From: a bacterium
GTDB lineage: Bacteria > Patescibacteriota > Minisyncoccia > Phycocordibacterales > VMGT01
DNA: 39,182 nt
Assembly (NCBI GenBank): GCA_023264615.1
Contig: JAHFLU010000002.1
Span: 1-39,182, forward strand
Direction of reading: 5' to 3'
Part shown: in pieces, positions 1 through 39,182 of the stretch
Position numbering within the stretch: the stretch's first letter is position 1
Layout of the letters: each line of letters opens with the position of its first letter
Program-made: the position numbers and the translations under genes
Notes under the pieces: model-generated
The model's database searches: none
The model's input: only the letters and a program-made list of their open reading frames with translations
What the model was told of the DNA's origin: nothing

Positions 1-505
1 TACCGATAACGACATCTGCAATGCTACCGTTCGTTATGAGTGTTTTTGTACCGGAGAGTACCCATGTGTCCCCATCGAGTGTTGCTTTTGCACGAAGACT
101 TGCAACGTCAGAACCGGCATTCGGTTCGGTCATGGCATAACAGCCATAGATATCACCACCTGCGAGCCCCGTGAGATACTTCTCTTTTTGTGCATCGTTC
201 CCGTGCGCAATGATCGGCGCTCCAGCGAGTGAGTTGTTTGCACAAATGATGAGTGCGAGTGCAGGTGACACTTTCGATATCTCTTCAACGACGAGTACGA
301 GAGCGAGTGTATCAAGGCCTGCACCGCCGTACTCGTCAGGGATAATGATACCGAGTAAACCCATTTCAGCGGCTATCTCGATCAATGCATGAGGGAATGT
401 CGCCGTGCTTTCGAATTGTTCAATAGATGGCTCTACTTTCTGTTTGGTATAGTCGCGCACCGTTGTGCGTACTGCTTCATGTTCAGGCGATAGTGTAAAA
501 TCCAT
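1..505 (-). CDS. Acyl-CoA dehydrogenase, N-terminal part (3' end runs off the window)
   Basis: Not in the ORF track because there is no stop in the window. My minus-strand translation from the ATG at 505-503 reads MDFTLSPEHEAVRTTVRDYTKQKVEPSIEQFE...LLGIIIPDEYGGAGLD...CYAMTEPNAGSDVASLRAKATLDGDTWVLSGTK. AMTEPNAGSDVAS fits the acyl-CoA dehydrogenase signature-1 pattern. Confidence 0.85.
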   Translation of the reverse strand, partial: MDFTLSPEHEAVRTTVRDYTKQKVEPSIEQFESTATFPHALIEIAAEMGLLGIIIPDEYGGAGLDTLALVLVVEEISKVSPALALIICANNSLAGAPIIAHGNDAQKEKYLTGLAGGDIYGCYAMTEPNAGSDVASLRAKATLDGDTWVLSGTKTLITNGSIADVVIG

Positions 506-585
506 ATCCCCTTTTCCTTCACGAGAGCTGTCAAAATATGTGAAAAACTTTCTGCCGTGATAGTAGCATTGTTGAGAGAAGAGGG

Positions 586-618
586 CAAAAAAAGATTCCC
601 TCGAAAGTAGAGGGAATC
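586..618 (-). terminator. Intrinsic terminator downstream of the acyltransferase gene
   Basis: 9-bp stem GATTCCCTC / GAGGGAATC (594-602 / 610-618) with a 7-nt loop. On the minus strand it is followed by TTTTTTT (587-593). It lies 8 nt after the stop at 626. Confidence 0.6.
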
Positions 619-625
619 TGATGTC

Positions 626-1336
626 TTAACTGTTAAGTATTGCCTGTGCGAGGATCGCTGATTCTTCTATGCGGTTGGACTCTTCTTCCTGTGGCCTATA
701 GGGAATACCGAAGGAAAGGATGATCTTTGACCGAAAAAATCGTGGAATGGCGGTCCCAATGGGCAACACCTTATCGGCCCCTTCTACCCAGAGCGGAAGA
801 ATGATCGCACCGGTATGTCGTGCAAGAGTGGGCACTCTTGATAGAAATCTGCGGACACGGCGGCCGTCCTTATGTATAAACGTAGTCCCCTTTCCTGTTC
901 GTCCTGCTTCGGGATGAATGATGATCACACCGCGTGCGAGAAGTATATCCGTTAACGCATAAAACGTGCGATTGTTTTTATTCCGCTCGCTTCTATCGAC
1001 CGTAATACAACGCATAAGCCAGAATAACCATCGAAGGCGGGGCGGGAGGAGACGCCTATCAGGCACGCTCCATATAAAGAATCGTAAGAGCACGAGGTTA
1101 AGGGGAAAAAAACTCAAGGGAATGAGGAAAGTTTCGAGCATCGACGGATGATTAGAGGCGATAATAACCTTGCCTCGAGCGACTAAACGCACGGCACGAA
1201 AATAGCCGCGAATGCGTACTCTCCCGAGTGCGAGCAACACGAAGAACAGCAAACCAAGCGGAATACCAATGATAACTGCGGTGACATAATCCAAAACACG
1301 GCGCAGTGCTATTCTGCGAGCATATCTTTCTTTCAT
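626..1336 (-). CDS. Lysophospholipid (1-acyl-sn-glycerol-3-phosphate) acyltransferase, PlsC family
   Basis: 236-aa ORF with an N-terminal TM helix, 'ASNHPSMLE' (an NHxxxxD/E acyltransferase block I variant) and 'IIIHPEAGRT' (a PEGTR-type block III). Confidence 0.7.
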   Translation of the reverse strand: MKERYARRIALRRVLDYVTAVIIGIPLGLLFFVLLALGRVRIRGYFRAVRLVARGKVIIASNHPSMLETFLIPLSFFPLNLVLLRFFIWSVPDRRLLPPRLRWLFWLMRCITVDRSERNKNNRTFYALTDILLARGVIIIHPEAGRTGKGTTFIHKDGRRVRRFLSRVPTLARHTGAIILPLWVEGADKVLPIGTAIPRFFRSKIILSFGIPYRPQEEESNRIEESAILAQAILNS

Positions 1337-1468
1337 CTATTCCCTCCTTTCTAAGAGCCTGTCTGCGATTTTCTTTTGAAAACGTACTCTTATCTGCAAG
1401 AAAAATCAATACATATTTTCACTAAATCTGTGAGACGACCGGCATAAAGGTATGTGCTCACGTAAAGA

Positions 1469-3670
1469 TTACGAAAGGAGGGTACTATCTGTATGAAGTT
1501 CAACAAAGAATGAAGCACCCTTTCCTTCTCCTTGGGATTGTGCCCAGATCTTGCCATGATGGGCTTCTATGATTTCTTTTGCAAGGTAGAGGCCGAGCCC
1601 GCTTCCTTGAATGTTGATTTTATTTGCGTTCTTTTCGCGGCTGAATTTTGCAAACAGCTTTGGAAGTGTTTCTTTATTAAATCCAATGCCGGTATCTCGT
1701 ATTTCAAGCTGGAGCGCATGATCGGTTTCGCGCAGAAGGAGAGAAACAGAACCCTTTGGTGTATATTTAACAGAATTGTCGACGAGGTTCATAATAACCT
1801 GTTTGATTTTTCCCGCGTCTATTTTCACATCATAGTTAATACCCTTTTGTGCCTCGAATTTGAGTTCAAGTTTTCTATTTTTCACGTTTGGTTCCTGTTC
1901 GGCAATGACCGTCTCGACTAATTTTTTGAAATCAGTCATCTGAAAGTCGTACTTCATTCCGCCCTGCTCTATCTTTGAAATATTGAGGAAATCTTCGACC
2001 ATTGAGGCGAGGGCGTTGCTCGACTGAAAAATACGGTCAACAGGTTCCTGTGCTTTTTTGTCAATTTTGCCGTATGTTCCTTCGAGGATAAGGGAGGCAT
2101 ATCCTTTGATTGCGGTGAGTGGGCTGCGTAGTTGGTGTGATGCAAACGAGAGGAATTCAGACTTAAGTTTGTCGAGTTCCTGGAGGCGGGCATTCGCGAC
2201 CGTGAGCTCCATTGTTCTTTTCTTAACTTGCTTCTCGAGCCCCTGGCTGTATTCGAACAATTCTTGCCTCGATTTTTTAAGGTCGCGAGTCATTACATTA
2301 AAGGAAGACGCAAGTTCGCCAACCTCGTTCTTGCTTTTGACCGTAATCGTATAACTAAGATTACCTTTTCCTATTTCTCGCACGCCTTTTGTGAGTTGTT
2401 GTACAGGACTGACAACTTGCGCGGAAAGGAAAACACCAATGACTGATGCGACAAGGATGATGATGATACTTGCAGGAATAATGAGCCTCCAAATTGTATT
2501 CTGAATGGAATTCGAGATATCGTTACGAAGCGTCTCCACAACTTTCAAAACGATCGACTCTTCAACAACGACTGCCATACTAAATTCGGTTTGCTTGAGT
2601 GGTGCATATGCGGTAAAGAGAGATTTTCCTGCCTTGTTTGCAACAGCTTTAAACCCTGTCTTGCCACTTTTCATCTCATCTAAAACAGAAGAAAAATTGT
2701 CCGGCAAGACTTCAGTGGAAAGATTTACCCGCTCATATTCTTTGGCCCGCGGTCTGCCAAGAATATCCTCGTATGCTTTATCAGGAAAAGCAACGGTGTT
2801 TCCCTCTTTGTCGATGAGGAATGCGTACGAGCCTTGAATCGGGCTATAGGCGTTTATGGTAGCGATGATATTAGTGAGGAGAACATCGATAGCAGCTATC
2901 CCGCCGAATCCTTTTTTTGTATAAACAGGTGCTGTGGCGGTGATCATAGGTCCTCTGCCGGCGGCATCGTCATACAACGGCGACCACACGGTCTTTTTTC
3001 CCGGATTATTTTCGGGGGTGGCAGGCAGATAGTAAGTGTCAGCTCGAGGATCGTAGTCTGGTGGACCAAGCTCTCCAAGGACAATATTTGGGAAGTAGCG
3101 GGTTACACCTTTTGTATCAATTGTGTAGATCGCAACGGTATTCGGATTATGCGTGAGCATACTTGGCACAACAAAATCGAGGCCCGCCGTCAGCTCTATG
3201 CTCTGTATCTCATTCTCATCTAAGGAGACGAAAGACGGTATATGAAATGTAGAAACGTCTCCTGTTGCGTTTACGTAAAGACCATTTTTTCGGAGTACGC
3301 GCGTCGTAAAATCCCAGTAATCATGTATGGAAAAAGCAGTGGGATTCTCATAGAGATTTTTTACATAAAACGCAACTGTTTCAGTTCCGTTCCTGATTTC
3401 CTCAAAGAGCGCATCCTGTTGTTTGGACGCGGATGTTATGATCTGGAGGAGAAGTTCTTCTGATTGTTGCCGCAATGTGGTGCTCGTAGAATTGGCAGCA
3501 TCATTCCCGGCTATTTTGGTGGAAGAAACACCGATAGCAGTTGTTGCGATGATGGTTACAAACGTTAATCCAAGTATGTAGATTATTATTTGTTTTTTAA
3601 GGCTGCGAAAGTGCATAAGTATCCCGCATTGTGAAACACGGTTTGTTGATGGTACCCTACAGTACCTCAT
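1469..3670 (-). CDS. Sensor histidine kinase (TM, Cache-like extracytoplasmic domain, TM, HAMP, HisKA, HATPase_c)
   Basis: 733-aa ORF. H-box 'FASHQLRSPLTAIKGY', N/G boxes 'NLVDNSVKYT' and 'DTGIGF...GSGLGLYLAKEI', a HAMP-like segment after the second TM, and a periplasmic part with Cache-like 'AFLIDKEGNTVAFPD'. The true start is probably the internal Met 'MHFRSLKKQ' at 3616. Confidence 0.85.
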   Translation of the reverse strand: MRYCRVPSTNRVSQCGILMHFRSLKKQIIIYILGLTFVTIIATTAIGVSSTKIAGNDAANSTSTTLRQQSEELLLQIITSASKQQDALFEEIRNGTETVAFYVKNLYENPTAFSIHDYWDFTTRVLRKNGLYVNATGDVSTFHIPSFVSLDENEIQSIELTAGLDFVVPSMLTHNPNTVAIYTIDTKGVTRYFPNIVLGELGPPDYDPRADTYYLPATPENNPGKKTVWSPLYDDAAGRGPMITATAPVYTKKGFGGIAAIDVLLTNIIATINAYSPIQGSYAFLIDKEGNTVAFPDKAYEDILGRPRAKEYERVNLSTEVLPDNFSSVLDEMKSGKTGFKAVANKAGKSLFTAYAPLKQTEFSMAVVVEESIVLKVVETLRNDISNSIQNTIWRLIIPASIIIILVASVIGVFLSAQVVSPVQQLTKGVREIGKGNLSYTITVKSKNEVGELASSFNVMTRDLKKSRQELFEYSQGLEKQVKKRTMELTVANARLQELDKLKSEFLSFASHQLRSPLTAIKGYASLILEGTYGKIDKKAQEPVDRIFQSSNALASMVEDFLNISKIEQGGMKYDFQMTDFKKLVETVIAEQEPNVKNRKLELKFEAQKGINYDVKIDAGKIKQVIMNLVDNSVKYTPKGSVSLLLRETDHALQLEIRDTGIGFNKETLPKLFAKFSREKNANKINIQGSGLGLYLAKEIIEAHHGKIWAQSQGEGKGASFFVELHTDSTLLS

Positions 3671-3760
3671 TAGTGTATCAATACATTAAAGTATCAACAA
3701 ATGGTATAGTAGTGTGTACGGGAATGGATTGGGAGGTAGTATGGTTATAACTTTCTCCGT

Positions 3761-5071
3761 ATGCATAGTGAAAAAAAAGAATTAACTTTTTTCGATAAGC
3801 AAAAAGAAACGATCCCAACAGAGGAACTAAAACGTCTTCAGTTGGCAAAATTAAAGGAAACGGTTACGTTTGTCGCTGATACATCTGCGCTGTACAGGAA
3901 GAAAAAAAAACTGCTCAAGAACGATGCCAAGTTTCATTCCTTTGATGATTTTTCGGCCAAAATACCTTTCACCACAAAAGAAGATCTTCTCAAGAGCGAA
4001 ATCTACGAAAATCTTTGTGTTGATAAAAAAGATATCATAGAAGTACATTTTTCTTCCGGAACGAGTGCGAGGCCGGTACATTCTTTTTTAACGAAGAAAG
4101 ACATAAGGGAAGCGAATGCATACCTTGCGCGAACATGGTACATGCAGGGCATTAGGGCGGAGTCCACGTTTGGCATGCTTGCTTCGTACGGATTATTTTC
4201 TGCAGGGCTCCTCAATCACTATGCTATTCAAGAGATAGGGGCTTTTGTTGTTCCTATTGGTGGTTCTTCCCCACTAAAAATCCTCGATATTTTTCGTAAC
4301 TTTTCTGTTGACAGCTGTGCTGCTGTCGCGAGTTATTACCCGTACTTGATAGCTGTTGCGAAGGAGAACGCTATTCGGCTTGACGGGTTGGGAATTCACT
4401 CCATTATTGCGGGCGGTGAACCTTTTTCTGAAGATGAAAGGTGCTATATAGAAAAAGAATTTGGTGCTACGATGTACAGCCAATACGGGCTTTGTGAGAT
4501 TAACACGGGCCTTGCGGGAGAATGCGGTGAAAAAAATGGACTCCATATTTTGGCAGACTATGCGTATCCAGAGATTGTCAATGCAGCAACGGGAGAAAGT
4601 TTGGCAGAAAATGAAGAAGGAGAACTTGTATTAACGACACTTCATAAAGAAGCTTCCCCGCTTCTTCGCTATCGTACGGGTGATATAACGAGTATTACGT
4701 ATGAGCCGTGCAGGTGTGGACGGACGATGCCGAGAATAGCCCCCATTAAACGGAGAGTGACTGATGTACTTTTCTACAAGGGTGTGAAAATAGAAAAAGA
4801 GTATGTTGCTAAACTTTTAGCAGATTTAAAAAAGTATGTAAATGCCTATATTTGGCAAATGGAAGTCAACTCTCTCGGAGGTCGCGATGAAGTACTGTTG
4901 AAAGTTGTTTTTGAAAAGGAAGGTGAGAAAAATAGTGACCATATAGGCGAATCTCTACGAAATAGTTTAGGTTTTAAACTAAAAATAAGAGCATTTACAA
5001 TGGAGGAACTAAATCAGCTCGGAAACTCAAAACTGAAGAACTTTGTTGACAAGAGAAAAATAAGTACGTAA
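3761..5071 (+). CDS. Phenylacetate-CoA ligase (PaaK) / coenzyme F390 synthetase-family adenylate-forming enzyme
   Basis: 436 aa. Collinear PaaK landmarks: 'LKRLQLAKLKETV', 'IPFTTKEDL', 'FSSGTSARP' (AMP-binding SSGTTGKP variant), 'YGLFSAGL', 'LLRYRTGD' and 'CRCGRTMPRI..IKRR.TDVLFYKGV'. Confidence 0.8.
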   Translation: MHSEKKELTFFDKQKETIPTEELKRLQLAKLKETVTFVADTSALYRKKKKLLKNDAKFHSFDDFSAKIPFTTKEDLLKSEIYENLCVDKKDIIEVHFSSGTSARPVHSFLTKKDIREANAYLARTWYMQGIRAESTFGMLASYGLFSAGLLNHYAIQEIGAFVVPIGGSSPLKILDIFRNFSVDSCAAVASYYPYLIAVAKENAIRLDGLGIHSIIAGGEPFSEDERCYIEKEFGATMYSQYGLCEINTGLAGECGEKNGLHILADYAYPEIVNAATGESLAENEEGELVLTTLHKEASPLLRYRTGDITSITYEPCRCGRTMPRIAPIKRRVTDVLFYKGVKIEKEYVAKLLADLKKYVNAYIWQMEVNSLGGRDEVLLKVVFEKEGEKNSDHIGESLRNSLGFKLKIRAFTMEELNQLGNSKLKNFVDKRKIST

Positions 5072-5129
5072 TTTGTCTACGTAAGAACCTATTCATACTG
5101 TAATTGGTCAATAGGTTCGAATATCGAGT

Positions 5130-6518
5130 ATGTTTCCTAAAATTCTTAAATCGCTCTTGTCGGGAAATGAAATAGTGGGATACGATCAAAAAGAGATTAT
5201 ATACCCCTATTCTGGCGCGTCCTCGTGCTTTTTTGAATATGCTCGCGCCATTTCGATACAACCATTTGCAGCACCCGACGAATTATCTGTTTTTCGTAGC
5301 GATCTCTCCGTTGCAGCTCGTTCTCTGCATTCGCGGCTTGAGAGAGAAAAGGATTCGATTCTTAGAACAGTGGCCGATGAGACAGGAAGTCCTATTACAT
5401 ACCACGCTGAAGACATGGAGGGTGCCTGTATTTTCTTAACGAAACTTTCCTATTTGGAGAAACTTTTACCGAAAAAATATCTTTCCGAGCCAAAAGGAAA
5501 TGTGCTGTTGAATCTTTCTGCGAACGAGCCGATAATCGTGACGACCATACTTACCCTCACCGCTCTCTTTCTTGGCAATACAGTTTTCATAAAGCCGTCC
5601 TCAAAAACGCCATCGTATGCTTATTTTCTTGTAAAGGAACTAACAAAGAATCCGGCCTTGAAAAACAGGGTTCATTTTCTGCTCACTGACAGAGAAGAAA
5701 TAGAGCGACTCATTAGAGCAAAATCGTTTGATTTCGTACTTTCTTTGGGAAGTAGCGCAACAAACAAAAAATTAATGGTTTTGTGTGCGGAGTGCGATAC
5801 AGAGTTTCTGCCGGAAAGCGAAGGTAACGATTGGTGTTATGTTGACCGAAAAAGCGGTTCGCTTAAAAAAATAAGCTCAATCATTGCTGAATCATTTACG
5901 AAACATAACGGACAAATGTGTAATGCGGTGCGTGGTATTATGGTGCACGAAGAAGTGTATGATGTGTTTCTAGAACTTTTAAAAAAAAGAGTACGTTCTT
6001 TTTCTGTCGGGTCTCCGCGGCTTTCTACAACGCATATCGGAGCACTTCTTCAGGGGACACAAATTCAGGCGGACAATCTTGTGCGCGAAGCGGGAGAAAG
6101 AGCCGAAGAAGTATGGAATTATTCTGTAAAAAATAACGTAATCAATCCGACGTTAATACTCAATCCGGACGAGCAAACACCCATACTATCGGAAACTGTT
6201 TTCGCACCGGTACTTTGGATAAAAAAAGTAAGAGATCACGACCAAGCAATATCTTTTTATCAGGAAAAAAATATGCATGGCCTTGGATTTTCACTATTTT
6301 CTTATAATAAAAAAGTGGTGGATGATTTTGTCCACTGTATTCGAGTGGGGAGAATAAACATAAATAAACACCCACTAAAAACCGGACTTTTTGATCCGTT
6401 AGGTGGGATACTCTTAAGCGGACATGGCGGCCCGAGGCACTGGGTTGAACGATTTTCTAATAGAGAGTTTATCAACCGATTTTTTCCAAAAACAAGAAAA
6501 ACATCACGGCGAGCGTAG
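5130..6518 (+). CDS. Aldehyde dehydrogenase superfamily protein (possibly CoA-acylating / acyl-CoA reductase type)
   Basis: 462 aa. 'ALFLGNTVFIKPSSKTP' (NAD-binding KPSE-type block), 'ESEGND' (ELGGK-type Glu block), 'HNGQMCNAVRG' (catalytic Cys block GQxCxA) and 'ETVFAPVL' (EE.FGPV-type). Confidence 0.75.
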   Translation: MFPKILKSLLSGNEIVGYDQKEIIYPYSGASSCFFEYARAISIQPFAAPDELSVFRSDLSVAARSLHSRLEREKDSILRTVADETGSPITYHAEDMEGACIFLTKLSYLEKLLPKKYLSEPKGNVLLNLSANEPIIVTTILTLTALFLGNTVFIKPSSKTPSYAYFLVKELTKNPALKNRVHFLLTDREEIERLIRAKSFDFVLSLGSSATNKKLMVLCAECDTEFLPESEGNDWCYVDRKSGSLKKISSIIAESFTKHNGQMCNAVRGIMVHEEVYDVFLELLKKRVRSFSVGSPRLSTTHIGALLQGTQIQADNLVREAGERAEEVWNYSVKNNVINPTLILNPDEQTPILSETVFAPVLWIKKVRDHDQAISFYQEKNMHGLGFSLFSYNKKVVDDFVHCIRVGRININKHPLKTGLFDPLGGILLSGHGGPRHWVERFSNREFINRFFPKTRKTSRRA

Positions 6519-6526
6519 AGCCGTCT

Positions 6527-6736
6527 TTAATCTATAAGCTCTGCCCACCAAATGGAGACTTGAACGATAAGAAAGCAGAGAGCGTAGAGGGGTGAGAGAA
6601 GGGCAAAAAGCATACGCGTTTTAAAGGTGCGTTTTTCAAAAAGCCCTGCCCACCAGTCCCATGTTGCAGCAACAAAAAAAGCGACGGGGATGAAAACAAT
6701 CCAGAGAAGAACATAGAGTGTACGCCGAATAAACAT
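6527..6736 (-). CDS. Small two-TM membrane protein, unknown function
   Basis: 69-aa ORF with two hydrophobic helices (LYVLLWIVFIPVAFFVAA; MLFALLSPLYALCFLIVQV). No motif recognised. Confidence 0.4.
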   Translation of the reverse strand: MFIRRTLYVLLWIVFIPVAFFVAATWDWWAGLFEKRTFKTRMLFALLSPLYALCFLIVQVSIWWAELID

Positions 6737-6756
6737 AGTGATGTTGTATGTGTGTT

Positions 6757-7767
6757 TTAGGTATGTGCACGGGGAGCAGTGATCTGACCTTTTGGATAGC
6801 CGAGGCGAAAGAAAAATTGCGGACGCACATGCGGTATCCCGAGTATTTTTTGCAGCTGCACAGAAGATTCACCGATTTGGATGGCGGCAGTCATGGGGTC
6901 GGTTGACATATGATGGTCAGCGGCCTCAAGCGCGAATCGCTCAAACATTTGTCCCGCTTTTACCCAATATTCGGGTGTATCCTGTGATGTGCTGATAACC
7001 ACAAATATTGGGGTATGTTCGATGAGAAGGGCGCGGTCTGCTTTTTCTCGAAATCTGTTGATGTTAAAAAAGTTGCCGACGAGTGGCGCGAGTTGTGCAA
7101 GAAAGCTTTTGTCGAATGCGGCCATGCCAAGGGGCGGTTCATCCGTATTTTTTTTGAGATAGTGCGCTAGCTGTTTCTGAAATTCCGGATCGTCGAGTGC
7201 AGCAATTTCTGCTTGTATGATGAGGTCTGCAACGAGTCCTCTTTTTGCCGGTTCAGTGATGATGTCGAGACGAACACTATCGTTGCTCATCTTGTGCAAT
7301 TCTGCAAGCAATACGGAGTCGGGGAGGTCTTTTTTATATTCGCCGCGATGTATCTGCGGACGCAGAATAGCTTCGATAAGCCTTGCAGCATTCGTATCGT
7401 TTTCTGCAGTACCCGGGGCTTTTTCTGTACATTCGATGTCGAGATCTTCTGTTCCTGCTGTACTGCCGATGAGGTAGGTAACATGGGTACTATAACCGAA
7501 ATAGGCTGCAGCGATGAGAATATTTTCGAGAGCTACGCCCATGCTGATATGAAGTTGTCGATGTTCCACATCGCTTATTTCAAGTGCGCGGGAGAGGTCA
7601 GGAATGAGACGGATAGTGTTGTTTGTGATCGTGAAATTCCACGGCTCCTTATTGTGGCTTGATGGTGCAAAGACGGCATAGCGTACAAGGAAACGCAGCC
7701 TCTGCTCATTCCCCGTGAGGGCGTTGAACATCTCGCGGCTGATATTCAATGATTTTTCGTCGGGCAT
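6757..7767 (-). CDS. Nitroreductase-family FMN oxidoreductase (long, Acg-like two-lobed type)
   Basis: 336 aa. The N-terminal 'RYAVFAPSSHNKEPWNF' resembles the nitroreductase FMN-binding start. The length fits the duplicated Acg-type architecture. Confidence 0.6.
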   Translation of the reverse strand: MPDEKSLNISREMFNALTGNEQRLRFLVRYAVFAPSSHNKEPWNFTITNNTIRLIPDLSRALEISDVEHRQLHISMGVALENILIAAAYFGYSTHVTYLIGSTAGTEDLDIECTEKAPGTAENDTNAARLIEAILRPQIHRGEYKKDLPDSVLLAELHKMSNDSVRLDIITEPAKRGLVADLIIQAEIAALDDPEFQKQLAHYLKKNTDEPPLGMAAFDKSFLAQLAPLVGNFFNINRFREKADRALLIEHTPIFVVISTSQDTPEYWVKAGQMFERFALEAADHHMSTDPMTAAIQIGESSVQLQKILGIPHVRPQFFFRLGYPKGQITAPRAHT

Positions 7768-7827
7768 GTGTCCTCTATTTTTACAGACAGAGCTCTTATT
7801 TGCAACGAGCGCGACGGAAGAGGGGGT

Positions 7828-8373
7828 TCACGTATAGCTTCTGCGCATTGAAACAAGGCAGACAACGAGAAGTGGCGCGAGGAGCGCGAAAAAGTAAATA
7901 TAATGTTGTGTGAGGTAGAAAGTCACGGTGGGAGAGAACTGGTAGAAAAAGTTGACCGGTATGATATTTTGTGTGAGCGTAACAGAAAGAAGTGAAGCGC
8001 TTACGGAGAGAAGGATGACCTCGATGCCGGTTGTAATTTTGCCATAGGCGTACTCGATGCGAAACACACGGCGCAGCGCAATGAGAGCGGTGATGAGAAG
8101 AATGCTAAAGATAATCACGCTTGCAAGCGTGAGCGAAAGAGAAAAACGCTCGATAAAATCGATCATAGGAAAGAACGTGTACAGGAGCGATGCGACATAA
8201 AGCGCAAGGATGACAGCAATAGTTTTACCTTTGCCAAAAAAGAAAGCATACATGCCGAAGAAAAGAAGCACTCCCGCAATCACAAGCATGTCATGCGGAA
8301 ACGATGTGACGGCAGCGACAGTTGTTGTTGCAAGGGCGGTTACTTGGGTGGCAAGTGAGTTCATAGAAAACAA
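7828..8373 (-). CDS. Polytopic membrane protein, unknown function
   Basis: 181-aa ORF with about 5 hydrophobic helices. No motif recognised. Confidence 0.55.
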   Translation of the reverse strand: MFSMNSLATQVTALATTTVAAVTSFPHDMLVIAGVLLFFGMYAFFFGKGKTIAVILALYVASLLYTFFPMIDFIERFSLSLTLASVIIFSILLITALIALRRVFRIEYAYGKITTGIEVILLSVSASLLSVTLTQNIIPVNFFYQFSPTVTFYLTQHYIYFFALLAPLLVVCLVSMRRSYT

Positions 8374-8408
8374 AGGACAAGATTACAAGATGCGGGGGTT
8401 GAGCAGCA

Positions 8409-9476
8409 TTATATCCCTTCCTCCTTTAGATCTTCAACAATACGCTTCGCTTTCTTTGATAGATTGTTGGGGAGCTGAATATGAAGCTTTACGAGTAAAT
8501 CTCCGCGCTTGCCGCGCTCAATAGGTACGCCTTTGCCGCGGATGCGTAAAATTTCCCCAAAAGATACGGATTCAGGAATTTTCAATTCTATGTCTCCGTC
8601 GAGGGTTTCGATAGTATAGGTACCGCCGAGGAGTGCATCGCTTAATTTTATGCCGAGGTCAGTTACCAGATTCGTCCCCTCTTTTTTAAATTTTGGATGC
8701 GGCTTGACGTGGATTTTAATATAGAGATCTCCGGGAACACCGCCAGGAACCGCTTCACCCATACCAGTCATGCGAATCATCTCGCCATTGTCTATGCCCG
8801 CTGGAATAGTAACCGATACATCGTCTTCTTTTCGTACGACGCCGATACCGCTGCAGGTCTTGCATATCTCTTTTGGAACCCGGCCGGAACCATGACAGAG
8901 GTTGCAGGCGCGTGTGCTGGTAAACGAGCCGATGAAAGATCGCTTGGTTTCGTGTATTTTTCCATTGCCGTTGCAGGTCTTGCAGGTGATCATCTCACTT
9001 CCCTTTTTTGCACCTGTACCCCTGCACTCGTTGCATTGTCCATTTTTGGTAAGAAGAATACTGCGGCTGGTGCCAAATATAGCGTCTTGGAAGAGGATTT
9101 CAATATCGATCGAGATATCGCGCCCGCGTTTTGCCCGGGGTTGCTGTCCTCCGCCAAAAAATTCGCCAAAGATGTCTCCGAGGTCAAACCCTTCAAAACC
9201 GCCATTTTGGGCGAATTGTGAAAAATCGAAACCGCTAAAACCGCTTCCTGCCGGGCCCGGTCCCCCATCGTTGAAGACACGCCCATAAGCATCGTACTCT
9301 TGCCGTTTCTTATCATCGGAGAGGACACTGTACGCTTCACTTGCTTCCTTGAATTTCACTTGATCCCCGCCTTGTTTATCGGGGTGGTACTTATGCGCAA
9401 GCTTTCGAAAGGCTTTTTTAATCTCCTCCTTACTTGCATTTTTATTGATACCAAGTATCTCGTAGTAATCACGCAT
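8409..9476 (-). CDS. dnaJ: Molecular chaperone DnaJ
   Basis: J-domain 'DYYEILGI...[10 protein letters not shown]', a G/F-rich linker, and four CxxCxGxG zinc-finger repeats ([32 protein letters not shown]). Confidence 0.95.
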
Positions 9477-9711
9477 ATTGATGAAGTAGATTAAGTCAAA
9501 AACGTTAAAAGATACTGTTTTTTATATAGCAATTGAAGCGCTCTGTCAATTGTTCGTGTGTTTTGTTAATTATAAAATAGCCCCCACAGCATGGCTTTCC
9601 GAACTTAGTCCATATAGGGAATATATCACAATCAGCATTGAAGAATTACGCTCCTTCGCTTGAGCAAGGATCTAAATTTGATTTGAATGGGAAATATCGC
9701 TCTGTTAAAAC

Positions 9712-9739
9712 ACAAAAGGTGGCTTTTACCACCTTGTGT
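9712..9739 (-). terminator. Putative terminator after the giant surface-protein gene
   Basis: AAGGTGG (9716-9722) / CCACCTT (9729-9735) stem, extendable to ACA...TGT. On the minus strand it is followed by TTTTGTGTTTT. It lies about 25 nt after the stop at 9761. Confidence 0.45.
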
Positions 9740-9760
9740 CTTTTCCGCGCACTCCGCACG

Positions 9761-12700
9761 CTACTCTCCCGTGAGAGCGCTGATCCGTCTTTGCATCTCT
9801 GCAAGCGTGTCTGCAAGAGAGGTGAGGACAGATGCGTTCATATGTGCGGGATTTGTTGTATAGGAGTTGATCGTCTCATTGACACTCTCAAGTTGTGAGG
9901 CGATAGAGGCAATTTGGGTAGTGCGCTCTGGGATACGAGCGCCGAGTGCAGGGAGCACTGTTGCACTGCCGACGAGATAGTTCTCGACACTCCAGCCATC
10001 AGCGCCGGTAGCGTAGTCGATATTCCACCAGGTAAAGGCATTTGCTATGGTGGGACCTGCGATAATGGTACCGAGCTGCTCAAGGGTGAACTGCTTGCCA
10101 AGGACTGCGCAGAGTGTACCGGCACAGGAGCGGACATTGAGGGGGCCATTCCCTACTTTGATGGTATCACCTACCTTAAACTTCAGTGTCTTTGCGCTGA
10201 CAGAGAAGGATCGTGCACTCAGGTTGCCTGCGGCATCATAGGCAGAAACCGTGTACGTGTAGGTAGTAAGAGGTGTGAGCATCGTGTCTGCATACGTAGT
10301 GGTGGTTGTTCTCGCTATCTTAAGACCATTGCGATAGACATCGTATCCTACGACACCGACGGCATCAGTCGATGCGCTCCATGAGAGAGTGACCGCGGCT
10401 GAGGAGACGGGGGTAGCTTTCAGATTGAGAGGGACCGTAGGGGGAGTAGTGTCTATGGGAAGAGTACCGAAGAGTTTAATCTCTGCTGCAGCAGTCCATG
10501 GGTTAGCATTGACTTCGCTTACAGCAACAAACTTGATGTAGAGAGCATTCCGTGCGGTGAAGTTGACACGTTTCTCCTCTGCGCTGTTGAGGAACGTTCC
10601 GGTAGCAACGGCAAGGCCCCAGTTCACACCGTCAGTGCTTAAATAGAGCGTGTAGCCTTTCACGTTGCCGTTGACCTCAGGTACGTCCTGTCGGGGAAGG
10701 TAGCTTAAGCCTGAGACAGAGTATGTGCTGTCGAGCTTGAGGACGATGGTATGGGGATGCGGTGGAGAGGCGATGCCGAGTGGGTTGCCAAGAGAATCAG
10801 TCCACTCAGTCACCCACTTGGTGGCTGGGTTAGCATCGATTGCGTTCGTCGCTGCGCCGTTTTCTCCCACGAGTTCCTCACTGTCCACGGAGAAGACGGA
10901 GAGGTGTGTGGAGAGGATAGGGAGAGGATTCCGAACCGTTACCGTAAGGGGGAGAGAAGTTGCTTTGTTTCCTGCAGCGTCTCGTGTCAGAGCAGTGATG
11001 GTATATGAGCCGTTTGGAACTGTTGTCGTGTTCCAGCCGCCGGTGAGAGTGAAAGGAGAGGGAGCAGTGGTGTCTTCGGGGCCCAGGGGCTGGTTGACCA
11101 TGCCCGTGCCAGAGAGGAAGAACTGCACTCCCACAACAGCAATGTTGTCCGAAGAATTAGCGGAGACAGGAACGGTGCCGGAGACGACTGCTCCCAGTAT
11201 GGGTGCGGTCATGGAGACCGTAGGGGGAGTGGTATCAGGCGGTACCATAATGCTTTGGATCTCCGATGCGCTCAACGCTCGGTTGTAGAGACGGACATCA
11301 TCGATCGTACCGTTCAAGTATTCACCAAACTGGCTGGCACCGATCTGAAGGATACCGGTAGTGTTTACGGGGGAAACAGAGGAGAGAGCAGTGGCTACTT
11401 GCATACCATCTTTGTATAGACGCAGCGTTGTACCGTCAAAGGTCAGGACAAGGTGAGCCCAGATATTAGCGGCAAGAGGTGTGGGAGTGCATGCCACGGT
11501 AGTAGAGACGCCATCGCTTATGCCACCTATTGGTGCGCCCGTGGCACAGTACGTGTTCGAGCCTGCATAGAGGAAGTAGGTATAGTTTTTAACGATGATG
11601 GAGCGGAAGTTCGTGATGACTACGGCGGGCTTAACCCAGGCAGCGAGGGTGAAAGGACTCGTGAGGTCGACTGAAGCAGAGTCAGGAACTCCGATGTACT
11701 GATTGATGCCGTTTAAGAAGATGGCGCCTCCTACTTTGCCTATGGTCCAGATGGGAGCGTTGATGAGCGTGCCGTTCTGAACTCCGTCTGCTGTGGCGGA
11801 GTCTTTGGCTGTGATGCCGGAAGCATCGTCAAAGCGGAGGTGGACGAGCGGGGTGAGCGCTGGGGGGACAATCGTGGAAGAGACCACCGTGCCACTTAAG
11901 GTCAGATTTCCCCAGAGATTGGGACGAAAATAACTTCCGGTAGTAATCAAATTCATCCAGTCGAATTGCTTGCTGATCCCATTATCTCGGTCGTTGTTTC
12001 CAAGCAACAGCCCGAGGACTTTGTTCGCGGCAGGTAGTGTATTCATCGTCGACCATGGAAGGGCGATTTCCATGGTGTAGCCGGTTAAGCTCGTCACAGT
12101 TTTAACGATGGGGCCGGCCGGACTCACGAGGTTATGGATATTCATCGCGAAAGAAAAATCATTCGCATCCATCGCGGTTGATTTGTTGTTTAACGTGTCC
12201 AGATAGATTTCCGCGCCGTCGTCTTGGTAGTATTGAAGATCGGCTGCCTCGAGTTTGGAGTCGGTGACTTGATACGCGAGATACAGATTTTGATTGTCCC
12301 AAAGGCCGAAGACTTTCACCTGATTGTCGCTTTGGGCTGAATTTGAGAACGAGACGGAATTCGCCTGCGACCAGATAGCTTCTGAAAGATTGCCATCAAT
12401 AACAATGGGAACATCGGTTTTGAAGGCGGTGAGGTTATTATTCACGGGAACAACGGGAACACTCGAAGCGTTGACACTAATTGTTACACTAGCACTCCCG
12501 CTTCCTCCCGACCCCGTACACGTCAGTGAATACAGCGTTGTCGCTGTTGGAAAAACGACAAATGATCCGAAAAGCTGTTGAACACCAGACCATCCGCCGG
12601 ATGTGCTGCAGTTCGTTACGTTCGTTGATGACCAGTTCAGCGTCGAGGACTGACCGGAGGTGATCGTGAGAGAGGATGCGGTGAGAGTGACTGTAGGGGC

Positions 12701-14062
12701 GGGGGGAACCAAAACGCTGCTGCCTCCAAATTCATACGCGCCGATGTCGTAGACCACGCCTTGGGGGCGGGAACGGCCGTCGATGTCGGTGGTAATGCCG
12801 AGAGAGGAGAGGTTCATACCTGCGTCGATCGCGGGAGAGCCGGCCTGGAGGTGGAAGTCCGCGCCGGCGGGGTTGAGGAAGACATTTGCGGCGCTTGCCG
12901 CTTTAGTACAGCCAATTGTGAAGGGAGCACTAAGAGAGTCGCAGATGTTCGCGGCAAAATCGAGATTGGTTGTATTTTGGTCAAGAATGTTCCACTTGTG
13001 ACCGATGACAATGTTATTTTTTACCCTGACACCACTTCCGTCGGGCCAGATACCGATTTCGCCGTTGTTGTACACGGAGTTGTTGTAGACATCTGTTCCA
13101 CCGTTCGCATGAATGCCGTCTAAGTTGTTATACACAAGATTGTTGTAGATGTGATTGCCCGGGTGGGCGACGATTCCCCAATTGTTGTGATTGTTGTAAA
13201 AAGATGAATTGCGGATCGTATTCCTCGTCGACGTACACCCTTCACAGGTGAGCTGGATACCGTTGCCGCTATTGTCATGCGAGGAGACCTGTTCGATCAG
13301 ATGATCAGTTCCAGTGATATAAAGCCCGTGCGGACACGGTTGGCCATCATCGTTACGATGGCCGACACACGGCGAACCATCCCTGTTAAATCTAAAGTCG
13401 TGTATGTGCAGATTGCGCATTATGTGAAAACTCCCCGACGTGATTATTCCTTCACCGTTGCCGTTCATGAGTTCAGCGTTTTGAACAACCATATGGTCAC
13501 CATCTACGCTGTACCCGTTTCCCGATCTATTGTCGGTTGTTTGCGTCTGGAAGCCCGCATTTACATTGATTCCGTCAACAGTGACGTAACTCCCGCCTAA
13601 ACTAACGACTCCTCCCCCTCCCGGGTAACCAAAAAACATCGGTTGTAATAATACCCGCTCGCCAGCCGCCGCTCTGATGATTGTCGGAGCTCCAGCCGTC
13701 CCGCTGGGGACGGCGACAGTGACGGCTGTATTGAATGAGGCAATGATCTCGTTGTACGTGCCGCCGCCGATAATGAGCGTATCCCCACCCGCCATACAGG
13801 CGATGCCGGCGTTGATGGTGAGTTTCGGTCCCTGGCCGCAGGGCGTACTGTTATTCCCGGACTTCGAAACAAAATACGTCGCCGCCAACGCCGATGAACT
13901 GAAAACAAACCAGGGTAGAATAACACCGAACACCACGCCGAGTAAAAGCTCAGCGGCTCGCATCGTGTGCCTTTCTTGTACGTGTGCATCCGTCGTATCA
14001 AAACAACTACTCTTGTTACGCTTCGCTGTAGGTAAAAAGGAGGAAGCAATAGATTTAAGCAT
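9761..14062 (-). CDS. Giant secreted multidomain protein. N-to-C order: beta-helix, Ig/PKD-like, CBM9-like, LamG, Ig-like, F5/8-type-C, FN3, SH3b, helical tail
   Basis: 1433-aa ORF. The likely start is Met34 (ATG 13963), giving the signal peptide MRAAELLLGVVFGVILPWFVFSSSALA. Parallel beta-helix repeats are 'HIYNNLVYNN..VYNNSVYNN' ending 'DIDGRSRPQG.VYDIGAYEF'. 'DDVRLYNRALSASEIQ' is LamG/ConA-like. 'AIDANPATKWVTEW' is discoidin-like. 'PPTVPLNLKATP..VTLSWSAS..GYDVYRNG' is FN3. 'FKVGDTIKV..LNVRSCAG' is SH3b. Confidence 0.85.
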   Translation of the reverse strand: MLKSIASSFLPTAKRNKSSCFDTTDAHVQERHTMRAAELLLGVVFGVILPWFVFSSSALAATYFVSKSGNNSTPCGQGPKLTINAGIACMAGGDTLIIGGGTYNEIIASFNTAVTVAVPSGTAGAPTIIRAAAGERVLLQPMFFGYPGGGGVVSLGGSYVTVDGINVNAGFQTQTTDNRSGNGYSVDGDHMVVQNAELMNGNGEGIITSGSFHIMRNLHIHDFRFNRDGSPCVGHRNDDGQPCPHGLYITGTDHLIEQVSSHDNSGNGIQLTCEGCTSTRNTIRNSSFYNNHNNWGIVAHPGNHIYNNLVYNNLDGIHANGGTDVYNNSVYNNGEIGIWPDGSGVRVKNNIVIGHKWNILDQNTTNLDFAANICDSLSAPFTIGCTKAASAANVFLNPAGADFHLQAGSPAIDAGMNLSSLGITTDIDGRSRPQGVVYDIGAYEFGGSSVLVPPAPTVTLTASSLTITSGQSSTLNWSSTNVTNCSTSGGWSGVQQLFGSFVVFPTATTLYSLTCTGSGGSGSASVTISVNASSVPVVPVNNNLTAFKTDVPIVIDGNLSEAIWSQANSVSFSNSAQSDNQVKVFGLWDNQNLYLAYQVTDSKLEAADLQYYQDDGAEIYLDTLNNKSTAMDANDFSFAMNIHNLVSPAGPIVKTVTSLTGYTMEIALPWSTMNTLPAANKVLGLLLGNNDRDNGISKQFDWMNLITTGSYFRPNLWGNLTLSGTVVSSTIVPPALTPLVHLRFDDASGITAKDSATADGVQNGTLINAPIWTIGKVGGAIFLNGINQYIGVPDSASVDLTSPFTLAAWVKPAVVITNFRSIIVKNYTYFLYAGSNTYCATGAPIGGISDGVSTTVACTPTPLAANIWAHLVLTFDGTTLRLYKDGMQVATALSSVSPVNTTGILQIGASQFGEYLNGTIDDVRLYNRALSASEIQSIMVPPDTTPPTVSMTAPILGAVVSGTVPVSANSSDNIAVVGVQFFLSGTGMVNQPLGPEDTTAPSPFTLTGGWNTTTVPNGSYTITALTRDAAGNKATSLPLTVTVRNPLPILSTHLSVFSVDSEELVGENGAATNAIDANPATKWVTEWTDSLGNPLGIASPPHPHTIVLKLDSTYSVSGLSYLPRQDVPEVNGNVKGYTLYLSTDGVNWGLAVATGTFLNSAEEKRVNFTARNALYIKFVAVSEVNANPWTAAAEIKLFGTLPIDTTPPTVPLNLKATPVSSAAVTLSWSASTDAVGVVGYDVYRNGLKIARTTTTTYADTMLTPLTTYTYTVSAYDAAGNLSARSFSVSAKTLKFKVGDTIKVGNGPLNVRSCAGTLCAVLGKQFTLEQLGTIIAGPTIANAFTWWNIDYATGADGWSVENYLVGSATVLPALGARIPERTTQIASIASQLESVNETINSYTTNPAHMNASVLTSLADTLAEMQRRISALTGE

Positions 14063-14390
14063 GGTTTGTATTATATAGATTCATTAATCTATATATACTA
14101 TCACAGGTAGCTTTAGTAACCGCAGTTGAAGGGGGGGTTTTTCCACAGACATGGACTTGTAATACTTTAGGATTTTTTCAATCAAGAAAGACTGCTTTTA
14201 GAAATTCCCTCCCGTCTCATGAGACGGTCTTCGCGGGGTCTGGGTGAGCGCCACAATGACATGTGAAATAGTGTGTTGTTGAAAAATATAGATTCTTGTA
14301 AAAATGCTTTTCCGAACTTTTTTTGTCCCAAAATATGTTGTTAAATAATATTGAAATGGAGTGCGGGAGAGAGAAAAAGCGGTGTTTTGC

Positions 14391-14419
14391 TTGACAAATT
14401 AACAAATATCAAGTATTTT
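14391..14419 (+). promoter_or_regulatory. Sigma70-type promoter for the small plus-strand unit
   Basis: TTGACA (14391-14396), an exact 17-nt spacer, then TATTTT (14414-14419). It lies about 70 nt upstream of the ATG at 14490. Confidence 0.45.
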
Positions 14420-14489
14420 TGAACCAACTGGTGGGGGTTCGAATTATTTGCCCCCAGAACGGCTTTTTGTTGACTCTACCAAAAAGGAA

Positions 14490-14654
14490 ATGCTCATGCA
14501 AGTGCACGAGAATGTCCAAGAAGTAGAATTTACCCGACAAGTCCTCGAGGCGCAGGTCACTTTTTTGAAGGCGGCTACTGCGCTATTCCTTCGGATGACG
14601 CCCGACGAGAGACAGCGCTATGTTATTGAAATCCCCATCTCCTTGAGGATTTGA
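14490..14654 (+). CDS. Small hypothetical protein (54 aa, predicted helical)
   Basis: The ATG at 14490 is preceded by AAGGAAA. The ORF-track start at 14448 is a TTG inside a 5' hairpin. No motif recognised. The stop overlaps the next ORF's possible TTG start (TTGA). Confidence 0.3.
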   Translation: MLMQVHENVQEVEFTRQVLEAQVTFLKAATALFLRMTPDERQRYVIEIPISLRI

Positions 14655-15058
14655 GGGCATGTTTCTCGCTCTCTGCAGCACGGCGTGAACGTACGCGCCT
14701 AACAATATCGCCAGATATTTTTGACCTTTGCGCGATTGCCGGGCACTCGGGTGGTCTAACAAACAAAATATCTGCAGTATGTTTCAACCAGTATATGACG
14801 CAGAGAGAGGTAGATGCGTGGGCTGTGGAAAACAATAAGAAGTTTGCAACCGTAGAACAGGCACGCTCTGTTGTTGCAGTCTTAAAGAGCAAACTGAAGA
14901 GATTTTTTCCGTTCGCTATTCTTGGTAATGCGAAAGAAAGTGCTGATGGGTCCCAGATTAATTGTTCCATTATTGCAGTTAACGAACGTGATGACCGCGA
15001 GGTTATGTATCCGACCAAATGGGGTCAAGCTTGGTCGTTTCTAATGACCGACGAGTAA
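14651..15058 (+). CDS. Hypothetical protein; start uncertain (TTG 14651 or ATG 14795)
   Basis: An open frame to 15058, immediately followed by a strong terminator. No motif recognised. It is bracketed by the promoter and terminator of the same unit. Confidence 0.35.
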   Translation: MRACFSLSAARRERTRLTISPDIFDLCAIAGHSGGLTNKISAVCFNQYMTQREVDAWAVENNKKFATVEQARSVVAVLKSKLKRFFPFAILGNAKESADGSQINCSIIAVNERDDREVMYPTKWGQAWSFLMTDE

Positions 15059-15070
15059 TCTCCTAGCCTT

Positions 15071-15115
15071 CCGGCCTGGTGTGCCATTGCAGCGCACACC
15101 AGGCCGGTTTTTTTC
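15071..15115 (+). terminator. Strong intrinsic terminator (plus strand); the hairpin also abuts the dnaK stop
   Basis: 14-bp GC-rich stem CCGGCCTGGTGTGC / GCACACCAGGCCGG (15071-15084 / 15094-15107) followed by TTTTTTT (15108-15114). The dnaK stop codon is at 15117-15119 on the opposite strand. Confidence 0.75.
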
Positions 15116-15116
15116 T

Positions 15117-17036
15117 TTACCTTGGTGGATTTTCGTCCTCTGGTTTTTCTTTAAAATCAGCATCGCGGACGTTGCCGTCGGATGTGTTATCACTCTCGGG
15201 GTTTCCGGCTTGTGGAGCCTCGCCTGTTTGTCCGCTTTGTTTGTAAATATGTTCACCCATTTTCTGCATGGATGTTGAGAGCGTCTCTGTTGCAGCTTTG
15301 ATTTGCGTACTGTCGCCCGCATCTTTTATTTTCCGTAAATCGGCAATCTTTTCTTCTATTTCTTTCGTGATTGCTTCTGGTATTTTTCCTGTATTATCCT
15401 TCAGGGATTTTTCAGCCATATAGATAAGCTGTTCTGCGTTGTTGCGTGCTTCAGCAGCATCCTTTTTTTTCTGATCTTCGGCGCTGTGCGCATCCGCGTC
15501 TTTTTTCATTTTTTCAATATCAGCGTCAGAGAGACCGGAACGTGCTTCAATACGGATAAATTGCTCTTTTCCGGTGCCCTTGTCTCTTGCTTTTACGCTC
15601 AAGATTCCGTTTGCATCAACATCAAATGTTACTTCAATTTGAGGCATACCGCGGTGTGCGGGCGCAATACCGTCGAGAATAAATCTACCGAGAAGTTTGT
15701 TGTCGTCTGCCATAGGGCGCTCGCCCTGCACGATCTTGATATCGACGGATGGTTGATTGTCAGTCGCAGTCGAAAATACCTGTGATTTTGATGTTGGTAT
15801 CGTTGTGTTTTTTTCGATGAGTTTTGTATTCACGCCGCCCATGGTTTCAATGCCAAGGGAGAGCGGAATAACGTCGAGAAGGAGCACGTCTTTAACGTCC
15901 CCCTGCAAAATGCCTCCTTGAATCGCAGCACCGAGTGCTACCACTTCGTCGGGATTGATTGACTTGTTGGGTTCTTTATTAAAGAGGTCGCGAACTGCAT
16001 CATGAATTGCGGGCATGCGCGTCTGACCGCCGACAAGGATTATTTCGTCGATCTCGTTCATTTTGAAAGGCGATGCGTCGAGCGCCCGTTTTGTGATCAT
16101 TATTGCACGATCAATGTATTCGCGCGTCAGCTCGACGAGCGTGGCCCGGGTCATTTTGAGAAGCAGATGTTTTGGACCGTTCGCGTCTGACGTAATGAAC
16201 GGAATATTGATTTCCGTTTCCATTGCTGCAGAAAGCTCATGTTTTGCCTTTTCGGCAGCTTCATCGAGACGCTGGAGCGCAAGGGCATCGCGGCGCAAGT
16301 CGATACCGTTTTCTTTTTTGAATTGGTCGGCGATCCAGTTAATGATCTTTTGGTCAATGTCTTTTCCGCCGAGATGTGCATCGCCATCGGTTGATTTTAC
16401 CTCGACGACGTCATCTGCAACTTCAAGCACAGATACATCGAAAGTACCGCCGCCGAAATCAAAGACGACAATTTTTTCATCTTTCTTTTTATTGAAACCG
16501 TATGCGAGAGCTGCTGCAGTTGGCTCGTTAATGATGCGTTCGACATCGAGACCGGCGATTTTTCCAGCATCTTTCGTTGCCTGGCGCTGCGAGTCGTTGA
16601 AGTACGCGGGTACGGTGATAACCGCTTTTGTTACCTTTTCTCCAAGGCGCGCCTCCGCATCGACTTTAAGTTTTTGTAAAATGATTGCCGAAATTTCTTC
16701 TGGCCGAAGCTCTTTATCGCCCATGACGACTTTCACGCCACCGCTTTCTGCCCTTCTGACCTCAAATGGTACAGTTGCCTTGTCTTTCTGTACCTCTGGC
16801 TCGTCGAAGCGGTGTCCAATGAAGCGCTTGATTGCGAACACAGTGTTTTTGGGGTTTGTCACTGCCTGCCGTTTTGCGAGAAGTCCTGCAATGCGCTCCC
16901 CTGTTTTCGAGAGTGCGACAATTGAGGGTGTTGTCCGCATACCCTCGGCGTTCTCGATGATTTTTGGTTCGCCGGCTTCGATAAAAGCGACCGCGGAGTT
17001 TGTTGTTCCCAAGTCTATTCCTATTACCTTAGACAT
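15117..17036 (-). CDS. dnaK: Molecular chaperone DnaK (Hsp70)
   Basis: 639 aa. '[18 protein letters not shown]', '[10 protein letters not shown]', '[10 protein letters not shown]' and a typical C-terminal lid. Confidence 0.97.
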
Positions 17037-17047
17037 ACATTTGGTTA

Positions 17048-17635
17048 TTAATTAGTGTGCTCATAATGTGCTGTTTTCACTTGTGCCGTCCGGATGACTC
17101 GTTCGCGCATTTTGTATCCCCTGGCGATAACCTCGACGATATAGTCTGCTTTCGATGCGTCATTGGTGAGGACAGTGCCTATGGCGGTATGCAAAGCAGG
17201 ATCGAATGCTTCGCCGATTGGGTTAAATTGTATAACATCGTGGTCCTGTAAGATTTTGACAAGTTGGTTGTAAATGTATTCAACACCAATACGCCAGTTT
17301 TTATCGACAGCTTCCCATGCTGTTTTATTGCCGAAAGCCATCTCGAAACTATCAACGACAGGAAAAATCTCGGTGACCACTGATTCTGTAGCAGAGCCCA
17401 TCATTTTGTTGCGTTCTGCGTCAAAGTTCTTTCGTGCGTTTGCGAGATCGGCTTTTGCACGCTGCCAACCGTCAAGGTACTCACTGCGTTCGAGAAGACA
17501 CGTATTGAGCTTCGTTTTTATTTTTTGTAGGTGGAGAGAAACATTTCCAGCATCCTCACTGTACTGTATTTCTTCATCTTTGTCAAATTCTATATCAGAC
17601 GCGTCTGCACCACTGTCTGTATTTTCTTTTTTCAT
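17048..17635 (-). CDS. grpE: Nucleotide exchange factor GrpE
   Basis: Lies directly upstream of dnaK with an 11-nt gap. Acidic N-terminus, a long coiled helix '[16 protein letters not shown]', and a C-terminal beta domain '[12 protein letters not shown]...[16 protein letters not shown]'. The start is taken at Met 'MKKENTD' (ATG 17635) rather than the ORF-track 17689. Confidence 0.85.
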
Positions 17636-17758
17636 AATAGTATAACGATTCGATATAAAATAGAGCACAAACAGATGACCCGAAGCCAAATCCTGGAAAT
17701 CGGATTTTAGAATTCCGGCTTCTAAAAAAGACGCACTCCCCTGCTCTTTTTTCGTGGA

Positions 17759-18166
17759 TTAGCGCTTGCTCCACTGCGGTGCCTTGCGTGCTTTCTTGAG
17801 TCCAAACTTCCTGCGCTCCTTTGCCCGTGGATCACGCTTGAGGAAACCTGCTTTTTTGAGTTTCTTGCGGAGTTCAATATCGTGAATAATGAGAATACGG
17901 GCGATACCATGGCGAATGGCTTCAGCTTGTGCGCTTATGCCCCCACCCCTAACTTTCGCTGTAATTTTCCACTTCGCAGCAATTTTTGCTTTCGTAAGAG
18001 CATCGCTTGCAGTGAGACGTAGAGCGGCTGTGGGGAAATATTTTTCTATATCTTTTTCGTTGACTACGAGCGAATTTCGGGTGCTCTCGGTAGCACGTAC
18101 GCGCGCGATAGCCGTTTTTCGGCGACCGACTGCTTCGATATATCTTTTTGTTTCTGTTGCTGCCAT
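17759..18166 (-). CDS. rpsI: 30S ribosomal protein S9
   Basis: 135 aa. 'GRRKTAIARV', 'GGGISAQAEAIRHGIARIL', and the C-terminal '...RKFGLKKARKAPQWSKR'. Confidence 0.95.
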   Translation of the reverse strand: MAATETKRYIEAVGRRKTAIARVRATESTRNSLVVNEKDIEKYFPTAALRLTASDALTKAKIAAKWKITAKVRGGGISAQAEAIRHGIARILIIHDIELRKKLKKAGFLKRDPRAKERRKFGLKKARKAPQWSKR

Positions 18167-18188
18167 AAGGTGTAGAAAATATGTACGG

Positions 18189-18542
18189 TTAGATTTTGCC
18201 TTTGATCGTTAAACGCTTCATGCGGTCACCGCGCAGGCGGTTTCCTGGAAGCATACAATAGACTGCGTCTTGAATGACGCGTTCGACGTCGAATTTCTCG
18301 ATAACCTTTTGCATAGTACGTTCGCGGATACCGCGTGGATAGCCGCTATAGCGAACATACTTTTTTTCCTTGATTTTTTTGGCGGGAAGATCAAGTAGTT
18401 CCGCATTGGTAACAAGTACACTCGCTGTTCCTGGCTTGTTGCGCGCGAAATCAGGGAGATGCTTTCCCATAAGAATCACTGCTACCTCGCTTGCGAGGCG
18501 CCCTAATCTTTTCCCTGTTGCATCTATGGTGTGTGTTTGCAT
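18189..18542 (-). CDS. rplM: 50S ribosomal protein L13 (short form, 117 aa)
   Basis: 'GKRLGRLASEVAVILMGKH.PDF', 'VLVTNAE', 'KKYVRYSGYPRG' and 'MLPGNRLR'. It is followed by rpsI, as in the conserved rplM-rpsI pair. Confidence 0.9.
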   Translation of the reverse strand: MQTHTIDATGKRLGRLASEVAVILMGKHLPDFARNKPGTASVLVTNAELLDLPAKKIKEKKYVRYSGYPRGIRERTMQKVIEKFDVERVIQDAVYCMLPGNRLRGDRMKRLTIKGKI

Positions 18543-18553
18543 GATGGAATTGT

Positions 18554-18913
18554 TTATACAAATTCAATAACGGCCATTGGTCCGCCGTCGCTTGCTCTGA
18601 TTTCAGTTTTGATGATGCGCGTATAGCCGCCACCGCGCCCCTTGTACTTGGGTGCAATTATCTCGACGAGCTTTTTGACTGCGGCAGGCTGCCCACCACT
18701 GCCGAGCTTTCTTACAAGGTAGCGGCGTGTCGTTAAGCTATCTATGCGTGCCTTTGTGACGAGCGGTTCGATAAAAGGACGCAGTTCTTTTGCTTTTGCT
18801 TCAGTGGTTTGTATTTTGCCATGGTCAATAAGGGCAAGCGCAAGAGAGCGCAAAAGCGCCCGTCGTTCATTTGTTTCTAGTCCAAATTTTCTGGTGGTTT
18901 TATGGTGTTTCAT
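18554..18913 (-). CDS. rplQ: 50S ribosomal protein L17
   Basis: 119 aa. 'MKHHKTTRKFGLETNERRALLRSLALALIDHGKIQTTEAKAKELRPF.E.LVTKA' and 'GGYTRI'. Confidence 0.95.
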   Translation of the reverse strand: MKHHKTTRKFGLETNERRALLRSLALALIDHGKIQTTEAKAKELRPFIEPLVTKARIDSLTTRRYLVRKLGSGGQPAAVKKLVEIIAPKYKGRGGGYTRIIKTEIRASDGGPMAVIEFV

Positions 18914-19001
18914 AACGTATACAAAAAACCCACGAATCTATTTCTTGATGAGCTCTAGCATTATGGCGTCTTGGGACTATTCTTGCAAGTCTCTTGCAAT
19001 A

Positions 19002-19985
19002 TTAGCTTAGAATGATACCCAAGTTTCCCAACGCACGCTTGATTTCTTGAAGTCCTTTGACCCCAAGGCCGTCAATAGAGAGGATATCATCTTCTTTTTT
19101 GCGCACAAGACCGCCGACAGTTCTAATGTTTGCGTTGGTAAGCGCATTAATCGTACGGGACGAAAGTCCCTCCATAGAATCAATGCGGGTTTTCAGAGCT
19201 TCATTATCGAGGCTGTTCGGGGATATTTCTTCCGTGCCTGCCGATTCTTTTTCTTCGTCAGACATCTCGACGACTGATTCAATGATTTCATCTTCTTTGA
19301 ATCCGATCACAGCCTTTAGCTGGTTGATCATGATTTCAATCGCTTTCTCGAGTGCTTCGCGCGGTGTTATCGTTCCGTCACTTTCAATAAAAATGCGGAG
19401 ACGGTTAAAATCAGTACGGTCACCGACACGCATATTTTCGACTTCATAATTAACGCGGCGGATTGGCGTAAAGATAGCATCGACTGCAAGCGAGCCGATT
19501 TCAACACGCTCCTTTTGAAGCGTCTCTTTGGACATATATCCGAGTCCGCGTTCGACAGTGAGTTCCATTTCAAGCGTTGTTCCCTTACTATTGATCGTTG
19601 CGATTTTCTGTTCTGGGTTAAGGATTGTGACTTGACCGGGGATTTCGAGGTCTCCCGCCTTGACGAGAGCCTCACCTTTCATTTTGAGCGTCACCATCTG
19701 TGGCTCATCGGTTGTGAGAGCAAAACGGACGCGCTTGAGGTTAAGAAGGATTGTAATGACGTCCTCCTCTACACCCGGGATTGTTGAAAATTCATGACTG
19801 ACGCCTTCTATTTTAACACCGGTTATTGCAGCCCCGGGAAGTGAAGAAAGGATAATACGGCGTAATGAGTTGCCGAGGGTATGTCCGTAGCCGGGATAGA
19901 GGCCGTCTATTTCGAACATTCCCCGAAAACTCTCCTCAAGAACGGCCTTCGGTTTCGAAGGCAGAACGATGTTGTAATCTGGCAT
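19002..19985 (-). CDS. rpoA: DNA-directed RNA polymerase subunit alpha
   Basis: 327 aa. '[39 protein letters not shown].EDV' and a C-terminal HhH domain '[20 protein letters not shown]'. Confidence 0.95.
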   Translation of the reverse strand: [327 protein letters not shown]

Positions 19986-20046
19986 AGATTAGTATTAAAA
20001 CGTTGTAATTAAAGCGGCTTTTATTAAAAATGCGTGAATGAGACAA

Positions 20047-20075
20047 AATTATACACTGCCTTTTAAAAACTGTCT
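20047..20075 (-). promoter_or_regulatory. Possible internal promoter upstream of rpoA
   Basis: Read on the minus strand: TAGACA (20075-20070), a 17-nt spacer, then a perfect TATAAT (20052-20047). It sits in the 124-nt rpsD-rpoA spacer. Confidence 0.35.
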
Positions 20076-20109
20076 AGTATCGGCTCCCCTGATGGATGTG
20101 GACAGTTCT

Positions 20110-20733
20110 TTAACGGCTGTAGAATTCAATGACGGACGCAAGGTCAAAAGCGACTTCTCCCTGGCCAGGTGCGGGTACGCCCTTGATGACGGCGGAACGC
20201 TTTTCGGGGTTAAGCGATATCCAGGCAGGAACGACTGCTGCCTTGATTTGCTCATCGAGGCCTGTAAAAAGTGTCTTTTTTTTGCTGCCTTCCCGTATGC
20301 CGATCTTGTCTTGTGTATGGACATGGTGCGAGGGTACCATAATTCGTATACCATTAACGAGAATATGACCATGCGCTACCATCTGTCGTGCCTGTCTTCG
20401 TGTTGTGGCAAGACCCATGCGGTAAACGACATTATCGAGGCGCGATTCGAGATTGGCGTAGAGTTGTACGATAGATTTTGTCTCACGCCGTGCAACGGCA
20501 CTTGAAACAAGGCTCGAAAACTGGCGTTCAGTGATGCCGTAGGTGAGACGAACTCGTTGCTTTTCCTGCTGTTGGAGAGCGTAGTCGGAACGAGCCATAC
20601 TGCCTCCCGCATGTTTTTTTCTTACCTGTTTTCCTCCTCGGGCTTCTGCAAGTGCAAATTTTTGTGTCTGGCACTTTTCAAAAATTCCAGGGCCGAGACG
20701 CCTGCATATTTTGTATTTTGGTCCAATTTTCAT
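20110..20733 (-). CDS. rpsD: 30S ribosomal protein S4
   Basis: 207 aa. 'GPKYKICRRLG', 'EKQRVRLTYGITERQF' and an S4 RNA-binding domain 'LESRLDNVVYRMGLA.TRRQARQMV.HGHILVNG'. Confidence 0.95.
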   Translation of the reverse strand: MKIGPKYKICRRLGPGIFEKCQTQKFALAEARGGKQVRKKHAGGSMARSDYALQQQEKQRVRLTYGITERQFSSLVSSAVARRETKSIVQLYANLESRLDNVVYRMGLATTRRQARQMVAHGHILVNGIRIMVPSHHVHTQDKIGIREGSKKKTLFTGLDEQIKAAVVPAWISLNPEKRSAVIKGVPAPGQGEVAFDLASVIEFYSR

Positions 20734-20760
20734 AACTAAAAAATATAAACGGCGGGTGTA

Positions 20761-21195
20761 CTAGACACGCCGTGGTTTTGGTGGCTTGGGTCCATTATGT
20801 GGTACGGGCGTCTGATCAGAGATTCCCGAAAGGTTAATGCCGCGGGAAATAAAACCGCGAATAGACGACTCACGGCCAGCACCCACACCTTTTACCACGA
20901 CATTTACTTCTTTGATGCCTATCATGAGAGCCTTATCTCCAATAAGTTCTCCCACTTTTGCAGCAGCGAATGGAGTACCCTTACGTGCACCCTTAAAGCC
21001 GAGTGATCCGCTCGATGACCAACAAAGGGCTCCGCCGCTTTTGTCGGCGAGAAGGACCTTAGTATTATTGTATGTTGATTGTATGTAGAGAGTACCCGCC
21101 TCGAGCTTTTTCTTTGGGGCACGGGAAAGAGAGCGCGATTTCTTACCGCTATCGAGGCCTTCCCCTGATTTTTTAACAATACGTTTTTTTCCCAT
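20761..21195 (-). CDS. rpsK: 30S ribosomal protein S11
   Basis: 144 aa. 'G.LYIQSTYNNT.V...D..G.AL.WSSSGSLGFKGARKGTPFAA', 'V.VKG.G.GRES.IR' and '..D.TP.PHNG.KPPKPRRV'. Confidence 0.95.
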   Translation of the reverse strand: MGKKRIVKKSGEGLDSGKKSRSLSRAPKKKLEAGTLYIQSTYNNTKVLLADKSGGALCWSSSGSLGFKGARKGTPFAAAKVGELIGDKALMIGIKEVNVVVKGVGAGRESSIRGFISRGINLSGISDQTPVPHNGPKPPKPRRV

Positions 21196-21213
21196 AGGAT
21201 TGTGGCATTTCTC

Positions 21214-21594
21214 TTATGTCTTTTCAGCCTTGCGCTTGCCCGAACCCATTGTCTTTCTTGTATTGCCGCGCACGGTTCGAGAATTTGTTTTTGTTCGCTG
21301 GCCTCGTGTTGGAAGTCGCCGCATGTGGCGGACACCTCGGTATGCCTTGATATCTTTGAGGCGTTTGATATTCCCCGCAACCTCGCGTTTAAGGTCGCCC
21401 TCGAGTTTTATCTCCTCAAGTATCTTACGGATTGTGCTCTCTTCATGGGGAGTGAGCTGTGGCGGTTTTTTTTGGGGATCGATTTTGGCATCGGCGAGTA
21501 TTTTCTTTGCAGACGAACGGCCCACACCGTACAGGCTCGTGAGCGCAATTTCCATATGTTTATTGTCTGGTATGGTAATTCCCAAAAGGCGCAT
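21214..21594 (-). CDS. rpsM: 30S ribosomal protein S13
   Basis: The start is taken at Met36 of the track ORF (ATG 21594): 'MRLLGITIPDNKHMEIALTSLYGVGRSSAKKIL', the canonical S13 N-terminus. The longer ORF (to 21699) would overlap rpmJ. Confidence 0.9.
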   Translation of the reverse strand: MRLLGITIPDNKHMEIALTSLYGVGRSSAKKILADAKIDPQKKPPQLTPHEESTIRKILEEIKLEGDLKREVAGNIKRLKDIKAYRGVRHMRRLPTRGQRTKTNSRTVRGNTRKTMGSGKRKAEKT

Positions 21595-21616
21595 AGTTGT
21601 TGATATTTTATGGATA

Positions 21617-21730
21617 CTATCCTTGGCGCTGTTTATGGCGCGGATTTGAACAGATAATGCGAACACGTCCGCGCCGACGCACCGATTTACATTTTGCACA
21701 CCTTTTTTTTACTGACGCTCGTATTCGCAT
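21617..21730 (-). CDS. rpmJ: 50S ribosomal protein L36
   Basis: Below the ORF-track size cut-off and found by hand. Minus strand from ATG 21730: [37 protein letters not shown], with the stop at 21617-21619. It shows the canonical L36 C-x2-C...C...H pattern and the conserved infA-rpmJ-rpsM position. Confidence 0.9.
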
Positions 21731-21775
21731 GAATTCTTAGGATAAAGGATTTTGTTCCTGAACGCAAAAACCGGA

Positions 21776-22009
21776 CTAAAGTCGCTTATTGATCCGTCCC
21801 TTGCCACCGTAGGGGTCAAGCTCGATTTTCACTTTGTCGCCGACCAAAACCCGAATACGATGCAATCGCATCTTGCCGGAAAGATAGGCAATCATTATGG
21901 TTTTATCTTCTGTTACAACACGAAACAACGTGTTGGGCAAAGCTTCCACAACAGTTCCTAGAATAGTCCCTTCCTCCTCGTTTTTCTTAGTATGATCTGG
22001 CGTTTGCAC
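21776..22009 (-). CDS. infA: Translation initiation factor IF-1
   Basis: 77 aa with a GTG start. '[17 protein letters not shown]...[35 protein letters not shown]' is the S1-like IF-1 fold signature. Confidence 0.9.
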
Positions 22010-22029
22010 TGTTCTTTGATTGCTGAATC

Positions 22030-22058
22030 ATGCTACCAAAAAGACAGCAAATGGTCAA
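22030..22058 (-). promoter_or_regulatory. Possible promoter for the infA-rpmJ-rpsM... block
   Basis: Read on the minus strand: TTGACC (22058-22053), a 17-nt spacer, then TAGCAT (22035-22030). It lies just downstream of the 22093-22133 terminator. The leader would be short. Confidence 0.3.
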
Positions 22059-22092
22059 GCATCTGTACGCGTAGCCGCAGCTCTCTGCTGTC

Positions 22093-22133
22093 GGAAAAAG
22101 AGATACCGGGCAATCGACGTGTGGATTGCCCGG
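22093..22133 (-). terminator. Intrinsic terminator insulating the accessory cluster from infA
   Basis: 10-bp stem CCGGGCAATC / GATTGCCCGG (22106-22115 / 22124-22133) with an 8-nt loop. On the minus strand it is followed by TATCTCTTTTTCC. It starts 10 nt after the stop at 22143. Confidence 0.7.
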
Positions 22134-22142
22134 TTATTGTTG

Positions 22143-23168
22143 CTATCGGCCGTCTTCTTCTGTGGTTGTGCCGAGGCCCGACAGATTTTTTGGTACGACA
22201 CGACGACGATTCGGCATGAATCTTGGAGCGCGAGGAGCGCGTGAGAGTGTGACAAGGAGCGTCGGCAGCTCGCCGGTGCGCTTTGCTTCGTTAAACTTTG
22301 CAATGGCTTTCGGCGCCATCCCATGCATCACGAGATACCGCGATGACTTTGTGAGATGATCGCGCAACCACGAGGTATGCGACTCATTTTTCGGATCAAT
22401 CTCGCCAGATCGCACCGCAAAAAAGACAACTTGCTTTACTTCATCCGCCACACCGCTCCAATTGACGCGGCCAACACCCATGCCATTTTTCGCCAGCGCC
22501 TTCGTCGATTCCAGAGGATCCGCCGGATAGATAGACTGAGCATCTACTCCGACCGAAACCAACTCATACGGAGTGCTGGAGTCATCGTAATAGATGTTAT
22601 CTTCTGCGCTATCACGGCCTTCTTCCAGGCCCATGATATATTCAATCGTGAGATCACGATTGATACTACCATCGCCATTGATCACGATGATCGGAACACC
22701 GAGACGATTCTCAACCTGGTCCATGACCATGAGGAACATGTTCCGGACTTTCGGATTATACCCGGCGACAATCGCCGGCACAGAGATCATGCTTGAGAGA
22801 TCCATTCCTCCCATGCCTGTATTGCCGGCCATCCCGGCAACCATAAACATCGAGAGCATGCTTGGATCCATCCCGAGCGAAGATGCAAAATTGTTGACCT
22901 GCGCAGGTGATGGTTTCACCCCGTCAGGAATTTCGGCATCGGGATCTGTTTCACCATTTCCCGCAACTGTCACCAGAGGCGGAGCTGGCGCAAAAGCTGC
23001 AGCTACTTTTGCAGCGGTGACCATACCACATCCGGTGACCTCCTTGATCTGTGCTGACGTTAAAAACGCCATGTCAGACTCAAGGTTGACGCCCTCCTCG
23101 ACAAGTTTGGCAATTTGAACGTCAGAAATGCCTAGCCCGGTAAGTTTTTCCTGAAATGCTGTGTCCAT
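22143..23168 (-). CDS. Orphan protein: HhH-like N-terminus, Met/Gly-rich linker, globular C-domain, basic tail
   Basis: The ATG at 23168 is preceded by AAGGGG 8 nt upstream; the track start 23177 is a GTG. 341 aa. 'LTGLGISDVQIAKLV' and 'VTGCGMVTAAKVAAAF' look like helix-hairpin-helix units. 'MLSMFMVAGMAGNTGMGGMDLSSM' is low complexity. The C-terminus is 'SRAPRAPRFMPNRRRVVPKN'. No family recognised. Confidence 0.7.
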   Translation of the reverse strand: MDTAFQEKLTGLGISDVQIAKLVEEGVNLESDMAFLTSAQIKEVTGCGMVTAAKVAAAFAPAPPLVTVAGNGETDPDAEIPDGVKPSPAQVNNFASSLGMDPSMLSMFMVAGMAGNTGMGGMDLSSMISVPAIVAGYNPKVRNMFLMVMDQVENRLGVPIIVINGDGSINRDLTIEYIMGLEEGRDSAEDNIYYDDSSTPYELVSVGVDAQSIYPADPLESTKALAKNGMGVGRVNWSGVADEVKQVVFFAVRSGEIDPKNESHTSWLRDHLTKSSRYLVMHGMAPKAIAKFNEAKRTGELPTLLVTLSRAPRAPRFMPNRRRVVPKNLSGLGTTTEEDGR

Positions 23169-23313
23169 ACGACACACCCCTTAATTTAGAGAGATTTTTC
23201 AACCATTGACAGAACACGCTGATAACGACACTAACCCAATTTTATTGATTTGTCAAATTTCAACTGTCCGCTCCTCTTTCTATGAGAACATGCGTAACCT
23301 ATCGTACGTTTCT

Positions 23314-23350
23314 CTAAAAAAGTAAAGGCGATGCTGTTTCAGCATCGCCT
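23314..23350 (-). terminator. Intrinsic terminator after the PurA-like gene
   Basis: 11-bp stem AGGCGATGCTG / CAGCATCGCCT (23326-23336 / 23340-23350) with a 3-nt loop. On the minus strand it is followed by TTACTTTTTTAG. Confidence 0.7.
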
Positions 23351-23369
23351 AGATACTACCGATATGCAT

Positions 23370-24776
23370 TTATATGCATATCTTGTCACGTTCGGTTGGC
23401 CCGAAAGATACCATTCGTACGGGAACCCCGAGCTTTTCCTGCAGTACTGTCCCGCAAAGAGCAATCATTTCTTTTTTTGACATATGCGACATATCATATG
23501 TCGTCGTTTTTGGACGGCACGATTCGAGTACCTTACCTGCCTCCTCCATCATCTGGAGATGCTCTTCGTTACCGAGTAAACGGTTTACGTAGAGATGTCC
23601 GCGCGGATTAAAAAAGAATGGCTCACGTTGGTGGATATCTCCATAATCTGTGCAAATAGACCACACGCCATTTTTTTCAATCTGATCAAACCATGTGAGA
23701 GCGATTCCGTCGAATGCCTTTGTCCCTCCGCATACTTCTATCGCATAACGTAACAACACGATGTCGAGCGGACCAACACGCACTTTTCCCTGCCATCTGT
23801 TTTCTTCCTTGTGGCTACCGGGAAGGAGTGTTTCGTTCATGCTGGGATCTTCTGTCGGCATCGGCCCTGCGCCGTGGCGAATCGAGTATGCGCGTGTGAC
23901 GCCAAGATGCACGATTTCGTCTCTATAGCCACATTCGTAAAGTAAGGGAAACACCGTTACATTTGGAATCGTTCGTAATTTAGAGGTGTGCGGGGCAAAA
24001 CCAAAATACTTGTCGGTGAGAACTCCGTGCGAACTTTCAACGACCGCAACACCCTCGCGTGCAAGTACATCTGTCTGGAGATAGTCACTACCTACAATGT
24101 TTACGAGCTGTGTCATTTCCCGAAAACCGTTGGTTGTCACCCCCGAGAAATTTTCGTTGAAAAGCATCGTTGTAAGTTGGTTTGCATCTGCGCGGTCGGC
24201 TTCGAGAAATGCTTGGGTTTTGAGCTCGAGAATTGGGCGCAGTTCACGTACTTTTTGCCGTCGCACGTCTTCAAGCATACTGCACAGATCTCGCCCTTTC
24301 AGGTCGCGTACTCGTATCGCGTACTGTGGAGACACCTCTGCATCGAGATAGGCTTCTCCGACACCGGTCCCGATTGTTCCGCGCGGGTTATCTCTTCGCG
24401 CAAGTTCGCGCAGCTGTGTGGACATGGTATGAAATGGGGTGGAACAAAGAGTATTTTCGTCAACCGTCATGAGGTCAAAGATATTTTGAACGCCACAGGT
24501 ATATTGGAGCATCCTGCCTTCGTGGACGAGACCCAAAGGATCGATCACCATATTGCGTGTAATGTGTGTTCGCGTTCCCTCAAGCGTTCCACAGCCAAAA
24601 AAACTAAAGTTGAATGACAGGCCACCCGATGTACGTACACCATGACTTCCTTGTGAACCGCCTACCTTGATAATCGTATGGGCCCTGCGATAGGTGGACA
24701 GCTTGTGGATAACACTACCCTTGCCGCCATCACCGGGACCGAGGTCGGTTACGACATACACTTTGCTGGTCGACAT
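23370..24776 (-). CDS. Adenylosuccinate synthetase (PurA)-family enzyme, divergent
   Basis: 468 aa. 'VVTDLGPGDGGKGS' (P-loop GDEGKG type), 'GSHGV', 'GTIGTGVGEAY', 'VESSHGVLTD', 'TRAYSIRHGAGPMPTE' and the C-terminal 'VSFGPTERD' are collinear with PurA motifs. Several substrate motifs are altered (see findings). Confidence 0.8.
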   Translation of the reverse strand: MSTSKVYVVTDLGPGDGGKGSVIHKLSTYRRAHTIIKVGGSQGSHGVRTSGGLSFNFSFFGCGTLEGTRTHITRNMVIDPLGLVHEGRMLQYTCGVQNIFDLMTVDENTLCSTPFHTMSTQLRELARRDNPRGTIGTGVGEAYLDAEVSPQYAIRVRDLKGRDLCSMLEDVRRQKVRELRPILELKTQAFLEADRADANQLTTMLFNENFSGVTTNGFREMTQLVNIVGSDYLQTDVLAREGVAVVESSHGVLTDKYFGFAPHTSKLRTIPNVTVFPLLYECGYRDEIVHLGVTRAYSIRHGAGPMPTEDPSMNETLLPGSHKEENRWQGKVRVGPLDIVLLRYAIEVCGGTKAFDGIALTWFDQIEKNGVWSICTDYGDIHQREPFFFNPRGHLYVNRLLGNEEHLQMMEEAGKVLESCRPKTTTYDMSHMSKKEMIALCGTVLQEKLGVPVRMVSFGPTERDKICI

Positions 24777-24801
24777 CTGTATAACTCCCCTATTTATGAT
24801 A

Positions 24802-24828
24802 TGGGGGTAGCTTTATGAGCTACCCCCA
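24802..24828 (-). promoter_or_regulatory. Perfect 11-bp intercistronic hairpin between the vWA and PurA-like genes
   Basis: TGGGGGTAGCT (24802-24812) / AGCTACCCCCA (24818-24828) with a 5-nt loop. No U-tract follows on the minus strand. It is followed by the SD AGGGGAG and the ATG at 24776. Confidence 0.5.
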
Positions 24829-24842
24829 CGGTTACCTAGCGT

Positions 24843-26021
24843 TTAGAGCCACTGGTCTTCTTCGTCTGGATGACCTGTAGGCACAACATCTTTTGAGACA
24901 ACGGGAGTTGCCGTAGGAGTACTACTGCCAATTGGCCAAAGATCGCTCTTGTTGGTAAACCTTGCTCCTTTAAGCGGAAGCTTGCTGAAATTTGGAAGCA
25001 TTGTCTGTGCGCCAATGGGAATGTGGCGGACAGATGATTTTATGAGCTGTGCGTCAACACGGCTTACGTTGTTAGTATTGCCTACCCCGCTGCCTCGCAG
25101 AAACTGTTCGAGATTCTGTAGGTCAAGCGTTCCTTCGGTCAGGCCGATGATGGCCGCCTGCAACTGCGGCAGCAGTGCTGTTCTTGTCGATTTGACGATT
25201 CGCTCCGGACCAAAAATAGGGGTCCAAAAGTGGGTTGTTTCACTTGCATCACCAACCTGAATCAGAAACGCATGCGCCCTCGTGACAAGAGATGCTACGA
25301 CTTCGCGCGTCTCCGGAACATCTTGAGCGTTGATCTGGTGGCCGTTTTCGAGGGCTTTGGCAAATACATCCTCACCAAATATTGTCTTGAGCCAGCCTGC
25401 ATCAACGCTGTGACGACCAGGAGCGTCAGTCACCGTGAAATCGTACGATTTCAACCCGTACTTGTTAATATCGGCGGCTGTGAGATACGCCGCACCGAAT
25501 AATCCATACTGCGGGTCTTCAGCCGTATCGCCGCCATCCCGTGCCGGAACCATATACCGTAGTTGTTCGGCGATTCGAACGTCCATCTCTGCCTGGGAAC
25601 GGCAGAGCACAGGCCCCTTGCCTTTCTGTTGGTCCTGGATATCCCCAAAGATGCTCATGATCACTTGGGGGTCATAGCGTTTCAGTACTGCATTGTTTCC
25701 GGTTACCAATAGGTCATAAATCGACGGTAACACATCAATGGCTACATCGACATTACTCCCCATGCTTCCGGTGGTGTCGAGGCGGGACTCGATGAGCATT
25801 GCGACGCCCCGCAGAAGCTCAAAACACCCCTTCCGTGGTTCAAACCAAGAAATCGACCGGCGTATAACACCGTATCCTTTCGGATCAACGAGCTCATGGA
25901 TGGTGTGGGACATCTCATATTGTTGTTCGGCAACATGAGAGGCCCTACCCCTGCTATCTCCATCTCTCGATTTCTCGGCGACATGAACAAAGGCTTCTCG
26001 AGACGATGTATATCTGCCCAT
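24843..26021 (-). CDS. von Willebrand factor A (vWA) domain protein with MIDAS motif
   Basis: The start is taken at ATG 26021 (MGRYTSS...), 5 nt after the upstream gene's stop. 'ESRLDTTGSMGSN' (DxTxS MIDAS), 'SIFGDIQD' and 'FTVTDAPG' (the TDG-type last MIDAS Asp). The C-terminal approx. 150 aa are unassigned. Confidence 0.7.
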   Translation of the reverse strand: MGRYTSSREAFVHVAEKSRDGDSRGRASHVAEQQYEMSHTIHELVDPKGYGVIRRSISWFEPRKGCFELLRGVAMLIESRLDTTGSMGSNVDVAIDVLPSIYDLLVTGNNAVLKRYDPQVIMSIFGDIQDQQKGKGPVLCRSQAEMDVRIAEQLRYMVPARDGGDTAEDPQYGLFGAAYLTAADINKYGLKSYDFTVTDAPGRHSVDAGWLKTIFGEDVFAKALENGHQINAQDVPETREVVASLVTRAHAFLIQVGDASETTHFWTPIFGPERIVKSTRTALLPQLQAAIIGLTEGTLDLQNLEQFLRGSGVGNTNNVSRVDAQLIKSSVRHIPIGAQTMLPNFSKLPLKGARFTNKSDLWPIGSSTPTATPVVSKDVVPTGHPDEEDQWL

Positions 26022-26026
26022 AATTT

Positions 26027-26857
26027 TCACCCTTGTAGTGGAAATGTGGTATATGGCCAATATTCGCGAGGCCAAAGTGACTCTACGAGTTTATAGAAAT
26101 CTGTATGCGCACGGCTCGCATCATCTTCGCCGCCGCATGCAAGATGATACAAATAACTCGCATACATTCCTTGCGGATCCTGCCCATCCTCATAATACTC
26201 GCCTGTTGTCGCATCACCTCCTAGTGCGATGGTTATGATCGCTGCGGCCTTGGCAATTTGCTCTTTCCGTATATCCGCAGGCACTAAATCTTGATGATAC
26301 GCTGCTGCGGTCATGTCGAAAAAGAGAATGAAATGTTGCTCTCGCTCAATAAGTACGTTGTCTCCGGTCATGCGACCGGGTGAGATATTCTGGCTGTATG
26401 AGAATGCGAGGAATTTAAGCAACTTGCCCATCATCCACGCACTGGTCTTGCAATCAACGCGTACTTTGTCGCGTGTCGTGATATGTCGCACTGGTACGAG
26501 GGTCCGAAGATCCGGAACGGCATGAAAATCGAGAATATTGACCCGGCGCCCACCTTGACGCTCTGAAATAAAGCTCTCGTGCAGATCAGGAAAACAGAGT
26601 TGATAATTCAGAAAAACATTTGGATCGCTTTTCACTGCCATGTACTCGTCTTCCAACAATGCTGCATGACCCCTCATTTCCGAGAGAAATTCTGCTTCAT
26701 CGGCGATGAGGGCATTGTGCTCGGTTGTGGCAGCGATTTTCAAAATATAGCTTTTGTCGCTACCACGACACGAATACAATTTGAAGTTCTTTGTCTTCCC
26801 GAGCGGTTGGAGAATGTCATACGACCCGTTGGGACTTTTAAGAATCTTTTTTTCCAA
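26027..26857 (-). CDS. Protein-kinase-like fold protein (atypical kinase or pseudokinase)
   Basis: The TTG start at 26857 has a strong SD (GAGGAGAAAG) 8 nt upstream. An upstream in-frame ATG hits a stop. Ordered landmarks are 'LGKTKNFKLY', 'YILKIA' (Lys), 'EAEFL' (Glu), 'GDNVLIE' and 'LFFDMT' (Asp). Confidence 0.55.
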   Translation of the reverse strand: MEKKILKSPNGSYDILQPLGKTKNFKLYSCRGSDKSYILKIAATTEHNALIADEAEFLSEMRGHAALLEDEYMAVKSDPNVFLNYQLCFPDLHESFISERQGGRRVNILDFHAVPDLRTLVPVRHITTRDKVRVDCKTSAWMMGKLLKFLAFSYSQNISPGRMTGDNVLIEREQHFILFFDMTAAAYHQDLVPADIRKEQIAKAAAIITIALGGDATTGEYYEDGQDPQGMYASYLYHLACGGEDDASRAHTDFYKLVESLWPREYWPYTTFPLQG

Positions 26858-26905
26858 GCTACTTTCTCCTCATGACAGAGGTATTCAATGACCACATCTT
26901 GTGTA

Positions 26906-26934
26906 CTTATAACAGTATGAATCTATTTTGTCAA
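26906..26934 (-). promoter_or_regulatory. Near-consensus promoter for the kinase-like/vWA/PurA-like operon
   Basis: Read on the minus strand: TTGACA (26934-26929), an exact 17-nt spacer, then TATAAG (26911-26906). It lies about 50 nt upstream of the TTG start at 26857. Confidence 0.5.
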
Positions 26935-26941
26935 TGCTCTA

Positions 26942-26971
26942 TTGACAGAGGAACATTACTTATGTTAGTTT
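26942..26971 (+). promoter_or_regulatory. Possible divergent promoter for the 27030-27683 gene
   Basis: TTGACA (26942-26947), an 18-nt spacer, then TAGTTT (26966-26971). Its -35 box is the mirror arm of the minus-strand -35 (TTGTCAAT-N5-ATTGACA). Confidence 0.3.
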
Positions 26972-27029
26972 CTGAAAAGCCCGTGATTTTAAGCGGTAAA
27001 ATAATAGCTTGGAGTTTGGAGATTTTTTC

Positions 27030-27683
27030 ATGGAAACCGTTTATTCTCCGTCAAATCTGCCCATTTTTGCTCCCCATACGTCTGGCCATGCAATTCCGGT
27101 TCCTGAAGAGCGCATCTGTTGTGCTGTTCCCTATGCGACCAATATTTTAGCGCCTTGGGAACTACAAAAGGCGGCTGTGGGAGCATGGCACATGATTATC
27201 GAACTGGACATGCCGAAAAGAAATGTCACGTTCTGGCCGGAAGGGTATCCTGAAGGGATGCCTCGCTGTGACGAATATTCGAATAATGAGGTGCTTTATA
27301 CGTGTACGCCCCTTGAGGTCATGCAGTATGGGGACAATGAAGCTGCAGACCTGTTGTATCTCACGTATCGGTCATATCCCGGTGTCAAAGTTTTCAAGGT
27401 GAGAAAAACAGTTCCTGTCATTGTCCTCGGACAAGTCACTAGGAATAGTATGTTCCGCACGGCAGAGAGTCTTCTCGGAAAAGCTGCTGCGGTTCCTGCG
27501 GACTCCTACATTTTGAAAAGTCCTCTTGTCGAACAGTATTACTTTAACACTCCAAAAAAGTTCGAGCAGTTGTATGGTGGTGTTATACATCCGGGATCAG
27601 TGCCAAATAAGGCGCTCTGTGATGTAAAAGAGGGATGGGCAAACTTCGGGGTTGATACAAGTTTCTTGCAAAAGCAAAGCTAG
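27030..27683 (+). CDS. Orphan protein, unknown function
   Basis: The ATG at 27030 is preceded by GGAG 8 nt upstream; the track start 27009 is a TTG. 217 aa, soluble-looking, no motif recognised. Confidence 0.55.
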   Translation: METVYSPSNLPIFAPHTSGHAIPVPEERICCAVPYATNILAPWELQKAAVGAWHMIIELDMPKRNVTFWPEGYPEGMPRCDEYSNNEVLYTCTPLEVMQYGDNEAADLLYLTYRSYPGVKVFKVRKTVPVIVLGQVTRNSMFRTAESLLGKAAAVPADSYILKSPLVEQYYFNTPKKFEQLYGGVIHPGSVPNKALCDVKEGWANFGVDTSFLQKQS

Positions 27684-27786
27684 TCTCTAACTCGCCACGG
27701 CGAGCAGGGGACAAGAATGGTTTGCGCTGTGTAAGCAGGTGCAAACCGAACGTGTTGTGCTGAACGAGCTTTCAGTGGAACACGCA

Positions 27787-27818
27787 GCCGCCACGTACAA
27801 AAAATGTATCGTGGCGGC
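27787..27818. terminator. Hairpin between convergent genes (possible bidirectional terminator)
   Basis: GCCGCCACGTACA / TGTA-T-CGTGGCGGC forms a 13-bp stem with one bulge and an A5 loop. The downstream T-runs are weak (TTGACGTTT). Confidence 0.4.
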
Positions 27819-27855
27819 TTGACGTTTCGGTGGAAAAGATTTTGAAAAGGAAAGA

Positions 27856-29232
27856 TTACTCTGTAGATTTTACCGATGGTGATTTTGTAGTGTCTTTCGT
27901 CTTCGTTTCATGTGCTTCATTTTCAACGATAACCTTGATTTTGGAAACACTTTTGGGGAATGATTTCTTCCATACTGGGCGTATGGTGACTTCAGCCTTT
28001 GCTATACCTGGATATTTACCAAGTACAGTATTAATCTCTTTTTTTGGTTTGCCGACAAGATCATTAAGGAGAGCTGTTTTTTCAAAGTTCCATACGATGG
28101 AAGGGTTCCCGGTGATCGTAAGTCGAATGACATCTCCTGTCCACGGCTTCCCTTCAGGATCATCCGTCGTGATTGAGATTGCAAGGGTCTTTAGGTTTTG
28201 AATATGTATCGGTGCATTATCAAAATTCGGAATGGTTATCCGTGCGATGTATTCTGAAAGGAGAGCTTCATTGAAAATGATGCCGTGGAGCGTTATTTTC
28301 TCTCCTACGTTCACCATAGCTTCTGTATCGGTTGGCGTGTTTGGGAGCGATGTTACTTCGTCGTAGACCGCAGAATCAAAAAGAATAAAACCCTCCGGCA
28401 CCTCTTTCTGTGCTTGTGTGCGGAGTTGTTGAGAGAGCTGTGTTCGGAGAGTAGTGCGTGCTTCGGTTTCTTTTGTTACATCAACAACCTTCATCATGCC
28501 TTCAAACCCGCCGGTGATCGGCGTTTTTGTTTTAGCATAAAACCCACTAAATTGCGGAGTGTTCTTGAGGCCAGGAATCGTAAAAAGCGCAGAATCGATA
28601 TTGAACTCTGCCCCTGCAGTATCTGAATATACTGAAGCATCAACACTCCCCGGCTTTTTAGTGCCGTCTTTTTTTTCCTGTGGCGGTACAGTAACGGTAT
28701 TTGCAATCCGGTAAATAAGGCCATTCGGTGATTCGAAGCGTGTATTTTTGACGAGGCGCAAAGGCTGGTCGTTGTAGTCGTTAAAAATAGTAATTACCCC
28801 AGAGGCCTTTTGCTCAACATATTTCTCGCCTGTTGCAGGAACCGGCGTGACGTTTTCAGCGGAAATCGACATTGTTTCAAAAGGAAGCTCGAGCGGAAGT
28901 GGATTCTGTTTCGCGACAAAACTACCATTTATCGTAGTTTGTTGTTCTCGAGGCGTGACGGTGATGGTCGCTCCGGCAAAAAATACCGCAAACGTAAGAT
29001 AAAGGAGGACGATTGCGGCGCCTGCTGTTATCCATATACCAAGTCCCGAATGACCGCGTGAAAGCGGCTGCGGTGGAGGGAAACCCGGGCGTCGCGGGGG
29101 TCTACTTACTGGTTCCGAAAGAGGCGGTATGGGAGTGCTATTTATTGGGCGCGATGCCTCTGTGCCCGGCACGACGATCTGTCGTATCGAACGTCGCGGT
29201 GGAACAACGTCTTGAATGATAGGTTTTGCCAT
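27856..29232 (-). CDS. Bitopic membrane protein with a Pro-rich cytoplasmic N-terminus and a large extracytoplasmic domain
   Basis: 458 aa. 'PPRRSIRQ...PIPPLSEPVSRPPRRPGFPPPQP', then one TM (LGIWITAGAAIVLLYLTFAVFFAGA), then about 370 aa that look beta-rich. No family recognised. Confidence 0.7.
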   Translation of the reverse strand: MAKPIIQDVVPPRRSIRQIVVPGTEASRPINSTPIPPLSEPVSRPPRRPGFPPPQPLSRGHSGLGIWITAGAAIVLLYLTFAVFFAGATITVTPREQQTTINGSFVAKQNPLPLELPFETMSISAENVTPVPATGEKYVEQKASGVITIFNDYNDQPLRLVKNTRFESPNGLIYRIANTVTVPPQEKKDGTKKPGSVDASVYSDTAGAEFNIDSALFTIPGLKNTPQFSGFYAKTKTPITGGFEGMMKVVDVTKETEARTTLRTQLSQQLRTQAQKEVPEGFILFDSAVYDEVTSLPNTPTDTEAMVNVGEKITLHGIIFNEALLSEYIARITIPNFDNAPIHIQNLKTLAISITTDDPEGKPWTGDVIRLTITGNPSIVWNFEKTALLNDLVGKPKKEINTVLGKYPGIAKAEVTIRPVWKKSFPKSVSKIKVIVENEAHETKTKDTTKSPSVKSTE

Positions 29233-29322
29233 AGAACAGTTTTTGTGTTACTTCGTAGACACAACAATACCACGGAATCAATCGTATATCAACAAGTTGT
29301 TGGATGTGTTGATAACAGCTTA

Positions 29323-30537
29323 CTATGTTTTAAATAATGCATGGAGAACAGCGAGATATATGGATTCGATTCCGACAAAGAAATCTGGTTCTTCTACGCG
29401 CACGAATCGGACATGCTCCCCGAGTACTTGTGGAGTGAGGTGTGTAACACTATATCCCTGCGAACCGAGGGTTTTTCTCCCGACATTTTCTTTGTGCACC
29501 CACGACGCAAACAGCTCTCCTACATCAGGGTCTGCCATCATATACACTTGGCGTGGAATGGATTCTGCTTCAAGAACATACGAGAGTATTTTTTCAAAAT
29601 ACGCTACCCATTGTTTTCCTGCTGCCTCGATCGCTGCCTCGATCGCAAGAGATGCTTCGGGGGTTGTTTTTTTTGATATGTGTTGCCGCAGGCGCGAGAG
29701 CGCCTCTTCCGGAGTGGTCTGTAGAGTTCTTGCAGTGTCACGAAGCATTGAATTTTTTCCGTATGGGGTTGAGCAGGTTTCGACGAGAACGCCATTCTTT
29801 GAGAAAAAAATATCGGTTACTTCGCCGGTAACATCGATGAGCATAAAATTATCATTTTTAGGAAAGAGATCGCGTGTAACGGTAAATGATGCAAGCGCGA
29901 AGGAATGAAATGAAATTTTTTTGTTCAGCCAGGTTTTACGGACAATACTTTGGATACGGCTGCCGATTTCCTGTGCCACCGCGGATGTAAAGAGGGCGAC
30001 TTCAATGTGCGAGGCATTTTGCTCATAAGGCTTCGCTGTTTCATAGCCGTTGAGGAGAATTTGAATTATCTTTGTTTCGATTGTTTTCGGTTCATTTGTC
30101 TGATTTTCATGCAGTTTTCTTTCTTGCGAGGTTAAAAGACTTTGTTCAACGAGGTTATTGACAAGTACGTTTGTTACAAGAAAAGGCATGTCTTTTTCGT
30201 AGCAGAGGATTTTTGTTGTCGATGTATACCAAGGAGATGCAAGCATGCAATGAATATGTTGGACATCGCGTGCGCGTATGCCCGAAAGGTTACTATGCTC
30301 AAACGCTTCGCGATGGAGGCGGGTCGTTGCGGTTTCGAGTGCATGTAACATTGCTCCCAAAAAACGCTTGAATCCGAGATGTTGGTAGTAGGCGATGTTT
30401 TCACGCGTGACGTAGAGAATTTTCGGGTATTGCTTTTTTTCCAATGCGACAATAGCCGCACCGACACTGCCGCTGCCAATGTCGAGTACGATCGCGAGTT
30501 CCTTTTTCTGTACTGACGAAAAAGACAAAAATACCAT
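29323..30537 (-). CDS. Actin-like (ASKHA) ATPase, PilM/FtsA-like
   Basis: 404 aa. Phosphate-1 'IVLDIGSGSVGAAIV' and phosphate-2 'MLIDVTGEVTDIFF' are spaced as expected for the actin fold. The subfamily is not resolved. Confidence 0.6.
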   Translation of the reverse strand: MVFLSFSSVQKKELAIVLDIGSGSVGAAIVALEKKQYPKILYVTRENIAYYQHLGFKRFLGAMLHALETATTRLHREAFEHSNLSGIRARDVQHIHCMLASPWYTSTTKILCYEKDMPFLVTNVLVNNLVEQSLLTSQERKLHENQTNEPKTIETKIIQILLNGYETAKPYEQNASHIEVALFTSAVAQEIGSRIQSIVRKTWLNKKISFHSFALASFTVTRDLFPKNDNFMLIDVTGEVTDIFFSKNGVLVETCSTPYGKNSMLRDTARTLQTTPEEALSRLRQHISKKTTPEASLAIEAAIEAAGKQWVAYFEKILSYVLEAESIPRQVYMMADPDVGELFASWVHKENVGRKTLGSQGYSVTHLTPQVLGEHVRFVRVEEPDFFVGIESIYLAVLHALFKT

Positions 30538-30671
30538 TATATCCCCAGTATACCGTGCTTCTCTAGGTGCGTATATCGTAGACCAGTGGAAAAAAGAAAA
30601 TTGATGGAGTATACTTCTCCGTCAGACGTATACTAGACATAGACGTTTGTGTACAGGGAGGAGAGCGGTCT

Positions 30672-31007
30672 GTGGATGAAGAGATTCTCTCGCGTAGAGC
30701 GTTACGGCGGTATAGGGCACATACGCACCAAAAGCGTCGGTTTTTGGAGCGAGGTGGTCATAGCTATTTCGGCTATGACAAAAAGTTCATCGCGTATCTT
30801 AAAGAGCAGCCGAAACATTGTTCGTGTAGATTATGCGGAAATCCACGTCGGTTTCGATACTACACGAAGTATCAGTATCAACGAGATGGTTCGGGCGCGA
30901 TCGTATTTATGGTGCGATGTCGGGGATATATTCCTCTACGGGAGCGGCTCACGCTTGCCGAATGGCGGGCAGAGATCAGTTTTAAGGAACAGTTGAAAGA
31001 GTTTTAA
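30672..31007 (+). CDS. Small basic Cys-motif protein (111 aa)
   Basis: GTG start 8 nt after GGGAGGAG. 'PKHCSCRLCGNPRR' is a Cys cluster in a very Arg/Lys-rich protein. The gene ends 10 nt before a strong terminator. The alternative frame 30649-30996 overlaps it, so the frame choice is uncertain. Confidence 0.4.
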   Translation: MDEEILSRRALRRYRAHTHQKRRFLERGGHSYFGYDKKFIAYLKEQPKHCSCRLCGNPRRFRYYTKYQYQRDGSGAIVFMVRCRGYIPLRERLTLAEWRAEISFKEQLKEF

Positions 31008-31017
31008 CCTAAAAGGT

Positions 31018-31054
31018 AACAGGTCAGACCGCTCCGGTCTGACCTGTTGTTTAT
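31018..31054. terminator. Strong bidirectional intrinsic terminator
   Basis: 13-bp perfect stem AACAGGTCAGACC / GGTCTGACCTGTT (31018-31030 / 31036-31048) with a 5-nt loop. GTTTAT follows on the plus strand and ACCTTTTAGG on the minus strand. It sits between convergent genes ending at 31007 and 31064. Confidence 0.8.
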
Positions 31055-31063
31055 ACAAAAAGG

Positions 31064-31429
31064 TTACTTTTCTTCTGAAACCTCCAACTTGGGATACAAT
31101 TTTACTACCTCCAGGTACGCTTCACGAAACACTTGCAGGAGCACAAGGTCGAACTGGTGTATTAAAAGACAGGTCATGGGACGTAGGACAATCGGAAGAT
31201 ACGGGCGGATATTTTCGATGTCCATCGTATTGACACCGGGATCTGGCACTTCTTTACCGTTCGCTATTTGTTCAAGGATTCCTATTATGCACATGCTTCG
31301 AGCGTGGTGGGTAAAGGAGCTTGGTTCAGTGATCTTGAGAGAGAATCTCAGTCCGTTTGCTGATGTCAGTGCATTGCTGCGGGCAGTATGTTTTTTGTCG
31401 AGGTCGAGCAGGTGTTTCGTGGAAAGCAT
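31064..31429 (-). CDS. Hypothetical protein (121 aa) downstream of alaS
   Basis: Same strand as alaS and ends 10 nt before the bidirectional terminator. Helical-looking, no motif recognised. Preferred over the overlapping plus-strand ORF 31047-31541. Confidence 0.45.
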   Translation of the reverse strand: MLSTKHLLDLDKKHTARSNALTSANGLRFSLKITEPSSFTHHARSMCIIGILEQIANGKEVPDPGVNTMDIENIRPYLPIVLRPMTCLLIHQFDLVLLQVFREAYLEVVKLYPKLEVSEEK

Positions 31430-31521
31430 CTTTGACTCCCGTTCTATAGAAAGAAGAATCTCAAACCAAAGAGATCGACTGGAACCTTTATGCCATAAAA
31501 ACTTTAAAGAGTCAAATTTTT

Positions 31522-33393
31522 TTACTGGATCACTGCCTTGATACGGCGGATGCCTGCGGAAACAGCTTCTTCTTTTTGTATCTTGAACACCCCTTTTTCT
31601 CCGAGTTCTTTTGTATTTTGAACATGGGGGCCGCCGCAGAATTCGAGACTGAATATGCCGGAGGCAGTATCCCCTACCTGATATATCTTCACCTCGTCGC
31701 CATATTGGTCATCGAAGAGGCCGATAGCGCCGCGTTTTTTGGCTTCCTCAATAGGCATTATTTGATAGGAAACAGGAAGCGCTTCGGATATTTTTTGATT
31801 GACGAGATTTTCTACGTTTCTTTTTTCTTCGTCACTCATTTTTTTCCCATGCGTAAAATCAAATCGCAACCGTTCGGGCGTTATGTTACTTCCTTTCTGA
31901 AAGACATGATCTCCAAGGATAGTGCGGAGCGCCTGCTGGAGCAAATGTGTTGCCGTATGATACTTGACTGACATGTCGCTATGGTCTGCAAGTCCCCCTT
32001 TGAATTTCTTTTCTGCTCCGATGCGTGATGTTTGTTGATGTTTTTGCATCTCTTTGTCGAAGGCTTTTCGGTTAACGTGTACATTTTTCTTTGCGGCAAG
32101 CTCTTCGGTCACTTCAATAGGAAAACCATACGTCTGATACAGATCGAAAGCTTGTTTGCCTGTCAGTTCTGCGGACTGTATTTTTTCAAATTCTTTGAGG
32201 CCGCGTTCAAGGGTTTTTCTGAAGCGCTCCTCTTCTTCTTTGATCTCTTGCACGATGATACTTTTGGCATTTTCTACGTTGGGATATGCTTCACTATATG
32301 CTTTTGTTATATGAGGTACGAGCGATGAAAGGATATTTTTCGGCATGCCTATGGTATCCATGTGGAGAATTGCACGTCGGAGAAGCCGCCGCGTAAAATA
32401 TCCGGCATCAGTATTTGTCGGAATAATGCCATCAGCGATCATAAATACTGCTCCGCGCAGATGATCTGTCACGATGCGGAATAATTTTTTCTTATCTCCT
32501 ATATACGAAATACTCGAGAGTTCTTCAATATGTTTTATAACTGTATAAAGAACGTCTATTTTAAAAATGTCGGGATCGTTCTCGCTTGCTGCGGCAATGC
32601 GTTCAAGCCCACCGCCGAAATCAACATTGCGCTGCGGTAGTTTCGAGAATGTACCATCAGCGTTCTTGAGGTATTCCATGAAGACAGAGTTGCCGATCTC
32701 CATGAATCGTCCACAATCGCAGTTTGGGTGACAGTGGGCGCCATATGCGGTATCGTGTTCTGTACCGAAATCATAAAAAACTTCGGTGTCAGGACCTCCG
32801 GGTTCTCCCGTCGGCATGTTGTCGGGGATGCCCGCGCGGCTCCACCAGTTTTTCTTGGCATTGTAGTAAAAAATACGCCCATTCTGCATACCCCTTTCCC
32901 CACCCTGTCTCTCCGTAAAAAGCTCGACATCTTTCGCATCGATGTCCTGCTCCTTAAAAAGTCTTTTCCAGAGTTGTACCGCTTCTGCATCACGCGGGAT
33001 TTTATTTTTCTCATCTCCGGCGAAAATCGTGATGTAGAGATTGTGCGGATCAAGACCAATTTCTTTTGTGAGAAACTCAAAAAACCATGGGATCTGTTCC
33101 TGTTTAAAGTAGTCTCCGAGCGACCAGTTGCCGAGCATTTCAAAAAAAGTTGTATGGCGGTTATCACCCACCTCTTCTATGTCTTCCGCCCGAAAACATT
33201 TTTGTGAGTTTACCAAACGCACCCCCTGGGGGTGTTTTTCTCCGAGGAGGTAAGGAAGCAGCGGCTGCATGCCGGAGCCGGTGAAAAGTGTCGTCGGGTC
33301 GTTTTCTGGTGAAAGAGACGCCGACAAGAGCACAGTATGCCCCCTTTCTGCAAAGAAACGAAGATATTTCATACGGACTTGGCTGATTTTCAT
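31522..33393 (-). CDS. alaS: Alanine--tRNA ligase, short form (623 aa, no C-Ala domain)
   Basis: 'FFAERGHT...S.SL.P.NDPTLLFT.SGMQP', 'NSQKCFRAEDIEEVGDNRHTTFFEMLGNWSLGDYFK', editing-domain 'HTATHLLQQAL' and 'FCGGPHV'. Confidence 0.93.
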   Translation of the reverse strand: MKISQVRMKYLRFFAERGHTVLLSASLSPENDPTTLFTGSGMQPLLPYLLGEKHPQGVRLVNSQKCFRAEDIEEVGDNRHTTFFEMLGNWSLGDYFKQEQIPWFFEFLTKEIGLDPHNLYITIFAGDEKNKIPRDAEAVQLWKRLFKEQDIDAKDVELFTERQGGERGMQNGRIFYYNAKKNWWSRAGIPDNMPTGEPGGPDTEVFYDFGTEHDTAYGAHCHPNCDCGRFMEIGNSVFMEYLKNADGTFSKLPQRNVDFGGGLERIAAASENDPDIFKIDVLYTVIKHIEELSSISYIGDKKKLFRIVTDHLRGAVFMIADGIIPTNTDAGYFTRRLLRRAILHMDTIGMPKNILSSLVPHITKAYSEAYPNVENAKSIIVQEIKEEEERFRKTLERGLKEFEKIQSAELTGKQAFDLYQTYGFPIEVTEELAAKKNVHVNRKAFDKEMQKHQQTSRIGAEKKFKGGLADHSDMSVKYHTATHLLQQALRTILGDHVFQKGSNITPERLRFDFTHGKKMSDEEKRNVENLVNQKISEALPVSYQIMPIEEAKKRGAIGLFDDQYGDEVKIYQVGDTASGIFSLEFCGGPHVQNTKELGEKGVFKIQKEEAVSAGIRRIKAVIQ

Positions 33394-33430
33394 ACGGTAA
33401 AGCTATCAAAGACGGTCGGATTTGGTCAAA

Positions 33431-33814
33431 TTAAGCGAGTGCTTTTTTTATCTTCTCAACCATTTCCGTGACAGATACGTCAGATTTTACAAAGTAGTCT
33501 ATTGCCTGAAGTGCGCTGACCTTCTCCACATCAGCATGCTGGCTTAGATTTGAAGCAACAATAACTTTCATTTCTTTGAATTTGTCGTTTGAGCGCAATT
33601 CTTGAAGAACCTCGAAACCGTTCTTGTCGGACATCATAAGATCAAGAATAAGAAGATCAGGTTTTCTTCGCTCCATCTCTCCAAGCACGAGCTCGCCATT
33701 TTCCACAACAGTAACGTCAAATCCTTCGTTCTCAAGCTTTGTCTTATACACGTTTCCATATGCCGTATCGTCTTCAGCAATGAGAATATATTTTTTTTCA
33801 TTGTTTGTTGTCAT
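33431..33814 (-). CDS. Single-domain response regulator (CheY-like receiver)
   Basis: 127 aa. 'ILIAEDD', the phospho-acceptor context 'DLLILDLMMSDKNGFEV', and 'KVIVASN'. No output domain. Confidence 0.9.
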   Translation of the reverse strand: MTTNNEKKYILIAEDDTAYGNVYKTKLENEGFDVTVVENGELVLGEMERRKPDLLILDLMMSDKNGFEVLQELRSNDKFKEMKVIVASNLSQHADVEKVSALQAIDYFVKSDVSVTEMVEKIKKALA

Positions 33815-33846
33815 GCAATTTATTTTTTGTTAAAGGATATAAGCGA

Positions 33847-34917
33847 TTACGCAAGAGGAATAGTAACATAAAATGTCGTGCCCTGTTTTTCGATGCTTTC
33901 GAACCAAAGCTTCCCGCCCCACTTTTCAACATACGTTTTTGCTATAAAAAGTCCAAGGCCGCTGCTTTCTGTGTAGACGCGTACGGCATTCTTTGAACGG
34001 AAGAATTTTGAAAAAATCTTCATTTTATCCTTTTCGGGAATACCAATACCGGTATCTTGCACTGAAACCTGAACATAGGTATCAAGCTGATCGAGTGTGA
34101 TCGTTATCTTGCCGCCCGCTTTTGTGTATTTGACGGCATTTGATACAAGGTTTTCCATGACATCTCGAAAGTGGGCGGGATCAACTTTTACTTTCGGAAT
34201 ATTTTCCTTTTTTGGGGTAAAGGTAATCGATATTGATTTCATTTCAGTTTCCGAAACTACTTCCTGTATGATACTTCGTATCATCACGGCAAGGTCTGTC
34301 GGCTGCGGTTCGTCTTCGGTTTTTCCCTCTTCGATCCGAGAGACATTGAGCAAATCCGCAACCATCCAGATTGCCCTCCGGTTGCTTTTGTACGCTTCAT
34401 AAAAGTTTTTTTGAGCCTGTTCTGGAAGCAGGTGCATATATTCTCCAAGCATTTCAAGGTTCCAGCGCATACTGCCAAGCGGAGTTCGAAGCTGATGCGA
34501 GGCAATCGAAATAAATTCGCTTTTTTCTGTATCTATCTCTTTTTCTTGGGTTATATCTTGTAGAAAAATTGCTCCACCGATGAGGTTTTTCGTGTCGTCA
34601 AAAACCTGGAAACAAGACAACGAATAAAAGAGTTTTTTGAGTGGAATATCGTGCAAAACAACTACCGGAGAAACTGATGTAGAGAGTATCTTATCAAGCT
34701 CTGCTCCAAGATCGATACGTTCCTCGAAGAGCTTTGACAGTTCTGTGAGGTAAAATCCTTCCTTAGGCAAATGAGTGAGCTGCACCATTTTTTTATTAGC
34801 GAGAATGACCTTTTTTTCACGATCGACAAGGACAACGCCACCCGGGAGGTTTTCGATAAGCGCTTCCATGATAAGCATATTTTGACCGTTTCGTGTTGTT
34901 GGGTCCATGTATGTCAT
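33847..34917 (-). CDS. Cytoplasmic PAS-type sensor histidine kinase
   Basis: 356 aa with no TM. A PAS-like N-half, the H-box 'ISIASHQLRTPLGSM', 'NLVSNAVKYT' and 'DTGIGIP...SGLGLFIAKTYVE'. It lies 32 nt upstream of the receiver gene. Confidence 0.88.
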   Translation of the reverse strand: MTYMDPTTRNGQNMLIMEALIENLPGGVVLVDREKKVILANKKMVQLTHLPKEGFYLTELSKLFEERIDLGAELDKILSTSVSPVVVLHDIPLKKLFYSLSCFQVFDDTKNLIGGAIFLQDITQEKEIDTEKSEFISIASHQLRTPLGSMRWNLEMLGEYMHLLPEQAQKNFYEAYKSNRRAIWMVADLLNVSRIEEGKTEDEPQPTDLAVMIRSIIQEVVSETEMKSISITFTPKKENIPKVKVDPAHFRDVMENLVSNAVKYTKAGGKITITLDQLDTYVQVSVQDTGIGIPEKDKMKIFSKFFRSKNAVRVYTESSGLGLFIAKTYVEKWGGKLWFESIEKQGTTFYVTIPLA

Positions 34918-34934
34918 TATAGAGAATTTTTAGA

Positions 34935-34978
34935 CAATTTCAAAACGCACAAGCTGCAGCTTGTGCGTTTTGAAATTG
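34935..34978 (-). terminator. 44-nt perfect palindrome, a terminator after the major pilin-like gene
   Basis: CAATTTCAAAACGCACAAGCTG|CAGCTTGTGCGTTTTGAAATTG. The GC-containing core stem is followed by TTTTGAAATT in either orientation. It lies 14 nt after the stop at 34992. Confidence 0.65.
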
Positions 34979-34991
34979 CGTGTTGTTGAAT

Positions 34992-35444
34992 TTATCTTGT
35001 TACGGTGATTGTTTTGCCTTGTTCTTCAAATTGAGCATCAACGGTCACGCGTCCGTTAGCAGTTTTGCGTATCATGTAGCCGACACCGTTTACATTTGTT
35101 TTTTGGGGTTCAATCGGTATGGATGTCAAATACTTTTCTCCCCAAACTAATTCGTTGAGGGGAGCGAGGCTTCCCGTCGTACAGGTTGTTGTTGCGGTAT
35201 TAGCAATGCAGATTTCTGTCGTGGTGGTGGTAATACCGGACGGCAGTACGCCGTTGTTGTCGATTGCATACTGATAAACCGCATTGAGAATTGTGGTGAC
35301 GTCAGCTTGACGCTCGGTATTTCTTGTATCGCCGAGTTGCTTGTTGGGGTTAATGGCAACAATAACAATCGCTGCCAATATTCCTATTGCAGCAACGACG
35401 AGAAGTATTTCGAGAAGAGTGAAACCTTTATGAGAGCTTTGCAT
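34992..35444 (-). CDS. Type IV pilin / GspG-like major pseudopilin
   Basis: The start is taken at ATG 35444: 'MQSSHKGFTLLEILLVVAAIGILAAIVIVAI', a class III signal with prepilin-type N-methylation (G|FTLLE). Confidence 0.8.
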   Translation of the reverse strand: MQSSHKGFTLLEILLVVAAIGILAAIVIVAINPNKQLGDTRNTERQADVTTILNAVYQYAIDNNGVLPSGITTTTTEICIANTATTTCTTGSLAPLNELVWGEKYLTSIPIEPQKTNVNGVGYMIRKTANGRVTVDAQFEEQGKTITVTR

Positions 35445-35466
35445 AGTGTATGTATAGGGAGATTTT

Positions 35467-35883
35467 CTAAAAATCAGCGACCTCTTGCCACGATACAATT
35501 TGAATCGTGGGATTAATCTTACTAATAATGACCTTGACCTTTCGTACATTTGTTCCGACACTACCGGAAGCATTGACCACTCTATTTTCTGCTCCCTGGT
35601 TTGCGACAGTATATGAACAGCTGCCTTGTGGGAGAGTGAGGTTGCCGCTGCCGGTAAAGGATGTGGTAGTTCGTATTAGTTCCAGTGCTTCTTCGGTGCA
35701 AGCATTCACAAGGGCTCTTCCTTGATGTGACTGGTCTGCAGAAAAAGTTGTGCGCGACGATTCAATACCAAGAAGAATAAGCGAAAGTGTGATCGTTATC
35801 CCGATTGCTCCGATGATGAGTACACTGACGAGCGTTATATATCCTCCCTCCACCGTAGAATACCACATAGTTTGTTTTTTCAT
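35467..35883 (-). CDS. Minor pseudopilin-like protein (PilX/GspK-like N-terminus)
   Basis: 138 aa. One N-terminal hydrophobic helix, 'GGYITLVSVLIIGAIGITITLSLILL', without the canonical G|F(T/S)LxE. It sits within the pseudopilin operon. Confidence 0.5.
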   Translation of the reverse strand: MKKQTMWYSTVEGGYITLVSVLIIGAIGITITLSLILLGIESSRTTFSADQSHQGRALVNACTEEALELIRTTTSFTGSGNLTLPQGSCSYTVANQGAENRVVNASGSVGTNVRKVKVIISKINPTIQIVSWQEVADF

Positions 35884-35904
35884 ATGAGAGGTGTGGATAA
35901 AAGG

Positions 35905-36459
35905 CTACGGCTGACGAAGTGTTGCCGATCCGGTGAAAGTTTTGGTAAAGGAGTATTCTCTCCGCCCCGCGGTATTATTATACGTCAGTGTAAATTGAAT
36001 TCGAATAGTTCCGGGGGTGTTTATTCGCGAGGTATTTTGAAACGTGAGATTGGAAACAGAGAGACGCGAATTAACGAGTGCAATCGGTGTTGCAACACCT
36101 TCTATAACACGCATCGTGCTACCCTGAAGATCAAAAATCGTTGGATCATTTGCTAGACCGAGAGCATCAAGAGACAGTGTCCCCCCAGTTATTCCTTGTG
36201 TTGGTGCATATATGTTTTCGGAATTTCGGATTGTTTGCGTGATAGTGTGCATTATTTGTAAACCCTGCTGCTCTACTTCGGTAATAGTCTGATTTTTGAT
36301 ACGTGCTTCTATAAGCGATATAAGGAACATTGTGATAACAAGCATGGTAAGGGTTGAGAGGCCAAGGTAAAGCAGGAATTCGAAGAGTGTAAAGCCGGAT
36401 TGTGCTTTCGGGCAAGGAATCTTCGGTGTCGTTTGATGCTTTGGATGATGCATAATCAC
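35905..36459 (-). CDS. Minor pseudopilin (prepilin-type N-terminus)
   Basis: 184 aa. 'AQSGFTLFEFLLYLGLSTLTMLVI'. The start overlaps the upstream stop by 4 nt (ATGA), suggesting translational coupling. Confidence 0.7.
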   Translation of the reverse strand: MIMHHPKHQTTPKIPCPKAQSGFTLFEFLLYLGLSTLTMLVITMFLISLIEARIKNQTITEVEQQGLQIMHTITQTIRNSENIYAPTQGITGGTLSLDALGLANDPTIFDLQGSTMRVIEGVATPIALVNSRLSVSNLTFQNTSRINTPGTIRIQFTLTYNNTAGRREYSFTKTFTGSATLRQP

Positions 36460-37859
36460 TGTGGCGAGATAACAATAAATTCTTCGGCGTCAGACTGGCT
36501 TGCTGCAAAAGCACGGTCAAGGGTTTGACTATACGCGACACCCATAAGCGGGCTTATGCCGAGAACATTCCACTCCCCGAGAAGCGTTGGGGTTGAGGGT
36601 ATCGCAACATTCATGACTTTAAATTCGTTTGCTGGATCGCTTGTTCCGAGAAATGCATAGGTGTTTGTATTTCCCAGGTTGAGAGCAATATCATTGAGTG
36701 TGCCGGATACATCAATAGAACCGATTATTGCGGGCGCACTCGGTGTTGCTGCACTGATGGTAAAAAAGGTGCTCCCTTGTCCGAAAAAGAGTGTTGATCC
36801 GGCATAGGCAATGGTAAGAGCGTCTGTTGTGCCGGGAAGATTAAGCGAACCGACGAGTGTGGGTGAAGAAGGTGTTGCAATATTAAGCACCTGTAATTCC
36901 TGACTATTGTGGTTTGTCGCGATATAAGCGTTGGTACCGGAAACTACCACTTCATTTCCCGTCGTACCCAAATTGAGTGACCCGACAAGAATGGGAGAAT
37001 TGGGATTTGTTGCATCGATAATTAAGAATTCGTCGTCGGTACTGTCGCGTCGAAGAAGGTACGCGGTTGTTCCGACTGCGTACACTCCGTTGCCGTTTGC
37101 GCTACCCGGAGCATCATAGCTACCCACGAATGTTGGATTTGTTGGTATGGTAATGTCAATGATTTGAAGTTCTTGTGTGTCTCTCTTATTTGAAATGTAA
37201 GCGAAATTGCCCGAAATGGCGATATTGGTCGGTTGTCCAGAAAGTTCGAGTGACCCAACTATCGTTGGACTTGCAGGGTTTGCTACATCGATAACAAGAA
37301 AATTTGGACCCTCTTCTCTGCGTGTCATATACGCGTAATTGCCATGGATCTGTACTTTGTCGCCGTCGTCACCCTCGGGAATATTTATGCTTGCAGTTTG
37401 AATCGGACTTGCCCAATTTCCTGTGACATAGGCGATCCAGTTTGTGAGGCGTGTTAGGGCTGATACGTTGCCGCTACGCTGGGGATTTTGCTGCCAGGTC
37501 ACGTTTACTGAAACGGATTTTCGGTTGACCCCTGCAGGAGCGATCACTATTTGGCGCGTAAATATATCTGTACTATCAGGCGTACCAACGAGCGACCACT
37601 GGCCGCTTGCGAGAGATAAACCGTACGTACCGTCGATAAGGTTTGCATACAAGGCATCGCGAATGTTGCGCACAGCCTCAAGTCCTTCTTCAGCAAGCAT
37701 CGTAGCGCGGGCTCGGTTGAGAGCGAGGACGGTAGCTTCTTCTCCATAGAGATAGGCTCCGACAAGTGCCGTTGTAAGGAGTGCGAACAGGGTTCCCGCA
37801 AGGAGTACTTCAATGAGCGAAAAACCATTGGGTGTGTGCAAATTTCTTTTTTTACGCAT
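36456..37859 (-). CDS. Pseudopilin fused to an LVIVD-repeat beta-propeller-like domain
   Basis: 467 aa. A prepilin N-terminus 'PNGFSLIEVLLAGTLFALL', then at least six repeats of the LVIVD type: FLVIDVANPASPTIVGS, LQIIDITIPTNPTFVGS, FLIIDATNPNSPILVGS, LQVLNIATPSSPTLVGS, FFTISAATPSAPAIIGS, FKVMNVAIPSTPTLLGE. Confidence 0.8.
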   Translation of the reverse strand: MRKKRNLHTPNGFSLIEVLLAGTLFALLTTALVGAYLYGEEATVLALNRARATMLAEEGLEAVRNIRDALYANLIDGTYGLSLASGQWSLVGTPDSTDIFTRQIVIAPAGVNRKSVSVNVTWQQNPQRSGNVSALTRLTNWIAYVTGNWASPIQTASINIPEGDDGDKVQIHGNYAYMTRREEGPNFLVIDVANPASPTIVGSLELSGQPTNIAISGNFAYISNKRDTQELQIIDITIPTNPTFVGSYDAPGSANGNGVYAVGTTAYLLRRDSTDDEFLIIDATNPNSPILVGSLNLGTTGNEVVVSGTNAYIATNHNSQELQVLNIATPSSPTLVGSLNLPGTTDALTIAYAGSTLFFGQGSTFFTISAATPSAPAIIGSIDVSGTLNDIALNLGNTNTYAFLGTSDPANEFKVMNVAIPSTPTLLGEWNVLGISPLMGVAYSQTLDRAFAASQSDAEEFIVISPQ

Positions 37860-37864
37860 ATGCG

Positions 37865-38311
37865 TTAATAACTGACCATGCCTTTCCCGTTAATTGCAAC
37901 GGCTCTTGATTCTGCATCAGTGGATGTAAATGTTGTTGTGCCGATTTGTTGTGGAAATCCAGTGAATTTTGTAAACACTACGTCCCCGAGACCTGTGTGG
38001 GAAATGCTTATCGGAATGTCGGATATCTCGTCAAAGTCACTCTGGCGCGCGGCAAAACTTATTCCTTTAAAAAGTATTGTGGTCGTGGCAGTGAGATGCA
38101 CTCCCCATGAAATATCACCGTCAACGGCACGTGTAAGTGCTTGTGCGCGCCGGAGGGTATGTGCGTATGAAGACGAAACAAGGTCAAGATTGTTGCGTAG
38201 TTGAAATGTGTAGTAGAGCGGTATGGATATGCCTGCCATAATGCCAAGGAGAGCGATAACAAGGAGTATCTCGACGAGCGTAAAACCAGGTACTGTTTTT
38301 GTTGTGTACAT
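37865..38311 (-). CDS. Minor pseudopilin (GspH/FimT-like)
   Basis: The start is taken at ATG 38311: 'MYTTKTVPGFTLVEILLVIALLGIMAGI'. The longer track ORF (to 38398) would overlap gspF. Confidence 0.75.
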   Translation of the reverse strand: MYTTKTVPGFTLVEILLVIALLGIMAGISIPLYYTFQLRNNLDLVSSSYAHTLRRAQALTRAVDGDISWGVHLTATTTILFKGISFAARQSDFDEISDIPISISHTGLGDVVFTKFTGFPQQIGTTTFTSTDAESRAVAINGKGMVSY

Positions 38312-38318
38312 ACCTGGC

Positions 38319-39182
38319 TTAGCTGTTGAGTCCGCCGATGAGACTGTATATGGGAAGAATAACGGCAAGCGCCACACCAACAACGCCCATCCAAACAACG
38401 ACGAGCATAAGTGGCTCGAGAACAGTGCTCAGATTTTTTGTTGTTGTATCAGCTCGAATCTCAAATGCCCGTCCAATCTTGAGAAGTATTTTTGCAAGTG
38501 ATCCAGAACGTTCTCCTGCAAAAAGAAGCTGCTGTATTGGTATGGGGATAAGCCTGTTGCTGTGCGGATAGAGTGTAAAACTTTTTTGAAATGAATTGCC
38601 CTCCTCGATGTGTTTGTAGAGGTGTGCGTATAACTTTTGATATCTCGAAAATTCTGTGGCGGTGACAAGGGATTCAAGCGCACGCGTTGCAGGCAAACCT
38701 GCCTCAAGAAGTGTTCCAAGAAGGTAGCCGAACCGCGCGAGCTCGACTTCTTTAATGAGCTTCTTAACTCCCGGAAACGAGAACAACACGTGTTGGCCGA
38801 TAAAATTGGTTCGTGAGAAAATAAAAACGGTGTAAAAAATAAGCACACAAGCTACGAAAAAGAGTGGTACAACGTAGACCCCATAGTTTCCAAGGAAATT
38901 TCCAGCGCCAATAAGTACCTTTGTAATGAATGGAAGGTCAAGTCTAAGCTGGGAGAAAACCAGCGCGAGTTTTGGCAAAATAAACCACGCTATAGCAACA
39001 CCGATGACAAGGGTGAGCATAAGGACCAGGATCGGGTACATCATTGCTGACCGCAGCTTATCCCGAAACATACGATTTTTTTCTTGTTCTGCGGCGACCA
39101 CGGAAAGATTTTGAATCAGTTTTCCCGACTGCTCTCCAAGGCGAACGAGGGCGATAGTATGGTTTGGAAAAAGTTCTGATGC
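38319..39182 (-). CDS. Type II secretion / type IV pilus platform protein GspF/PilC (C-terminal part; 5' end outside the window)
   Basis: The frame stays open to the window edge: '...ASELFPNHTIALVRLGEQSGKLIQNLS' precedes the track ORF. Repeated GspF-domain features are 'FAGERSGSLAKIL', three TM helices and a C-terminal 'LPIYSLIGGL'. Confidence 0.85.
   Translation of the reverse strand, partial: ASELFPNHTIALVRLGEQSGKLIQNLSVVAAEQEKNRMFRDKLRSAMMYPILVLMLTLVIGVAIAWFILPKLALVFSQLRLDLPFITKVLIGAGNFLGNYGVYVVPLFFVACVLIFYTVFIFSRTNFIGQHVLFSFPGVKKLIKEVELARFGYLLGTLLEAGLPATRALESLVTATEFSRYQKLYAHLYKHIEEGNSFQKSFTLYPHSNRLIPIPIQQLLFAGERSGSLAKILLKIGRAFEIRADTTTKNLSTVLEPLMLVVVWMGVVGVALAVILPIYSLIGGLNS

Follow-up and report, generated by a model that had tools for sequence, protein, structure and literature searches.

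The four same-strand genes A–D beside infA are, judged by their sequence relatives, a copy of an operon, so far uncharacterised, that is spread across candidate-phyla-radiation (CPR) bacteria and three groups of large phages. In Patescibacteria, this conserved operon is probably part of the NAD regulon governed by the ADP-ribose-responsive NrtR, and it would work through a nucleotide-ligase mechanism centred on C. The A, B and D proteins and the usual fifth member E carry no functional name in any profile library searched. The whole stretch of DNA analysed here, 39,182 nt, is called the window.

All five ORFs that an earlier, sequence-only reading had placed in this part of the window are present (Table 1), and homologue alignment agrees with its start codons (B, ATG at 26021, MGR...; D, ATG at 23168, MDTA...; A, TTG at 26857). 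The strong Shine-Dalgarno site it gave to A is the AGGAG preceding the TTG, its A–B spacing of 5 nt is borne out, and both of its terminators are hairpins with T-runs on the minus strand. Its back-to-back promoters stand only in part. A TTGACA-17-TATAAG promoter can be read by eye upstream of A, but an automatic scan called none; the scan missed the A promoter because the last base of its −10 hexamer is G. The same hairpin-then-TTGACA arrangement between C and D is found at another locus (L006), and in the window's lineage D may in part be independent of A-B-C.

Table 1. Features of the module and its borders in the window
Feature	Coordinates	Strand	Description
Gene A	26027..26857	-	276-aa protein-kinase fold, predicted pseudokinase; TTG start, AGGAG Shine-Dalgarno
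Gene B	24843..26021	-	392-aa vWA/MIDAS protein; conserved N-terminal extension, disordered tail ending W-L
Gene C	23370..24776	-	468-aa divergent PurA-family GTP-dependent ligase, presumed catalytic core
Gene D	22143..23168	-	341 aa: N-terminal RAD51-type (HhH)2, Met-rich linker, C-terminal domain, Arg-rich tail
Divergent orphan ORF	27030-27683	opposite to A-D	217 aa
Hairpin and T-run between C and D	23326..23350	-	followed by TTGACA promoter-like site
Hairpin between D and infA	22105..22134	.	11-bp stem, T-runs on both strands
Putative A-B-C promoter	26906..26934	-	TTGACA, 17 nt, TATAAG; read by eye
Degenerate NrtR-type 21-bp palindrome	26898..26918	.	overlaps -10 hexamer

The order A-B-C-(D), then a convergent E encoding a Pol-beta nucleotidyltransferase of ~600 aa, recurs in 79 species-level Patescibacteria loci, a sample of GTDB species found through gene B. 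C is adjacent to B in 78 of the 79 and A is adjacent in 68–71, and E lies convergent downstream in 64–66. Most of the cases missing A, C or E are due to contig ends. The genomes of Patescibacteria are very small and the gene order is kept across the classes surveyed, so the operon is likely important.

The co-occurrence in 78/79 species loci upholds the sequence-only reading in treating the same-strand genes as one functional unit. It had suggested looking for the neighbours of the PurA-like gene outside this genome, and they recur in the 79 Patescibacteria loci, the vWA and kinase-like ones also in phages. Its insulated accessory island is instead a widespread syntenic Patescibacteria operon with 50–60% identity across classes. 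Its set of five ORFs overlooked E, absent here, and wrongly took in the divergent orphan, which has no counterpart beside the cassette in any other locus. It did not recognise the combination as a described system, and the profile libraries searched likewise gave no matching system.

On its 3′ side the module ends with the hairpin between D and infA, the place where relatives carry E. L094 and L095 are the closest relatives, and in both of them E directly follows D in convergent orientation. E is not found anywhere in the window, and the infA junction is therefore a local rearrangement. None of secY, adk and map, which had been expected ahead of infA, is found in the window.

C matches the Pfam family Adenylsucc_synt (PF00709) over its full length at 1e-33 and has more than 1300 homologues in Patescibacteria with 50–57% identity. 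Against the NCBIfam purA equivalogs it scores 85.2 and 90.1 bits, far under the cut-offs of 395.55 (TIGR00184) and 402 (NF002223), and is thus rejected as a canonical PurA. When 40 family members are aligned with E. coli PurA, the GTP P-loop (GDxGKG), the catalytic D13 and H41 and the guanine-specificity residue D333 are invariant, and S414, also of guanine specificity, is conserved. The family differs by N38Q, T129I/V, Q224H, V273H, T300Y/W, T301Q, deletion of R303, R305V and K331W. The Thr239 position is S or T, and the R143 position is E, D or Q in a stretch of uncertain alignment.

We take the L-aspartate pocket of E. coli PurA to be Val273, Thr300, Thr301, Arg303 and Arg305, and its IMP 5′-phosphate pocket to be Asn38, Thr129, Arg143′ and Thr239. 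The former are all replaced in a family-invariant manner, and so are Thr129 and Arg143 of the latter. As far as the aligned residues tell, C retains the GTP-binding and catalytic residues and its aspartate and IMP-phosphate pockets are remodelled. This agrees with the sequence-only reading, which had set C apart from housekeeping PurA and proposed aligning the substrate residues. The new pocket residues H224, H273 and Q301 are themselves invariant within the family, which points to a defined ligand rather than decay.

An ordinary purine salvage role, with C as a divergent housekeeping adenylosuccinate synthetase (IMP + Asp + GTP) amid unrelated hypotheticals, is unlikely. The full-length Pfam match, the retained P-loop, D13, H41, D333 and S414, and the database records that label C homologues adenylosuccinate synthase all speak for it, and CPR bacteria rely on nucleotide salvage. 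However, it is at odds with the low equivalog scores and with the replacements in both substrate pockets, as well as with the strict A/B linkage in 78/79 loci that recurs in three phage groups. Moreover, no purB occurs among the clustered neighbours of the 79 loci. C also differs from PurA, whose fold and family it shares, in being always encoded with the vWA protein and usually with the pseudokinase, and in having an NrtR-type operator in place of purine control. The 'adenylosuccinate synthetase' labels in CPR genomes are probably wrong.

Phage PurZ (succino-amino-deoxyadenylate synthase) is likewise a paralogue of PurA that has been recruited for something other than housekeeping synthesis of AMP. 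Unlike PurZ, C has no match to the model NF038379 (cut-off 300) at E <= 0.1, and no DatZ/MazZ-type partners were seen. Only a paralogue at locus L040 gives a score with the same model, 38 bits, which is below the cut-off.

The kinase-like fold claimed for A is supported by a profile of seven homologues that matches CK2-alpha catalytic domains (E = 2.8e-6), and A also matches phrog_3043 'kinase' (2.5e-7). The family comprises 275 clusters at 50% identity. Among 50 aligned members, the HRD position never carries Asp, the beta3 Lys position holds K in 30 and Q in 18, and the alphaC Glu is present in 30, while the DFG-like Asp181 (49/50) and Asn167 (40/50) are kept. An active Ser/Thr kinase, for which only the DFG Asp is retained, was rejected, and lack of the catalytic HRD Asp therefore makes A a predicted pseudokinase. 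Since the beta3 Lys is also unconserved, the phospho-signalling implied by the proposed kinase-like sensor switch is unlikely.

B has no domain match in Pfam, and its 624 homologues are all without Pfam domain or name. Its AF2 model (pLDDT 87.8, pTM 0.87) finds integrin beta-I and vWF-A3 in the PDB by Foldseek (E ~4e-5, probability 1.0). The MIDAS motif DTTGS is invariant, with D82, T84, S86 and D199 invariant among homologues. The modelled B thus has a Rossmann-like vWA fold with a predicted DxSxS-type metal site, and its vWA/MIDAS identity, claimed earlier, holds.

D matches the N-terminal HhH domain of RAD51 over its first ~60 residues, which confirms the HhH-like N-terminus read from the sequence, and for its C-terminal domain neither the PDB nor BFVD gave a match. 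Of 66 loci examined, 61 have a ~325–520-aa protein in the slot after C, and the candidates at the other five are short ORFs lying at contig ends. The slot proteins have C-terminal domains of two unrelated types and share only the HhH domain.

The physiological setting comes from the neighbours. Unbiased clustering of all flanking ORFs in the 79 loci gives NrtR (17), PncA (9), PncB (8), NadE (7), ADP-ribosyl glycohydrolase (5) and NadK (4) as the commonest families beyond the module. No other recurrent function besides A–E and these NAD/ADP-ribose genes emerges from the clustering, so there is no conserved phosphatase partner. An NAD gene lies within 10 kb (<=10 kb) in ~27% of the loci, and no nrtR or NAD genes are found in the window.

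The palindrome TTAGTGT-N7-ACACTAA occurs at 0.9/kb upstream of A and 1.09/kb upstream of NAD genes, against 0.04/kb overall and 0–0.04/kb upstream of B, C and D, a 21- to 46-fold enrichment upstream of A. With up to two mismatches (<=2), the consensus box precedes A in 29/72 loci (~40%), and the same consensus stands upstream of nrtR, pncA, nadE, nadB and nadK in relatives. The window box keeps the GT-N7-AC core with 2 mismatches to TAGTGT-N7-ACACTA. At this stringency ~0.003 chance matches are expected in the 172-bp spacer and ~0.75 in the whole window, where the box is not significant (>=2 matches in 14/100 shuffles).

As published, the NrtR motif spans 21 bp, is palindromic around a GT-N7-AC core and overlaps promoters (Rodionov et al. 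2008, PMC2330246). The described NrtR regulons (PMC2330246) resemble what is seen across the Patescibacteria loci in this palindrome over promoters, in the co-localised nrtR, pncAB, nadE and nadK and in ADP-ribose as the presumed inducer. They differ in that no gene of the module is one known from the biosynthesis, salvage or transport of NAD, and that the window box is degenerate with no nrtR nearby. NrtR, the regulator of NAD genes, seems to switch the operon. Both the NAD/ADP-ribose neighbours and the NrtR-type box went unseen in the sequence-only reading, which had no NAD link.

The module also extends to phages. In phage I3, the A profile matches gp270 (2.9e-22), the B profile gp271 (3.9e-12) and the C profile gp273 (1.2e-73), and C is 30% identical to gp273 over its full length. 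B and C occur in one and the same set of phage records, from Mycobacterium (201), Rhizobium (10) and Vibrio (6), and A is also paired with them in mycobacteriophages (Bixzunavirus). The 'PurA-like' genes of Bixzunavirus (phrog_1211) are the best viral match of C at 146 bits, share T300W, T301Q and the R303 deletion with it, and have kinase-like and vWA neighbours as in its operon. The B-C pair lies near ComF-like PRTase, NUDIX and HAD genes in Rhizobium phages and near a NADAR gene in Vibrio phages. A vWA and PurA-like core shared by ~200 mycobacteriophages and by jumbo-type phages of Rhizobium and Vibrio, with NUDIX, PRTase or NADAR genes beside it, suggests portable nucleotide chemistry.

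In the NrtR-regulon reading that we favour, consumption of NAD would raise ADP-ribose, which would take NrtR off the operator and let the operon be transcribed. C would be the catalyst: with GTP, and with D13 and H41 acting as they do in PurA, it would phosphorylate an oxo group of a nucleotide that resembles a purine or pyridine one, and would then couple a nucleophile other than L-aspartate. Its substrate would have no free 5′-phosphate held in the PurA manner. Folds and missing catalytic residues suggest that the pseudokinase A and the vWA/MIDAS protein B are non-catalytic partners scaffolding or gating C, and that D and E, the latter missing here, are lineage-variable accessories. The output would probably refill or repair the adenine-nucleotide/NAD pool in organisms without de novo purine synthesis.

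A more specific and rather speculative proposal is a new nucleotide-repair or NAD-reconstitution route of ultra-small CPR bacteria and large phages. Here the GTP-driven PurA-type ligase, gated by the MIDAS/pseudokinase pair, would respond to the ADP-ribose signal of NAD loss by converting a hypoxanthine- or pyridone-type nucleotide (e.g. IMP, ITP or deamino-NAD) directly to an adenine- or NAD-competent form. Its nitrogen donor would not be aspartate, and therefore adenylosuccinate lyase would not be needed. If this is true, phages would likewise refill the nucleotide pools that host immunity had drained or deaminated.

Less probable than either, and slightly less so than salvage, is that C is a non-metabolic GTP-driven switch or assembly factor (cf. 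SIMIBI-class NTPases) that forms a complex, structural or chaperone-like in kind, together with the MIDAS protein and the pseudokinase, and that NAD is linked to the module through regulation only. This would suit the kept GTP site beside remodelled substrate pockets, the typical protein–protein interaction modules of A and B, the conserved W-L that ends B after a disordered linker, and the interchangeable domains of the D slot. Against it stand the invariance of D13 as catalytic base, of H41 as catalytic acid and of the replaced pocket residues, as well as the nucleotide-metabolism enzymes near the phage B-C pair.

An anti-phage or inter-genomic conflict system, in which a vWA/kinase sensor controls an NTP-dependent effector, is equally improbable: vWA, kinase-like and Pol-beta nucleotidyltransferase domains are frequent in such systems, NAD/ADP-ribose chemistry is a frequent battleground and phages carry homologues, but the synteny in nearly all surveyed loci with 50–60% identity across classes fits a vertically inherited core function, not a patchy island, and the module sits amid housekeeping NAD genes with their repressor box. 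No defence signature was found for it; the PADLOC-DB 2.0 search that had been proposed gave no match of A–E at E < 0.02 and nothing beyond generic kinase models. Nor is the composition deviant (GC 0.45–0.53 versus ~0.46 in the flanks). The earlier analogy with the TerY-P triad (vWA, Ser/Thr kinase and PP2C) and vWA NTP-dependent conflict systems extends to a vWA/MIDAS gene adjoining a kinase-fold gene. It fails in that the module has no phosphatase, active kinase, recognisable toxic effector domain, Ter genes or defence-island behaviour, and its kinase lacks the catalytic Asp.

With the NrtR/NAD regulon as their place, these 'dark matter' genes acquire a physiological setting that can be tested. 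As portable nucleotide chemistry, the module would be relevant to NAD homeostasis and episymbiont host dependence, and possibly to the ways in which phages counter a depletion of NAD or nucleotides. The name '2-aminooxy adenylosuccinate synthetase' used by phrog was transferred, and such labels on phage genes are probably wrong.

The four consecutive minus-strand genes of the ORF list, next to one divergent plus-strand ORF, belong to a conserved five-gene module, A to E. A encodes a pseudokinase-type protein, B a vWA/MIDAS protein, C a divergent PurA-family protein, D an HhH protein and E a Pol-β-type nucleotidyltransferase of ~600 aa. The homologues of C number more than 1300 at 50–57% identity, and the named ones are all Patescibacteria (Ryan-, Sung-, Pace-, Spechtbacteria and others). 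Those of B and D run to hundreds each at similar identity, none of them named, and the A family comprises 275 clusters at 50% identity. In the first six contexts fetched, A-B-C-D is followed by convergent E in 6/6.

A scan with B over one genome per GTDB species, the best 80 of 146 relatives being kept, gave 79 distinct loci that cover Paceibacteria, Saccharimonadia, Microgenomates-type and ABY1-type lineages. No weight was given to the species labels of some MAGs, such as 'Gammaproteobacteria', which probably reflect mistakes in binning or labelling. By profile searches of the ORFs, C adjoins B in 78 of the 79 loci, A adjoins B in 68–71 and E is convergent downstream in 64–66, the shortfalls being mostly contig ends. 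The slot 3′ of C holds a protein of ~325–520 aa, typically 340–410, in 61 of 66 loci examined, and in the other five the candidate is a short ORF where the contig ends. These post-C proteins come in two forms with the HhH domain in common and unrelated C-terminal domains. One Saccharibacteria genome has two tandem A-B copies in the order A-B-C-D, A-B, E.

E was not found anywhere in the window. The D proteins most similar to that of the window (72% and 65% identity) come from L094 and L095. In both loci, E lies convergent directly 3′ of D, and in L095 it consists of two ORFs, an N-terminal one of 380 aa and an NTase one of 233 aa. Because E follows D there and is missing here, the D/infA junction is a local rearrangement in which E was lost or moved elsewhere, not an island insertion. 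The sequence-only reading had taken the block as an accessory island upstream of infA, and both the composition and the phylum-wide synteny speak against this. The block GC of 0.45–0.53 is unremarkable vs ~0.46 in the flanks, and with the synteny throughout the phylum it led to the rejection of a horizontally acquired island.

Features of the window and of the compared loci
Feature	Locus	Coordinates	Strand	Remark
A	window	26027-26857	-	TTG start preceded by AGGAG
B	window	24843-26021	-	starts MGR
C	window	23370-24776	-	
D	window	22143-23168	-	starts MDTA
Divergent ORF	window	27030-27683	+	217 aa, candidate gene only
Terminator	window	23326-23350		hairpin and T-run
Terminator	window	22105-22134		hairpin and T-run
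C-D spacer	window	23169-23369	-	hairpin terminator, then TTGACA promoter-like site
C-D spacer	L006	1610-1800		likewise
B-C spacer	window	24767-24846	-	sucA-II match, probably chance
NrtR-type box, suggestive	window	26898-26918		2 mismatches
Surface-type gene	window	9761-14062	-	1433 aa
Pilus-type cluster	window	34992-39101	-	
E	L094	2351-3058		convergent to D
E	L095	2964-4856		convergent to D
Tandem A-B copies	L077	4575-12547		Saccharibacteria
PurA-like paralogue	L040	6355-7782	-	1.3 kb upstream of module
gp270	phage I3 (L089)	4469-5599		'kinase', Pkinase domain, HG instead of HRD; A profile 2.9e-22
gp271	phage I3			hypothetical, with LDVTGS; B profile 3.9e-12
gp272	phage I3			small protein; no CPR profile match
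gp273	phage I3			PurA-like; C profile 1.2e-73
CPR-type A-B-C set	L091	7165-10571		contig end
Met/Gly-rich protein	Rhizobium phage (L092)	5774-6568		
Met/Gly-rich protein	Vibrio phage (L093)	5048-5761		
TROVE domain-containing protein	Vibrio phage (L093)	10397-11905		as annotated

The start codons first read for A, B and D agree with the homologue alignments, which favour the MGR start of B at 26021 over the upstream TTG, the MDTA start of D at 23168 and, together with the sequence, the TTG of A. Both terminators proposed earlier were found as well. The C-D distance is 20–50 nt in most other species. D may have its own transcript in this lineage because a terminator and a promoter-like site lie in the C-D spacer. 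Rfam found no riboswitch or leader in the whole window or the region, and its sucA-II match in the B-C spacer reached 29.5 bits (E = 7e-4), far from the gathering score of 70.

The divergent ORF, considered as a candidate regulator or partner of the cassette, has no counterpart adjoining it in any other locus and no family match in Pfam, NCBIfam, PHROGs or PADLOC. The remainder of the window carries ribosomal-protein genes, rpoA and dnaK/dnaJ, along with two-component, pilus-type and surface-protein genes. The multi-domain surface-type protein (Laminin_G_3, CBM9, F5/8 type C, Big and fn3) sits in the most GC-rich stretch, 0.51–0.55 vs ~0.46. Pilin-like N-methyl-motif genes are clustered with those for an LVIVD β-propeller protein and a T2SS-F platform protein, and this set resembles type IV pilus-type machinery.

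In the first contexts, the module lies among nrtR (NUDIX and WHD_NrtR), nadA, nadB, nadE, nadK, pncA and pncB, with a candidate nadD recognized only by a faint CTP_transf_like match. For the neighbour count, all flanking ORFs of the non-redundant loci were clustered without a prior, A to E and antisense shadows being set aside. The families found most often were NrtR (17 loci), PncA (9), PncB (8), NadE (7), ADP-ribosyl glycohydrolase (5) and NadK (4). The NAD/ADP-ribose genes are the sole recurrent neighbours of the module, as no other function recurred in this clustering. The window itself contains no NAD genes, nrtR included.

The NrtR operator is a 21-bp palindrome with a GT-N7-AC core that overlaps promoters, and ADP-ribose frees the repressor (PMC2330246). 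A palindrome of exactly the same form, TTAGTGT-N7-ACACTAA, is located upstream of nrtR, pncA, nadE, nadB, nadK and the glycohydrolase gene, and also upstream of A, even where nrtR is not nearby. With up to one mismatch, its density is 0.9 per kb upstream of A and 1.09 upstream of the NAD genes, vs 0.04 overall and 0–0.04 upstream of B, C and D. Perfect copies are enriched 46-fold upstream of A, and copies with up to two mismatches, present there in 29 of 72 loci, 21-fold. A predicted NrtR-type operator lies on the module promoter in many species. The window has a degenerate copy with the core intact that overlies the −10 hexamer of the putative TTGACA-17-TATAAG promoter of A, and this position makes it suggestive, given ~0.75 chance matches expected per 39-kb window at that stringency.

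We aligned 40 C-family members with E. coli PurA, whose numbering is used here. The GTP-dependent phosphoryl-transfer machinery looks intact because G12, D13, G15, K16, G17, H41, D333, S414 and G416 are kept, and a non-enzymatic GTP switch is a rival reading of C that shares this site. The changes fall at positions that we take to bind the IMP 5′-phosphate and base (N38Q, T129I/V, Q224H, and R143 to E, D or Q in a stretch of uncertain alignment) and presumably the aspartate (V273H, T300Y/W, T301Q, R305V and deleted R303), and K331 is W. Most of the replacements, Q38, H224, H273, Q301 and W331, are invariant across the family, which speaks for another defined ligand and against decay. C is best described as a predicted PurA-family catalyst with its GTP site intact and its acceptor pockets altered.

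The searches of Pfam, NCBIfam, PHROGs and PADLOC with all five proteins returned only PurA and weak kinase matches. None of the four assigns the module to a known system, and a defence role, the rival reading that its presence in phages might invite, is to be set beside this result and the NAD/ADP-ribose neighbours. By the lack of names there, the module appears undescribed. The plain PurA reading has on its side the Pfam Adenylsucc_synt match of C (1e-33), the sole Pfam match among the proteins, to be weighed against 85–90 bits on the NCBIfam purA equivalogs with cut-offs of ~400. C did not match the PurZ model of NCBIfam.

Two partners of C have non-catalytic interaction folds. B, unmatched in Pfam, gave a confident AF2 model from a 33-sequence alignment (pLDDT 87.8, pTM 0.87) that resembles integrin β-I and vWF-A domains (Foldseek probability 1.0), and its MIDAS residues, DTTGS and D199, are invariant. 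The A profile matches CK2-α kinase domains (2.8e-6). Its HRD Asp is missing in 50/50 aligned members, of which only 30 have Lys at the β3 position, so A appears to be a pseudokinase-type protein and looks inactive, with the DFG-like Asp and the catalytic-loop Asn retained.

D starts with a RAD51-type (HhH)2 domain and a Met-rich linker, followed by a well-predicted C-terminal domain, which has no structural match in PDB or BFVD, and an Arg-rich tail. The core of E is a Pol-β-type nucleotidyltransferase, and its profile matched only the minimal NTase core of HI0073/MNT in PDB.

These findings can be put together in a tentative mechanism. A rise in ADP-ribose would lead NrtR to derepress the operon. 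C, gated or scaffolded by A and B, would then ligate a nucleophile other than aspartate to a nucleotide of the purine-like or pyridine-like kind. The module might so support adenylate/NAD homeostasis in salvage-dependent organisms.

Among viral sequences, C comes closest to the 'PurA-like' genes of ~200 Bixzunavirus (cluster C-type) mycobacteriophages, with 30% identity over the full length. In phage I3, gp270 to gp273 include counterparts of A, B and C. Phage records with both the vWA and the PurA-like gene number 201 for Mycobacterium, 10 for Rhizobium and 6 for Vibrio, and the vWA family is phrog_2971 of 'unknown function'. The T300W, T301Q and R303 deletion changes are common to the phage and CPR enzymes. 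The B-C(-A) core appears evolutionarily portable. The I3 gp270 has also a ~100-aa N-terminal extension with an HPD tripeptide, J-domain-like by eye, in which Pfam calls no DnaJ domain.

A 36-kb IMG/VR 'viral' contig ends with a CPR-type A-B-C set. It may come from a CPR phage or prophage, or else be a CPR fragment that was misclassified or mis-binned. The second PurA-like paralogue in L040 is of the phage-like subtype, with Q224 and L228 kept and K331H, and scores 166 bits vs the purA cut-off of 402.

In Rhizobium phage RHph_TM2_3B, a ComF-like PRTase gene, a HAD hydrolase gene and a NUDIX gene with the annotation NMN adenylyltransferase/NUDIX lie within a few genes of the pair. The Rhizobium and Vibrio phages also have, one to two genes upstream of vWA, a conserved ~240–264-aa protein with an extremely Met/Gly-rich C-terminus, whose likeness to the Met-rich D is compositional only (hhalign probability ≤2.4%). 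In Vibrio phage phiKT1024, a NADAR gene is found within a few genes of the pair, and the annotated TROVE gene follows the PurA-like gene ~2.3 kb downstream.

Follow-up and report, generated by a model that had tools for sequence, protein, structure and literature searches.

The gene at positions 23370–24776 of the stretch of Patescibacteria DNA analysed here (the window, 39,182 nucleotides) encodes a PurA-like protein, termed C, which belongs to a separate, uncharacterised clade of the PurA superfamily that is labelled adenylosuccinate synthetase but most likely has a different product. In the reading that we favour, to which we give a probability of roughly 55%, C is a catalytically competent GTP-using enzyme that does not make adenylosuccinate and acts together with the products of four partner gene families, A, B, D, and E.

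23370..24776, minus strand: C, PurA-like enzyme, ATG start, 468 aa, predicted to be GTP-dependent.

The open reading frame was found as a preliminary description of this DNA had given it. C was a full-length member of the PurA family, matching Pfam model PF00709 (Adenylsucc_synt) over residues 15–464 with an E value of 1e-33 (117 bits, cut-off 27), which is too strong to have arisen by chance. Against the NCBIfam purA equivalogs TIGR00184 and NF002223, C scored 85.2 and 90.1 bits, respectively, which is a factor of four below the thresholds of 395.55 and 402. The best match in the PDB was PurA 3hid (E 4e-14), and the family profile matched PurA chains at 7e-19, while no PurZ-sized chain was present among the PDB matches at E ≤ 0.01 with either the C protein or its family profile as query. 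The alignment with E. coli PurA covered the whole fold at about 24% identity, and C was 36 aa longer (468 vs 432 aa), close to the excess of about 40 aa estimated earlier. More than 1336 homologues of C were found, and those listed were about 460 aa long, 50–68% identical, and carried Patescibacteria or Parcubacteria names. They were labelled adenylosuccinate synthetase by automatic public pipelines. Our literature searches, which covered the family, Patescibacteria with adenylosuccinate, NrtR with adenylosuccinate, and mycobacteriophage PurA-like proteins, found no work on the C clade, and the C gene was unmentioned in a Patescibacteria Tn-seq paper and its supplements.

The residues of C were compared by a profile-to-structure alignment with E. 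coli PurA (1ade) and by MAFFT alignments with E. coli and Acinetobacter PurA, and their conservation was counted over 71 Patescibacteria homologues, using E. coli PurA numbering. All eight motifs quoted in the preliminary description were present in the translation at the window coordinates, and the alignments placed them alike.

24714..24740, minus strand: P-loop GPGDGGKGS; Asp16 of C corresponds to E. coli Asp13 (Asp in 69/71) and Lys19 to Lys16 (Lys in 71/71).
24636..24650, minus strand: GSHGV; His45 of C corresponds to E. coli His41 (71/71), and the preceding Gln42 replaces Asn38 (Gln in 69/71).
24348..24380, minus strand: GTIGTGVGEAY, IMP-phosphate loop; Thr129 to Ile, Arg131 to Thr, Pro135 to Glu.
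24012..24038, minus strand: ESSHGVLTD; Gln224 to His (His in 70/71).
23850..23894, minus strand: RAYSIRHGAGPMPTE; Val273 to His (His in 71/71 Patescibacteria sequences).
23763..23801, minus strand: NRWQGKVRVGPLD; stands in place of the L-aspartate loop (E. coli 299–311).
23685..23699, minus strand: LTWFD, guanine-specificity element; Lys331 to Trp (71/71), Asp333 kept (71/71).
23385..23408, minus strand: SFGPTERD, C-terminal guanine-binding S-x-G-P element, placed by alignment with E. coli PurA.

C kept Asp13, Lys16, His41, Asp333, and the Ser414/Gly416/Pro417 element. Across the homologues, Asp13, Lys16, His41, Glu221, Asp333, and Gly416 were each present in 69–71 of the 71 sequences (Gly416 in all), and Ser414 and Pro417 were present in 63 and 61. 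The catalytic Asp and His that had been described as retained were invariant or nearly so, as were the Lys of the P-loop and the Asp that binds guanine, and the S-x-G-P element was mostly kept. Because Asp333 and S-x-G-P are kept and the stacking Lys alone is changed, GTP is probably still the phosphoryl donor of C, which refines the earlier suggestion that the donor might differ.

Other parts of the active site were replaced. Position 129 was Ile in 41 and Val in 30 of the homologues, and position 135 was Glu in 56/71. Arg143, which is Gln in C, was Glu, Asp, or Gln in the family. Thr239, which is Ser in C, was conservatively kept as Ser or Thr, and it was alone in this, as most ligands of the IMP 5'-phosphate were replaced. 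Since several of these ligands are changed (Thr129, Arg143, and Pro135 to Glu), the acceptor of C may be something other than a nucleoside monophosphate. The aspartate loop G-A-T-T-G-R-R-R-R-T-G-W-L-D had become E-N-R-W-Q-G-K-V-R-V-G-P-L-D in C, and equivalents of Thr300, Thr301, Arg303, and Arg305, which form the L-aspartate site of the E. coli enzyme together with Val273, as described in the structural work of Honzatko and Fromm, were absent under any gapping of the loop. The PurA proteins of E. coli, Acinetobacter, Bacillus, and Legionella keep (T/V)-T-G-R-x-R-R at this place, while C and its phage relatives have in common a (W/Y/F/H)-Q-G-x-(V/I/F)-R loop. PurZ, which is ~25% identical to E. 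coli PurA and still uses aspartate, keeps a T-x-T-K-K-V-R-R loop and Val273. Divergence alone thus does not explain the loss in C, which is specific.

The loss of the IMP-contacting Gln, of the Thr and Arg residues for L-aspartate, and of the guanine-specificity Lys had all been claimed before, and the alignments with PurA upheld these claims without finding shifted copies of the Gln, TTGR, or TKxD residues. The replacements were invariant or nearly so in the 71 Patescibacteria homologues, which rules out decay of C. As far as sequence evidence goes, the earlier proposal of a preserved core with altered specificity and a non-housekeeping product is supported.

C was surrounded by genes of the partner families, none of which had a Pfam assignment above the cut-off or a source name other than 'hypothetical protein'.

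24843..26021, minus strand: B, vWA-fold protein, 392 aa, with MIDAS motif D-T-T-G-S and a conserved C-terminal W-L.
26027..26857, minus strand: A, protein-kinase-like (pseudokinase-like) protein, 276 aa, without the Asp of the catalytic loop or a conserved beta3 Lys.
22143..23168, minus strand: D, variant D1, 341 aa, with an N-terminal SAM/(HhH)2-like domain and a second domain.
23326..23350, minus strand: terminator-like hairpin in the C/D interval, an 11-bp stem followed by a T run, from a consensus scan only.
22105..22134, minus strand: terminator-like hairpin after D and before infA, from a consensus scan only.

B lay directly upstream of C on the same strand, and its end was 66 nt from the start of C. 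The ATG of B at 26021 was backed by homologues starting with MG and by a 392-aa database protein of 99% identity. Sequence searches with B gave no Pfam or PDB match, and its fold was evident from the predicted structure only (AF2, pLDDT 86), with which Foldseek retrieved the integrin beta I-domain and vWF A3 (E 1.5e-5, probability 1.0). The MIDAS residues Asp82, Thr84, Ser86, and Asp199 were invariant. The N-terminal Gly of B was considered as an amine nucleophile and rejected, as the second residue was not conserved.

The family profile of A matched CK2 alpha (E 8e-8). Its beta3 position was Gln in 41/74 and Lys in 28/74 sequences, and the position aligned with the HRD Asp was variable, as judged by eye from the CK2 alignment. 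Asn167 (67/74) and a DFG-like Asp (61/74) were common and His175 was invariant, while no Gly-rich loop was found in A, which does not qualify as an active kinase. The D proteins were all joined by single-linkage BLAST and formed two variants with the N-terminal domain in common, and Pfam SAM_TNK matched 16 of 36 members. In the AF2 model of D (pLDDT 85), the N-terminal 53 residues resembled the corresponding domain of RAD51/RadA (probability 0.99, E 0.3), and Foldseek detected no relative of the main domain in the PDB or BFVD. E is a Pol-beta-type nucleotidyltransferase gene in convergent orientation. Neither tblastn nor HMM searches found E in the window, so it is not strictly required everywhere.

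A PADLOC-DB 2.0 scan of A, B, C, D, and two upstream genes of the window gave no meaningful match. Two genes with weak GlxA and FtsA matches (27856–29232 and 29323–30537) and the ORF at 27009–27683 were rejected as members of the module, as they had no homologues at any other locus.

The linkage of these genes was followed across many classes of Patescibacteria, at 79 non-redundant loci. B adjoined C on its upstream side in 71/74 loci, A adjoined B in 66/71, D was downstream of C in 56/72, and E was convergent in 66 of the 67 loci that reached far enough. Among relatives with 33–38% identity, the components occurred in shuffled order (D-A-B-C, nrtR-A-B-C, and E-x-B-C-D), and a B-type vWA gene stood next to C in all five wider-clade contexts sampled. 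Two proteins, P0389 and P0416, were fusions of a PurA-like domain with a full-length E. This was tested by hhalign on P0389, whose E part matched E with a probability of 100 (E 3e-80). The C-terminal domain of another fusion (P0395, 700 aa) was tried as a candidate A domain; it was not A-like and had no PDB match.

An NrtR-like gene (NUDIX domain and NrtR winged helix) was found beside the cassette in 18/81 Patescibacteria loci and again in L096 and L097, which are distant relatives and independent of each other, and nrtR, pncA, pncB, ADP-ribosylglycohydrolase, or prs genes lay within 8 kb in 25/81 loci. These frequent neighbours may be a clue to function, which we treat as a lead only. Genes for PRPP synthetase, phosphoribosyltransferase, NUDIX proteins, and nucleoside deoxyribosyltransferase were also observed in several loci. 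The C gene was vertically conserved in cellular genomes, and a relative of Nanosyncoccus was among the carriers of the cassette (L083). Only three copies of the Patescibacteria type were found in IMG/VR, each with the full cellular cassette, indicating that this form is not viral.

Relatives of C were also found in phages. The B-C pair was present in four unrelated phage groups, namely Mycobacterium Bixzunavirus, Rhizobium phage RHph_TM39, Vibrio phage phiTY18, and a faecal phage, and the A-B-C triad was present in Bixzunavirus and a phage-like metagenomic contig. The obligate gene neighbourhood that the cells have in common with large phages is the strongest evidence for a non-housekeeping role of C. 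The wider clade comprised at least 1320 clusters at 50% identity, and His273 was present in about 136 of 143 aligned representatives and in all four phage relatives. Gln38, Glu135, His273, and the aromatic-Q-G-x-hydrophobic-R loop were found in the window protein and in the Mycobacterium, Rhizobium, Vibrio, and faecal phage proteins, with the exception that the Vibrio phage protein kept Asn38. The phage relatives kept Gln224 (EGAQG). These derived characters (mostly Gln38, Glu135, His273, and the Q-G loop), together with a neighbour-joining tree, set the C clade apart from both PurA and PurZ, a comparison called for in the preliminary description; the tree is crude, and long-branch effects may exaggerate the unity of the clade. 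In PHROGs, C fell in phrog_1211 together with PurZ (E 2.3e-42). A third gene common to the Rhizobium and Vibrio phages (L087, 1756–2547) was rejected as an A homologue (hhalign probability 0.5, no Pfam match). An NMN adenylyltransferase/NUDIX gene was located about 4 kb from the C relative in RHph_TM39, and a PARP homologue was seen on the phage-like contig L095.

From these observations we infer the following mechanism. C would still bind GTP, and its Asp-base/His-acid pair would phosphorylate a carbonyl oxygen on an acceptor that sits in the remodelled phosphate pocket and is most probably a nucleotide of the 6-oxopurine type. An amine would then displace the phosphate; this amine is expected not to be free L-aspartate, because the aspartate site of C has been rebuilt as His273 and the W-Q-G-K-V-R loop. 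C may work in a physical complex with B, the vWA protein encoded next to it. The intact MIDAS of B would serve to dock an acidic group of either the enzyme or a target, and the pseudokinase-like A may be a further partner. In cellular versions, the SAM/HhH-domain protein D and the Pol-beta-type nucleotidyltransferase E would join C, and E might either regulate C by nucleotidylylation or handle its substrate or product.

An unlikely reading that nevertheless deserves weight is that C has lost ligase activity and serves as a GTPase switch or motor, its PurA fold being the NTPase half of a remodelling or chaperone pair of the MoxR-vWA type, with the pseudokinase and the other partners as adaptors. 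It would account for the obligate vWA partner with its intact MIDAS in phages and bacteria alike, for the loss of canonical substrate-binding residues, and for the J-domain with an HPD motif on phage A proteins, which points to Hsp70 involvement. NTPase-vWA pairs are typically found in remodelling machines without an enzymatic role (MoxR-vWA), and the catalytic residues kept in C are no proof of ligase chemistry. However, the invariant Asp13 and His41 act in deprotonating IMP and transferring the phosphoryl group and not in plain GTP hydrolysis, the replaced pocket residues (Gln38, His224, His273, the W/Y-Q-G loop, and Glu135) show the strong conservation that a site for a small molecule should have, and no PurA-fold protein is known to act as a switch. 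Alternatively, C might be a genuine, lineage-adapted adenylosuccinate synthetase that makes AMP from salvaged IMP, with its neighbours as regulators only. The full-length PF00709 match, the pipeline name, the retained catalytic residues, and the nucleotide-salvage genes in several loci fit this reading, which we consider quite improbable given that the four aspartate-binding residues and Val273 are lost, though largely kept in PurZ at 25% identity, that C attains only a quarter of the scores set for the equivalogs, that purB was found neither in the 39-kb window nor in the sampled loci, and that its closest relatives occur in phages, in fixed linkage with genes for vWA and pseudokinase proteins.

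The NrtR neighbourhood suggests a ligase linked to NAD or ADP-ribose, in which the module would belong to an NrtR regulon and rebuild or repair an adenine-containing cofactor at the expense of GTP, as in the re-amination of a hypoxanthine dinucleotide or the re-joining of ADP-ribose and nicotinamide, as salvage in Patescibacteria and as a phage answer to NAD-depleting defences. The NrtR-like and NAD-salvage or ADP-ribose genes counted above, the gene near the RHph_TM39 relative, and the PARP homologue on L095 are in its favour, and the loss of the residues capping the 5'-phosphate would fit a dinucleotide acceptor. Nonetheless, its basis is purely neighbourhood in Patescibacteria loci that are phylogenetically non-independent, the window has no NAD-related gene near the cassette, and the known phage NAD reconstitution pathways NARP1-3 are built on enzymes unrelated to the C module, NARP3 included (PMC13464706), so that we hold it to be very unlikely. 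A broader version, a long shot on a par with a genuine synthetase, is that A-B-C, with D and E in cells, is an unrecognised NrtR-controlled, GTP-driven multi-protein ligase of Patescibacteria and large lytic phages for one-step regeneration of an adenine-containing nucleotide or cofactor, conceivably through direct amination of a hypoxanthine nucleotide or dinucleotide without aspartate and PurB or through re-ligation of ADP-ribose and nicotinamide. Finally, the grouping with PurZ in phrog_1211 and the phage-borne relatives could be taken to mean that C makes a non-canonical DNA purine, such as 2-aminoadenine or another N6-modified base. This is the least credible of the readings and can hardly be entertained, as PurZ differs from C in branching, P-loop, aspartate site, and neighbours (see below), as the PDB searches returned PurA and no PurZ-sized chain, and as C is vertically conserved in cells.

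If the favoured reading of C as a GTP-using enzyme with a different product is correct, it bears on the annotation of more than 1300 database proteins of this type, which are named adenylosuccinate synthetase or match its Pfam model. Metabolic reconstructions of Patescibacteria, which are ultrasmall, largely uncultured, and dependent on hosts for nucleotides, are probably wrong where they credit such proteins with the conversion of IMP to AMP. C also marks a conserved five-component module across major classes of Patescibacteria. The core of vWA and PurA-like genes, often with a J-domain pseudokinase, in large phages including the well-studied and genetically tractable Bixzunavirus provides an experimental handle. 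PurA-type chemistry, in which carbonyl phosphorylation is followed by amine attack, gave rise to the Z-base in the case of PurZ, and with a new nucleophile it could yield a new nucleotide metabolite or modification. An NrtR-controlled ligase, if that reading were true, would mean a new salvage or counter-defence chemistry.

Compared to canonical PurA (E. coli b4177, PDB 1ade), C has the same fold over its full length and the same P-loop catalytic Asp, catalytic His, Asp333, and S-x-G-P element, whereas its gene lies in a vWA/pseudokinase/SAM-HhH/nucleotidyltransferase module and not among purine genes. The closest annotated relative is the uncharacterised 'PurA-like adenylosuccinate synthetase' of cluster C1 mycobacteriophages (Bixzunavirus, such as LifeSavor gp265; part of phrog_1211), with 30% identity to C over 99% of the protein (BLASTP E 3e-52). 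Both proteins have Gln38, Glu135, His273, the W-Q-G-K-x-R loop, and G-P-T-x-R-D-K, and upstream of the phage gene lie homologues of A and B (hhalign probabilities 98.7 and 85, respectively). The phage protein differs in keeping Gln224 (EGAQG) and in having T-H-L-D where C has T-W-F-D. An N-terminal J-domain with HPD is present on its A partner and an intein splits its B partner, and no D or E gene was found in about 10 kb around the phage gene.

PurZ of phiVC8 (p27), the 2-aminoadenylosuccinate synthase of Z-genome phages, resembles C as a divergent, phage-borne member of the PurA superfamily in the same PHROG with changed substrate specificity. However, it is 21% identical to C and forms a separate branch, is about 340 aa long, has a G-S-T-G-K-G P-loop, and keeps an aspartate-type loop and Val273. 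Its gene has no vWA partner in the record and is located beside a gene for dATP triphosphohydrolase, with one for DNA polymerase I close by. C is without dATPase, MazZ, or DpoZ neighbours. The pairing of C with B is similar to that in MoxR-type AAA+ ATPase/vWA pairs (RavA-ViaA, CbbQ-CbbO, NorQ-NorD, and BchI-BchD), in which the NTPase gene has an obligate partner gene encoding a vWA protein with a MIDAS, the presumed target adaptor. The two kinds of pair have no sequence relationship. The MoxR NTPases form an AAA+ ring while C has the PurA fold of a SIMIBI/BioD-like P-loop enzyme, and unlike the MoxR NTPases, C retains ligase-type catalytic residues.

The open reading frame given in the preliminary description at 23370-24776 (-) was confirmed, with an ATG start and a 468-aa product (hereafter C), and translation of the relevant coordinates recovered all eight motifs that had been quoted for it. 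C is a member of the PurA fold. It matched the Pfam adenylosuccinate synthetase family PF00709 over residues 15-464 (E = 1e-33, 117 bits), and its scores against the NCBI purA equivalog models were 85-90 bits, for cut-offs of 395-402. The best solved structures were bacterial PurA chains (E = 4e-14 with the protein, 7e-19 with the family profile); among PDB matches with E <= 0.01, there were no PurZ-sized chains (about 340-365 aa) besides the archaeal PurA structures 2d7u and 5k7x. A word-indexed search returned more than 1336 homologues. The 120 matches listed were mostly about 460 aa long with 50-68% identity, their named sources were Parcubacteria or other Patescibacteria, and they were labelled 'adenylosuccinate synthetase' or 'hypothetical protein'. 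Scanning one genome per species gave 152 confirmed loci, 80 of which were retained, from Ryanbacteria, Sungbacteria, Falkowbacteria, Uhrbacteria, Nomurabacteria, Daviesbacteria, Saccharimonadia and other groups. Conservation within the family was tight (mean column identity 64%, 24 sequences).

Active-site positions, numbered as in E. coli PurA (1ade), were mapped with a HMMER profile alignment to that enzyme and by MAFFT alignment with E. coli and Acinetobacter PurA, and residues were counted in 71 Patescibacteria C sequences. The second reference was the canonical purA of L086 (CAKLQH020000034.1, 'Acinetobacter phage MD-2021a'), a record filed among phages that resembles a bacterial chromosome fragment (alaS, epd, hisZ, purA, crp). 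The GTP-binding and phosphotransfer residues are retained in C. In the P-loop, Gly12, Gly15, Lys16 and Gly17 were present in 71/71 sequences and Asp13 in 69/71; elsewhere, His41, Glu221 and Asp333 were invariant (71/71) and Asp229 was kept in 70/71. The C-terminal residues Ser414, Gly416 and Pro417 were retained in 63, 71 and 61 of the 71 sequences, respectively. A different, conserved set of residues takes the place of the aspartate site and of part of the site for the IMP phosphate.

Residues of E. coli PurA and their replacements among 71 C sequences
Glu14 to Gly, 70/71
Asn38 to Gln, 69/71
Gly40 to Ser, 65/71
Thr42 to Gly, 71/71
Thr129 to Ile/Val, 71/71
Arg131 to Thr/Val/Ile/Ser, 69/71
Pro135 to Glu, 56/71
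Arg143 to Glu/Asp/Gly/Gln, 68/71
Gln224 to His, 70/71
Thr239 to Ser, 61/71
Val273 to His, 71/71
Lys331 to Trp, 71/71

The loop at 298-311 reads G-A-T-T-G-R-R-R-R-T-G-W-L-D in E. coli and, at equal length, E-N-R-(W/Y)-Q-G-K-V-R-V-G-P-L-D in the C family. Thr300, Thr301, Arg303 and Arg305, which we take from the structural literature on the E. coli enzyme to be aspartate ligands, were absent from C in an ungapped alignment (MAFFT) or one with a one-residue gap (HMMER). Because the replacements are fixed across the family, they represent a functional shift under selection, not decay. Two cysteines with no counterpart in E. coli PurA, Cys62 (F-G-C-G-T) and Cys349 (V-C-G-G) in the numbering of the window protein, were invariant in the Patescibacteria family.

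To compare gene neighbourhoods, all fetched loci were searched by tBLASTn with the window neighbours, and ORFs were then called and clustered. C belongs to a same-strand cassette, A-B-C-D, with median spacers of 15, 33 and 33 nt.

Partner genes and terminator-like hairpins of the cassette in the window
26027-26857, minus strand: A, protein-kinase-like fold
24843-26021, minus strand: B, vWA fold from AlphaFold2 model and Foldseek
23350-23326, minus strand: terminator-like hairpin after C, consensus scan only
22143-23168, minus strand: D, N-terminal SAM/(HhH)2-like domain
22134-22105, minus strand: terminator-like hairpin after D, consensus scan only

The linkage of C to B is obligate, and that to A, D and E is frequent. 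Across 79 non-redundant Patescibacteria loci, B was adjacent to C in 71 of the 74 with sufficient reach and A was adjacent in the cassette in 66 of 71, while a D-family gene followed C in 56/72. E, a nucleotidyltransferase of about 590-650 aa, lay convergently just past D in 66/67 loci with sufficient reach. Neither tblastn nor HMM searches found E across the 39 kb of the window, and L072 was the sole other locus without it. The window D is followed directly by infA (junction 22009-22143), and the infA-rpsM-rpsK-rpsD-rpoA ribosomal operon borders the cassette in place of E. Upstream of A, the genes at 27856-29232 and 29323-30537 (-) had no homologues in any other locus; they gave weak Pfam matches only (GlxA beta-barrel; FtsA/actin-like).

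The window is cellular DNA, carrying infA, rpsM, rpsK, rpsD, rpoA, rpsI, dnaK, dnaJ, grpE, alaS, two-component and type IV pilus-like genes; tRNA genes, purB and other purine genes were absent from it. A 1433-aa multidomain protein (9761-14062, -), probably a large adhesin or other surface protein, combines CBM9, LamG-like, Big_7, F5/8 type C and fn3 domains. A type IV pilus/type II secretion-like cluster (34992-39101, -) includes two N-terminal methylation-motif proteins, an LVIVD-repeat beta-propeller protein and a T2SS-F platform protein. The alanyl-tRNA synthetase (31522-33393, -) is only 623 aa long; a catalytic and a second-additional (SAD) domain are present, and Pfam gave no match to a C-terminal domain.

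Among the partners, A is best described as pseudokinase-like. Its profile matched CK2 alpha (E = 8e-8) across the N-lobe and catalytic-loop region; the beta3 position was Gln in 41/74 and Lys in 28/74 sequences, the HRD-Asp-aligned position was variable and the Gly-rich loop was absent, while Asn167, a DFG-like Asp and His175 were conserved. The B sequence had no match in Pfam or the PDB, and its AlphaFold2 model (pLDDT 86, pTM 0.87) was matched by Foldseek to integrin beta I-domains and vWF A3 with probability 1.0. The MIDAS residues of B (Asp82, Thr84, Ser86, Asp199) were invariant, and the W-L that closes its disordered tail is nearly so. Pfam SAM_TNK matched 16/36 D members, and the N-terminal domain of the D model resembles that of RAD51/RadA (probability 0.99). 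The main domain of D occurs in two alternative types, D1 (in the window) and the commoner D2; D1 had no match in the PDB or BFVD, although its model had a pLDDT of 85. The E protein has the minimal motif of a Pol-beta nucleotidyltransferase, G-S-R-x-K-G-Y-G-x3-S-D-x-D-x-A-V-F-V, with weak matches to Pfam Polbeta and NTP_transf_2 and a PDB profile match to the MNT-like protein HI0073 (E = 0.002).

Relatives of the cassette were also found in phages. tBLASTn of phage genomes with C returned 229 records, 201 of them Mycobacterium phages, and those sampled belonged to cluster C1 (Bixzunavirus) with a 'PurA-like adenylosuccinate synthetase'. This protein shares 30% identity with C over 99% of its length (tBLASTn E = 2e-38), and C is closer to it than to any canonical PurA. 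In Mycobacterium phage LifeSavor (L084), four genes, gp262 to gp265, lie in that order; gp262, annotated 'Ser/Thr kinase', is homologous to A (hhalign probability 98.7, E = 2.6e-16), gp263 is homologous to B (probability 85, E = 6e-6) and gp265 matches C (BLASTP E = 3e-52). In the phage versions of A (gp262, L084 4782-5912; L095 4000-5055), the N-terminus is a J-domain whose HPD motif is intact, suggesting that they recruit host Hsp70; Patescibacteria versions lack the J-domain, and one cellular relative, L097, has a degenerate H-A-D. gp263 (L084 5912-7729) is split by a Hint/intein module (weak matches to Pfam Hint and Intein_splicing) directly after the conserved K-G-Y-C strand, which explains its 605-aa length. 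Rhizobium phage RHph_TM39, Vibrio phage phiTY18 and a faecal phage also have a B-type vWA gene as the immediate upstream neighbour of their PurA-like gene. In PHROGs, the B proteins of phages make up phrog_2971, annotated as function unknown. Glu135, His273 and an aromatic-Q-G-x-hydrophobic-R loop are common to C and all phage relatives, and Gln38 to all but the Vibrio phage protein; the phage forms retain Gln224, unlike Patescibacteria C (His). In a crude neighbour-joining tree, C and its phage relatives grouped apart from PurA and PurZ, and the derived residues that they share support this grouping.

In an exhaustive search of 1.84 billion cluster representatives, a threshold of E <= 1e-3 gave 5196 relatives and one of E <= 1e-30 gave 1320. 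Of the best 150, 143 were aligned: 108 had the phage-like state (Asp13, Gln224, His273), 21 had the Patescibacteria-like state with His224, and a small group had Glu13. In two representatives, P0389 and P0416 (L094 3421-6810), which are 1129 and 1102 aa long, the PurA-like domain is fused to full-length E; the E profile matched residues 508-1129 of P0389 (hhalign probability 100, E = 3e-80), P0416 has the same C-terminal E motifs, and A and B lie just upstream of the fusion in the P0389 contig. In P0395 (700 aa), the PurA-like domain is fused to a C-terminal domain of 230 aa for which no relatives were detected. Sampled contexts included J-domain-A, B and C on the phage-like metagenomic contig L095, prs and nrtR divergent from D-A-B-C, nrtR-A-B-C, and E-x-B-C with D convergent. 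Because the same gene set survives rearrangement and fusion, there is strong evidence that the A, B, C, D and E proteins work together. Also encoded on L095 are ThyX, a Dam-type methyltransferase and, at 12638-14071, a homologue of poly(ADP-ribose) polymerase with WGR-PARP_reg-PARP architecture.

We propose that C would transfer the GTP gamma-phosphate to the carbonyl oxygen of an acceptor, and that the phosphate would then be displaced by an amine other than free L-aspartate. Judged from the residues, the nucleophile is the feature most certainly changed, because the aspartate loop is altered in every wider-clade member examined while Gln224, Thr/Ser128 and Thr/Ser239 persist in most. A purine-nucleotide-like acceptor is plausible, possibly with a bulkier 5' substituent, since Arg143 and Thr129 are lost and Glu135 is gained. 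B probably docks via its MIDAS site. A possible role for A is that of a nucleotide-binding scaffold, which in phages would recruit Hsp70. E may act on the product or, by analogy with the control of glutamine synthetase by GlnE, may regulate C through nucleotidylylation.

An NrtR-like gene (NUDIX plus NrtR winged helix) directly adjoined the cassette in 18/81 Patescibacteria loci (L001, L004, L013 and 15 others) and in the distant relatives L096 (2032-2730) and L097 (2903-3577), often with pncA, pncB, nadE, prs or ADP-ribosylglycohydrolase genes. Within 8 kb of the cassette, nrtR, pncA, pncB, ADP-ribosylglycohydrolase or prs occurred in 25/81 loci, and an NMN adenylyltransferase/NUDIX gene lies near the PurA-like gene of the Rhizobium phage; the window cassette had no NAD-salvage or ADP-ribose neighbour. 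As gene neighbourhood only, from phylogenetically non-independent loci, this points towards NAD or ADP-ribose metabolism for the module. That C itself is an NAD/ADP-ribose-linked ligase seems rather improbable, slightly more so than that it is a genuine adenylosuccinate synthetase, a reading we also doubt; C falls within PF00709, and its equivalog scores lie below the cut-offs. C might instead be a non-catalytic, MoxR-like GTPase partner of the vWA protein, which is unlikely but the least so of these alternatives; the two genes are tightly linked, and the phosphotransfer residues of C are kept. A PurZ-like DNA-base enzyme is very improbable.

Literature searches and a Patescibacteria Tn-seq paper with its supplements yielded no description of the C clade or of its module, which may be a new multi-protein system. 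The only public labels are an automatic one, 'adenylosuccinate synthetase'; 'PurA-like adenylosuccinate synthetase', used by the phage community; and the name of phiVC8 PurZ, '2-aminooxy adenylosuccinate synthetase', which has been propagated to NC_011272.1 (Mycobacterium phage Rizal gp253) and all of phrog_1211. Because the mycobacteriophage PurA-like protein is without PurZ features, the last is probably an annotation error. PurZ of phiVC8, a control that uses aspartate and has 25% identity to E. coli PurA, keeps T-V-T-K-K-V-R-R and Val273, and the PurA proteins of Bacillus and Legionella retain T-T-G-R-P-R-R and V-T-G-R-P-R-R, respectively, in the aspartate loop.
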